Below are positions 1-64,000 of a stretch of DNA of 64,000 bases, one piece after another. The notes below the pieces were generated by a model, which was not told where the DNA came from, did no database searches, and worked only from the letters and a program-made list of their open reading frames with translations. This DNA is from Massalongia carnosa (Eukaryota): contig OZ287067.1 of NCBI GenBank assembly GCA_965645245.1, forward strand, positions 3,534,001 to 3,598,000, in the 5' to 3' direction. The translations under genes were made by a program, and so were the position numbers. Each line of letters begins with the position of its first letter. Positions within the stretch are counted from its first letter, which is position 1.

Positions 1-1302
1 TTTGTCTTAAACGGCGTCAGTCGATCGTCGTTGTGACTATTATGAAAAAGCCAACATAAGGCGAGAAAGCATTGCCTCCCCCTGTTGGGAAACCCTGATG
101 CCAGTTTCAGCAATCTCAGCCATGTTTGATGACGCAATATAATCCAGATAGAAGGCAAATAGAGTTTCAATGCTCCTGTTGGACACGACGAGTTTTGCAC
201 ACGCCTTTGTTGGTTCACCTTGAAATCAGGCATGAAATCAGGTGCTCCAAACCGGCGTCAAGAGGAGCCGACATCAGGAACAGTATCGTAAAGTGGTGGC
301 AGTTCGCGATGAGAGCTTGAAACCGCCATCACTACGCCGATACATTGTGAATCGTCACCACACGGATTTACATGCTTATGAATGGAATCCGCATCATCAT
401 CATTACAGCATGAAATGACTAAGCTTGCAAAAACGGACAAACTGGGTGTGAAGAAGGGCATTTAGATGAAAGAGAGGGAGCCGAAATTTGACACAAATCT
501 ATTGAAATGTTGTTCTTGCAAGCTGAATTCCATGGGGCAAGGTAGTGGAGGGTTCCAGCTCTGGCAATATAATCCGACGTGAGGGTGCAGCAAATGATAT
601 CATGGTAGGTTGAAAGGCTGGCATTTGAAGCCTCATGATGCCTGGAGCAACTGTGCCATCATACATTCGGAGAATAGGATATGTATTTTTACAGCGAAAT
701 CTCCTTAGTTTATCTCTTGTGGGTTTCAATCTAAAGAAGGTGAGAGGGGGTTGCGGCTCGAGTGGCACATGTGTTCCCCTGATCGTCGTGTTGGAATACT
801 CGCTTAGCCCCATTAGTCTAGCTCAGCCCTGCAGGCTGCCATGGCTGCTATAAGCAGTCACCTCCGTAGTAATTTCAACATTATGCCGTCAACTGTTTAT
901 TTAACACGTCGAAGGATTGTGCGGTGATACAGCGCAGATCCCACGGATTTGGCCCCTTCTTGGGAGCACTCGCTATCAGTGGATGAGAGTTGATCCTATG
1001 CCCCCCATGGTGGGAAGCTGATCGTTGTATTTTTGAGAGTGCTTCCAGCATTTTCTTTCACGTAAAGCGCTCTCTCCCGAGCCTCTATAAATTAAGTAAA
1101 GTTAGAAACTTGGCCAACTCGTCTTTTTTGGAGGAAGGCCCGGAAGTCAGCTTCGTGCCTAGAATCAGTTTCAGCGAGTCCTTTATAGGTCACCGCCACG
1201 ACGGAATTCCTCTCCTCAGACTCCAGACGAACTGAAGAGAGCCATCGAGAACTCAACTGCCTTTACTCCTTTTAGGTGTGAACAGCGCCAGAAGCTTCAA
1301 AT

Positions 1303-2235
1303 ATGAATCTTAACGGAGAAGCAAGCAGTTTATCAGAAGAGCAACAGCTCGTTGAAGCGGCCAGAAATGGCAATCTCGATCAATGCCAAGCAGTGCTAAA
1401 CCAATGGAAGGAGCAATTCTCATCCCAATTTCTGCCAACATCGCATCTTGCATCGGCACTTGCAGTTGCTACGAGCTCGAAGCACACCAACATAGTCTCC
1501 TTCCTTCTGGACCAAGGAGCCACTGTGTCTGGCTGCGACATGGTCCTAGCGTTGGGCGATGACACTGAAGCATCCATCGCGATCTTTCAAACCTTCCTCG
1601 ACCACGGCTGGGATATCAACAGCAAGACAGATATCGGCAATGTCATGTTGAAGTAAGCCTCATCTCCCCTTCTTCCAGTACCATGAATGCCATTGACCGG
1701 AAAACTTAAGCTAACATAACTCTCCTGCCTGCGAAGACACGTTGTCACCAACGAAACCCTCACACGCTGGTTCCTCGCCCACGGCGCGGACGTTCACGCA
1801 GTCGGTAAAATAGGCTCCACAATTCTCGATGTCGCAGCTGCAAACTCTGGTCCCTCCATATTCGACCTCCTCGTCCAGCACGGTGCTAGGCTAGAAGATA
1901 GCGACGCATTACATTCAGCGGCCGGCGCACGAGAAAAGCCTGAGGGCCGTCTAGAAATGATGAGGCATCTGCTGGAGCTGAATGTCTTTGACGCCAATGC
2001 TCTGGAGAGGAAGGAATACCCGCCTGCGAGACGGAGGGGAAGGGGCACGCCTTTGCATTCTGGTGTTGCGCCGCAGAAGGTCGAGAGGTTGAGATTGCTG
2101 CTGGAACATGGTGCAGATTTGCAAGGGAAGAACACCATGGGCCAGACGGCTTTGGAGTATGCAGCTGCTAGAGGGTTCACTGTGTCGGAAGCTTTTCTGA
2201 GAGATACCGCTGCTGGTAATGGAGGCGTTGGGTAG
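1303..2235 (+). CDS. Ankyrin-repeat protein, 2 exons (1303-1652, 1737-2235)
   Basis: Ankyrin-like segments (LVEAARNGNL, IVSFLLDQGA, WFLAHGADVH, TPLHSGV...LLLEHGADLQGKNTMGQTALEYAA). The GTAAG...CTAAC...AG intron 1653-1736 joins the two ORFs in frame. Confidence 0.85.
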
Positions 2236-2854
2236 AATATTTATTCGTGTTCATAAAGAGACTGAACTACGGTCTGATGAGGAACGGAAGCTCCTCACTT
2301 CAGCAAGAGGTCACTAACAAGATGTTTTATAGTGCACATAAAATGCAATCGGAACGACTCACGGTACCGACGTCACTGATACCTATTGGAGGGAGAGGTA
2401 AAAACACGGTCCGCGGCCTCAGCGGTGCTTCACAATAACACCAAGCCGGCCATTACACATGGGTTCAGCTTGTTCTCCCACCTGAAAGAGGATCACACTA
2501 CGCTGCATTCGTCGCCTTCTGCCTACATCTTGCAAGCCAAGCAGCTGGCCCTGTCTAGCCAATCGTAGCAAAACTGCCACTTTCTTCACTCACCCTTTTT
2601 ACTGCTCCTTTCTCGCGTATTAATATAAATCCATATTGGTTATTGCCTTTTCGCTTTGTCAATCTCATTGTATTCTCCTCCGTCTAAGCAGTAGCGCGCG
2701 TGGCTTGACTGATTAACGGGTCCCAATGAACTATGTTTAAGTGTCCAGAAAGGGTTATTTTTCCTTCTTTCTTTTCTTGTAATTAAAATCTAGTTTATAA
2801 TTACTGAATACATATCAAAAATACTTGATACCTATATTAAAAATATTTTTATGA

Positions 2855-3755
2855 CTATTTCTCATCTTTAAAGACCTTCTTTACCATCGCAATATATGGC
2901 GAACCATCGGGGCAAAATTTGTGTCTTTCTAGAGTGTCGAATGCGGTATCATGAGGATGAATATACCGCCAACAGGCCGAATTCTGCTGGGCCCAAGTTT
3001 CAAGTTGACTCCAATCTTTACATTGGCGGAACTGCCCTGTACCTGAGCGTCCATTGGCCTGGAAGCCTGTGTAACGAGGAGTGTCGTCGGCGTAGCAAAG
3101 CACATCCTGTCGCAAGGCGTCAAGGCAGTGAAGTATATGCTCTGTTTGTTCGCTCCGGTTGAGACCTTTATCAAACTCAAAAACCGCCTGCCGGATAGTT
3201 TTCTAATTTAACTTTAGCTGGACCACAGCGTACACGAGAATACAAATATGGGTTCTCGTACCAAACAATGCATACTATGGAAGCCATTAAGTAAGTATAG
3301 GCCCTTCTGCTGATCCCATGGGAATCGCTGAGAAACAGGAAGTCCCATCTTATCGACATACGTGTCTTTAAGTGCCACTGTGCCGTTATCGATACTGATG
3401 TCCTTCCATAATAAATCTGCAACCGTATCGTTTTCCCCATAATATGGAGACTTCGAAGTCCATTCCATGGGATAATCATTCGCCAGATTCGCTATATAGT
3501 GTCAGCCGTGGGAGAATACTCTAGAGGCTGTCGAGATTTACCATATGTAGAGCGCCCAATAACACTACTTTCCTTTGAGTAATGTAGGAGTAGAAGGATC
3601 AAGAACGCGTTCAGTGTTAAAGAGAGAAGTAGGGCAGTAAGGATGGAAATTTTACCGCTGAGCCATGATTCCGCGTTCTTGCTGGTATCGAAGGACAATT
3701 CCCAGGTTTTTTTCTTGTTGTTTAGAGGCGCATAATATCCATCCTTGGAAATCAT
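2855..3755 (-). CDS. UstYa-like / DUF3328 oxidase, 3 exons, N-terminal transmembrane anchor
   Basis: Spliced product has a TM helix (ILTALLLSLTLNAFLILLLL), two HxxHC motifs (HSMHCL, HILHCL), LRQDVLCYADDTP and CKDWSQLETWA, the typical DUF3328 signature. Frame stays intact across two GT-AG introns. Confidence 0.9.
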
Positions 3756-4092
3756 TATAAAATCTAAGCACTCAGTTCAATGCATAGGAGCACCACAACT
3801 AAGTTGCTAAAGAGCGATTTATTCTTAATCTTTATTCTTTTATAGTCTTATCCCAGCGCCGCTGAAGCCCTCTTATCAACGTCCGAAAATCCAGAGGCGA
3901 GTATAAATTATTTGGACTGATGTTAGTGAGGCATCAGTGGTAACAAGTCAGTCTATATTTAACATAGTCTGATTGAAAGAATATTACTTCACATTTTTTA
4001 TACAACGCGATAATACGACGTAAGACGTGCTGATTAAACAACAAACGAGTTTTAAGTAATATTAAAACTCGTTACAAATTATCAGAGAAGTG

Positions 4093-5085
4093 GGCGTTCA
4101 AGGCAACACCCGTCGAAGTTCTCGAAGCGGAAACGTTCATCGCCCCCATGGAGTTGCATCTGGACAATCTACAGATAAAAGCAAGGTATCGTCTACGGGC
4201 CGCAGGGCAGGCGAAACTGATTTCCAAAGCCTGCAACACAATAGCGAACAAGCTACGGGGTAAGGCAAGACGCAAAAGAACGCAACACCTCACCCCAGGA
4301 GAGTTGAAATACGAATGGGCCAGCAAAATGTTGAATAACGAGGCACCAGTCACAATGCCCCCATCGCCCCCGCCCTGGTCCACACCCGACCCGGCGCACC
4401 TCGAAAAATGCACCACGACACGCCATACCATAGAGAAACACACAAAGGCCACCACAGAACGCATCAAGGAACGCTGGGACTCCAAATGGAAGACGTACCA
4501 GAACCGCATTCCCCGCCCGACAGAGGCACAGTTGGGATCTCTCAGTAGGACGAGACTGAAGATTCACAACAACCTGATGAAAGCGGAGAGCGCGCTAACC
4601 ACCCAAATCCGCACCGAAAAAATAGGCTTGGCAAACTTCCTGTTCAATCGTCGGGTACCGGGCGTTATGACCCCGGCCTGCTCGTGCGGATGGCAGAAGC
4701 AGACAGCCAAACACATCATTCTACATTGCAGGCTAATCGACGGCAGATACGAAGTGCTAAAACAAATAGGCACCAACGACTATCGAACGATCATGAGCTC
4801 GTCGAAAATGTTGAAAAGATTAACCACATGGATAATAAAAGCAAATTTGCTGACCCAATTTTCACTAGCATCGCAACTGTTATACGAGTGATAACTCTCA
4901 TTTTGTCAAGGATTTCACAGAACATCGAGCGAAGAATGCAGCCCAGAAACGGAACACGTTTGGGATAATGGCGCAGTCTGCATGATTTTTATCCCTATAA
5001 AAGGTTTTCCCTGTAAGAAGAAGTAGATAGTCCGCATGGGCCGGCCTTCGGCCGGTGTCAGATCGGTACAAGAATCAATCATCAT
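4093..5085 (+). mobile_element. 5'-truncated Tad1-like LINE (no RNase H), same family as 25962-31363
   Basis: ORF 4148-4891 closely matches the C-terminus of ORF2 at 29873-31162 (QIRTEKIGLANFLFNRRVPG..CSCGWQKQTAKHIILHC). It has the same 3' hairpin and an ATCA-type tail. TSD is degenerate (ATTATCAGAGAAGT / ATCATTAGAGTAGT). Confidence 0.9.
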
Positions 5086-5241
5086 CATTAGAGTAGTATT
5101 TGAGTTGCATTTGCGATATTACATATTTATGCAGAACGAATCTTGATGTTGCAAAACACTGTTACATTTCTGTATCATCGTCGGCTAATAATGTTATTCC
5201 GGCGTTACTTTGTTTCTGTTTTTAGTTATCATATTTCTCAG

Positions 5242-6583
5242 CGGTTAGAGGTCATTCTTCCATTCATAGTGGAACCATGGTGGTCTCCCCCCGAAACGCA
5301 CATTGCTTCCAGTAAAGAGGAAGCAATCAAAGAGCATGACAAGATGACATCAGAGCCGAACCAAATAGTCATATACACGGATGGGAGTGATAACCCCTTC
5401 GGAGTTGGTGCGGCAGCGGTCATCCCCAGTGACAACACACGGGTAGGAACCCGCCTCGGAACGAACAAAGAAGCCACAGTTTACCTCGCGGAACTAGTGG
5501 GCATCGAACTAGGACTAGCGGCGGCTATTGCACGATGGGAAGGGGAGATAATAACGGTTTTTGCAGATAATCAACCAGCCATCAAATCAGTAGCCGACCC
5601 CGGAACTCAATCAGGTCAGTTCATACTAGGCGAGATCATTGGAAAACTCCACGCATGCCGGGAGATGCAGGCCAGAGTCAGACTCTGCTGGACACCTGGG
5701 CATATGGGAGTAGAAGGCAACGAGATAGCAGACCAAGCAGGAAAAGAAGCATCAGGCTGGTTGGAACCTGGCCAGAGTCCCTCCATCACCCACTTCGACT
5801 TCCTCGGACACACAGTGAAGTCGGCGATAAAACGCAACATGAGGACAATGATCAGCAAAGAATGGGCTGGGGATTGGGAGGCAGAAAAACGCGGACAGAT
5901 GACGAAAAAGCTCCTCCTCCAGCCCACTAACAAGGTCTTGCAGCTCTACCAGGGGCTTCACAAGTCAATGAGTTCCACCCTGGTGCAGATGAGAACAGGT
6001 AAGATTGGTCTCCGCAAGTATCTCTCAGATATAGGCCGCACCGAAACGGGCGAATGTCCATGCGACTTCGGTTATCAAACAGTTCACCATGTGCTTCTGG
6101 AGTGCGTCAGGCACCATCGATTGCGCCTGGAGACTATCTGGATAGGCCGGAAGGTGTTCGATCTCCAAGAAATTTTTAGCACCCCCAGACTGGCCAAGGC
6201 AGCATCCAAATTCATGCTATCCTCACGTCTCCTCGGCCAATTTGGAGACGTGAGGATAGCAACCGAACAATCCAAGATTTAACGGCAGGCCGGCTCTTGT
6301 TTTATCCCGCTCACAGAATAGTCTCTACCATGGTAGGGCTTGCATGTATCAACACCAAGCACAGGGGCCCAGGAGGGTGGCGTTGGAGTTCTATTTATCG
6401 ATTTGTCTCAAGCGGTTTGTCCCTCTGTTCGTGTCTTCTTTTCCCTCTTCGTTACATTCGCAACCCCTTGTATAGCTAAAAGAGTTTTTGTATTTTTTGT
6501 ACTTTCAGCGCTTAGTGCAGCAATATTGCCCTCAGCAGACTTCGATACCCATCCCCTGGGACACCCCCTTGGATCGGTGTATG

Positions 6584-6620
<37 letters not shown>
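5242..6620 (+). mobile_element. 5'-truncated RNase H-containing Tad1-like LINE
   Basis: RNase H motifs (IYTDGS, AELVGI, ADNQPAI, PGHMGVEGNEIADQ) plus C-terminal CPC...HHVLLEC finger, stop at 6282. (ATCA)n tail at ~6584-6620. Perfect 14-bp TSD ATCATATTTCTCAG at 5228-5241 and 6621-6634. Confidence 0.93.
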
Positions 6621-6625
<5 letters not shown>

Positions 6626-8793
6626 ATTTCTCAGTAATAACACGCATCGTATTGCTTCGTCTTAACTTAGTAAATATGACGAGTCAATATCTGTTCTACT
6701 TTTCTTCATCCTCAACGTCTCTTAACATATTTTTTTCTCATGTTATTTATTGGAATTTAAACTGTTGTAATAAACCGGATTCTTATGCACAAGAAATATC
6801 TCAGACGCGAAATAAAAAGCATACAAAACAACTAGCTATGCGTAAAGATATACACGCTCGACTGTTTAATTCTGGCGAGATATGATACTTCTATAAGTGA
6901 CTATTCTAATAACGCTTTCTGAGTTCTATTCAGCTTCAGCTTCACGCTCTACAGAGCTGCATTAGTAACCCGAGGGCCGAGGTGATCCATGCTCGAGAAT
7001 TTGAGTAGTTGGATGTCTAGGAGATCCGGCGGGTAAAGAGTTTGAGAGTAAGATGACCACGATTATTCCGTGACATAATTGAGTGCTTCCTTCAATAAGT
7101 TAACAACTGAATTGAAACAGGTTAAAGCTACTCACTCTAGAACCATGAGCTGGGTCTAAGATAAGATCCAGATGAGGGTTTTGTGATCGTGATAGGAGAC
7201 GTTTGATTGAGATTAACTGTAAGAATAATTATTAAAGAGATTTTAAACATCAGTTGAAGTATTACCTGGCATTGGCGATATCAAACGAGTCATACAATGA
7301 GTTGTAAGAGTAGAAATTATAATAAGAGAAAGTACATATAAATGCATGATTGATATAACTTAATCTTACTTTAACTTTTATTTGAGATCTCAAGATATAA
7401 TAATTATAAATTCTGTTGATGCTGTAAAATCCTACGTCTTACGGTCGACTTTATATTATTGAGTTATACGAGAAAAGATTGTTCTAGATCGATAAAACTT
7501 TCTTGTGTCAATGTATCATAAAAAATAATGCTACGGCTGAATGACAAGAATAGTAAGCTCGAAATTTCTCTTGTTTATTGACTATGAGAACCGCCTATCA
7601 AATAATGTGAAGCTGACTTCTTAGTAGAGTGCAACTTGAATGCTACCTTATTCTGTGCCCCGAGAAGCCATTGCAAAATTTCCGTGTCAATTCGGCCGTG
7701 TCTTTCCCAATTGGTACGAATAAAGGATATCATGAGGATACCTTGCTTATCTTTGATATGAAACAAGTATTGCAGTCTCTAGCGTCGTGTAGTCCTGCCT
7801 GCTAACGGTGTTCTGATATGTTAGGATTAGTTTATTCATGCCCGTCATTACATCACTGTCATGATTGGTTAGTTGATGGGTTGAGAGAGAGTGGTAACGT
7901 AGATACCTGTGTCAATACTATTAAACAACGCTCAACGTCATTTACGTCTTTATGATGCCTTATTGCCTCGTATCGGACTCTTCTCCTATCTAAGGTTAAA
8001 CAACCAAACACGATCTTTGCTACTCTCAACTTGGATTCTGCAGTAAGTGTCGTTTCCGCAGGTCGTGCGCAGGAATCTGAGTTTTTATGACTAGTTGATC
8101 TATGTCTGAATAGATGAAATCTCTTCACGTCAAGGTCATTCTTCAGCCTTGGCGAACTGCTGTTTGACAGCTTTTGGGATTCCTATTTAGGCAGCAAATA
8201 CGCCGTAGAACCAACGGGAGTGTTTTGTTAACGAGTTCTCCATTCACAGACCCCAGTAAAACCCCGCTCTATGATCTTATTTGCATATGCAGAACGAAGC
8301 TGATAGTTGATTATTGAACTTAAGCTGTTAGCCGCGCCTATCAGCCCTTCGGCCGCATTAATTATACTCTAAGTATGCTGCAAGTTCCTCATACGATCTT
8401 ATGACTGAACGGGAAGTTGTATGAGAGTGCTCTTATCTGACTAAGACGTCAACGGTGACAGTCTCAAATAAAACTCTACGCCATTGACATACATAACCTC
8501 GGTGCAACCGTGTATCTAGCTTCGAGACTGGGCAGTTTGATCTGCATAAACTAGCAATCCTTCCGAGAATCCATTTGCATATGTTATTTCGCCTAGTTAT
8601 TAACGATCCACACGAACTGTGACATCTTATTATTCTCATAACCCCAATAGCTACGCTTCAAGTAGGAAAATACTGAAGCAAAGAACGTGAAGGTCCTCAT
8701 TTTCTACTCCTCTCACTTTCCTGTCATCATTGAAGCATTGGACCTTTGTTATCTCATTCTTTCCATAATTCCAAATTGACATCCTAAGCCATT

Positions 8794-10222
8794 ATGAATA
8801 CAAATAAGACTACCGAATTGGCTGTCCCATATGTGACGCCAGCGGAAACCTACGCAGTCTCCATTATACTGCCTTCTCTAGGAGTCATGTTTGTTATATT
8901 GAGATTCTATGCCAGAGTGCGACAGAAGTGTTCGATTGGTATTGATGACTGGATGATGCTACCGGCTCTGGTTTGCATTCTCTTCTAATACACCTTGAAC
9001 GTAATCACTGATAGAGATTCCGATATAGGGTATCGTCATAGGAATGGGCATAACTCTCATCATAGGTTTGAAAGAGTTAATGACGTTAAATGCTATGACG
9101 CTAATTCAACGAACAGGCGTACATGACAAAGCCATCGCATACCCCACACCCTATCTTGGAGATCTGAGTCTCGAAGAGGAATTAACATATGTCAATCCAA
9201 CAATCAAACTCATGGGAATTGTATGCGTTCTATTTGCACTTCGGCCTAGTTAACCATTGACATGGGTAGAGTAGATACAATTTGTTTTCGTGATACTCAT
9301 GGTTTTGGCCTATGGTATTCTCAAGCTCAGCATCACCTTTTACTACCGTCGCATTTTTGTTTCAGCCCGAGGCACGTTGTTTGACTGGACCACCAAGTTT
9401 TCTATCGCGATAGTGGTGATGTGGACCATTACCTTCCTCTTCGGAAATATATTCAACTGTGGGAAACATGTCTCTGCTAGCTGGGGTAGTGTTCAGGATA
9501 ATTTGACCTATTGTGGAGCGGGAACGAAATTTACCAGCGCTTTAGTTGTTTCCGACCTCATTACAGATGTTATGGTGTTGTGCTTGCCTTTGCCGGTGGT
9601 AAGTATCTGAACATAGGACTTGAATTCCGTAGATAGTACCGCTAATGACAATAGATTTGGAACCTTCGTATGACACTTAAACGGAAGTTAATGATTACTG
9701 GTATTCTAGCAACTGGGGCTGTGTGAGTGGTTGACTTGAGCTTTTGCTTACTTGCGATATTTACTGATCCCTGACAAGCTCAATCGTTGCTTCGGTCATA
9801 AGACTCATTATCTCATTCCAGATAACAAATGCCGGTCTGAACACCAATGTTGATCCAGATTGTAAATTTACACTGTTTACCAACTGAATTCTGCTAATCA
9901 TTCGCAAGTGACCGTCTCCACTATTCTGTACTGGTCGATGATCGAAGGAGGCTTAGCCGTCATTGCAGCTTGTCTTCCTACTCTGCGATGTCTTTTCGGA
10001 AAAGTATCATTCGCTAATATCGTCAAAAGCGTGCGGAGCGCCTTAAGCCTTGTCTCAACGCACAAAGAACAGTCACAAGAATCTGTAACCCTTCAAACTG
10101 GTCACTACATCAAAGTCCGCACGGATTCTGCAACATCACAAGCATCAATGATCGGTGAGAACAGTTTAGAAAAGGGAATGACAAAAGTAATATCAGGCAG
10201 GACTTGCAACGAGATAGTATGA
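8794..10222 (+). CDS. PTH11-like (fungal rhodopsin-domain) integral membrane protein, about 7 exons
   Basis: Motifs LRFYAR..IGIDDWMM, LKLSITFYYRRIF, DLITDVMVLCLPLPV, WSMIEGGLAVIAACLPTL. GT-AG introns link the ORF pieces. Confidence 0.88.
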
Positions 10223-10363
10223 ACTTAATACACAAACAACTTTACCCATGAAATCAATACAAAAATCGTCAGCTTCGTGATGATTCAAATAATCCCGAGT
10301 AGTCAGCGAGATAATTATGTTATTTTAGTATCTCATACTGAAGAGGGGTAGTGGGTGGAACGA

Positions 10364-10510
10364 TTCATACGCCGAAGGCCCTTATGCGGGAGTGCTAAAC
10401 TACATCGGGGGTGTCCCAGGGGATGGGTATCTAAGTCTGCTGAGGGCAGAATTGCTGCACTAAGTGCTGAAAGTACAAAAAATACAAAAACTCTTTTAGC
10501 TGCAAGGAAG
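10364..10510 (-). mobile_element. 147-bp 3'-terminal LINE fragment (family of 5242-6620)
   Basis: Reverse complement matches 6475-6590. 14-bp TSD AGTGGGTGGAACGA at 10350-10363 and 10511-10524. Confidence 0.88.
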
Positions 10511-10830
10511 AGTGGGTGGAACGAGAAGACTCGGGATAGTCCCCCCAGCGAAAATCATTCCAAATTAGGACTAGCTACAACAAGCCACCTCCCCATACTA
10601 AATAATTAGGTGCATTTATTAATAATAGGGGTTTTCACGGTTGATTTTCAAATTTCAGGTTTTCAGGGTTTTATTTTTCAGGTTATCAGGGTTTGGCGTT
10701 TAGGCATGAGTGCCCCGAAATTATTAGAAATTTTTAATTCTATTGCTTAGTCATTCAATCAGATGTTACCAACCTATTTTCTAACTTCTCATCTTCGATC
10801 GAGGGGACATTCTTGTCATTTTAAATAGTT

Positions 10831-12416
10831 ATGCCTCGTGTCAGCTGCAAAGTGCAGCTGGAAAGAGATTTGCGTTGTCTTTACTTTCTACATGATGCTA
10901 CTGCATCATCATCGGATGAATCGGATGAAGCATTGAATTTCCTACTTCTAGCAGAAGTAATTTAAGAACAGCGTTATTTAACTCCCCGATTATTCGTTCC
11001 CAAATCCAATTGGGCGTCAGCTGTCCTTCCCAACCTTTCGGATGATCGATTCCGAAGTCTGCTACGCATGAATCGCTTTTCCTTTGATCATGTTCTCGGC
11101 TTAATTCGAAATGATCCCGTCTTTTTCAATAAATCTCGTGTCCCTCAAGCCTCCGTGGAACATCAGCTAAAATACGCTCTTTTTAGAATCGGACATGACG
11201 GTAGTGCCAGTGGATTCCTTCCTACAGCTACCATGTGGGGGATATCAGAAGGGCATGTTTTTAACTGCACCAAACGGGTGATAGAAGCACTGTGTCGGCT
11301 AAAGAATGACTTCGTTCAATGGCCCAGTGAAAGAGCTAGGATAAGAGAAAATTTGACCAATAATCAGAGACAAGATGAATTTATCGGGGTCGTTGGCAAG
11401 GTGGATGGTACCGACGTTGTTCTACATACAAAACCAGGTGGTAAATACGAAGGCGAGCTATTCTTCAACAGAAAAAAGAGATACGCGATGGATTTGTGTG
11501 CCGCATGTGACTCGAATAAAAGGTTTATTTACTTTCTCAGTGGATGGCCAAACTCTCAGCATGATCAGCGTATATTCGCCGCAGGTGATTTGTGCCGGAA
11601 TCCCGCGTTTTATTTCTCTCCCGGTCAATATCTATTGTCACGGTGCGAGGTCAGGTAGAAATTCAGATGGTGCAAACGTATTACTTGATTGTCTAGCTAG
11701 GTGGACAAGACGTTCGACAAGGAGAAAAGAAACAGAAAATCCAACGTGGGCGAGTATAAGACTCTGGCGAACGGAACCAGTCCCAATCCAGCCGTTGATC
11801 CAATTTCCCAAGTCCCTGGCATGAAACTATCGCTATGACACTATTGACAGTCCGAACACTTACCTTCAGCCGGAACACTTACCTTTGCCCTGACTAAACC
11901 GGATTAAGCTTAGTTCCTTTCGGATCGGCTAGCCGGCTAGTGCTTCGTTCAAGCAGCTAAGGTTGGTTCAATGAACTAACTGGCAGGTGCCCAGTCACTC
12001 CATGACATCTATTGGGTGACAGTGCCTATACGAATTCCACGTATCTGGTGACTCCATACAAGGCACCGCATACTAGAGATCCGGATATTCGTCGATTCAA
12101 CAAAAGACTGTCGCGAATTCGTATAGACATAGAACATGCATTTGGAAATCTGAAAGGAAGATGGAAAAGTCTGACCGGGCTGAGAATTCGAGTCAGGAAC
12201 AAGAAAAGCTATACCTACGTTATCAAATGGATAACTGCATGTGTGGTGCTGCATAACATTCTTCAAGACATTCGAGATGAATGGAATGAAGAAGAAGGAT
12301 GGTGGACAGAAGAAGAAGAGGCACATGACGAAGAATTGAAACAGCTAATCAGCAGTCAAATGACTGAAGGTCTGATCACAAGAGATCAGGTTAAACGATT
12401 GGTCATCGGTAGTTAA
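10831..12416 (+). pseudogene. Harbinger (DDE_Tnp_4-type) transposase, disrupted
   Basis: Motifs GKVDGTDV, FFNRKKRY, GWPNSQHD, LGDSAY, RIDIEHAFGNLKGRW, ACVVLHN. Premature TAA at 10963 and a solo LTR at 11636-12007; removing the LTR restores GQYLLGDSAY. Confidence 0.92.
11636..12007 (-). mobile_element. Solo LTR, 372 bp
   Basis: TGTCA...TGACA ends and 5-bp TSD TCTAT (11631-11635, 12008-12012). Confidence 0.92.
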
Positions 12417-12787
12417 GATGACTAGTGATTGATCTCATACAACCCTAGTTGTCATTTCATTTCTTCCATTTGAAAGACTAGCATTCATTTGATTTGATGT
12501 CGTCTGATTTCCTAGTCTTAATTGGTCGCTCCCCCCCCTTCTTATTACCGCCCCCTCCTCTCCTGTTGGGGCTGGTTCTGAGAATTTCTATTGACTAGGT
12601 TTTCCTACAAAATTTCTAGACGAAGTTTCGAAGCTTCGTGGGTGGGAGGCTATTTATCCCCTTTCCCCGTGACCGACTTCTAGCCCTATTAGCTTTAGGA
12701 GTCTCGGTCCTATCCGTAGTTGCCCATTTTAAAGTTGAATCCTGATTCTGTCCTGTCCTTGAACTTACCTGAGGTTTATTGAACTTA

Positions 12788-13228
12788 TGTCAAGGACTGG
12801 GTTGGGAATTGAACTAATGTTCCTAGGAATTGGATTGGATGATCAAGATGTCTTTATTAATGAGGCTATAGCTAGGAGGTGGTTTGCTATACAAGACGTC
12901 GGACGAGGAGTCAACTATCTACTGGATATGTCCTCTTTTTATACCTGAGCCGGCCCCTTCTTTCTCATGTTTTACCTTCACCCTAGATGAGAGATTTTGG
13001 TGATGGTGGCGGCGATAAGGTGGAGCGATAAGTGGGCCAGTGGATGTGATCGTTCTAGCGATAAGAGGGTATAGTGGAGTGAGGAGATTGGTGGAGTGGA
13101 GTAAGGGGTTTATTCAGACTCATACCGAGGATGAATCTGAATAGGCTTTCAGGTGGCTTTTACCTCGATCGCCGCTTGGCGGTTCGGGGTAATCAATTAG
13201 GTTTTAACTCAAACTTTATTTCATGACA
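12788..13228 (-). mobile_element. Solo LTR, 441 bp
   Basis: TGTCA...TGACA ends, TSD ACTTA (12783-12787, 13229-13233), TATA and AATAAA on the minus strand. Confidence 0.88.
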
Positions 13229-13583
13229 ACTTACCTCATTAGCTTCATTTCTCAGGTTGGGCCCTGGCACCGCTAACTCCTTTGAAAGGGGGCATGTAGC
13301 TTGTTTGAGAAAATAGGGGTTCTGATATCAAGAGAGGAATACTGGTATCAAGAGGGGGGTTTACTGGTATAAAGAGGGGGGTACTGGTATTAAAAGGGGG
13401 GTGTTGATAGTAATTCCCTTCTTATTATCCCACCCTTTCTTATTTACCCCCTCCGTCATCCTTTTCTATTCACCTCTCCCCTTTCTTATTATTCTTTATC
13501 TTCCTTCCTGATTAAGAAGTAGGCATCTTTAAAAAAAGGTTAGCTAGTTCAAAATCGAAGTTTAAATCAACTTACCACTTCTT

Positions 13584-14616
13584 TTAAGTCTTCTCCAACT
13601 GAATTTGTAGCCTCATCATCTTTTCCTCGTGTTGCATTCTACTTATGGCAATCATTTCTTCCTGTTTGAGACAAATCTCTTTATGATTTTGATCTCTTTG
13701 ACTGGTTTCAGCATCAAACCGCTTTTGAAGTTGACTTTGTTCGAATTCAAAGTGTTTACTGAAGTCATTGGACTTCATGATCTGCACCTCAACCAAGGCG
13801 TCTGCCACGGATCGGACTTTTTCCCGTCTGAATCCTCGTTTGGTAATGACTTTTGATCGCGTGTCATCACTGTCCGAATCTATCTCCAAAGGTCGTTTAC
13901 GATGGCCACGACTAGGTGTAGGTGTAATTTGTTCAGTACCAGAGTCAGGTGTGACTTTTTTATTCCTGAGTGCATACTTTTCTTTGGCACGTTTAACCAA
14001 ATCAGTCTTTGATTTTGAGATATCATCTTCTAGCCAATGACCAGCTTCAGATAACTGCCTATTCATGTCGCTATCACCGTCTCGAGCCCGTTTTTCATAG
14101 TCCTCCTCATCGATGTTTTCAACTTCCGTATCTTCCGCATCTTCTTTTCCTTCAGCGGTACCAGGTCTTTCGGACTCCATTATTGTAGGATGGAGTGATA
14201 GTGGGAAGATCTCCCATAATCTCTTCCAACTCGTAGTAGAAAGGGCATTTCTTAATCAAGACCTCCTTGATGGTTATTCCCCGCGTGTTTTCCGCCACTA
14301 CCTCATGTTTTGTTAGATCTACCCCCCATCCCGTCTGATCCGCGAGGGCCCTGGTTTCTTTGAAAGATTTAATCATTTGGGCGACTTTATCTCTGGCTTT
14401 TTCCTTGGATACATCGGGTCGTTGAGCATTCAGTCCAGACTCCAACAGCATTCTTCTACAAGCTTCTACCTTGTTTCCTTTTTGATAGAGATTGAGATTG
14501 ACGGAAATACCCTGATCGTCTCTGATACAAAGCCATTGAATGACTAGTTGAGTGTCTTCATCTTTCCAAAGGATATTGGGACCTCGAGATCGAGTTGGAA
14601 GAGTGATGGACGTCAT
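13584..14616 (-). pseudogene. Harbinger ORF2, Myb/SANT-like DNA-binding accessory protein, frameshifted
   Basis: N-terminal W..EDT..LVIQWL and CPFYYELEEIMG segment, acidic middle and coiled-coil tail. Frameshift near 14180. Lies inside the TIRs opposite the transposase. Confidence 0.75.
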
Positions 14617-14697
14617 GTTTAATGATTAGGAATGATCAAGATGAGATGATAATAATTGAGTTAAAATAAACCAGCTAAGATAACCTAAATAACGTGA

Positions 14698-14803
14698 CTC
14701 AGCCCTACTTTTCGAAAATTAAAACCTGAAAACCTGAAATTCCGGTCTCATGAGTCCGGAATTTCAGGTTTTCAGGTTTTAATTTTCGAAAAGTAGGGCT
14801 GAG
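14698..14803. repeat. 106-bp near-perfect palindrome
   Basis: Two 53-bp arms centred at 14750/14751 with one mismatched pair. Confidence 0.95.
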
Positions 14804-14925
14804 AATTTATACCTAAATAGGTTTAATGTGCTTACATAAAAAACCTGAAAACCTGGCCAAAAAAACTCAACCGTGAAAACCCCTAATATTAAAGGTACAG
14901 GCAGCCAGCCCTCTGTATAAATTTA

Positions 14926-17564
14926 GGGAACGGATAACAGGACACCACTTTTGGTTAGATAAACACCACCTCCGGTTAGGTAAACACCACCTCCGGTTAG
15001 GTAAACACCGCTAGCCCAGGTAGGGTATATTCCTCGGCCCCGCCCGCCTCTTCCCCTTTTAGGTCTAGCGGTTGAAACTCCCACATTCTACCTGCATCTC
15101 ATCCTTGCACTCATATTTCACATTTGATCTGCAGGCACCCTGCCGCCGCCACGTCGTCATGCCGCTTCGACCTCCCGAAGATAGTCAATCCTTTGCCTCA
15201 CTAGAAGACCTGTTGCTTAGAGTCAATGAGCATGCCGCCCCCGAAGGCTACGCCGTGGTGCTTCTTCGAACCAAGAAAACCAAGCTGGGAGTGAGAAATA
15301 AAGCTTGGTTAAAATGCGACCGAGGTGGAAAAGTCAGAGAACCGCAGGGTCAGGATCGTCGGCACACCAGCAGTCGACTAATTGCTTGTCCATTTGCCCT
15401 GACAGCCAAAATGGACGACGAGGTGTGGTTTTTGGAGGTGGTAAATGGGACACACAATCATCCGTCCAGTCTTGCTGGCTCTCATCCTGCCTTGAGAAAA
15501 ATCGCTCTGACCGGTGTAAAGGATGACGTTACCAGACAGTTAACAGTACAAACGTCGGCGTCAAAGGTTTTGTCTAGTCTGCGTGTTCCCGATGTGAATG
15601 CAGATCTCAGTCCTCATGATCCCAATGCCGAGATCATTGTGAATCCGATGTTTAAACCTCGGGACATCTACAACTTAAAGGCGCAGATGAGACGTGATGT
15701 CTTGGGACCATTGACTCCTATTCAGGCATTGATTCGTGAGTTTGACGAAAAGGATTGGGTGTACAACTTTCAACAAGACATTCATCAGCAGATTACGCAT
15801 CTCTTCTTCATCAAGGGCAGTTCCAAAACTCTTCTGATAGATAATCATGAAGTTCTCATTATGGATTGCACGTACAAGACCAATCGATACAAAATGCCTC
15901 TTCTCGTCATCAGCGGACAAACCGCGCTACATACTACCTTTTATGTCGCCTTTTGCTTTCTGATCACGGAGACAGCAGAGGACTACATCTGGGCTTTACA
16001 GCAATTGAAGGAGGTGTATTCTCGATGGAACTTCCTGATTCGATTATTCTCGTGTCCGACATGGAGAAAGGATTAATGTTGGCATCTTCCATAGTCTTTC
16101 CAAATATCAATCATTTGCTATGCATCTGGCACATCAATCAGAATGTGTTGACAAAGTGCAAAAAATCTTTCGACAATGAGGAATGGAAGATCTTTTTGTC
16201 AGATTGGAAATCAGTGATCTATGCAGCAACCGAGCCTCAATTTTGGAAGCTATGGGAGCAGTTTTCTGCTACCTATATGACTTCTCATGAAGATTGTATT
16301 CGATATTTGAAGTCCACCTACATTGATAATCATCGCGATCGCTTCGTGGCATGCTACACCAACAAGGTGCTGCATTTTGAGACAACGGTAACGTCGCGAG
16401 GGGAAGGCGCACATGCAGTATTAAAACGTCAATTAGGATCATCGACCGGAGATTTGAAGCTGGTAGTTGACGGCATTAATCTGCTACTAAAAAATCAGTA
16501 TCATGATCATCTGATTGCTTTTGAAGAAGCCAGAACACGTTTTCCACTTCATCTTCGCAAAGTTATCTTTCAGCAACTGAGAGCATTTATCAGTCCCTAT
16601 GCCCTGAAAAAGATTCTACACCAATACGAGTTATTAACAGGAAGACCGACTGTTATTCCAGCTTGTACCAACGTCTTCACTACCATCACCGGCTTGCCTT
16701 GTAGTCATCTGATTCAGCAACGAGTATTCGAGAATGAAGGAAGTCTGAAATTGGAAGATGTGCACCCGCATTGGAAGTAGGTTATTGTCATCTGATCGAT
16801 GGTCAGCGATCAGCTACTAACAACAGTTCAAGGTTGGAAAAGCGCGCCCCTCTGATTGCTTTGATTAATCCTCTTCTTCTAGTGAGGGAACCGGAGATAG
16901 CCCGACCTCGTGGTCGCCCTCAGGGAGCGGAAAACAGACGAGCGGAGGCATTTGACAATTCCACTCATCGATTACCATCGCAATTCGAACAGGTTGAAAT
17001 GGAAACAGCTGATGCAATAGCTCCGGAGGTGGAATGAGCTATTCATCGAGCCAATACTACACCAGGCAGGGTAGGACGTCGGGGGCGAGGGCGAGGGCGA
17101 GGACGAGGGGGAGGGAGAGGAGGGGGAGGGGGGATTGGTGAAAGAGCTGAGACAAACACAAGGACTGGCCGAGCTAGGGCTAGGGCTAGTCGAGGCAGAG
17201 CTGGTCGAGGAAGGGGAGACGGGATTGGCGGGGATGCAGCAGATGGAATTGGCGGGGATGCAGTGAATGCGGCTCCAATCAACTGATTTGCATTACTAAG
17301 CTTCAAATAAAGGGTGCGATTCATGAAGACAGTGCCAATCGACAAATCCAATGTCTAGTAATCGATAGTTGAAAGCTGAATTGAATTTTTTCTTGAGGTG
17401 TCAATGTTGGGATGTGGACTGCTAGACCTAAAAGGGGAAGAAGGCGGACGGGGCCGAGGAATCTACCCTACCTGAGCTAGCGGTGTTTACCTAACCGGAG
17501 GTGGTGTTTATCTAACCGGAGGTGGTGTTTATCTAACCAAAGTGGTGTCCTGTTATCCGTTCCC
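14926..17564 (+). mobile_element. Inner MULE (Mutator-like) transposon
   Basis: About 143-bp TIRs (14926-15068, 17421-17564) and 8-bp TSD TAAATTTA (14918-14925, 17565-17572). Confidence 0.93.
15159..17286 (+). pseudogene. MULE transposase (FAR1-like N-terminus, DDE, SWIM-like, GR-rich tail), disrupted
   Basis: Motifs MDCTYKTNRYKMPLL, VSDMEKGL, LCIWHINQN, TSRGEGAH, GLPCSH. Frameshift near 16020, probable intron ~16778-16830, stop at 17035. Confidence 0.9.
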
Positions 17565-17624
17565 TAAATTTATCACTATGACAGGTAGACCGCCTTTCTT
17601 CTCTCCCTTATCTTTTTCTTTGCT

Positions 17625-20600
17625 ATGGCCCTCACATCAACGTCCCTGCATGCACGTTTGCAAAGGGCTATAGCGAGTTTACCGTCGTCTCATCGTCTTC
17701 CTCCGAGTGAGAGTGAAATCTCTATCTCCTGGGAGGAGGGAAAAACCCGCCTTCAGAATTATGCCTTTACTCAAGGCTTTGTATTGGTCACAGAGACTGA
17801 GTAATGATAAGAAGAATCATCTCGTTATACTAGATTGCACCCGTCATCACAAAAGAGAAAGAAACACTAGAAAGCTAGAGGAGAAGGACCGTGTACGAAA
17901 AAACACGAAGGTCTCGTTCAACGAGTGCAAATATCGACTAAGACTGAAGCAAAATAAAGACGAATCGTGGAGATTAATCATCATCAATCCTGATCACAAT
18001 CACGAGATGGCTACAGACCCCTTCGGTTTCAAAGAGCATCGTAGCCAAGACCTTGATCGAGCAACTGCCCTAGATCAAGCAAAAAGTCTCCGTGATGCAT
18101 CAACTAGATACGGTCAAGCATCTCGCGTTTTGGGAATGACTGGCCTGCGCCTTTCGAAGAAGGACTATTACAACCTGGCTCGATCCCAGGGCAAACATAC
18201 ACCTGAAGAAGAGTTGACCTATGCACTTGGATTTCTAGAAGTAGAAGGGTTTCATGTACGGACTTTGGAGAAATATCTCGTTGAAAACAATACTCCCCGA
18301 AGACGTGTTGTTGAACATTTCTTTTTCTGTAACGCTGAACAGATCCGACTGACTAGATGATTCGTCAGTGGATTTTTGATAGAAACGGATGCTACGTTCA
18401 ATATAAATCAGTTGAACTTACCTCTATCGGTATTGGTTGGCATCACCAACACAAATCAGACTTTCCCCGCGGCCTATTGTTATATAACTTCTGAATCGGC
18501 TGAGTGCTTTACGTTTCTATTTGATTGTATGAAAGATCTCTATTTTCATGATACATGTCCTGGTCCTAGGGTCATCCTCGGAGACTTCGCCGCTGGATTG
18601 ACTGCAGCGATGCATAAAAAACGGGCTAAGGAAATAAACCCGGATGCAGCAATGACCGTTGCATGGCAAGTCGCCCAATAAATAAACGAAACCGACCCTG
18701 ATTGTGTGTTGCAATTATGCACGTGGCACGCAGCGGAGGCAATCAAGAAACGCCTGATCAGGGCGGGTTCATATCCTTTAGAAGTACGGAAAGAGCTGCA
18801 TGAATTGATATGGGAGTGGATTAAAACTCCTACCGTTGAACAGCTGGATGAGAAGAGAAACGCGTTGATATTGAAGCTTCATGCTTCAGAAAAGGTATGA
18901 AGCCATCAAAAAACATTAATAAGGGCTAACTCACTCCCATTTCCAGGAGTATTTTACTAGCTATTATCAACGTCAGGAGTGTCAGTTTGTTTCCGCATAC
19001 ACCAGAAAGTTCCCTAATTTAGGTACACATAGCACACAAAGGGTGGAAGGTTTGCATCCGTTGGTAAAGAATGTGACAAATAAGCATACACCTATTAAGG
19101 ACTCAGTGCGGAAAATATGCGAAACAGTGCAAAGGGTTCAGTTTGACTACGAAATATCAACCAATCATCAACGAATCAACAACCCCCGGCTAATGGATAG
19201 AAGTGCGTTCAAAGACCTTATAGGTTTAATAACTCATCATGCTATTGACCTCATATCTAGATAGATAGTTGGATGCAGCTAAACTTTTAGCCGAAGATTT
19301 CAATCAACAGGTTTCTTTTGGAGTTGAAGGGACTGCATTAATCGAACCAACCGGTGAGGATTGTATGTATGATTGTGATTTGCCTCCACGATACGGTCTT
19401 CCGTGCAGATGCTGGTTGTATCGTTGCGTCATTGATGTTATCCCCATACCTATCTCCCTCATTCATCCCCGCTGGTTTTTCGATGGCCCGCCTTTTGTGG
19501 TCTCGTGGAGCATGGTTTTCGACCCCACCATAAATTTCGCTGAGATGTTTCGGAGAGCAGCTCACAGGAAGACCACAGAAGAGCAGGATGAGGAGGCGGA
19601 TGAGTGGGGGGATGCTCAACAAAGACAAGAATCTGAGCCGGAGGAGGAGATCGAGAAGGCAGTTGACAATAATACTGGGGATAGATTTCGTCGCGGGGTT
19701 GTTGATTTGCTGCATGCGGCCGCACATCAATCAATTGATTTTCATAAATCAATAGAAAATGTGCATAGAAGGGAGGGATACGCTCGTGAATTTGCCAAAT
19801 TCACTGCTATTTTCAATAAAAAATGGCAGGATAAGGAGCTGGCGAGGCCACTTATCCCTACAACTTTCCCCGACGAAATCCGACCAAAGGACAACCTCAT
19901 GTATAAAAAGAGTGGGAATCGCCGGCAGGCTTACACTGGCCGTGAGGCAGCTGAGGCAGATGAAGCTAAGCAGCGACGTGCTAAACGTAAGGACTTGTTA
20001 ACCGATTAGACCACACTAATTGGTAGGTGGCCTGCCAATATCACCACTAATAGAAGTGTCACTCGGTTAGCAAGTGTTGCACTTAGTGAATGGATGGCTA
20101 CCGAGTACACACAAAAGGTGATGGGATAAGATAAAATAGATATTTAGCTAGAGATGATTTCTATCATCAATAACCATCCTAAATAAACTAGATCAATTTA
20201 TTAAATCCAAAACGAGTCTCTTTTAGAACGTAAACCTACCTAAAAAATAAGCTGGAAAGCTTACGCATATCTAAGCGATAACCAGCTTGATAGGACTCGA
20301 TTGAAGAAGGGAGGAGAAGAAGGCATGAGGATGAATTGCGGGCAGGCGGTGAAGACAAGGGTATGATTGATGATAAAAAACCCACGATATCAGCAAATCG
20401 ATCGATGTAGCGCGGCTAATATTCGGTATATATTCCGGAGATGCTATCATCGTATCTGACGACGATGCCCTGCAATATATAGCAACTCAGCCTACCCCCG
20501 ATCCTCCACTCTCTCTGAATGAGAATGATGATTTTATCCCTCCATCCCCGGCATCTTCTTCCGATTCATTTGAAGATACTGATGAAGTGCTGGCGAAACA

Positions 20601-20925
20601 TAGCCAAAAGGCTCTTTCCCAAACGGTTCCCTCTCCAAAAGCTCCTTCCCTTTATAGCCTCAGTCAAAAAAACATCCGCGCTAGCCAGCTACCATCCGCA
20701 TCGTCTGCAACAACAACACGAGGGTCACGGGGTGTGGTAGCCAAAAAATCGAAGGCTCAGTTGGAGTTGGAGTCTCAGCAGAGGGCCGACCAAGCGGCCA
20801 AACAAGCAAGGGCCGAGGAGAGGAAAAACGCAGCTGCAAGAAAGGTTGCTAAGACTATGAAGCCTAGAAAGGATAATGTTTCGCAATTGAGTGATGCATT
20901 TTCGGAATTGAGATCATCGCAATGA
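17625..20925 (+). pseudogene. MULE transposase of the outer element, decayed
   Basis: Motifs ETDATFNINQLNLPL, LGDFAAGL, LQLCTWHAAEAIKK, QRVEGLH, YGLPCRCW, with several stops and frameshifts and a solo LTR insertion. Confidence 0.88.
19996..20292. mobile_element. Solo LTR, 297 bp, decayed
   Basis: TGTTA...TGATA ends and TSD GGACT (19991-19995, 20293-20297). Removal restores the transposase frame RKDSIEEGRRRR. Confidence 0.8.
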
Positions 20926-22576
20926 GTGATAGGAGTTGTAGTTATAGTAGTAGTATGAATAGATGAGGATTTTTCAAAATGCGGGGCAAAGCTAAATCAG
21001 CTAGAGGAAGCTTGCCGAGAGACGGTGGACGTGCATATATTTAGTATGGGGAGGTGGCTTGTAGCTAGTCCTAAATTGCAATGATTTTCGCTGGGGGGAC
21101 GGTTGGGGGGGGACTGTCCCGAGTCTTCTCGCCATCTCTGCAGGACCATCCCCATATATCCTTTCCCTCCTTGGGCTTTATTTTGGACTAGAACTGCGAC
21201 ACCCGTTATCCATAAAATAAGAGAGAATGTGAACGAGATAATGGGAAATGTTTTATAGTAGTTACATAGCTTCTTAGCTGGTTGATGGCCTTCACGAAAG
21301 CATTCATATAAGATGAAAATCGATAGAGAGAGTGAAATGCAATCGATTACTAGTAGAGTGATTTGTGGTCAAGGTTTAGTATTTGCCCAGAATATATGAT
21401 TACCACGTGCTGATAGCGACTTTGTTGCATTTAAAATCGCAATAGTCTCGGAAAGCATAGAAAGGATGATAAGACTGCAGGTAAAACTGACTTCTTGTAG
21501 GATGAACTTTGCCACTCGAACACGGTTTTTTTATTCTTCAATTCTTCGTCTGCTTCTCTGCGTAACTCCGCCTGACCAAACATCTTGCGACCAGTCGCCA
21601 AATTGGTCGATTTCCTATGAGGGGTGCTAGGCAAAGCTTCTTGGAGTATAGGTCTAGCGCTCTAAGATGCGATAAAGGAATCGATAGAGAAGACAACCAA
21701 ATCACACGGAATTTTAGTGTTACAGTAAGAATCATCTTAGTTATAGACTAAAAAGCACATGCATATCAATTATAGATGTGTCAGCCAATTTAGTGGCCTA
21801 GATATTGTAGCTTACTGTAATCTATTAACCGAATCTCAACATTCCAAGAAACTTAGCAACTGAGAGAATTGAGGGGGGAATCATTTAAATGCAAGCAATT
21901 ATCACGTCAATTCCAAGTGTCTATCTAAAACGTAAATCATTCTCGAATTATCAAGAGCTTAGATCAATAAACAAAGCTCAATAAGATGTATAAACGAATG
22001 GAGCTGAACATGAGATGTTGATCGGCCATAGCGAGCTTTCCGCCTCGTAGGGGAGGAGGTTAAGGGTTGGCTAAAATTTCAAATAGATAATGTATAGCGA
22101 TTATTAATAACTAAGAAATTAACAGACAGTAAAGAAGAGATCAGAATTTTAACCGCATAGTAATGAGTCATGCTCATTGTGATCTTGTCTCTGTGCCTAC
22201 TAGTAGTATTCTCGAATGCACTCGGCTCGGCTCTTTGGCCGAGCGTCCTCTACGCTCAATTTTTCACTACTGGAGGGATCATTGAGTGAACATTCAGAAA
22301 TCCTTACGATTATTATGTCTACGTGATGCTGAAAACAATGCACAGGTAGAACTAGGCGCAATGAAAATGAAGTTCTTGAGTTCAAAAAGAATCACGGTAC
22401 ACAATTCTATTTTTGACTTAGAGACAACACCGAGAAATATGCCTTAGAATGCCCTCGAACGTAACCAGCAACAGGGCATCGAAGTAGGTGGGAAGGCGAT
22501 ATGGTAGGACTATATCGACTATTAGATCAGAGTTGAAATGTACTGCCACTGGCCACTGAAAGTTTGCAATAGTTCT

Positions 22577-23917
22577 CTATTGTTTACTCCTCAGCTCTTG
22601 TTCTTGATTTGCGAAAAAGTTGCTAGCAGTGCAATCGAAATGCTTAGCAATGAGCCGAACGTACGCTCCCATCCAATTGTCGTTGACATGCTTCTGGTGC
22701 GCTTTGTATTGGCTAAGACCCTGAACAACTCGCGCAGCATCCGAGAGCATAATATTCCAAATTTTGCGCCCTGTTGAGTTCATAAGATCCTCAATTTCCT
22801 TGATCATGTTGTTGTATTTCCTGATCAAGGGTTCCGTTCTCATGATGCGTTCAAGGATCATCGGTTTAGTTTCAACATGATCAAGCGGCTCTGGATCGAG
22901 TCCTGTCAGTACAGGAAATTGAGCAGCAACCTCGTATGAGGCAGTCATGATATCATCTAAGTCGATAATGTGAAAGTCTTCGTCTACAGGAAGGTTATGA
23001 GGGTCGAAGTCTCTGTTTATAAGACAGAAGAGAGCTGCAGGACTGTCACCGGAAATTCGGTCGCTGCCGGAGAGCTTCATCAAGTGATTGAAAATGACTG
23101 GGAGTGCGAAGGACGCACTGGTCAGGACCTCTAGGGCTGCGATGTTAACGCATACTTGAAGAGAATGATCAGCTACATCAGCAAAATAGTCTGACGACTG
23201 CGACCAAGGGCCTTTGTTCGTCTCGATATCTGGGCCTATGAAAAATTCGGCTGTGACTGAGTGCTGATTCAGACTTCCGATTCGGTCGAATGTGAAGAAC
23301 GTGAGGGTGGCTTGGACCGTGGCGATTTCTCGCCTGAAGCGCGAGTCTTGTTCCGGCGTGCCATAGAGGCCAAGGGCACAATATTTTGCAAGTCGCATCT
23401 CGGATGCCACGGTGTCATGAATATAATTCATCAAAATATATGAAGCGCCAATATCATTGTACGGCCCCGTGTTGTAATAGTGAACTAAAGGTACTGATAT
23501 GTTGATTTGACCCTGACTTGGATTAGCTTTCGTTCAAGCGGTACCCACTAGATCATTACTTGCCTGAGAAATTTGATGCCCGTTACATCCACTTCAAGAA
23601 TTCTCGCAACACTCGCAAACCTCTCTATCAGCAGGCACAGCGGAGATGGGCGGCATTCTAAGCCTGGCGATTCAGCTGACTTTGTCTTCGAAGATGATTC
23701 GCCGCATCATATTGAAGTGGCCAATAGAGAATTTATCGCTGAGTTTGCATGGAATTCCATGGCGAAGATGTGACGAAATAAAGAGAAGAGCGTGCCATTT
23801 GACTGCAGCAACAAACATGGAGGCTCGTTGATGGAATACATCGTCGGGCTGAGTGGCGTCGGCTTCAATCCAGGAATCGCTCTCCAAAACCATGATTGTC
23901 CCTGAAGCGGTGATCAT
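22577..23917 (-). pseudogene. APH/choline-kinase-like phosphotransferase pseudogene
   Basis: GHFNMMRRIIFED..IARLRMP N-lobe and degenerate catalytic region NRDFDPHNLPVDEDFHIIDLDD, with stops and frameshifts between the ORFs. Confidence 0.7.
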
Positions 23918-24036
23918 GACAAACTCAGAAGTTGAGGCAGATAATCAGTTGACTGGCGTACAAGTATTTGATGAAGATAGGATCGGGATGAAGAAGTGAA
24001 TTGGGGATCAAGAGTAAAAGTCCTGATCTAGTTATA

Positions 24037-24608
24037 CAGTCACGCGGTCGTAAAAAAAAAACGCAAAGTGCAAGCGAGAATACCCCATCAAAACATCAAA
24101 TTCACCCCTAATTCTCCTTTTTTTCACCTACATCATTTGCATTATCTATCTGAAATTTCAACTAATTACCAGTCATCGCATCCTCCACATCTACTACATC
24201 CTGATGCCTTCTAGGCATATCAAGTACCTGTTCATTGATAAGTTCCTGATTGACACTGGCCCACCCCTCACGAATCAACGCTTTCAATGAGGCATCATTC
24301 CAATGAGGGCACTTTCGTACATGCTGTTTTATGAAAAGCGAGTAGTTCTCAATAGAAGATAAGTCAGGAGATCAAGCGCAGTTGAAATAGTGTTCCAATT
24401 AATGCTTCTGTTTCCACGTTTTGACCGCGTTTCTCGTCTTACCCGTGCCATGACCTGAATCATCGTCTTCTTCTAAAACGAAGTCATCGTCACGATTCAA
24501 TCAGAACTTCACAACAAGCTCTAGTATAAAATCTATATAAACCTGATGCGTCATCTTGCCATTGCTGTTGCCCGGTACGTCATAAAAGTAGATATCTGAC
24601 TTGAAATT
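24037..24608 (-). mobile_element. Tc1/mariner-like transposase remnant (3' part)
   Basis: NFKSDIYFYDVPGNSNGKMT...YID.ILE, VLEEDDDSGHG, SPDLSSIEN. Probable terminus TA|CAGTC at 24037. Confidence 0.75.
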
Positions 24609-25056
24609 TGTCACGGAATCACTTCGCACCCTCCCGCTTGTCCTGATCGGGTTAGTATTTAACAGGGCCCATTGCTGTGAAACCTCACCCATCGTGCTCA
24701 GGCGTTCTTCTACCGCCCTCAGCGCACTATCAATCTCCTACTATCCGTATCCATCTCAACGTCTCCACTATCCAGGCTTATGACTGAGAGTGCTCAGCAC
24801 AGAGAAATTGCTTCAGCACAGATAAAGGCGGGATAGGTCAAAGCAATCATGTTAAGGAAATTAGTATAGGAACAGAGATGGGGCAAGTCGAGAATAGGAG
24901 AGTTGAAAGCCATGGCTATAAAGTCTATGTGGTTTCCCAGGTGTTTAGAGCTCTTCATCGGACGTCTTGTGTATATTCTCAACTTCTAGTTTTAGCATAT
25001 CTAGATATCCGTTCTGCAAGATACAGTCTTGTATCTCTCCAGCCCTTCCCCTGACA
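24609..25056 (+). mobile_element. Solo LTR related to the 490-bp LTRs of 25237-37287; flanks do not match
   Basis: TGTCA...TGACA ends and clear similarity to 25237-25726. Left flank AAATT differs from right flank AGAAT. Confidence 0.88.
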
Positions 25057-26180
25057 AGAATTTTGTTAATTTGAAAAGTAAACAACCATCTTTCAATCAA
25101 CACGCGACGACCACAAGTCGGAAGTACGATCTGGTCGGCCCAAAATAACCACAACACGAGAAGATCGTTATTTGATACGAGCAGCGATTAAATCGGGGTC
25201 AAAAGTTCGTCGACAGCCTCTGGGGGAATTGCAAGCTGTCATGGAATTACCTCGCACCCTCCCACGTTTCCTGATCGGGTTAGTATTTAACAGGCTCTCT
25301 TGCCGTGAAACCTGCCCTGCATGTTGAATAGAACCGTGACCCGTTATTCCGAACTATCCTGAAACCTCGCCCCATGTGTTCAGACGTTCTTCCGCTGCCT
25401 TCAGTGCACTCCCAAACTCCTATATCCCGAATCCAATCTCAACGTCTCCACTATCCAAGCCTACGACTGGGATTGCCCAGCAGAGAGAGATTGCTTCGGC
25501 ATGGAGAAAGGCGGAACAGGTCAAAGCGATCATGGTTAGGAAATTAGAACAGGAACAGAGATGAGGGCAAGTCAAGAATAGGGGAGTTGGAAGCCATGGC
25601 TATAAAACCTATGTGGTTTCTCAGGTGTTTGGAGCTCTTCGTCGGACGTCTTGTATACTATCCCTAGACCTAGCTTTCTAAATAGTAACTCTTGTATATC
25701 TCCCTATCTGGACCTTGTCCGTGACATTACGTCCGACCTACATTCAAGTGTTTCTTTGTTTTCTCTTTCCCCTATAACGATTGTTAATCATGTCTTTTCA
25801 AGAAGAAACCGCAAATCTGCCTCAGGAACCTGAGGTAGCCCAAAAGGAGCGAGAACATGTCAGCAATAACCCGGACGAGTTCATCGCCGCCTATCGAGAC
25901 CTGGAACGACAATTAGCTGAGATTCGAAACGCGGTTCCTCCAGCCATTAATCAAACGTCTTGATTTTTTATTGATTAATTAAGCGTATGCATCCTAAGGA
26001 TAAGATCGCACCCATAGAATCAACTCACTTTGGAGGCAAACAAAAACGATATCAAATAATTATTCTGACAAAGACTATAAACTTTAAATCCTTTGCCAGC
26101 CTGCTTTGAGGTTATTTAGTACTCTGTATCAAAAATCCATTCTCTGTATAGTATCATAACGTACGGTCGAGCTTGTACAA

Positions 26181-27803
26181 ATGATGATCAACAAATCTAC
26201 ACAAGACCGCGAGAGACGCAAGAAGGAGCAGGAGAAGACGATAAAGCTCTTGGGAGCAAAGATAGATGAGTATTTAAAGCTTGGCAACAGCTCAGGAGAC
26301 CCAGTGGCGCACTCTTTGTTAAATGAGGTAAAAGCCACGTTGCAGACGCAGATCCATATTAACTCGGAAAATGAAGACACCAGCATGGTGGCGGAATCCC
26401 TACGGGACATAAAGAACGCGCTCAATCGCATGGAAGGCGTTAGAAAGAACAACGAGCCCACCACAAGCTACGCCACCGCGGCAACCCCATCGACATCCCG
26501 AGCCCAAGTCGGGCCCAACCCAACGTACAATCTAAGACACCCAAGACCTCAAAAAACCAAAGAACTATCCCCTAGCGAGGCCAAAAGAGCCCGGGAGGTC
26601 ACACTACGGTTCACCAATGAGGCCGATCGAGAAAGAGTAAGACAGCTGCCCACCCAGGAGCTGGTGGAATCGCTGCAGAAAAATGTCGGAGGAATAGTGG
26701 GAATATCTCGACTCACAAGCGGGGACATACGGATCCACGCAGAATCAGCAGAGATCAAGAAGACCCTACACGAGAACACCAAGTGGATCACCGCGGTCGC
26801 AGCGTCAGCCACGGTCCAGCGCCGCACCTTTGCAGTACGAGCTAGCGGAGTCAAGGTGGAACATATCGATGCCACCAATCAGAATCAAATCATACAGTAC
26901 CTGCAGACAGCTAATGCACGATTACACCCAGGCCTAAAAATCACGAGGATCGCCTGGTCGTTCAGGGCTATCAAAGAAAAGAAGGCATACTCATCGCTGC
27001 ACATAGAAGTAGAGACCCCTGCTATGGCCAACCGCCTCATTAACGAAGGCTTCCTGGTCGACCACGAGATAAAGAACTGCGAAAAATTTGCGAAGAGCTG
27101 CAAGCTGACGCAGTGCTTTAACTGCTACAAATACGGACATATAGGAAAACGTTGCCGCAATCCTACGGCGTGCGGCCACTGCGCCGGCGGGCATCCGACC
27201 AACGAATGCAACCCGGAAACAACCGGTAGACAGAAGAGATGCGCATGCTGCGACGAGAGAGGCCACGTAGCGTGGGCCCCCACATGCAAACTCAGGATAC
27301 AAGAAATGAGCAAGATAGAGAAGGCTAGGAAAAGCTCGTCGCAGCTCTTCGCTACGGGCGACCCGATCGTAGCACGATCATTCATCTTTTCGTCCCAGGC
27401 CCCAACTGACAAAGAAAGCAATGCAGCACTAGGAAAGGCAACGGAAAGCCCCGTCAATGGTATCCCGAAAGTTGCCAGCAGCAAGAAAAGAAAAACCGCC
27501 CCAGCCGGCTCTCATGAAGTATCGCCGGCAGGCCCAAGCCGCCCAACAGGAACGTCGTGGAAGGACACAGAGATCATGAAGCCCATGAACATGCAAAGAG
27601 CAATGGCAAAGCCCATTCTAGGCAGACCACCCAACACGTCAACGACGATGGCTGCAACACCCGCCCCCACCCGCACCAATCCCGCCGCCCACCCGCTGCA
27701 ACCCTCCCCGCCGACCCCCGACACACCTCCCCCCCTCGACGACCAAGGACTAATCACCCGCACCGCTCCTGCAACGGACGTAATGGAAGAAGGATGTTTA
27801 TGA
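26181..27803 (+). CDS. LINE ORF1 (gag-like, CCHC zinc knuckles)
   Basis: QCFNCYKYGHIGKRC, CGHCAGGHPTNEC, CACCDERGH in an intact 540-aa ORF. Confidence 0.93.
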   Translation: MMINKSTQDRERRKKEQEKTIKLLGAKIDEYLKLGNSSGDPVAHSLLNEVKATLQTQIHINSENEDTSMVAESLRDIKNALNRMEGVRKNNEPTTSYATAATPSTSRAQVGPNPTYNLRHPRPQKTKELSPSEAKRAREVTLRFTNEADRERVRQLPTQELVESLQKNVGGIVGISRLTSGDIRIHAESAEIKKTLHENTKWITAVAASATVQRRTFAVRASGVKVEHIDATNQNQIIQYLQTANARLHPGLKITRIAWSFRAIKEKKAYSSLHIEVETPAMANRLINEGFLVDHEIKNCEKFAKSCKLTQCFNCYKYGHIGKRCRNPTACGHCAGGHPTNECNPETTGRQKRCACCDERGHVAWAPTCKLRIQEMSKIEKARKSSSQLFATGDPIVARSFIFSSQAPTDKESNAALGKATESPVNGIPKVASSKKRKTAPAGSHEVSPAGPSRPTGTSWKDTEIMKPMNMQRAMAKPILGRPPNTSTTMAATPAPTRTNPAAHPLQPSPPTPDTPPPLDDQGLITRTAPATDVMEEGCL

Positions 27804-30800
27804 AGGACACAAACTCCATTAACATACTACAGTACAACGTCAGAAACGACCGAGTAAGTACAATGATACCACTTTTGGCAGATTCAAACACGCAGGACTA
27901 CGACGTTATAGCAATACAGGAACCATGGCGGAGCACGCACGCCCCGACCACTCTTAGCTCTCACCAAAGCGGATTCCACCTTCTATATCGCCCCGGCGGC
28001 GACACACGCGTATGCTTCTACGTCAACGAGAAAATCGACCCGGAAAGCTGGGAAGTAGAATTCCCAACCGCAGACCTATGCACGTTGAAATTGAACGTGA
28101 GCACCGACGGTGTTACGAGAACGTTGCACATTCATAACGTGTATAACCCGTCCCCGTCTTCTTATTCATCCACAGACAGCCCCTCCACGCTCCCGGCTGT
28201 TCGTCAGCAACTCGCCGCAGATGCACAGCACGTCCTCCTCGGCGATTTCAACCTTCACCATCCATTTTGGAACGGAGTCACAAGGCCAACGCAACACGCA
28301 GCCGCGGACCAACTACTGGATATAGTAGAAGAATTCGATCTCTCACTTACACTGCCCAAAGGGACCGTTAAATGGGAGGCTCGGAACTCTTTTAGCACCA
28401 TAGACCTAGTATTTATGTCGGAATTCCTGACGGAAAGACTAGAACACTGCATGTCGAGACCGGAAATGAACCAATCCTCTGATCACATCCCGATTTCCAC
28501 CCGCATTCTTCTCGGTAGTGAACAGCTAACGCAAGTCAAGCGCAGAGCATGGAAACTGCTGAACATGGAGAAACTGAGAGAGGCAGAAAGCAACGCCCCG
28601 CCCGTCACCCACCCCCGCTCCGCCGAGGAAATTGACCAGTACGCTCAGACAATCCAAGAGTATCTTCAGAAAATCATAGCCGCCTCCGTCCCCTGGGCCA
28701 GACCCAGCGAATACGCGAAACCTTTTTGGAACGAAGAATGCAATCGCGCCATCCGTGAGACTCGCAAATTGCGCCGTTCCTGGTCGTCATCGCGTCACAT
28801 GGACGACTGGAAAGCGTACATGAAGTCCAACGACAAGAAGCAAAAGATAATCCGAAAAGCAAAAATGCTCTCATTCCGCAAAGAGATCAGTGCAGTCACC
28901 GAGTCGCCGCTGGGCATATGGAAGCTGGCAAGATGGGCAAAAGATAGAAGCCAGAAGCCCCGCGAGATACCGAAAATGCCGCCACTGAGGCACGGAGGGC
29001 AGACGGCGGAGACGTTCGAAGAAAAAGCGGAAATGCTGAAAGCCAAGTTCTTTCCCCCACCACCGCCGGCGGACCTGAGCGACATACCTGGGTCATTCTA
29101 CCCCGCTGCCGCGGATTGTCCCATGATGATCACAAAGAACGAAGTGATCGCAAACATACAATGCCTCAAGTCCGACAAGGCTCCGGGTCCTGACGGGATC
29201 ACCAACAAAATCCTCAAGGCATGCTCTACAAAGCTAGCAGAATTGCTAACCCCTTTATTTCAGGCGTGCGTCACGCAAGCGTATCATCCTCGCGAGTTCA
29301 AAAGAGCGAACACGATAACGCTCAAAAAACCGGGAAAGAAAGACAACACCAGCCCAAAGGCATATCGGCCCATAGCTCTCCTGAACACAATGGGTAAAGT
29401 TCTAGAAGCGGTCATCGCAAAGAAAATCACCCACATAGCGGAACAGCATCGGCTCTTGCCCGACACGCAAATGGGTGCTCGGCGAGGGCGATCCACCGAG
29501 TCCGCACTCGAGCTTCTCACAGAACAGGTATACACCGTATGGGGACAAGGCAACGACAAGGTGGCAACCCTACTCAGCATGGATGTGGCAGGTGCGTTTG
29601 ACACGGTGTCTCACCGTAGGCTAATACACAATCTACGGAAAAGGAAAATTCCGAAATGGATCACAGACTGGACAGCAAGCTTTCTGGAGAATAGGAAAAC
29701 CACATTAGCAATAAATCGGCGAGCAACCGGGGAGTTCGCAGTGCGCACGGGCATTCCTCAAGGCTAGCCCATTTCCCCTATTCTGTATCTGTTCTACAAC
29801 GCGGACCTATTAGAGATATGCCAGAGACCCGGCACGAACACGAGTGCGCTGGGATTCGTAGACGACGTAAACGTGTTGGCATACGGTAAAAGCACGGAAG
29901 AAAATTGCAGAACTCTTGAAAGAATTCACAGGAAATGCGAATTGTGGGCGACACGGCATGGCTCCGTATTTGCACCGGATAAATATGAACTCATTCATTT
30001 GTCAAGAAATCCAAAGAAATTCAACATGACGGCCACTATTCAAATTGAAACCAATCTGATTGAACCAAAAACGGACATAAGAGTACTGGGCCTACAAATC
30101 GACACAAAACTAAAATGGGGAGCTCATATACGGAAGACGCAGGAAAAGATGACGTCGCAGTCGCTAGCGCTCACAAAAATCTCGGCATCCACCTGGGGAG
30201 CATCCTTCGCAAAGGCCCGGCAGGTCTACACCTCCGTCGTCCGCCCGGCAATGACATACGGAAGCGCCGTGTGGCACACGCCCAAGGAAATCAAGAAAAA
30301 CAAGGCCACGATGTCCAAACTCAGTGTCATGCAGAACAAATGCCTACGCACTGTGGCAGGAGCGTTTAAAGCAACACCCGTCGAGGTTCTCGAAGCGGAA
30401 ACTTTCATCGCCCCTATGGAGCTACACTTGGATCATCTGCAGATGAAAGCAAGATACCGCCTACGGGCCTCAGGGCAAGCGAAACTGATCACCACTGCCT
30501 GCAGCACAATAGCGAACAAGCTACGAGGCAAGGCAGGACGCAAAAGAATACAACGCCCCACCCTAGGAGATTTAAAACACGAATGGGCCAGCAAGATGCT
30601 AAACAACGAAGCCCCAGCCGCAATACCGCCGCCGCCCCGACCCTGGTCAGGACCCGACCCTGTCCGTCTCGAGAAATACATCACGGCACGCCGAATTATC
30701 GGAAAGCACGCAAAGACCATTACAGTACGAATCAAGGAGCGTTGGGAGACCAGGTGGAAGGCGTATCAGGACCGCGTTCCCTACCCAACAGAGGCACAGC

Positions 30801-31162
30801 TCGGACCACTCAACAGAACTAGATTGAAGATTCATGACAACTTGATGAAGGCGGAAAGCGCGCTAACCACGCAAATCCGCACTGAGAAAATAGGTTTGGC
30901 AAACTTCCTGTTCAATCGTCGGGTTCCGGGAGCTATGACTCCAGCTTGCTCGTGTGGCTGGCAGAAACAGACTGCCAAACACATCATATTACACTGCAGA
31001 CTAATCGAAGGCAGATATGAGCTGCTCAGACAATTGGGCACCCACGACTACCGGACGATTACGCGTTCGTCGAAAATGCTGAAAAAGCTAACTGCATGGA
31101 TAATAAAAGCAAACTTGTTAACACAGTTCTCACTAGCATCGCAAATGTTATACGAGATATAA
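27800..31162 (+). pseudogene. LINE ORF2 (APE endonuclease, RT, CCHC; no RNase H) with one in-frame TAG
   Basis: ILQYNV, IQEPW, LGDFNLHH, SSDH, YRPIALL, DVAGAFD, GIPQG*P, FVDD. The two ORF pieces share a frame, broken only by TAG at 29765-29767. Confidence 0.95.
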
Positions 31163-34100
31163 CTTCTCATTTTCGTCAAGGATTCTAAAGAAAAACGATC
31201 ACAGAGAGCAGCCTGTTGCCAGCGAGGCTCCGGAGGTAGTGCGTAGTCTACGGGGTTTTTATTCCCAAGAAGGGTTTTCCTTGTATGATAAACATAGACA
31301 GCCCGCATGGGCCGGCCTTCGGCCGGTGTCATATCGGAATAAGAATAAATCAATCAATCAATCAATCAAACGTCTTCCAACCCATTATTGGCAACCCCGT
31401 CATCAACTCCTTCTCCTTCCGTTCCGAGCTCCCAGCTGGCCGCCATTATAGAACAGCTAATGAAATGACCAGCGTTTCCGCCCAGGTCCGAGAAACTTCC
31501 TGACATACCGGAGTATGACGGTGACGAGGACAAACTCGATGCTTGGGAACAGAATCTAATTCAAAAAATGCACATTAACCATGACCGATACTTTTCCGAT
31601 GAGGCCAAGATAGCTTATGCGGAGAGCAGACTCACCATCAGCAAGCGAGCCCATCTGCTCATGACTCCCTACCGGATAGATGGCTTATGCCGCCTAACCT
31701 CTTTTTCGGACTGGAGAGCGAAACTTCGTCTGGCCTGTGGTAACCCCTTCGAGCAAGAGGATGCCCGTAAATATTTGCGAGACACCCTGAAACAGGGTAA
31801 CCTAACCTTTGAGGAATATTACAACCTTTTCTCTCAGAAGAAGGAACGATCTAAAATGGAAGACGCCTCCCTCATCGATGCGATGAAGGCCAACATCAAC
31901 TATTCCACCCAAACAGCGGCCATCCATTATCGAGTCCCCGGAACCAATCAGGAGCCCGTCACCTTCGACGAACATGTTGCAATGTGGGCCCAAACGGATC
32001 GAAAAATTCGTCAAATCAGGCATATCTCGCCACGCCAAGCCTCTGGAGCCTCAATTAGCAACTCCTCAACTAAAAAGGGGGCATCCATCGCCACCACCAC
32101 TGCCGTTGTCAGGAGTCCTGCCCCCCGCTCCTCCACGATCGTCGTCGCTCCAGCCGTCACCCCTGCTGCGGTTCCTTCTCTTCCCGCAGGGGATCCGATG
32201 GACCTCAGCTCCGCCATGGCCGCTGTGAAAGGCCAAAGCCTGAAAGTCCCCGGAGTCAAGGAAATCTGCGAGCAATGGAGACTATGCTTCTACTGTAAGC
32301 AATCGCACCCTGGGAAGACCGCAATCGACTGTCCCAACAAGAAGGCCCCGTCTACTATTCGGTCTCTTGTCCTTTACAACGACTCCGACGCCTCTGAGGA
32401 TGCAGCGGGAAAAGCCTGAGCCCCGTATTCAGTCGCATACGAGGGCTTCAAAAGTCTGATTTATTGATTTCTGCATGTCTCCTTTCTGCATCATTTTCAC
32501 CCCCCCTAATGTCCAACGCTCGTTTTTCTGCAGCGTCCGCTTTGACCTTGTTTGAAAACGATGAAACTTTCAAAGATAGCCATATGGTTGTCTCATGTAT
32601 ATTACGTCGTCTGCAAGCAAGGATAAGAGCTTTAATTCTCGTGGACTGTGGTGCATCAGGTTACTCATTCATCGATAAAGAATTCGCGCACCTTCATCAA
32701 TTCCCCCTTCACCCCCTTAAATACCCTCGCCGACTCCTAGGTTTCGATGGTCAGCCTGCTCTGACCGGAAACATCACCCATGTGGCAGAAGTAACCATGG
32801 ATCTCAATGGACACATAGAGAAACTGTTCCTATATGTGACCGGATTAAGACATTACCCCATCGTCCTAGGACACCCATGGCTGCGTCGACATGGCGCTAT
32901 CACTAACTTCGCCAATAATACCCTGTCATTATCCTCCCCATTTTGCCTAGCACATTGCTGTCCCGGCCCCGTAATGGTTCATTCAACCACCGCCGAGGAA
33001 GAGCAGTTCCTTATGCCTGCCGAAAGTCAGAAGGTATGGGAGACTAAAGATCAAGAAACCATTCTGCAATCTAGTCAAACAGAACCATCGAAATTTGACT
33101 TTCAGGCTGAAGACGGTCCCAGTCGAATCCTAACCGCCATGCAAAAAGGCGTCTCCCCTAGGATCCGATACCGGTCCGGGAGCTACGTTCGTTTAGCACC
33201 TCGCCTACATACCTCAAACCCCCTGCCCAGTAAACTAACCGCGGTTGAATCCGCACCAACCAACCCAGCCCAGCTTCGAGTCAGTGAGGTGAGCGCCGGC
33301 ACATTCGACCGCCTCGCAAGACAGAAGGACCACGAGATATTCAGTATCTCCCTCCAAGAAATAGACCGGTTCTTAGGTATAGAATCGCCTTTAAAACCCC
33401 CTAGCCCTAGCTCCAGGTCATCTATTAAGTTAATAGCAACCCAAGTTTTCCCCCCTTTTAACACTAAGGCCTGTCTAAGTGATAAGGACATGCACCTAGC
33501 CATTTGCAGAATGCACAATGAACTCACCCTAGAAACCTCCGTCACTCAAGAAGAACTTGAGCACGTTCGGCAGCAAAAGAACGTTGACCCGGCACCTCTG
33601 CTTCCAAAGCAATACCACGACTACCTAGATGTCTTTTCCAGAAAGGAGTCCGATAAACTACCGGAACACCGCTCCCATGATCACGCCATCGTCTTAAAAG
33701 AAGGTTTTCAACCACCTAATCAAGCTCTTTACGGGATGAGTCGTGATGAGATCCAGGAACTTCGTCGTTATCTAGATGAGAATCTCACCAAAGGATTCAT
33801 TCGATCTAGCCGCTCACATGCAGCCTCCCCGGTTATGTTTGTTAAGAAGCCCGGCGGAGGACTTCGATTCTGCGTCGACTACCGAGGACTAAACGCTGTC
33901 ACCATAAAAAATCGTTATCCAATACCTCTAATCACCGAGACCCTCAACCGTTTGTGCAAAGCCAAGATATTTACCAAGTTGGATATTATATCAGCATTCA
34001 ATCGCCTGAGAATCAAAGAGGGAGACGAAGAACTTACTGCTTTCCGGACTCGTTTCGGTCTCTACGAATATCTTGTCATGCCTTTCGGTCTGTGCAACGG

Positions 34101-37100
34101 ACCTGCCTCGTTTCAACATTTTATCAATGACACCCTGAGGGAATACCTAGATAGATTCTGCACCGCGTATCTAGATGACATCCTCATCTATAGTGATGAC
34201 GAAATCGAACATGACCTACATGTAAAACAAGTCCTTGCCAAACTCAGAGAGGCCGGACTCCAAGCGGACATCACCAAGTGTGCCTTCGGAGTCACCGAGG
34301 TCCCCTATTTGGGTCTCATCGTCACTACTAAGGGAGTCAAGATGGATCCTGCCAAGATCGATACCGTCATCAATTGGCCTGCGCCCGTTAACGTTAGGGA
34401 TGTTCAAAGCTTTCTAGGATTCGCCAATTTCTACAGGCGTTTCGACGAACCTAACCAAGAAAGGAACGAAATTCTCCTGGACTAGCGATTGTCAGCAAGC
34501 CTTCAATACGATGAAAAAAGCATTTACCTCCGATCTTATTCTCATGCACTTTGATCCAGACAAGAAAATCGTGGTCGAAACGGACGCCTCCGACTTTGTA
34601 TCGGCGGGTATCCTATCGCAATATGATGAAAAAGATATCTTGCGTCCCGTCGCATACTTCTCGAAAAAGCATAACCCTGCCGAGTGTAACTATGAGATCT
34701 ATGACAAAGAACTCATGGCCATAGTTCGAGCTTTCGAGGAATGGAGACCTGAACTAGAAGGCTCCGCCCAACCCATCGATGTTATTTCAGACCATAAGAA
34801 CCTGGAATATTTCACCTCTACCAAGCTTTTGAGTCGGCGCCAGGCCCGATGGAGTGAGTTTCTATCTCGATTCGACTATAAGATAGTCTACCGACCTGGG
34901 AAAGCCGGCGGTAAACCGGATGCCCTAACTCGACGGTCAGGAGACCTCCCTGAAGAAGGGGATGAAACCGATGAGCGGAACTCATTTCAGCATCAGACGA
35001 TACTGAAAACGCATAACCTAGACGACGGAGTAGCCGAGAGCTTCAATTCAACAGTGGTTGGAACCTCCCCAGACCCCATAGTGCTCGCTCCTGCTATTCT
35101 TGATCAAGAACAAGATCTTGACGAGGATGATGACACAGAGACGGATCATGAAGAACCCCAACTAGATTTAGTTACTGATCAGCTAAACCCCGACGATGAC
35201 CCAATGGACGTGGCCACTCAGGACCTTTGGAACCGAGCCCTGGATAGGGATAAGTTTTCACCCCGTGTTCTAGAAATGCTTCGAAACGGATCGAGATATC
35301 ATAGCGGCATACAACTAGCAGAGTGCGAAGACAGAAATGGGATTTTGTACTTCAGAAATCGACAATATGTACCCAAATCAGATAGCCTTCGCCTAAGAAT
35401 CCTACAACTCGCTCACAATAGTGTCGCAGGTGGACACCCAGGCCGTGCCAAATGTTATGAACTCATCAGTCGCTCTTATTGGTGGCCTAGCATGCACAAA
35501 ACGGTGCAACGATTCGTCAGAAACTGCCATGTCTGCAAAAGAGCCAAACCCTCCCGTGAACGTTATCAGGGGTGGCTTAGGCCCTTACCTCCACCTGAGC
35601 GTCGCTGGCGCGATGTTGCTATGGATTATGTCGGACCCCTCTCGGCCAGCACCTTCATGGGAATCACCTATCGGTACATTCTAGTTTTCATAGATCGCCT
35701 AACCAAGATGCGCCATCTGGCTCCAGTCACATCCATGGAAGTCGAAGAAGCCGTAGATGCCTTCTATCAGAATGTATGGAAGCATCATGGCCTACCTGAT
35801 GTTCTCGTATCAGATCGAGGTTCGCAGTTCGTATCGGAGCTATGGGAATTGCTGTGTAAGCGGCTAAAAATCGACGCACGGTTGTCCACCGGATACCACC
35901 CGGAAACCGATGGCCAGACAGAACGAGCCAACGCCTCCATGGAGCATTACCTTAGAGCCTATGTCAACCATATGCAGGATGATTGGGCCAAGTGGCTACC
36001 AGGCGCTGAATTCGCGGCTAATAATACGGACTCTTCCACAACTCTTGCTTCGCCATTTCTAGCAAATTCTGGTCAACACCCCCGTATAGGATTCGAACCC
36101 TCCGAGCCTCTCCCGACGGACATTACCGCTCAAAGTCGAAATAATCTGATCGCAGCTAATAAGTTCGCGGACAGGATGAGAGACTTAGAAACTCATCTTC
36201 ATGATGAAATGTTAATCGCTCAAGCCATCTATGAATCCACTGCCAATGCAAACCGCCGACCATGCCCCCGCTATAAAGTGGGTGATATGGTATGGTTAAA
36301 CACAAGGAATCTTCAAACAGCGAGACCCACCGTCAAGTTAGACGATCGAAACATCGGACCCTTTGCGGTCAGTCGAGTTTTCTCAAACCCTCTAGTGATA
36401 CAATTGGAGCTTCCTCCTGGTGTCAAGATCCACCCAGTTTTCCATGCAAACCTTCTGCAGCATGAAGCAGATGACCCCCTTCCTGGCCAGCATCCCGCCC
36501 CTCGTGAACCTGTCGAAGCAGAAGACGGACAGCGAGAATGGTATGTGAACAGCATATTGAACTCCAAATACGACCGACGATTTCAACCTCCACTCCTTCA
36601 ATATTTCGTTAATTGGGAAGGTCATAATCCCACATGGGAACCTTTCAATTTCCTAACCAACTGTCAGCAAGCTCTAAACGAATATCATCAGGCTTACCCC
36701 ACAGCTGCCGGACCACATCACACCCCTTGCAATCTACCCCGTTGCCGCTGCCAGGAATAGTAGCATCGCAGGAGCTCCGCCTTGAAGAGGGACCTACTGT
36801 CATGGAATTACCTCGCACCCTCCCACGTTTCCTGATCGGGTTAGTATTTAACAGGCTCTCTTGCCGTGAAACCTGCCCTGCATGTTGAATAGAACCGTGA
36901 CCCGTTATTCCGAACTATCCTGAAACCTCGCCCCATGTGTTCAGACGTTCTTCCGCTGCCTTCAGTGCACTCCCAAACTCCTATATCCCGAATCCAATCT
37001 CAACGTCTCCACTATCCAAGCCTACGACTGGGATTGCCCAGCAGAGAGAGATTGCTTCGGCATGGAGAAAGGCGGAACAGGTCAAAGCGATCATGGTTAG

Positions 37101-38092
37101 GAAATTAGAACAGGAACAGAGATGAGGGCAAGTCAAGAATAGGGGAGTTGGAAGCCATGGCTATAAAACCTATGTGGTTTCTCAGGTGTTTGGAGCTCTT
37201 CGTCGGACGTCTTGTATACTATCCCTAGACCTAGCTTTCTAAATAGTAACTCTTGTATATCTCCCTATCTGGACCTTGTCCGTGACACAAGCTAACATTA
37301 TGCCCGATGTTTCTCGAACCACTATGAAACGACGTCTTCGAGATCAAAACGTTTGCAAATGACGCGCAGCTAATCGTACGATGTTAACGGAAGCTCATAT
37401 TGCTGATCGGCGGGGCTGGGCACGTCAATATGAGGATCTTTCGGAGGATAAGTGGCCTCAAGTGTGTTGGTCTGATGAGATTTCAGTTTGCAAATAGGAT
37501 GGAAGTGAAAACGTGTGGGTTTTTCGACTTCCAAATGAGAAATGGGATCAAGAATGCTTCGAACCAGTCAACAATAGATCGAGGGTTACAAAGATGTTCT
37601 GGGGCTGCTTTGCAAGCAATCGACGGGGTAGTTTGACCTCGTTAGAGCCCGATCTAGATCGTACGTGAAAGAAAGGTATCACAGGGTTGATTTTACTCGA
37701 TGCTTATAAAGAACATCTTCCTATCATGCTCGATGACGATTCGGGCATTGTTTTCATGTAAGATGGAGCTAAAACACACAAAATTCGAGAGACAATAGAC
37801 TAGTTCAAAGAAAAGGGGTACACGATCATAGATTGCCCGGCTTACTCTCTCGATTTAAACCTCATCGAGATGGTATAGAAGAAAGTAAAGAACATAGTCT
37901 TTAGAAGAAATTCCGAATTACGCATTCTGTTAGCAAGTGCCCCAAAAATTCAACAGGTCATTGTTGATGCTCTCTTGGAGGCATGGGACTACATAACGGA
38001 AGCGTTTTTGGAAAGTTTAATGCGGTCAATGCCTCGTCGAGTGCAAGCAGTCCTGCATGCAAATGGAGGTTATACTAAATATTAGTTAGATT

Positions 38093-38244
38093 TACGCCGC
38101 GCAACGGGTTGAGTTTTCGCCACAAAATTGCTTTTTTGCCACCGGGTTTTTCTTTCAAAACTTAACCCGGACACCAAAAATAGTAGGGTTCGCCACAAAC
38201 GGGTTGGGTTTTCAGTAGAGAAACCCGACCCGTCGTGCAGCGTA
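38093..38244. mobile_element. 152-bp MITE-like element, possibly hAT-type
   Basis: Imperfect TIRs TACGCCGCGCAACGGGTTGAGTTT / AAACCCGACCCGTCGTGCAGCGTA and imperfect 8-bp TSD GTTAGATT/GTTATATG. Absent from the sister Tc1 copy at ~47425. Confidence 0.7.
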
Positions 38245-38253
38245 GTTATATGT

Positions 38254-41200
38254 TGTCAGGACTCGGGTGTGGGAGCGCTAAATCCAACGGCTCTTTCCGA
38301 CCGAAGCTTCGGAGATAAGCTTCTAGAGCCGGATGGAAACTTCGAGAAGAAGGGCAAACGGGGCATATAGATTTCTCTTCTTCATGCTTAGTCTCTTAGG
38401 TAGCTGACTACTATTCGTCTTCCCTGGATAGTGGTTCTTACATTAGACTAAGCATCTTCTTTAACCCTTGCTATCCTGAACACGATATTAAACCGTTCAA
38501 CCAGGAAAATTAGAAGAAGAACCCGGAACTTAGACTAGAACCAGATCATAGGACCTTAGAAGCAAGGATTTCTAGGCCACCAGAATCACCAGAATCAAAA
38601 GAAGAACTCAGACCCAGAAGAACCAGAACCCAGGATCGTAGAAACCAGGATTTCTCGGCCATCGAATAGAAGATCACAAGATAAGAACACCCCCAAGAAA
38701 GAAAGAAGAAATGCCCCGAGTAATCAGCGAGCCTCGAAGGAGTAGGCTCACTATGGACGAACCCATGGAGGGCCGACGTGGGTCCATTGTCCCTAATATT
38801 ATTGATGATGACTCCCCATATAGCAGCGACTCCGTGGATAGACTGAATGAATTTGTCCGCCAGGACCCCCAGCGGGTGGTGGAAATGGTAACTGAGTTGA
38901 AGACGGAGTCCCGAACGAAGACCCACCTATTGAACAAGGTGGCCGAAAGATTCAATGAAACGTTGGAGATAGCCCGGACCCTTTGCGATGAGCGGGACTC
39001 GGCCCAAGAGGAATTGGATAAAGCTAAGGTGATAATCCAATTTCTTCAAAACACCAACATATCGTCCGCAAGCACCGCATCGGCCGAGAATGTGCATACA
39101 CACACGACCACTACCGCGTCAACACCTGCCCCCGAAGGAGTTGGCAAATCTTCCAAGCTTCCTGACCCACCCATCCTCGAAAATAATAAAGACGACAACT
39201 TCGAGGACTGGCTATCTAGCATGCGAAATAAGCTAGAAGGCAATGCGGATTGGTACCCTACCGAGGCCATGAAAAAGGCATACGTACGGACTCGGGTTAG
39301 TGGTGAGGCAGTCAAGCATATAGCCTCTAGATTTAGAAAGGAGTCTACCAAACCATTTACCACTGCTGAAGAGATTTTCGATGATTTAAACCGAGTATAT
39401 TGTGACCCTCACAAGGAACAAACAGCACTGCGAGAATTCCGCGACCTTAAACAAGTGGGTAAATATCGAGAATTTCATGCCTTCTGGTCAGAATTCCAAC
39501 GCTTAGCCGACGAACTTGAATATTCCGAAAAGACCCTACTGAATGAGCTCCGCAACAAGATGAACTTTGAGCTCCAGAAGATGCTAGCAGTCGAGGCCTA
39601 CAAGGCCGCCGATTTGTATGAATTCGCACGCCTATGCATGCATACTGATCAGACCATCCGCGAGGTTGAGACCAAGACGAAAGGCTATCGAAAGAACTTT
39701 GTTGGCCCCTCAGTACCTATCGCAAGCACGGCCGGTGGGACCACCTCCATCGTAAAGGCCTCCACCCCCGCATTCACCCGTACTCCCGCAACGCCTTCCG
39801 CCACCAGCACCCGATCTTCAACGCCCTTTATGGCCCGAGCCCCCCATCCCGATCCAATCATGGAGAAAAGAATGAAGGAAGGAAGATGTTTTAACTGCGA
39901 TCTGACCGGGCATATGGCTAAAGACTGCCCTCAGCCTAGAAAGGGACGGGTTAGCGAGATGAGCGCAGAAGCAGAAGATTCGGGAAAAGACGCACCTCCG
40001 TCATAGACGCGGCAGGGGTAGATGAGTTGGTTATCACATCTTTCTTTATGGAGGATGATTTATTCGATGACCATCCAGTAATGGAAGATTGTATCGTAGG
40101 AAATAAATTTAATACGAGAGCGATGATTGATACTGGATCTACTGGTTATTGTTTTGTTGATAGACTAACTGCGCAGGAAATATGTGAAAAGGCTAATATC
40201 TCACCGGTGACGTTAAATAGACGGAAAGAGATAAAGGCATATGATGGAAGAAAAGGCAAGCCTATTACCCAGGCCATTTATCCATCTCTGAAAATTGGAA
40301 ACCCTACCGAGAGCTCAACACCAATGTTGATCACCGAGCTGGGCCAACAAACGATTATTCTTGGCAAGCCTTGGATGCGAAAACATGCTGTTAGCTATCA
40401 TGGGCATACGAATTCGATTTCTTTTCGTCCCGATCATTGCAATCATCTAGGTGCCCCCGAAAGGCCTTTCCCATCGTCGCCAATCAGGAGAGAAGAACCG
40501 GGCTCAACAAAGGACACCACGCCTATATTCCAACCAATGAAGATATTGAAAAGAGACGAACCCGATGAAAAGAATAATAGCAACTCGAACCCGATTTCAG
40601 TTCGAAGAGCAAGAAAGGAAGATATCTTGAAGCAAAAGTCTTGGAGAAAAGACGCCGAGAGCGAAGAAGCCCTGGATATAGCGATGATAGGTGCAGACCC
40701 ATTTAATGTATTAACGAAACAAAAGGATGTCGAGATATTTGCAGTCTCGCTAAGAGATATTAACTTTGAACTAGCCAAGGGAGAAAAGCCAATCACCGAT
40801 CCTAAGACCATAGTCCCCCCCGAGTATCACGATTTTCTTGATGTTTTCTCTAAGGAAAAAGCTGATGAACTGCCCCTTCATAGAAAGCATGACCATACCA
40901 TCGAATTGCTAGAAGCTAAAGAAGGACCTGGCCATGCCCCGCTATATAATATGTCAGAGGGAGAACTCCTACTGGTCAAGAGATATTTGGAAGAAAATCT
41001 GAAGAAAGGATTTATTACAGCCAGCTCGGCCCCATTTGCCTCGCCGATACTATTCGCCAAGAAACCGAGTGGAGGACTTCGGTTCTGCGTCGATTATCGA
41101 AAGCTAAACGAAATCACCAAAAAACATCGATATCCCCTACCTCTGATATCTGAGATAATGTCTCGATTGGCCAGGGCTAGATTTTTGACAAGAATAGATA

Positions 41201-43620
41201 TTCGACATGCCTTTAACCGACTTAGGATGAAAACCGAAAAGGACGAAGATCTCACAACCTTCCGCACGCGATTTGGGTCATATAAATCTCTAGTATTACC
41301 CTTCGGACTGACCAACGGCCCTGCTACGTTTCAGAACTTCATCAACGATACCTTCTTAGAATATCTAGACGAATTCCTAATAGCCTATCTGGACGATCTC
41401 TTGGTTTATAGTGAAACCATGACTAACCACCGAAAACATGTTCGAAAAGTTCTACAAAAGCTTCGAGAAGCTGGTATTCAGGCTGATGTGGATAAATGCG
41501 AATTCCATGTGACCGAAACAAAGTTCCTAGGATTGGTAGTCGGGCGGAATGGGATCAAGATGGACCCTACCAAAATTGAGGCAGTCGTCGCATGGGCCAT
41601 CCCTAGGCATCTTAAACAGGTGCAGGCCTTTCTAGGATTTATCAACTTTTATAGACGTTTTATCAAAAGACTTCTCCAAAATAGCCAAACCCCTCGTACA
41701 TCTAACTCGAAAAGACGAACCATTCAATTGGACCCCAGCCTGCCAAGCAGCTTTTTCCGAATTGAAAAGACGGGTGACCGAGGCCCCGGTCCTCGCGCAT
41801 TTCAGCCCAAGCCGAGAAACGTTCGTGGAATCGGATTCATCTGATTATGTGTCAGCCGGAGTATTATCGCAAAGAGGTGAAGATGGACTTATCAGACCAG
41901 TAGCCTTCTTTTCAAAGAGCCTGTTGCCAGCCGAATGCAATTATGAAATATACGATAAAGAATTGCTTGCAATAATCAAATGTTTCGAGCAATGGAGGCC
42001 TGAACTGCAATCCACCGAGCTCCCAATCAAAGTGTTGACCGACCACAAAAGCTTGGAATATTTCATGACAACCAAAAAGCTAAATAGGCGACAGGCCAGA
42101 TGGGCTGAGTTTCTGGCCGATTTCAATTTTGTCATCACATACCAAGCTGGAAAATTCCATACAAAGGCAGATGCACTAACTAGAAGACCAGGAGACAGGC
42201 CCGAATCAGAGGAAGATGACAGGCAAAGACATCAACATCAGATAATCTTACCTCTCGAAAGCCTAGACCCTCAAATCCAAAAGGAAATGGGGTTTGAAAT
42301 GAACGAGATCAATGCAGAAAAGTCGAAAGATCCGCTCGAGAATAATGCCAAACTATTTGTCCCCGAAGAAAAGAGAATGAAGCTGATACAGGAAGTTCAC
42401 GATCAACCAGCCGTTGGCCATCCGGGAATAAAGCGGACCTACGAGATGATGAAGAAATTCTTTTTTTGGCCAAAGATGAAAGGAACCATAGAACAATACA
42501 TTCGAAATTGTCATACATGCAAAAGAGCAAAACCTCCAAGGGACGGTTATTCCGGACTATTAAATCCACTACCTATACCAGACCGGCCCTGGACAGATAT
42601 ATCAATGGATTTCGTAATTGGCCTACCTGAAAGCAAAGGTCATAATGCAATATTAATGGTAGTAGACCGATTTTCCAAGATGCATCATTACATTCCATGC
42701 ACCACGGACGAAGAAGGGACAACTGCCGAAGAGACGGCCCGAATGCTAACAAAACATGTATGGAAATTGCATGGCCTACCGACCACGATAATCTCAGATA
42801 GGGGATCTCAATTCGTATCGCTAGTATGGAAATCGCTATGCGTAATGCTGGGAATAAAAGCCAAGTTATCAACCGCATTCCATCCCGAGACCGACGGCCA
42901 AAGCGAAATATCCAATCAAGAAATGGAGCAATATCTGAGAACCTATGTCAATTATCAGCAAGATGACTGGACAGAGTGGCTATCGATGGCCGAGTTCGCA
43001 TCAAATGCCTGTATCTCAGCTTCAAGTGGATTATCTCCATTTCAGGTCAACTATGGGTATGAACCGAGGATGAGCTTCTATCCGATTGACGCATCTACTG
43101 GATCGGCCAGAGAAAGAATATTGAAAACTCGAGCAAAAAATATCGGCCAAACAATGGAGAAACTCTGGGAATTCGGAAAAGAAAACCTAGTACGAAGCCA
43201 AGAAAGTCAGAAGAGATTCGCGGACAATCATCGGGAGGAGGCACCAACCTATAAAGAAGGAGATGAAGTTTGGCTATCAACCAAAAATATCAAAACGGAA
43301 AGGCCTTCGAAAAAGCTAGATCATAAGATGATCGGACCGTACAAGATATTAAAAGCTTTGGGGAATAGCTATAAGTTAGATCTTCCAGCATCAATGAAAA
43401 TACACGATGTTTTCCATTCATCATTACTCCGACCAGCAAGTAAAGACCCATTGCCCGGACAAATACCCCCGCCTCCACCACCGGTAATAATTGACAACGA
43501 GGAAGAATTTGAAATTGATGCTATTTTGGATTCAAGAACTTTCAACAAGAAGCTACAATACAAGGTAAAATGGAGCAATTACCCACCGGATAACACATGG
43601 TATCCGGCCGAAGATTTAAT
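38254..43620 (+). mobile_element. 3'-truncated Ty3/Gypsy chromovirus
   Basis: 5' LTR 38254-38442 (TGTCA...TTACA). Gag 38711-40006 with CFNCDLTGHMAKDC. Pol with IDTGS protease, YLDD RT, RNase H and integrase, frameshift near 41670. Chromodomain is cut at ~43620 and there is no 3' LTR. Confidence 0.95.
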
Positions 43621-43683
43621 CAATTTCGACTATGATTTCACTCGCTATGGCGGGCTTTATTACTGTATGAAGACCAGCCGGTC

Positions 43684-43880
43684 ATGAATGACAACAGGCT
43701 TGCAGCGTTCAATGGACACGAAGTTATCCTGAGCATGATCATGGGTGCTATGGTAGAGCTGGAGGCACAATATCAGCACCGGCGGACAGCATTAATATGG
43801 GCAGCGGAACTAGACCACGAAAAGGTGGCAGTGATGTTGCTGGACAAGGGCGCGGAGACGAATGCTCAAGGGAGAAGGTT
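43684..43880 (+). pseudogene. Ankyrin-repeat gene fragment
   Basis: LAAFNGHE..., TALIWAAELDHEKVAVMLLDKGAETNAQG, with no complete gene around it. Confidence 0.65.
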
Positions 43881-44115
43881 TGACGACTTCCTGCTATTTG
43901 GAACAGTTCGAGCACACCGCTGGCCTCTCTGCTACCGCGGGCGAGTTCAAAACCTAGGAATAGTTAGCGAGCTCGATCGTTCTGTCACTCATGTTCTGAG
44001 CTTTCAGCTTTGGACAAAATAAGATGTAGTATTCTTACAATGCTTTGTTCACCAAATGCCCAAACAGTTAAGTTTTAAGAATAATAGGATTTAGTTCTGA
44101 TTTATATGAATCGCT

Positions 44116-47096
44116 TTAAGACTCCAATGATAAACTCTCCATCTGCCACTCATTGAGAGCCTCAAGCGAAGACTCTGTATCAGGATGTTGAGGACCCAAT
44201 TTGTGTCTTCGTAGTTGAAAACATTCATTTAGCAGTGAGAGAGCCTCATCATTGCGGCCTTGAGACTTCCACGTGAATGCAAGGTTGCTCATGCTATTCA
44301 GCGTGTCTGGATGCTCCGCCCCTAGCACCCTCTTTCTCGTCTCCATCACTTGCACCTCCAGCTCTTCGATTTGCATCCATCGTCCCTGATTCCAATACGT
44401 CGACGCAAGATTGTTCATGCTAGTCAGCGTGGAAGGATGCTCCGCCCCTAGCACCCTCTTTCTCGTCTCCATCACTTGCACCTGCAGCTCTTCGGCCTCC
44501 GTCCATCGTCCTTGATTCCAATACGTCAACGCAAGACTGGCCATGCTAGTCAGCGTGGAAGGATGCTCCGCCCCTAGCACCCTCTTTCTCGTCTTCATCA
44601 CTTGCACCTCCAGCTCTTCGGCCTCCGTCCATCGTCCTTGATTCGAATACGTCAACTAAAGATTGGCCATGCTAGTCAACGTGGAAGGATGCTCCGCCCC
44701 TAGCACCCTCTTTATCGTCTCCATCACTTGCACCTGCAGCTCTTCGGCCTCTGTCCATCGTCCTTGGTTCCAATACGTCGACGCAAGATTGGTCATGCTA
44801 GTCAGCGTGGAAGGATGCTCCGCCCCTAGCACCCTCTTTCTCGTCTCCATCACTTGCACCTCCAGCTCTTCGGCCTCCGTCCATCGTCCTTGATTCGAAT
44901 ACGTCAACTAAAGATTGGCCATGCTAGTCAACGTGGAAGGATGCTCCGCCCCTAGCACCCTCTTTATCGTCTCCATCACTTGCACCTGCAGCTCTTCGGC
45001 CTCCGTCCATCGTCCTTGGTTCCAATACGTCGACGCAAGATTGGCCATGCTAGCCTGCGTGTCTGGATGCTCCGCCCCTAGCACCCTCTTTCTCGTCTCC
45101 CTCACTTGCACCTGCAGCTCTTCGGCCTCCGTCCATCGTCCTTGATTCCAATACGTCGACGCAAGATTGGCCATGCTAGTCAGCGCGGAAGGATGCTCCG
45201 CCCCTACCACCCTCTTTCTCGTCGTCATCACTTGCACCTCCAGCTCTTCGGCCTTCGTCCATCGTCCTTGTTCATTGTATGCCAAGGCTAGCATAGTCAT
45301 ACTATTCAATGTCTCTTCATCCTCTGGACCAAGCACTTTTTGCCTGGTTCTTGTTGCTTTTAGGGCCATTGTCGCTGCTTCAGCGTAACTCCCTTTCGCC
45401 CACGCATACTATGCAGCGTGATATAGTATCAAGGCCCAATCTTGTAATGAGCTTTCGACAGCTGGCTCCTGCGCTTCTGCCGACTTTGCGTGAGGAAAAA
45501 GCGCTTGACAATTTGTCCATTTCTCGTAATTTCCCGTCGGAAATACTGTACTGAGATTCTTGATATACTGCTGCTTCCATCTTTCGAGCTGATTGGATGC
45601 TTCTAGCCACTTTCTGATCGCTAGCTGCACTAACCTGTGCATCTCAAAGGTGGTTTCATCCATGCTGATGGTGATGAACGAGAAGTTTCTCAAGACAAGT
45701 ATGTCGGCTTCAAACTCGTCGACGCTGGAATCGGATACGGTATCCTTATCGCTATCGTCTTCGTGGTCATCATCTTCGTCATTTCCAGCATTTTCTCCCG
45801 TATTTTCATTTCCTGCCTCGTTTTGTGTCTTGAGTAATGCCTCAGGAATTCCCTGTCGATCGAAAAAGCTCATAAGCGATAGCAGATTAGCTGCCGAAGG
45901 CTTGATCTGATGAATATGATCAAACGATATTTGCCAGGTTATAATGATTGAATTTTTAGCCTCCAGGTCCCTGCGAAGATGTCCCGCTTCGTGATTCAAC
46001 AGACTGGTCTTTCTTTTATCATTTTTATAGAACTCTTTTATGTACTGTCGAACAGAATATCTTGGTACTCTTTGTCGAATGTATGCGGCCGCTTGAACGA
46101 TGGCAAGCGGCATGAATTCGAGTGCTGCTGCTAGCTCAGCAGTGTCATCTCTGTCCATCTGTTCTCCCAGCTTCTTTTCAAGGAGCGTTAGCGCATGTGT
46201 ATCGTCCATCGGCTCAACCGCTATTATGTCGCTTTCTTCTGCTAGCCGCAATGCCACGCTTTTAGTCCGGGAGGTGATGAGAATCGAGCCGTTTCGACTC
46301 TGAGGTAGATATGCTAACAGTGATTGCGTGGGCCCGCCGCTAGACCCGCTGGCCTGCGCCTTCTGGCCCGTGACAAGAGTTTCGAAAAGCACAGTAGCTT
46401 CGTCGGCATTGTCGAGGACCAGAGCCCACTTTCCGTTCTTCTCGTCGCGTAACCACTTGTCAACTAGCCGGAATATGTCCGCCTTTGGGTCCTCCCTGCC
46501 ACGAATCTTGACTTGCTCTGCAACATCCCGATAACCTTGCTCGATACGGGCTGCATTACTAGCGTCTATCCAGAACACCCACGTCGTCGGCAACTGCTCT
46601 CTGATTCGATAGCAGTACTCGATGGCAAGCTGCGACTTTCTTTGCGAAAGTAAGCTATTAGAACTAGCCTGAGGCCCTTTGGCTTACCCAACGCCGCCTA
46701 GGCCGACAAGCGCTACCCTTGATGCTGGCGCCGAGCACTTTTCGTGGATCTGATCAAGTAGCGTTCCGCGATCGACGAAATCAGGGTCGCGGCGGAAAGG
46801 AACAGCAGATGATGGGCTTGGTGGGGTATCGGGTCTTTCTACCAACGCAGAATGCTATCAGCCTTGGCTCACAGGACGCTATATCATTGCGAATGGCGAC
46901 TTACCTGGATATTGAACAATATTGTTTGTCTGAGAGCCTAATCAGGATTTAGCATAAGATCGATATCGATGTGAACAGGACGCAAACCAATCACTTTCGC
47001 ATAGCCTGAGACGTCACCGATCACAACGCCTTGGTTGCCAGAAATCGTGCCAAAATCCTTCGTGCCTGTAGAGACTACTGGCATGTTACCGGCCAT
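44116..47096 (-). pseudogene. NLR (STAND): short N-terminal amyloid-like motif, NB-ARC, TPR repeats; 4 exons; three in-frame TAG stops
   Basis: Exons 47096-46988, 46937-46905, 46838-46688, 46639-44116 give ~938 codons. Walker A GLGGVGKS, Walker B LVLDNAD, ILITSR, PLAIVQAAAYI, MHRLV. TAG stops at 45409, 44908 and 44656. Confidence 0.92.
44250..45330 (-). repeat. 126-bp (42-aa) TPR tandem repeats with high internal identity, about 8 plus a terminal repeat
   Basis: Consensus STLTSMANLASTYWNQGRWTEAEELQVQVMETRKRVLGAEHP. Confidence 0.95.
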
Positions 47097-47304
47097 TGCT
47101 GCGTCGGAAGATTGTAGACATTAGAGCTCGGAGCTATATTGAATAAGACTTGAAAACCATTACCTTTACCGTGCTCAGGACCGCACCTAGGCTCGGCCGG
47201 AAACTCGACGCCCAAGACTTTCTAAAAGCACTGTTCATCTCTAAGTATAAATATAGGCACGGACTCGCCGATGGAGGGTCATACGGGATAGATGGCTGAT
47301 ATTA

Positions 47305-48608
47305 TGGTAGGTCGTTAGTGTCCGGATAGGCGAATTTAAACGAATTTCATAGCAGTATGAATTATCTATTGTTGCTGTTACAAAATCAACGTTTCAGTAA
47401 AATGATGCGATTATTTGTTTACATATAACTAATATTTAGTATAACCTCCATTCGCATTCAGGACTGCTTGCACTCGACGAGGCATTGACCGCATTAAACT
47501 TTCCAAAAACGCCTCCGTTATGTAGTCCCATGCCTCCAAGACAGCATCAACAATGGCCTCTTGAATTTTTGGGGCACTTGCTGACAGAATGCGTAATTCG
47601 GGGTGTCTTCTAAAGACTATGTTCTTCAATTTCTTCCATACCATCTCAATGGGGTTCAAATCGGGGGACTAGGCCGGCCAATCCATGACCGTGTACCCCT
47701 TTTCTTTGAACCAGTCCATTGTCTCTCGAATTTTGTGTGTTTTAGCTCCATCTTGCATGAAAACAATCCCCGAATCGTCATCGAGCATGGTAGGAAGATG
47801 TTCTTTATAAGCATCGAGTATAATCAACCCTGTGATACCTTTCTTTCCCGTACGATCTGGATCGGGCTCCAACGAGGTCAAACCACCCCGTCGATTGCCT
47901 GCAAAGCAGCCCTAGAACATCTTTGCGACTCTCGATCCATTGTTGACTGGTTCGAAGCATTCTTGATCCCATTTCTCATTTGTAAGTCGAAAAACCCACA
48001 CGTTCTCACTCTCATCCTGTTTGCAAACTGACATCTCATCAGACCAACACACTTGAGCCCACTCATCCTCCGAAACATCCTCATATTGACGTGCCCAGCC
48101 CAGCCGATCAGCATTATGAGCTTCCGTTAACATCGTACGATTAGCTGCGCGCCATTTGCGAACGTTTTGATCTCGAAGACGTCGTTTCATGGTGGTTCGA
48201 GAAACATCGGGCATAATGTTAGCTTGCAACTCCCCCAGAGGCTGTCGACGACCCTTTGACCCCGATTTAATCGCTGCTCGTATCAAATGACGATCCTCTC
48301 GTGCTGTGGTTATTTTGGGCCGACCAGATCGTACTTCCGATTTGTGGTCGTCGCGTGTTGTAGCCTTCTTCAAAGTGTCTCCTATGGTGGAACGACCCCA
48401 TTGCGGAAACTTTTCGTGTATAGTACTAACGGAGGCGCCGGCGAGGCCCATACCGTACGTTTCAGCTCTGATTATGACGGGCACTTCTTTGCACGTAGTT
48501 CTAGGCTATTTAGAGCTACGTGGTGGTGGCATGATGGATTGAAAGGTGGTTGTTTACTTTTCAAAACTAAAAAAATTCTCGCCTATCCGGACACTTCTGA
48601 ACCCCGCA
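47305..48608 (-). mobile_element. Tc1-like DDE transposon with nonsense mutations
   Basis: Transposase 48532-47429 (WSDE, MQDGA, SPDLNPIEMVW) with TAG stops. Inverted repeat core AGTGTCCGGATAGGCGA at 47317 and 48579-48595. TA flanks; exact ends approximate. Confidence 0.88.
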
Positions 48609-50035
48609 TAATAGAGCCAAGGCTATGCACGTGCTGAAGCGCCTGGTCTCTCCATGCAGGCGGTATCACAATTATCTCGCATAAGTTATACAGTCGAACC
48701 CCATAACGATGGTGGCGTTTTACCAAAATAATTTCGTTATAGCGGGTTTTTCATTATATCGGGGGAGATGGAGAAAATCATGGTAAATTTACTACTTTGC
48801 CCACCTATAAACTCCCAATTCCCCCCCTTGTCCCCAGCAACTACCCAAGTGCTTAAAGTAGATTGCTTTTGACTGTTTCGCCGTCTTTCAAACAGCCCCC
48901 GTTCATGCCTTCGTAATTGACGAAGCATGCCCATATCGCCCTTCAACTGCTGTTCTTCATGCAGTCTCAGGATGCTACAAGCCTCCTGTGCTTGACAGAC
49001 CGTTATAACATGTGTAACTTCCACCTCTTCATCCGTCTCAGCGAGCCTTTCCTGCTCCGCATATGGTGAAACGATAGCTTTCACAATATCTTCATTTGTG
49101 TCCCCTATAGCCTCCTCGGGCGGGTTTATAAATTGATGAATGTTCATCGCCTCTTCTATTCTACCCATGACCTGCATCTGACGTATGTCCTGTGTAATCT
49201 CTTGCAAAACAGTCAAGGACTCGACCCCTCTCGAGGTTCTTGGTTGATTGAAGGGTGCTGAACCCCAAGCAACGACTCCTGATCGCCCCCAGCAGTTCTG
49301 TATGGTGGAAGGTTTGACGTCGTTTTCCCATGCTGAAATCGTCGTCCATTTATATGACCATTTAACCAATGCAAATATTCTCTCATGATGATGTTGTTAT
49401 TCCAGGCCTTGGGAGTATACCTCCAAACAGCACCCACATTCTCCAGTCCATGAATTTTGGCATCCCGAAAACAATTTGGCCTTTTGGCCTTACCAATGAA
49501 CCAGATATTAGGTTTATCCGACCCATCAGCATTACATGTGAGACAAGCAGTGATTCTAGCCTGTTATAATTAGAACTCTGCCAAATTGAAGCAGCTTACT
49601 GTGAAAAACACACCTTATCCTGCTTCTGACCGGCGTGCCTCTCAGTACCAAGAGATCGATCGGGTGCCATTTTCCAAAAAAGCCCTGTTTCATCCATGTT
49701 ATAAACGTCTTTAACAGCATATTCAGATACTAATTTACGAAGATCAGTCATTATCTGCTGTACATTTTCGCTTTGATCAGCTGAACCAGCCTCGCCATGA
49801 TGAATGCGTTGTTTGAGTCCTCGTCGTCTTTTAAACCGATCCAGCCAGTCATTGCTCCATTTCGGAGTGGGAATACCTTCATACTGAGGCAGTTTGATCC
49901 ACAACTCGGTGGCCTTGGTCCGTAGCACGTCAGCATTAACAGTAAGATTGGCCTGTTCATATCGCTGCTCCCATTCGAACAAAGCATCTTCTAACACAGG
50001 CTATTTGGGAATAACCTCCCGTTTGATTGAACTAG

Positions 50036-53000
50036 TGTTGCGTCTAGGCAAGATTATACGAGTGTTGAAAGATGTTGATTAAATGAGCAAGTCTGCTCGC
50101 CTATATAAGCTTAAAATACGCTAGTCTCAATTGAGACTTTCCATAAAGGGAGCTACGACTATAGTCATAATACCATAATACCATAGCTATAACAGATGCC
50201 GATAAAAAAGCAAAAAGGTTAGCGACCTCGCTGACGCCCTCTACCCCTTCTAACGTTGCCTTCTCTGGGTAGTCCAGCTTCGTATTCGTCGACCAATTCT
50301 TTGCAGTCCTTTAAGTCCTCTAGTTTGTACCAACCGTTATGTTCATGACCATAGCCTTTCCATTTGACAAGGTATTGATTTTTACCCCTTGTTATCCTTT
50401 TATTTAGTAGCTTTTCTACCTCGTAGGCCGGATCCTGAACCTCGCCCTCTTCCTCTACAGGCGGGGGTTCTGGATTAGATAATCTACCGTATGGGTCTGG
50501 ACCGGTATGAGGTTCGAGCTGAGCTATGGATATCACTGGATGTATTTTCATTGATGGAGGTAACTCTAACCGATACGCCAGATTGCCTACCTTCTCCAGG
50601 ACTTTAAACGGACCTACTCTCTGATAGGAGAGCTTTCTATTGGAAAGACCCGGAATAGTGTATCCATGATGAAGTTTAAGAAAGGCCTTGTCTCCTATTG
50701 CTATTGGTTTGTGTGACTTGTCGTATCTAATTTTCGACATGGCTGAGGCGAAGGCCATGGCGGAATCAGCTTCCTCTCTTTTGATCATACGTAGTCTGCC
50801 GAAGTCTTCTGCTGGGAGGTCTGACAGCAGACTGACAGAGTCATTGACCTTGAAACCGTAAAGCAATTCATTTGGAGCGAAGCCGGTTGAAACATTAACG
50901 GCATTATTCATACTGGTTTGAATGAAGGGTAATATACTGACCCAGTCATTGGTTTCTCCAGTAGTAAGATGATAGCGTAGGGCAATCTCAATCGTCTGAT
51001 TAGTGCGCTCCGATTGCCCATCGGTCTGCGGGTGATAGGCGGTGGAGGTAAGCATGGCTACTTTTAGCTTGGAGAATATTGTTTTCCAGAAGGATGACAT
51101 GAACTTGGCATCTCTGTCACTGATGATTGCGCGTGGGATTCCCCAATCATGTTGTAAGAGCGCCACTATGACTATGTTGGCCCATTGGACTGCGTCATAA
51201 GTGGTCTTTCCTTGTAGCAATAGCACCTTTTTTGAGAACTTATCAGTGATGGTGAGAAGACTGTCATACCAGTCTGGAGGCGTCCCTGGTAATGCCACTA
51301 TGAAATCCATTGCTATGGTGTGGAAGGGCATAGCCGGAGTGACAATGGGATTGAGTTCTCCATATGGTGCGTGCCTCTTGGTTTGGTTCAACTGACATTC
51401 CGGACAATGCGCTATGTACGTTCTCAACCTTTTATTGAGGTGACGTATGTAGATCGAGTTAACTATCCGATCATAGGTTCTATGAAAGCCACCATGACTG
51501 GTCCTGTCATGAGCTTGCCTGAAGATCTCCTCCTCTAGGGAAGCGGGTATACATAATCGCTCTCGCCCATCGTCGGCTGATACGTAGTATAATAATCCAT
51601 TTCTATAGCGAAAGCGAATTCCAATGCGGGAGCCTTCTGGTGGGGTGGAATTGTCGTTCGTCAATTCGGTTGCCTCGCCTTCGTTGATTGAGGACAGGTC
51701 GCTCTCCTTTGGTTTTATTAGGTTTAAAATCTTTTCCCAATATTCGTCATCATCGTATGCTTTTTTGAGCCTATTTTTGAACTCATCCGCCCTTTCTACC
51801 AGTGTGACGTGATAGGCTACGGGAGCTAGGTCTGGTAGTAGGGAACTTAGCTCATGCTGAGCCAAGTTAACCGGGCATCCATACAAGGCTTCCAGTTCGC
51901 CTATCTTTTCAGCTGTAGATACGTCTGCTTGAAGGCGTGATAGGGCATCCGGGACGATGTTGGTTTTACCAGATTTGTGACGCAGAGTAAGATTGAATCC
52001 AGACAAGTACTGTGACGCCCGAACGAGTCTTAAGTTAAGCTTATCAGTGCTCGATGTAGTCATACTGGTTTGACGGGAGATGGGAATAGCGGCCGAGTGA
52101 TCAGTGTATATGATGGTAGGTGGGCATTCTGTCGATTCTATCATGTGCCTGATTTTTCGTACAACCCATACTATGCCGGCAATCTCTAGTTCAGTCGGCC
52201 AGTAGTTCTTCTCGGCGGAGTTGAGGCACCTGCTAAGAAACATAATCGGTTCAATGTCAGCTTGGGCGGGATAAGCACTTGGAATGATGAGAATATCGCC
52301 TTTGACATGATAGATTATAGCGGCGAATCCCCAGGATTTCGAGGCATCTAGGTCCACATAAAGACGGCGTTTGGGGCTGAAATGAACCAGAAATCTAGGA
52401 GACCTGAACGCGTCTTGCAAGTCCTTGAAGGCTAGCACTTCCTCTGTGGTCGGGTCGTAGAAGAATACTCGAATAGAGTGCCGTTTACGGGCAGGACCCT
52501 TGGAACTGACCGGGAGCGTACGTGTTAGCGCGGTTTTTCGTTCATGAAGAGGATTTGCTCTTTGAGCGTATCGCGGGATAGACGTCCGCAACCACCCGGT
52601 GAGTCCAAGGAATATTTCTAAGTCTCGTAGATTGATTGGGAACAACAGAGACGTAATAGCGGCTATTTTTTCTTCTGATGTTGACATTCCCAAGGAGTCC
52701 ACGCGCTGACCGAGTAGTATGACGGATGGATAACCCAGAAATGACTTGGAAGGTGCTAGACTGACTCGTTTGAGTCGAAACGTGTCAAACAGCTGTCGTA
52801 AATGAGCTACGTGCTCTTTCAGAGTGCTGCTGAATATAATGATGTCGTCCATAAAAGCTCTAGCGAATTTACGGTACGGCCGTAGCAGCCTGTCAGTTTG
52901 TCGTTGAACATAGGGTGGAGTTCCTTTATATCCCATTAAGGCTACTCCGAATTCCTCTTGTCCCCTATGACTAACAACGGTAAGTTTGTGCCGATCCTTG

Positions 53001-56000
53001 TGTTGAACACTAAACTGGTAGAACCAGCCCACTGCGTCCACCGTACTGATATAAGGATAACCGGAGACCGCTGCGATGATATCGCTTTGTAAAGGCAAGG
53101 GATAGCTATCTATTTCCGTAATGTCATTTAGTCCTCTGATATCTATGACTACTCTACCCTTTCGTCCACTTGGAGTATCCTTCCACACTACGAAGCATGG
53201 ATAGCTGAACGTTGTAGGTTGAGTGGTGAACTTAAGTTTTCCCTGTTCCTGAAGCTTATCAAAAGTTGTGTCGATACATTCTTTATCTCTTTGTCCTACC
53301 GGGTACACCTTCGCGGGCGGTTTTGGTACGACACCTGATTTCAGGTTGATGGGCATCCATTCTTCCTCCGGAATGTCCACGGTCGTACCCTGATCGATGA
53401 ACACATCTTGGTATTCGGTGACAAGGTCAGAGAGCGGTTGATTCATACCGATATGGCCATAAACGGTAACTCCGTTAAATAGCTTCATCTCCATATCGGG
53501 AGCTATAACTGAGGTGGGTTTTATCGAAGTGGTGGTATCAACACCGATTGTGCCACTAGATGATACGGATGTGGCATAAGCCGTAGCCATTAAGGCCGCT
53601 CCCTTTGTGATTAATGATCTTATAGATCTTCCAGTCTTCCATCCTGACGTAGCTAGATGGGCTTCCGCTGGTAATGTCATGTAGCATCCATGGTGCGTGT
53701 ATTCTACCACTGATCCTAGGCGAGCTCTCTTCGGAAGAACCACCGGAGTGCTGGTAGCGTTATGAATGTTTACCCATGATAGGTCAGTGTCTACTATGTG
53801 GGCGAAAACGCCTCCCTCATGCCCCAAGTCATGACTGGCTGCAAGCTGTGGTTCGAAGAGAAAATCTCTGTCATCTGGTAACTGTCCATTGAAAGTGACT
53901 GGTACGCGCATGGTCGTTCCAGGAAGAACAGTGAAGGCATTCTTAGATCGGATCGTGCGCTTGATGTGTGGAGCAACACGGGCACGACTGTTGATGGGTA
54001 TCTTGATGCCCTTGCAACTATCGATCGTCATGATCTGCTTCCCTAAGTCTAAGGTCATACCTTGAGGCGTCATGACGTCGTTTCCTATGAGTAGATTGAC
54101 TTTCAGGTCATCTACTATGTGGACCTCGATGATTATTACGCCGGTAGCAGGACCATCCTTGGAGATTCCATCAAGATTTACCTGTACAAGAGCTACTTCA
54201 TCTGTTCTTACCTCGCCTTTACCTACTCCACGAATAGGAACCGGAGATGCCATTCTAGTGATGACGAGATCCGGAACATGCTTCTGTAGATAAGCACGAT
54301 CTCCCATAGTAACCGAAGTTCCGGAATCCAAGCATATTTCTGACATCAGAGCGGAGCTTCCATAGGATACTTGAGCGGTAGCATAGTGATAACCTCGAAA
54401 GGCATATCCAACACCCTTGGTTTTATCAGGGCTGATAGTTGACATTATTTTCTGTCTAAGATCGGTAGAGGAGGGTGATGTTTTTACGACCGCTAAGTTA
54501 GGTGAAAGCTTATCCTTGGCGACTGTAGTCATCATGCTGACTGTAGTCAGCGTATCCTCCGTTTGAGACCAGCAGTCCTTTCGTAGATGGCGAAATAGTT
54601 TATTCCTTGATGAGAAGGAGGCCGCACATCTTGTGCAGAGAAAAATACTTGGTTCGACCGGAACAACAAAATTTGATGTTTCCTCATACTGGTATGGGTA
54701 CTCTTCTTCCGAAAACTCCTGCTCGTTCCGTTCTTCTGCAAAGTGTGTTCCTAGCTCTTTCTCGTAGTTCCCGTAATCATCCTCGAGCTCCTCTGAGACC
54801 GAAGTCTGATATGCCTTCTGTTGAGGTCTTACGTGGTCAGACCAAGTACCACGATTAGACCCTGGTTGCTGCTGCGGGTTCGTCATGGGACGAAGAGGTT
54901 GTCTAGGACCTCCGGGTGCGTTTGAAGGTACGTCCGCGATCTGAGGACGTTGGAACTGATTGGAGGGTACAGAAGCTGGGGCTCTTGCGTTTACGTTGGA
55001 TAGGTTGTTCTGATAGCGAGGATCTTGTCGTGTCTGTTGTGAATATCCGTTGTGTTGGAAGCCACCATTGGGTGTACCCAGATATCTTTTGTCGAAGTAT
55101 CCCTGTAATTGCTGAGGCATGTAAGTCTGACCAGTTTGCGGAATACGATAAGATTCTCTATAAGGAAACTGATGCTGATCCTGAAAAAGCGACTTGTTCT
55201 GTTGAAAAGGCACTTGAAAAGGCCGTTGAAATGAACGAGAAAGAGACTGAGAAGGTCCTCCTCTTGTTTCGAACTTACTAGGTTGAATACGAGTGACCGG
55301 ATGAGAGCGAGGTGCCTTGGCCCGAGCCCACCAGTCATGCTTACACTCATCCATGTCCTGAAGAAATTCGCTCAAGGTAGTGCCTTCCTTAGGCCTACGA
55401 AGGTCGCTTTGTCGCACCTCATTGTCTATACCGTTATAGATAATGTCCAACTGATTCTGCACACTGGTCATACCAGCATCCTTCGCAGATCGAAGCATCT
55501 TTTGGGCATACTCGCGTGGTTCCCGTCGATTAGCCGCGTCACGAATGGTGTACTTCTCATGTAAGATGGCATCCATAGCTATGTTGGATGGCTGCTGGAA
55601 CCTCCGTAAGAGTAACCTCTCCCATTGGCCTATCGATGTGTCTCGGCTGCCTGCTAGCTTGGTCATCTCCCGCTTATCGTCATCCAACTCACTGTGCCAC
55701 CACTCCAATGCTTCGCCCTGTAAACACATCCACAGATTATTTCTCACTACGGCAGCACCCTTGGTGATGGCCATTTCCTTAGCCCTCTGGACAAAGAGAT
55801 GAACGTCTCGGAAGTAAGTCTTGGTACCGTCATGTTCTATAGCGTTCCCGGTGCTGATAGACTTTTCATCGTAATTGGGATCAAAAAACCCTAACTCGGA
55901 AGATACCCAACGTGATTCTCCCCGAGGAGCACCAGCAATGGATCCTCCGTCCTCTGTGGACACACCAGGGTCAGGTGGGGAAGTTTTGGCAGCGGCAACG

Positions 56001-56887
56001 GCATATTTGGCTAGGGCATCTTCGACTGCCTTGTTGACCAAGGCTTCGATGTGAGCTTGGGATACAGTGGCTGCACTAGCGCTGGACCCGGCCATCTCTC
56101 TTGGTTCGATGGGTTGAGGAGTAGTGCTAGGGGGACGGTTAGTATTGTCGCGTTCCGCGAATGGCTGATAGGTTGGATGCTGTCTATGAGGCTTAGTTCT
56201 TATTCGATAGTCCTCGAAGACCGCTGTCCGGATGTCTTTTTCAGACCAGTTTGAAGGGTACGAGATAGTCTGAGAGCGTGTAACTGAACGGGTTCTGGCG
56301 CCAGAGCTTTCCGAGATCTCCCGTAAGCCTTCTGGTCGAGGAGAGACTGTAACCAGGTACTTGACAAAGCTTGCTATGCGAAGAGGTAGTTCCAAGGTCA
56401 AGCTGGGATGGTCCGCCAACAGGTCGTGGATCTGAAAGGTCAGAACGAGAAGATCCTCTTCCACGGGGATGGGGATGGAAGATGGAGCCAGGGTGATGGC
56501 TGTTCCAGTCAATGTACTGGTGGACAGGCACAGTAACACGGATGAAAGATAAGGTGAAAGATGTGCAGGATAGTAAGGTCGGATGTGAATGTCTGCTAAG
56601 GCAGACCGAGCTTGGTTGAGTTCCTCAGCAAACAACTGGTGCCGGAGGACTGGCGATAGCTGAAGACGTATCAATTGGTGTCTAGAAGCTATCGTACTGG
56701 AATCAAGAAATCAAAACAGTGCTACCATTGTTGCGTCTAGGCAAGATTATACGAGTGTTGAAAGATGTTGATTAAATGAGCAAGTCTGCTCGCCTATATA
56801 AGCTTAAAATACGCTAGTCTCAATTGAGACTTCCCATAAAGGGAGCTACGACTATAGTCATAATACCATAATACCATAGCTATAACA
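50036..56887 (-). mobile_element. Intact Ty3/Gypsy element with a single gag-pol ORF
   Basis: 159-bp LTRs (50036-50194, 56729-56887, one mismatch), TSD ACTAG, and tRNA-type PBS TGGTAGCAC next to the 5' LTR. Confidence 0.97.
50219..56674 (-). CDS. Gag-Pol polyprotein (gag, C2H2-like finger, protease, dUTPase-like segment, RT, RNase H, integrase, chromodomain); start codon uncertain
   Basis: Uninterrupted 2151-codon ORF with CLDSGT, FMDD, DLDASK, HxxxxH..CPEC, ISDRD, DGQSE, YEVEKLL..YLVKWKGY. Confidence 0.95.
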   Translation of the reverse strand: MIRLQLSPVLRHQLFAEELNQARSALADIHIRPYYPAHLSPYLSSVLLCLSTSTLTGTAITLAPSSIPIPVEEDLLVLTFQIHDLLADHPSLTLELPLRIASFVKYLVTVSPRPEGLREISESSGARTRSVTRSQTISYPSNWSEKDIRTAVFEDYRIRTKPHRQHPTYQPFAERDNTNRPPSTTPQPIEPREMAGSSASAATVSQAHIEALVNKAVEDALAKYAVAAAKTSPPDPGVSTEDGGSIAGAPRGESRWVSSELGFFDPNYDEKSISTGNAIEHDGTKTYFRDVHLFVQRAKEMAITKGAAVVRNNLWMCLQGEALEWWHSELDDDKREMTKLAGSRDTSIGQWERLLLRRFQQPSNIAMDAILHEKYTIRDAANRREPREYAQKMLRSAKDAGMTSVQNQLDIIYNGIDNEVRQSDLRRPKEGTTLSEFLQDMDECKHDWWARAKAPRSHPVTRIQPSKFETRGGPSQSLSRSFQRPFQVPFQQNKSLFQDQHQFPYRESYRIPQTGQTYMPQQLQGYFDKRYLGTPNGGFQHNGYSQQTRQDPRYQNNLSNVNARAPASVPSNQFQRPQIADVPSNAPGGPRQPLRPMTNPQQQPGSNRGTWSDHVRPQQKAYQTSVSEELEDDYGNYEKELGTHFAEERNEQEFSEEEYPYQYEETSNFVVPVEPSIFLCTRCAASFSSRNKLFRHLRKDCWSQTEDTLTTVSMMTTVAKDKLSPNLAVVKTSPSSTDLRQKIMSTISPDKTKGVGYAFRGYHYATAQVSYGSSALMSEICLDSGTSVTMGDRAYLQKHVPDLVITRMASPVPIRGVGKGEVRTDEVALVQVNLDGISKDGPATGVIIIEVHIVDDLKVNLLIGNDVMTPQGMTLDLGKQIMTIDSCKGIKIPINSRARVAPHIKRTIRSKNAFTVLPGTTMRVPVTFNGQLPDDRDFLFEPQLAASHDLGHEGGVFAHIVDTDLSWVNIHNATSTPVVLPKRARLGSVVEYTHHGCYMTLPAEAHLATSGWKTGRSIRSLITKGAALMATAYATSVSSSGTIGVDTTTSIKPTSVIAPDMEMKLFNGVTVYGHIGMNQPLSDLVTEYQDVFIDQGTTVDIPEEEWMPINLKSGVVPKPPAKVYPVGQRDKECIDTTFDKLQEQGKLKFTTQPTTFSYPCFVVWKDTPSGRKGRVVIDIRGLNDITEIDSYPLPLQSDIIAAVSGYPYISTVDAVGWFYQFSVQHKDRHKLTVVSHRGQEEFGVALMGYKGTPPYVQRQTDRLLRPYRKFARAFMDDIIIFSSTLKEHVAHLRQLFDTFRLKRVSLAPSKSFLGYPSVILLGQRVDSLGMSTSEEKIAAITSLLFPINLRDLEIFLGLTGWLRTSIPRYAQRANPLHERKTALTRTLPVSSKGPARKRHSIRVFFYDPTTEEVLAFKDLQDAFRSPRFLVHFSPKRRLYVDLDASKSWGFAAIIYHVKGDILIIPSAYPAQADIEPIMFLSRCLNSAEKNYWPTELEIAGIVWVVRKIRHMIESTECPPTIIYTDHSAAIPISRQTSMTTSSTDKLNLRLVRASQYLSGFNLTLRHKSGKTNIVPDALSRLQADVSTAEKIGELEALYGCPVNLAQHELSSLLPDLAPVAYHVTLVERADEFKNRLKKAYDDDEYWEKILNLIKPKESDLSSINEGEATELTNDNSTPPEGSRIGIRFRYRNGLLYYVSADDGRERLCIPASLEEEIFRQAHDRTSHGGFHRTYDRIVNSIYIRHLNKRLRTYIAHCPECQLNQTKRHAPYGELNPIVTPAMPFHTIAMDFIVALPGTPPDWYDSLLTITDKFSKKVLLLQGKTTYDAVQWANIVIVALLQHDWGIPRAIISDRDAKFMSSFWKTIFSKLKVAMLTSTAYHPQTDGQSERTNQTIEIALRYHLTTGETNDWVSILPFIQTSMNNAVNVSTGFAPNELLYGFKVNDSVSLLSDLPAEDFGRLRMIKREEADSAMAFASAMSKIRYDKSHKPIAIGDKAFLKLHHGYTIPGLSNRKLSYQRVGPFKVLEKVGNLAYRLELPPSMKIHPVISIAQLEPHTGPDPYGRLSNPEPPPVEEEGEVQDPAYEVEKLLNKRITRGKNQYLVKWKGYGHEHNGWYKLEDLKDCKELVDEYEAGLPREGNVRRGRGRQRGR

Positions 56888-57398
56888 ACTAGCCTCCTCT
56901 TTATCATCCAAGTAAGCATATTTGGAACTAAGAATCTCGCTGATAGATGCACTCCAAGGCACATAATTTATACTCTCTTTTCCACCACATGCGACAGTCG
57001 TTCTGAGTCACTTTATCCTTTGAATCATCATTGTACCAGTCCCGAAGAGCTTTTCGCTGAATATTCATGATTCCATGACGGGTTTTTTTCGTGGGGGGAA
57101 GATTGACAAAGACATGGAGGCAGGCCATTCTCGAGACATATTTACAGCAGAATCGTAGCAAATATATGATAGTTTTACCACCTCGCTATAACGAACGTCA
57201 CCAAAAATATGAAAATAAATTTCGTTATATCGTAATGGAGGGGTTTTTCGTTATAGCGAGGTTTTTACCATATAACTACAAAAAATGTGAAAAATAATTT
57301 CGTTATGCCGAGGTTTTCGTTATACGGAACTTCCCTATAGCGGGGTTCGACTGTAGTGCTAAATTTGAAGCACGACCCCTCTGTAGTATTGCGCCAGC

Positions 57399-58665
57399 AT
57401 GGCCGAACCGTACGGATTAGGCGAACCCCTCTTTGATTCTCCAGAGGCGAATATAGAGTACGCACCAGATGTCATTTCTCGTCCGGGTTGCTTTGTACTG
57501 ACCAAACAGTATTGTCTTCGTCCACGGGCTCGGCGGCGACAGAGTGAAAACTTGGACATGGGAGGGTCGAGATATATCGCTGTTGTGGCCGCAAGATCTC
57601 TTACCTCAAGCCTGCCCAACAGCTCGCATCCTTTCTTTTGGGTACAATGCAGACTTTGCTCACTTCTATCCGTTTGTTGGACCGAAATTCATCCCGGAGC
57701 ATTTGACTATTGATGATCACGCGACTGCAATGTTCCAGAGCCTAATCGGTCTTCGCGAGAAAACCAAAACTGTAGGAATCGGCGCACCCCTACCCTTTCC
57801 ACCAGAAATATGCTAATAGGATGTCTATGTCCAGGCTGAACGGCCGATTATTTTCGTCTCGCACAGCCTAGGGGGTCTCGTGTGCGCCAATGCGTTGTCA
57901 AGGCACAATGGTACCGACATTGCTAGCACTTCCCTCGTAGAGAGAACGATTGGAGTCGTCTTCCTTGGAACGCCCTTTGAGGGATCGTCAAAAGCAAAAT
58001 GGGGAAGCAGGGCTCTACAGATACTGGGTTGGATAAGCACCACGCATAAGCAGGATACAAAGGATCTTGAAGAGCGTTCGGCAAAGCTCATCAGCGTTAA
58101 CGAGGCCTTTCAGAAATTTCTGAAAGCACGGGATCGTTCAGAATCAAGAGAGTTTGTAGAAGTAGCTTGCTTCTTTGAACAGTATGCTATGTACAAGGGA
58201 GGGACGAAGATGGGATTTATCGTGCCCAAGGAATCGGCTTGCCTGCCTGGTATCGATCCACAGTCGATCCACGCGAATCATGTTGATATGTGCAAGTTTG
58301 AGGATGAAGACCGAGAGGGATACAAGAGAATTTCACAAAAGTTGGTTCAATGGATATCGGATCTTGATAGTCGATCCAAGGGGTCTGGAGAGGATCGCCA
58401 GGTCTGACATCTCTTTCGCACGCTTGAAATCAGCTGAAACCCAACAGAAACATTCGGTTCGTATGGGCGATGTTAACTTTAGGGACAAAATCGATAACAA
58501 TCGAGGTGTGATTATGGGTCATGCAAATAGTACGGCCACAGAAGGGGTTAAGATAACTGGGACTAGTATCACTGTAAGGATCACCTATCCTTTCGATAGC
58601 GATGTACAAGCTGACAGAACACAAAGAATACTTATCATGGCATTAACCCAAAAGGGTCTGTGTAG
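57399..58665 (+). CDS. SesB-like alpha/beta-hydrolase (putative lipase) with C-terminal amyloid-like motif; 5 exons, ~350 aa
   Basis: Exons 57399-57457, 57510-57771, 57835-58401, 58448-58573, 58627-58665, all in frame. Motifs DIVFVHGLGGD..TW, WPQDLLP, ARILSFGYNA, IIFVSHSLGG, FLGTPFEGS, ANHVDMCKF. Confidence 0.88.
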
Positions 58666-59258
58666 ACCGAGGGATAGGCAATGGCGGAACTACTAGTCAA
58701 CATTGCGGAGTCATTCTAGGACATTATTCAAGAACATGAAATAATCAATTGACTTTTTGACGTCTTTCAAAACAATGTTTTTTTGCGCAGTCATCAGCTT
58801 CGGGTGAAGGTTGACTCCTTGTGAGACGTGAAGAGTGCGTACAGCAATAGTAGCAGACTTCAAATATGCCGCAGCTAAAGGGTGCCTCTTAGAAGAGAAT
58901 GCTTATCCAGCTTATGTCCAATCTGAATCCTGCCCTTACTTCCGTAAGCACTTCCGAACAAAATCCTAACAGGATCTTGAATCATTGAATGAATAAGCTT
59001 CTTACTTCATAGAGCTACGTAGATGCAATGACGGAGATTTGCAAAGACGTGTACAATCAGTGGTAACGCCTGTCGAGTACGCTGAAATTGAAATGCGATT
59101 GAGCATCATAATCGACGACAAAGCTGAAGATGAGACGAACAACTACAATACATCAAGTCCTGACGACTATTCCTATCATCATCATTATGTCAGGTCGGTA
59201 TGTTGACCGTATTGAGGTTCTGCCTTAAGATTCCAAAGCGTTTGAGCAAGGACTGAGG

Positions 59259-59573
59259 TTAACGGGAAAAAAGCGCGCGATAGTGTTCATAGACGAAGCT
59301 GCCATTTCGGACATGTCTGAAAAGCGTAGATAACTCAGAAGCTAGATCTCCCTTTCCAGTCTTTGAATGAAGAGTAAGGGCTACGTCTGAACCCTGCAAA
59401 GCGTACAGAAGCCTTGACGTTGCCTTATGAAGTCCTTGGTTGGAGCCAACAGCTCCATCGTAAGAGATCACACCTGGCTTATAAGACTGCTCCGCCTTCC
59501 GAAGTGCATCTAGGGAGTGATCCAAAGGATGCTCCAGGATTATGGTGCGATCTTCTTACGAAAGGTTAACCAT
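59259..59573 (-). pseudogene. Gene remnant resembling the N-terminus of fungal-type (FunK1-associated) kinase proteins
   Basis: EDRTIILEHPLDHSLDALRKAEQ...ASELSTLFRHVRNGSFVYEHYR resembles that family from memory. It has an early stop and no kinase domain in view. Confidence 0.4.
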
Positions 59574-60124
59574 CTCGACACAGGTAGCGCCGGCCCGAGT
59601 CGAATCGTGAATCTGCTGTCTCACTGCAAGAATCTAGCAGAAACAGGCCAGAAGAGGTCTCATTCAATTCGTGTTGGTCTCATCGCAAAATAGGCGGCAC
59701 AGTTTTGCAATATCCCAAGAGGTGGTTTGCCTTGAAAGTAAAAGTACTGGCTGTGCGAATGTGGGGGCCGGAAAACAGAAAGCGCGTTAGAATTTTCCGA
59801 GTGACTGGTGGAACCAGCCGAGGCTTACTTTTGCCAAGACAGTCAGTCAGTACGGTGGTGCGGAAGACCTGGTTTAACCACGAGGCATATCGACTGAAAA
59901 GAAGAGAAAGAAGAATATAATGCTGGTTTGAAATAAGAGAGGGTTGCAGAAGAACTGGTAAAATGTTAGGATGAGAGTAGCCCAGCGTTGCCTCAGTACC
60001 TCAGACGTGCCCGGCTAAGCCCCTTCGGGTTAGCCTTACAGAACGTTAAGCCCCTTCGGGTTAACAGGCTGACTACGCAGCACAATCGCAGCTTATGTAA
60101 CTGCATCCTGCTTTCTCACACTCA

Positions 60125-62950
60125 ATGATTTTCTCATCAATCTCCGACTTTATCATGTCGGCTCTCACAGGTGAGGATAATGCTAAAAAGAACAATAGGT
60201 CAATCCCTCTCACCGCCGAGGAATTCCTTCACCGAATTGCGCAAAGGGAGAACGGTCAGCTGAAGCACAAGGATTCGACCTTTCTTCTTCATGTGCGAGA
60301 ATATACTCGTGCATGGAACATTCTCGGAGATCAGCGACATTCCTTGCACGGATACGCATTTGATAAGCTTCGGTGAATTGCGCTCTGATGTTTCCGATAT
60401 TCATGAATACTGCTAACGATATGTAGCTACGATTACGACTCCATGACGCAGCAACTACAAATCATGTCGATCAGTTTAGAACATGAGTCCTTTGTTGCCA
60501 AGATTATGGCCATATCAACGAGCGATTACAATCATTGGCTCAGTCGGAGCTGCAGAAGATGTTTACATCAAAGATCGAAGTCTTGAATAGCGCACCGTTC
60601 CATTAACGTAATTCACCTGTATTCGGAACACCCGCTTATTCGGAACTAACAAAACCACGAAACTTACTTTCAACCATTATCTCTTCTACAACCTATTGAA
60701 GAAAACCCTAAAACTGATTTAATAAGGCAAAGGGTATTATAATTATTATAATAGCCGATCATCGATAAAGTACACCGCTGAAATGGCTTCTTCCCGGCAG
60801 TTTCGAGTTACAAAATCGGGATTGCGTACTACCTTGAAAGACGAGGTTAGAGAACGTTTAAAATATGCAGTTAAGGTCTATGAGAAGGCAGAAGGGTCGT
60901 TATCTTTTACGCAAGGTGCTTGACTTCATGCGGTACCGAAAACAACATTGTATCCCAGGATAAACAGTCGCCCGGACCAGGTATCGTACGTTACTACAAA
61001 GCAGAGGTTAACGCCCGAGGAGGAGGGATCTCTTCAGAGCTGGGTTAGAGCTACTAGACTCCGCCTTTGACAAAATATCAGCTAAGCCTTATATAGACGA
61101 TTGTGACGAAGCGAGATAGTGAATAGATTTCTACCATTGCGCCACCTGTCCTCCCGACCAAAACGCACAATACTTAGTCCGCAGACCAAGCTCTATTCTA
61201 CTATAACTGGGACTCTTGCTATGTTCGCTGTAGGTCCTGCCGTCCGCACCACGCATGGTCGAACCGTTACAACGATGACACTCTACCTAGCGCTAGTACT
61301 CTTATTCAAACGCGTTATCTTTAAGGCCAAATATCACCAATATCAGGAAACATAGAACAAGTCTCAGAGGTTGAGGAGTTTATATTACTATTTCGCCATC
61401 AGACTCTTGATTCCTCTAAGCTTACTCTTCTACAAAAAACCCTTAAAGCAGCTAGGCTTGCTATGACTGATCGTATTGTCTTGAATCGTACTAATACGGA
61501 GCTTTTAGCAGCCAATACACGAGAAAAACAACGAGCTCAACGTACGGGCACTCAATACGATGTTCAGGGGGATCGCGGACTGAGTTTAGAAGATGTGGAG
61601 AAAAGAAGACAACTAGCTGAAAATAAGAAAAAGGAGAAAGAGGCTAGATCACAGGTAAGGAAAGAAAAACAGAACGATCGACTATTTTTTCAGGTATCTA
61701 AAGACCTAATGTGATTTGAACCCGACCTAATATACGTGCCTGATCTTGTAACATCTTGATCTTTACTTAAAAATAAGAAACGTGACGATTCTATCTTTCA
61801 AAACGCTTTTCACGACCTTATTCAGATTATACCTCATATTTTTAAGGAGACAGTTGCGGGTGACCTAAGGTTTAAAAAAACTGCTCGAAATAAAGGAAAA
61901 GGTATATCAAGAAAGAAAAATATCACTAGGTTGGTACAAGGTGATGTGGAAATAGTAGGAAAGGGGGAGAAGTAGGAAGTTTTAGAGGTTCGGGTTAGCT
62001 CACGCGGTCGTGTCATCTGTAACACTCGTAGAATGTAGCTCTACAAGCTTATGCTAGCTATATATATTCACTAGAACCTGTTCATCAATTCCCGAGTACA
62101 TGTGCTAGAAATTTTGCGGATGCGGCGGTGATAAAAATTTCGAAGGTATCAAATTTGTTAGTTCCGAATAAGCGGGTGTTCCGAATAGCGGTGAATTACG
62201 TTATACCGAGTTAAAGGACCCCTGCTATCAATTAGAAGAGCCCTTAATATCTTTCAATTCTCTTCTCTCCAGGAATCTACGCTCGCAAAGTCTGCGCTTC
62301 TTCAATGACGAAACCTCACCCTAAACAAGTTCTTTTCCTACCCACGATGTCGACGACTTTTCCAATACAAGCTCTTTATCCTCGGAGGCTAGTGATATGG
62401 TGAGGCATCTCAAACCGGATTCTCAATGGCGGTTTGAGGGAGCAAAATTATCAAGTATTGTGCTTGAAGTGACCAAGAGTCAGTCATATGATAGCTTAGA
62501 AAAGAAAGCGAAGCAATTTATCTCCGATTCAAATGGGGGGATATCCACGGTCGTTGGCTTCATGCTCAATTCAGAAGGTCGCGGAGACGAAAGGTTACAT
62601 AAAAATTGCTCTGTGATGATCGTGTGGATTGCTGTTCCTGAGACGAACAAGTCCTACGTCGCCAAACGCGCTTGCGAGGAGGTGAGTTTGTCTAAATGGT
62701 CGATTCATATGAGATTCTGATTTAACAAGGCCCCCCAACATTCCGACGACGTCGTTGGTCTAGGAGAAGGCTTAAATTTCGTGCTTTCTCACTTCGCTCC
62801 AAGGTTCATCTTGAAAGATTACACACAAAAGGATTATCGCATCTTATCATCGACACAAATACATATTTCCTTGCGGGAAATACATTAGATCATCATGAAA
62901 GTGCGAAGAACTTCTTATGTTGATAGTACAATATTCTGCAGTGGATTTGC
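60125..62950 (+). pseudogene. Decayed gene with a PD-(D/E)XK-like motif, split by a Fot1-like element
   Basis: KPDSQWRF...IVLEVTKSQ...LEKKAKQFISDSNGGISTVVG, with introns and stops. Linking the pieces on either side of the transposon is inferred. Confidence 0.45.
60606..62201 (+). mobile_element. Fot1/pogo-like transposon, degenerate and internally deleted
   Basis: About 48-bp TIR ACGTAATTCACC..TATTCGGAACACCCGCTTATTCGGAACTAACAAA with TA TSD. HTH remnant VPKTTL...QRLTPEEEGSLQSWV. Confidence 0.88.
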
Positions 62951-64000
62951 GAAGCATGGAAAATATCGACGATGATGTAAAACAACGACGGAATTGTTGA
63001 AGAGATGCGAATGATTAAAAGAGATTACTTGAGATTGTATGCGAATGAGTGTTAAGATCAAGAAAGAGTTTCATGTATTTTATCGAGAATTAGAATAAAA
63101 GCAGACTTTGTCAAGACGACATCTTTTCAAACCATGCAGTGATAACCTGTTTCAGGCAAGAGAATGCGTGATAAGATAAGACATTTAACTGTAGACTCAT
63201 CGTCGAATTGAGCTAGAATCCGGCTCGGGCACTCAACCTAAGAGGGGCGTGCTTGCCCATTACCCACCAACAGGACGTGCCTGCTACGACTTTGCTTTCC
63301 ACGCAATCCAACCTCCAATCCACGACTGTCGCAAGCAATTTTCATCGACCGTGAACAGCTCTGCCGCAGCTGGCCGCGCAGAGCAGCTCCCCCGAAAACT
63401 CTCTCGACCGAGAAACCCCTTAACCCAGTCGCCTCGTCCTGAGAAGCAGAAGTACAAGTTTCTTTACATACCTAATTAACTTCAAATCACTACGTCAATT
63501 CGACTTCTATTTTCTCTCATGTAAACAAAGTCTTTGAAATTTGGAACCTTGCAGTCAATTCCTCAGGAGCCGAGTGCGCAGGTGCGTCGTTGCAAGAATT
63601 GGGCCGTTCAAGAGCTTCTAATAGGAGATATTGCTATGATCATGTTTCGTTCCTTTTTCTGCAAGCTTAATTAAATATTTTCAAGGTTAGATTCTCGTTG
63701 TGTCAGAAAGCCTCATGTGCTCACCTCTTCATGAATGGAGGCATACCTAAGCTCACGAAGTTGCGTCTATTCGAAAAAGTCTCAACATAAGCAGGTTAAG
63801 CTTGAACATAGCATCAGGATTTTGACTTCTCGTCAACATAAGAACATAAGACAAAAATGATGATTAACGACCTGTAATCGTAGCGGTCTTGGGCGGCGGC
63901 GTTGATGAATGTGGGAAGAATTTTATTCGCCATCGTAGTGACTAAAAGACCCGAATGCCTATTATCATCATGTTTTGGATTTGGTGTTTTGGTCCAAACT

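What the first reader, a model, noticed from the sequence alone, without database searches (positions are those of the whole stretch)
44116..58665. Head-to-head NLR and SesB-like hydrolase sharing a candidate new amyloid signalling motif
Seen: after splicing, the NB-ARC/TPR protein has no folded effector domain and begins MAGNMPVVSTGTKDFGTISGNQGVVIGDVSGYAKVIGSQTNNIVQYP before the ERPDTPP..VPFRRD linker. The divergent hydrolase ends ...KHSVRMGDVNFRDKIDNNRGVIMGHANSTATEGVKITGTSITNTYHGINPKGSV*. They align as VSTGTKDFG-TISGNQGVVIGDVSG----YAKVIGSQTNN versus VRMGDVNFRDKIDNNRGVIMGHANSTATEGVKITGTSITN. Established: fungal NLRs with an N-terminal amyloid motif sit next to effectors with the matching C-terminal motif (NWD2/HET-S, PNT1/HELLP with PP, het-eN/SesA/SesB with sigma) and activate them by amyloid templating. 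Inference: this is such a pair. Its N-x-G-V-[VI]-[IM]-G core lacks the central Q of PP/RHIM and the N/G/Q repeats of sigma, and the effector is not clearly two-repeat like HET-s, so it may be a new motif class coupled to a lipase-type effector. The ORF track does not show the NLR motif because it lies on small exons.
Basis: partly seen in the sequence, partly recalled or inferred. Interest (0 to 1): 0.93.

Follow-up and report, generated by a model that had tools for sequence, protein, structure and literature searches.

The report
NLR and hydrolase share signalling motif
A fungal immune-receptor gene and the neighbouring lipase-like gene carry matching short tails of the kind fungi use to pass a death signal by prion-like templating; the tail type seems undescribed, but here the receptor copy is broken and transposons split the pair.

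Summary
The spliced NB-ARC/TPR NLR (minus strand, 44116-47096) starts with a 36-47 aa motif. The spliced SesB-like hydrolase (plus strand, 57399-58665) ends with a related ~43 aa motif. Homologues confirm both splice models.

A profile built only from homologous hydrolase tails finds two places in the 64 kb window: the hydrolase tail and NLR exon 1. Both sides are conserved families, and their profiles match each other (hhalign P 2e-8).

The pairing recurs elsewhere:
- Aspergillus nanangensis has consecutive accessions for a NACHT NLR and the hydrolase.
- Metagenome contigs L001 and L007 show it head to head.
- L008 and L009 have divergent partners whose motif co-varies with their own hydrolase tail.

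The motif is not recognised by the Pfam PP, sigma or HET-s models, nor by my own PP profile. It keeps PP's N-x-G-h-x-h-G-x-x-x-G skeleton, with V/I in place of the central Q.

The NLR here has three in-frame TAG stops. Three nested transposons (47271-57353) split what was about 0.3 kb of shared intergenic DNA.

Verdict: a probable amyloid-signalling pair using an apparently undescribed, PP-related, Q-less motif. This copy is decayed, and amyloid behaviour is untested.

The parts
44116..47096 (-). NB-ARC/TPR NLR gene, four exons, 938 codons, no N-terminal effector domain. It is interrupted by three in-frame TAG codons.
   Evidence: Searches give the model. One search gives NB-ARC (weak), DUF7779 and TPR_10. 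One search shows a gapless alignment with P0053.
46905..47096 (-). NLR exons 1 and 2 (46988-47096, 46905-46937) with the 50-nt intron between them. They encode the N-terminal motif, about aa 7-43.
   Evidence: The same exon-1 motif appears in 26 of 29 hits of the exhaustive profile search.
45412..46638 (-). NOD module: Walker A (split by the 48-nt intron 46640-46687), NB-ARC and DUF7779.
   Evidence: One search finds 1429 homologues with E <= 0.001.
44119..45408 (-). TPR_10 repeat array of 42-aa (126-nt) units.
45409..45411 (-). In-frame TAG at codon 508, where homologues have Trp.
   Evidence: P0053, P0049 and P0052 have W there. All covering contigs of 4 public runs read C at 45410, which gives TGG.
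44908..44910 (-). In-frame TAG at codon 675 inside a TPR unit (CTT TAG TTG where other units have CTT GCG TTG/TCG).
44656..44658 (-). In-frame TAG at codon 759, the same variant TPR unit 252 nt downstream.
47271..48610 (-). Tc1/mariner-type transposon insertion (1340 bp) in the intergenic region.
   Evidence: HTH_Tnp_Tc3_2 hit. Contigs of 3 of 4 runs join 47270 to 48611.
48689..57353 (-). pogo/Tc5-type transposon with matching terminal repeats and TA flanks. It carries the nested gypsy element and is about 1.8 kb without it.
   Evidence: HTH_Tnp_Tc5 hit. Terminal repeats seen. Contigs of 4 of 4 runs join 48688 to 57354.
50031..56887 (-). Ty3/gypsy LTR retrotransposon with a 2163-aa open frame and 164-nt LTRs that are 98% identical. 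It is nested in the pogo element.
   Evidence: ORF 50219-56710; LTRs 50031-50194 and 56724-56887; joints 50029/50030 to 56887/56892.
57399..58665 (+). SesB-like alpha/beta hydrolase gene, five exons, 350 aa, intact.
   Evidence: DUF676, Abhydrolase_6 and PGAP1 hits in 30-31 of 33 scanned members of A4, 32 of them homologues. The AF2 model of homologue P0001 has an alpha/beta-hydrolase core.
58448..58665 (+). Hydrolase exons 4 and 5 (58448-58573, 58627-58665) with the 53-nt intron between them. They encode the C-terminal motif.
   Evidence: (65.4 bits to a profile of homologues). The tail of P0001 has low pLDDT and no secondary structure.

Best explanation
This is a two-gene NLR/effector module of the fungal amyloid-signalling type. 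An NB-ARC/TPR receptor has no effector domain of its own and carries a short N-terminal motif. The divergently transcribed SesB-like serine hydrolase carries the matching motif after its folded domain.

Inferred mechanism, by analogy with NWD2/HET-S, PNT1/HELLP/SBP and het-eN/SesA/SesB: ligand binding to the TPR array drives NOD oligomerisation. That brings the N-terminal motifs together so that they adopt a stacked beta-arch (amyloid-like) fold. The fold then templates the disordered tail of the hydrolase and so activates or concentrates the enzyme as a cell-death or defence effector.

The motif is an about 36-43-residue family built round N-x-G-[VI]-[VI]-x-G. It has the glycine/asparagine spacing of the PP motif but a hydrophobic residue in place of PP's central glutamine.

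In this assembly the module is decayed. The NLR has three premature TAG codons, and three transposons have been inserted into what was about 0.3 kb of shared upstream DNA. The hydrolase is intact.

Shown here: the gene models, motif homology, family conservation, recurrence of adjacency, and co-variation. Inferred: amyloid folding, templating, and the activity and role of the hydrolase.
For: Motif match within the window:
- The hydrolase-tail profile picks NLR exon 1 as the only other hit in the window.
- It ranks the window NLR first of 121 NLR N-termini, and 0 of 1988 scored shuffles reach its score.

Both sides are conserved families:
- Effector side: 33 of 37 stand-alone hydrolase homologues carry the C-terminal motif. 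32 of these built the profile; P0021 did not. They span several named orders of Pezizomycotina.
- NLR side: an exhaustive search of 1.84 billion proteins gave 29 hits with E <= 0.001. 26 carry the motif, 24 as short exon-1 ORFs and 2 as long NLRs, at or near the N-terminus.
- The motif sits on NB-ARC NLRs (TPR in the window, P0053, P0116 and P0121; P0200 seen as NB-ARC by its N-terminus only). It also sits on NACHT-type NLRs (P0174 with ankyrin repeats; P0183 by its N-terminal sequence). It therefore behaves as a portable module.

The two families recognise each other:
- hhalign gives probability 95.3%, P 2.1e-8 over 27 columns.
- The effector profile hits 26 of 32 NLR-side sequences and 0 of 117 other NLR homologues. 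The NLR profile hits 15 of 40 hydrolase tails.

Adjacency recurs:
- L001: the NLR motif exon lies head to head 284 bp from the hydrolase.
- L007: an NB-ARC/DUF7779/TPR_10 NLR lies divergently upstream.

Co-variation:
- In L008 and L009 the divergent upstream ORF carries the locus's own variant of the tail motif (0 of 200 shuffles each). In L007 5 of 200 shuffles reach the score.
- Own-partner scores beat 715 of 720 permutations of six pairs.

Other support:
- None of the fused hydrolase-NLR proteins carries the motif.
- The tail of P0001 is predicted to be unstructured beyond the hydrolase fold: pLDDT 30-63 and no secondary structure from residue 290.
- Contigs of public runs join across the transposon boundaries, so the ancestral intergenic region was about 297 bp.
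- PP- and sigma-type NLR/SesB pairs are established in the literature (passages of PMC3321046; PMC5485727).
Against: - No experiment or structure shows that this motif forms amyloid or cross-seeds.
- Pairwise similarity within the window pair is modest. In L001 the pairwise score alone is not significant (17 of 200 shuffles).
- In Dendryphion nanum and Lindgomyces ingoldianus the motif-bearing NLRs and hydrolases found here lie on contigs of different length, so they are not adjacent.
- L004 shows no partner within 1.1 kb upstream.
- The L008 partner has no NOD domain by Pfam.
- The NLR here carries three stops and the shared promoter is disrupted, so this copy may do nothing.
- No transcript data were available for the splice forms.
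- The co-variation test does not remove shared ancestry.
Confidence: 0.7

Rival explanations
1. It is simply a divergent subfamily of the known PP motif (PNT1/HELLP/SBP type). On this view the mechanism is the same and there is no new class.
For: - The spacing N-x-G-h-x-h-G-x-x-x-G is the same as in the PP-type N-termini of the closest NB-ARC/TPR relatives.
- Both of our profiles align to a PP profile in that register at weak significance (P 0.023 and 0.0018).
- 2 of 35 effector tails have Q at the central position.
- PP is already known on SesB-like lipases next to NB-ARC/TPR NLRs.
Against: - A PP profile that detects 48 NLRs at E <= 0.01 (up to 60.7 bits) gives at most 1.6 bits on the NLR-side family and 5.3 bits on the tails.
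- Pfam PF17046 is absent from the listed hits.
- The central residue is V, I or A in 32 of 32 NLR-side sequences and hydrophobic in 33 of 35 tails.
- The conserved stretch is 36-43 aa, against the 17-23 aa given for PP (PMC3321046 passages; Table 1 of PMC9815663).
Confidence: 0.35
2. The shared motif mediates an ordinary, non-amyloid interaction or a common regulatory or targeting function. An example would be the NLR N-terminus docking the hydrolase tail as a soluble beta-strand pair.
For: No amyloid evidence exists for this family. The L008 partner that shares the motif is not a recognisable NLR, so the motif may serve more than NLR signalling.
Against: - The architecture matches the established amyloid-signalling pairs: an effector-less NLR, a motif at the NLR N-terminus and the effector C-terminus, clustering and co-variation.
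- The motif is rich in G, N, V, S and T, with invariant glycines at fixed spacing.
- The tail is predicted to be unstructured.
Confidence: 0.15
3. At this locus there is no working system. It is a relic in a transposon-rich region, with an NLR pseudogene beside a hydrolase that now acts alone or not at all.
For: - Three in-frame TAG codons.
- Mariner, pogo and gypsy insertions between the genes, ending 45 bp before the hydrolase ATG.
- The rest of the window is mostly transposon ORFs: LINE, gypsy, MULE, DDE_Tnp_4.
Against: - This concerns only this copy and is compatible with the main explanation for the family.
- Public runs read TGG at codon 508 and hold transposon-free junctions, so intact alleles may exist.
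- The hydrolase frame and its conserved Ser and His are intact (invariant columns).
Confidence: 0.6
4. The resemblance is chance similarity of two low-complexity peptides.
For: Both peptides are short and rich in G, N, V, S and T. Pairwise identity is only about one third.
Against: Profile tests with shuffles and whole-window controls, reciprocal family recognition, and recurrence in independent loci.
Confidence: 0.02

Closest known systems
PNT1 / HELLP / SBP cluster with the PP motif (Chaetomium globosum, Podospora anserina; Daskalov 2012, PMC3321046; review PMC5485727)
   Same: An NB-ARC/TPR NLR without an effector domain, a SesB-like lipase carrying the matching C-terminal motif, clustered genes, and the same N-x-G-h-x-h-G-x-x-x-G spacing. 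The window NLR's nearest NOD relatives mostly carry PP.
   Different: - The central Q that defines PP (NxGxQxGxN) is V, I or A in 32 of 32 NLR-side sequences and hydrophobic in 33 of 35 tails.
- The conserved region is about twice as long.
- Neither PF17046 nor my PP profile detects it.
- No HeLo-like third partner was found in the window.
het-eN / SesA / SesB with the sigma motif (Nectria haematococca)
   Same: A SesB-type alpha/beta hydrolase effector with a C-terminal extension about 40 aa long, homologous to the N-terminus of a neighbouring NLR. The motif-bearing 5' exon is easily missed because of an intron, as reported for het-eN (PMC3321046 passage). Sigma-bearing hydrolases (P0040, P0044) are homologues at 35-39% identity.
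   Different: Sigma is three repeats of GxGxQFN or GGTQNINT units. These are absent here, and PF17106 does not match.
NWD2 / HET-S and the HRAM families
   Same: The same logic: one motif copy on the NLR, a cognate motif on the effector, and h-x-h-G elements.
   Different: HRAMs are 21-residue repeats present twice on HeLo, HeLo-like or SesA proteins (PMC4518210 passages). Here the h-x-h-G elements are 17 and 14 residues apart, the effector is a hydrolase, and PF11558 does not match.
PUASM on PNP_UDP effectors (Wojciechowski 2022, PMC9815663)
   Same: A later-found fungal ASM family tied to an enzymatic effector and discovered through NLR/effector adjacency.
   Different: PUASM has the pattern FxGxGxQxxGxGxF and occurs only with PNP_UDP and NACHT NLRs (section 24). 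That pattern is absent here.

Membership tests
Fungal NLR/effector amyloid-signalling pair (general) | The NLR lacks an N-terminal effector domain and has a short N-terminal extension. | tested here: met
   About 47 aa precede the linker and Walker A, and they have no Pfam domain.
Fungal NLR/effector amyloid-signalling pair (general) | The effector carries a C-terminal extension beyond its folded domain. | tested here: met
   The hydrolase fold of P0001 ends at about residue 289. The tail has low pLDDT and no secondary structure. The window protein aligns end to end with it.
Fungal NLR/effector amyloid-signalling pair (general) | The two extensions are homologous. | tested here: met
   (P 2.1e-8; reciprocal hits).
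Fungal NLR/effector amyloid-signalling pair (general) | The genes are adjacent. | tested here: met
   Here they are divergent, about 297 bp apart once three transposons are removed. Adjacency also holds in A. nanangensis (by consecutive accessions), L001 and L007. It does not hold for the proteins found in D. nanum and L. ingoldianus.
Fungal NLR/effector amyloid-signalling pair (general) | The extensions co-evolve within a cluster. | tested here: inconclusive
   L007, L008 and L009 match their own partner best. 5 of 720 permutations reach the observed sum. There are only six pairs and shared ancestry is not removed.
Fungal NLR/effector amyloid-signalling pair (general) | The motif forms amyloid, behaves as a prion and cross-seeds its partner. 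| not testable with these tools
   This needs in vivo or in vitro work.
PP motif (Pfam PF17046) | A pseudopalindrome NxGxQxGxN centred on a conserved Q, about 17-23 aa long. | tested here: not met
   The central residue is Q in 0 of 32 NLR-side and 2 of 35 effector sequences. PF17046 is not among the listed hits (only the top 25 families are listed). My PP profile gives at most 5.3 bits. The G/N spacing is shared.
Sigma motif (Pfam PF17106) | Three repeats of GxGxQFN or GGTQNINT units. | tested here: not met
   No such units appear in the alignments. PF17106 is not among the listed hits.
HET-s / HRAM (Pfam PF11558) | A 21-residue unit with G at position 19, duplicated on the effector, which is a HeLo-type protein. 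| tested here: not met
   The h-x-h-G elements are spaced 17 and 14 residues apart (read from the sequence). The effector is a hydrolase. PF11558 is not among the listed hits.
PUASM | The pattern FxGxGxQxxGxGxF on PNP_UDP effectors. | tested here: not met
   The pattern is absent from both alignments. The effector is an alpha/beta hydrolase.
BASS1-10 (bacterial) | A match to the published BASS profiles or grammars. | not testable with these tools
   The profiles are not available here. The HMM and FASTA supplements of PMC9815663 cannot be read.
SesB-like alpha/beta hydrolase | An alpha/beta-hydrolase fold of the DUF676/PGAP1 type with a nucleophile Ser in an H-S-x-G-G elbow, and homology to proteins named SesB. 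| tested here: met
   - DUF676, Abhydrolase_6 and PGAP1 match in 30-31 of 33 scanned members of A4, 32 of them homologues.
- The HSLGG elbow and a later His are invariant in 28 homologues and kept in the window.
- P0038, named SesB, and the sigma-bearing P0040 and P0044 are homologues.
- The fold matches esterases, thioesterases and lipases.
NB-ARC/TPR fungal NLR | Walker A, NB-ARC, a winged-helix region (DUF7779) and TPR_10 repeats in one open frame. | tested here: inconclusive
   All the domains are present, but the frame has three TAG codons in this assembly.

The most novel reading that the evidence does not exclude
This would be a further fungal amyloid-signalling motif family beside HRAM, PP, sigma and PUASM. 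It is an about 40-residue motif with a hydrophobic core (V/I where PP and RHIM have Q). It is dedicated to SesB-like hydrolases, used by both NB-ARC/TPR and NACHT/ANK receptors across Pezizomycotina, and in some lineages paired with a partner that is not a recognisable NLR (L008). Earlier censuses would have missed it because the NLR-side motif lies on a small first exon before a conserved intron.
Probability: 0.45. Interest if true: 0.75.

Novelty: new variant of a known kind. Interest (0 to 1): 0.66.

Why it matters
Fungal NLRs that signal by prion-like templating are the best-understood case of functional amyloid in immunity. The papers read here describe only five fungal motif families (PMC12261475 passage).

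A widespread family that keeps the PP/RHIM glycine-asparagine skeleton but replaces the conserved glutamine with valine or isoleucine would do two things:
- It would test what the glutamine ladder actually contributes to RHIM-type folds.
- It would provide a natural case of an orthogonal signalling channel.

It also shows that NLR-side motifs on small 5' exons are systematically lost from gene models. 24 of the 26 motif hits in the exhaustive search were orphan exon-1 ORFs. Amyloid-signalling NLRs may therefore be under-counted.

The locus itself illustrates how such modules decay in transposon-rich regions.

Tried and rejected
- Complex prediction of NLR exon 1 with the hydrolase motif exon gave no answer: score 0.01, controls not run. 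It is not evidence either way.
- No RNA holder was listed for the NLR stretch, so the splice forms could not be checked on transcripts.
- The ESM Atlas look-up of the motif exon gave no usable hit.
- No whole genome is held for the window, so a search for paralogues or third partners across the genome was impossible.
- Earlier notes of this scan held nothing on this genome or sequence. The word search returned only unrelated bacterial and phage cases.
- Pfam gave no family for either motif piece.
- The word-indexed search with the NLR-side profile found only 6 proteins.
- Twelve accessions of this family and six motif strings were searched in the readable supplements of PMC9815663, and none was found. 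This absence is weak evidence. The S1 table holds no KAF or KAH accessions at all, and the FASTA and HMM supplements and two large archives could not be read.
- In that paper's S5 pair table, the first 27 of 34 PF05057 rows and all 15 PF12697 rows carry only motif identifiers that also occur with HeLo, SesA or PNP_UDP effectors, or the PGAP1-derived PF07819_017.
- Literature searches and passages of PMC12881547 showed no description of this motif.
- I considered that the motif is a linker relic of a fused hydrolase-NLR. I rejected this because none of the fused homologues carries it.
- The L001 intergenic DNA does not align with the window's, so L001 is an independent orthologue and not the same locus.

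Full report
**What is at the coordinates**

The minus strand between 47096 and 44116 holds a four-exon gene. Exon 1 (47096-46988) starts at an ATG and encodes 36 residues plus one base. A 50-nt intron follows. Exon 2 (46937-46905) adds eleven residues. After a 66-nt intron with a GTAAGT donor, exon 3 (46838-46688) gives the Pro-rich linker and the first half of the Walker A loop.

Pfam finds NB-ARC (weak), DUF7779 and strong TPR_10 arrays, and nothing in the first 36 residues. The annotated Lobaria immixta protein P0053 is 74% identical over the NOD module. It aligns without a gap through all three junctions and starts with a motif 83% identical to the window's. The splice model is therefore supported by homology. 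Transcript data were not available.

The plus strand holds a five-exon hydrolase gene, with exons 57399-57457, 57510-57771, 57835-58401, 58448-58573 and 58627-58665. Its 350-residue product ends as quoted. It aligns end to end, gap-free through all four junctions, with P0001, P0002, the annotated Polyplosphaeria protein P0004 and the Aspergillus nanangensis protein P0008.

Of the 33 scanned members of alignment A4, 32 of them homologues, 30-31 match DUF676, Abhydrolase_6 and PGAP1. One homologue is named SesB and two carry the sigma motif. The AlphaFold2 model of P0001 has a confident alpha/beta-hydrolase core that matches esterases, thioesterases and lipases. Its last ~55 residues have low confidence and no secondary structure.

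1. The NLR frame has three in-frame TAG codons, at residues 508, 675 and 759.
   - At 508, the homologues P0053, P0049 and P0052 have Trp.
   - Every contig of four public runs that covers 45410 reads the base that gives TGG. That stop is therefore private to this assembly or strain.
   - The other two stops lie in one variant TPR unit that occurs twice, 252 nt apart.
2. The genes are divergent but 10.3 kb apart. Three elements lie between them:
   - a Tc1/mariner element at 47271-48610;
   - a pogo/Tc5 element at 48689-57353, with matching terminal repeats and TA flanks;
   - a Ty3/gypsy element at 50031-56887, nested in the pogo, with 164-nt LTRs that are 98% identical.

   Contigs of all four runs join 48688 to 57354, and contigs of three join 47270 to 48611. 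Without the insertions the two start codons would be about 297 bp apart.
3. The rest of the window is largely transposon ORFs.

**Is the shared motif real?**

I built a profile from the tails of 32 homologous hydrolases, none from the window.
- Against 121 NLR N-termini it ranks the window NLR first, at 17.1 bits.
- It is followed by P0116, P0121 and P0053, which have the same N-terminus. The best other NLR reaches 5.8 bits.
- None of the 1988 scored shuffles of the peptide reached 17.1; the maximum was 12.6.
- Over all 1961 six-frame segments of the window it finds only the hydrolase motif exon (65.4 bits) and NLR exon 1 (15.8 bits, E 9e-4). The next hit has E 1.7.

**Both sides are families**

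*Effector side.* 33 of 37 stand-alone hydrolase homologues carry the tail. 32 of them built the profile; P0021 did not. The named homologues come from, among others, Polyplosphaeria, Lindgomyces, Dendryphion, Aspergillus, Penicillium, Xylaria, Fusarium, Pseudogymnoascus, Bombardia and Nannizzia.

*NLR side.* A five-sequence profile was searched against 1.84 billion representative proteins and gave 29 hits with E <= 0.001.
- 26 hits carry the motif.
- 24 of those are short ORFs of 43-105 residues in which the motif begins at or near the first Met and the sequence diverges after V-I-G. That is where the window has its first intron.
- Two are long NLRs, P0183 and P0200.
- The other three hits are large repeat proteins matched in many stretches, and I regard them as unrelated.
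- The motif sits on NB-ARC NLRs (TPR in the window, P0053, P0116 and P0121; P0200 seen as NB-ARC by its N-terminus only). It also sits on NACHT-type NLRs (P0174 with ankyrin repeats; P0183 by its N-terminal sequence).

*Cross-recognition.*
- The two family profiles match each other with hhalign probability 95.3% and P 2.1e-8 over 27 columns.
- The effector profile hits 26 of 32 NLR-side sequences and 0 of 117 other NLR homologues.
- The NLR profile hits 15 of 40 hydrolase tails.
- None of the fused hydrolase-NLR proteins carries the motif.

**Does the pairing recur?**

- *A. nanangensis.* The hydrolase is KAF9893431.1 and the motif-bearing NACHT NLR is KAF9893432.1, both on a contig of 671,713 bases. 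I infer adjacency from the consecutive numbers.
- *Metagenome loci.* Of 80 loci fetched with the hydrolase family, 7 carry the tail motif.
  - L001 has the NLR-side exon (75 bits) head to head, 284 bp upstream. Its intergenic DNA is unrelated to the window's.
  - L007 has a divergent NB-ARC/DUF7779/TPR_10 gene upstream, with a weak match to its own tail (5 of 200 shuffles).
  - L008 and L009 have divergent upstream ORFs that carry their own variant of the tail (0 of 200 shuffles each). The L008 partner has no NOD domain by Pfam, and L009 is cut by the contig end.
  - L003 and L011 have too little upstream sequence to tell.
  - L004 shows nothing within 1.1 kb.
- *Co-variation.* In a six-by-six score matrix the own-partner sum is reached by 5 of 720 permutations. 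This points to co-variation but does not remove shared ancestry.
- *Against.* The motif-bearing NLRs and hydrolases found in D. nanum and L. ingoldianus lie on contigs of different length.

**Which motif is it?**

- *Pfam models.* Pfam's HET-s, PP and sigma models do not appear among the hits for the two window pieces at E 0.1. PF17046 is the PP model, 'misnamed SesB' according to PMC12261475. They also do not appear among the listed families when 33 effector and 31 NLR-side sequences are scanned at E 1 (only the top 25 families are listed).
- *My PP profile.* The nearest NOD relatives of the window NLR mostly carry PP-type N-termini. A profile of 38 of these detects 48 NLRs at E <= 0.01. It gives at most 1.6 bits on our NLR-side family and 5.3 bits on the tails.
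- *Shared skeleton.* The skeleton is nevertheless the same as PP's: N-x-G-h-X-h-G-x-x-x-G. Both profiles align to PP in that register at weak significance (P 0.023 and 0.0018).
- *Central residue.* It is V, I or A in 32 of 32 NLR-side sequences. In the 35 tails it is V, I, M, A or L in 33 and Q in 2.
- *Other families.* The conserved region is 36-43 residues, about twice PP's length. The sigma units, the 21-residue HRAM repeat and the PUASM pattern, as described in PMC3321046, PMC4518210 and PMC9815663, are not present.

I therefore read it as a longer, Q-less relative of PP.

**Is it in print?**

I found no description in four full-text searches. I also found none in the sections and passages I read of PMC9815663, PMC5485727, PMC12261475, PMC3321046, PMC4518210 and PMC12881547.

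Twelve accessions and six motif strings of the family are absent from the readable supplements of the 2022 census. That census's FASTA and HMM files could not be read, and its S1 table predates these genomes. The absence is therefore weak evidence.

**How it most likely works**

The mechanism is inferred by analogy with NWD2/HET-S, PNT1/HELLP/SBP and het-eN/SesA/SesB.
1. Ligand-driven oligomerisation of the NLR brings the N-terminal motifs together into a stacked beta-arch fold.
2. That fold templates the disordered tail of the hydrolase.
3. The hydrolase is thereby activated or concentrated as an effector.

None of these steps has been tested for this motif.

In this assembly the receptor is probably non-functional and the shared promoter is destroyed. 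The locus is best seen as a decayed copy of a module that is intact elsewhere.

Noticed in passing
window 1-43700 and 47271-57353: The window is a transposon island. Its ORFs carry RNase_H, DDE_Tnp_4, MULE, FAR1, a LINE-type endonuclease/RT, and at least three gypsy-type pol regions (32398-36757, 39955-43687, 50219-56710), besides the mariner and pogo elements.
   Followed up: partly
window 43636-44022 (+): A short open frame just downstream of the NLR stop reads like an ankyrin-repeat remnant. It was not scanned against Pfam.
   Followed up: no
window 44656-44910 (-): The two TPR stops belong to one variant 126-nt unit (TAG for Ala, and Ser for Trp four codons on) that is present twice, 252 nt apart. 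A two-unit block was therefore duplicated after the stop arose, or converted.
   Followed up: partly
window 45410: The codon-508 stop is a TGG-to-TAG change (TpG to TpA), the kind of transition that RIP makes. Four public runs read TGG. One site proves nothing about RIP.
   Followed up: partly
L008:5554-8770 (-): The partner that shares the L008 hydrolase's own motif variant is not a recognisable NLR. It has a motif near the N-terminus, a helical stretch and then a long Pro/Arg/Glu-rich open frame, with no Pfam hit at E 0.001.
   Followed up: partly
P0174, P0183: The same N-terminal motif heads NACHT-type NLRs in Byssothecium circinans (with ankyrin repeats) and Aspergillus nanangensis. The motif has therefore moved between NOD classes.
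   Followed up: partly
P0175-P0202: 24 of the 26 motif hits are orphan ORFs of 43-105 aa that run from the Met of exon 1 into the intron after V-I-G. Gene callers that ignore introns split this motif off its NLR.
   Followed up: partly
P0020, P0025: Two hydrolase tails of this family (Neoarthrinium moseri, Conoideocrella luteorostrata) have G-V-Q-h-G at the core. They may be intermediates between this family and PP.
   Followed up: partly
A5 members: Six to seven NLR-side sequences give weak Pfam hits to DUF3850 and DUF7261 (best E 0.0012 and 0.012). This is probably chance on the G/V-rich motif and was not examined.
   Followed up: no
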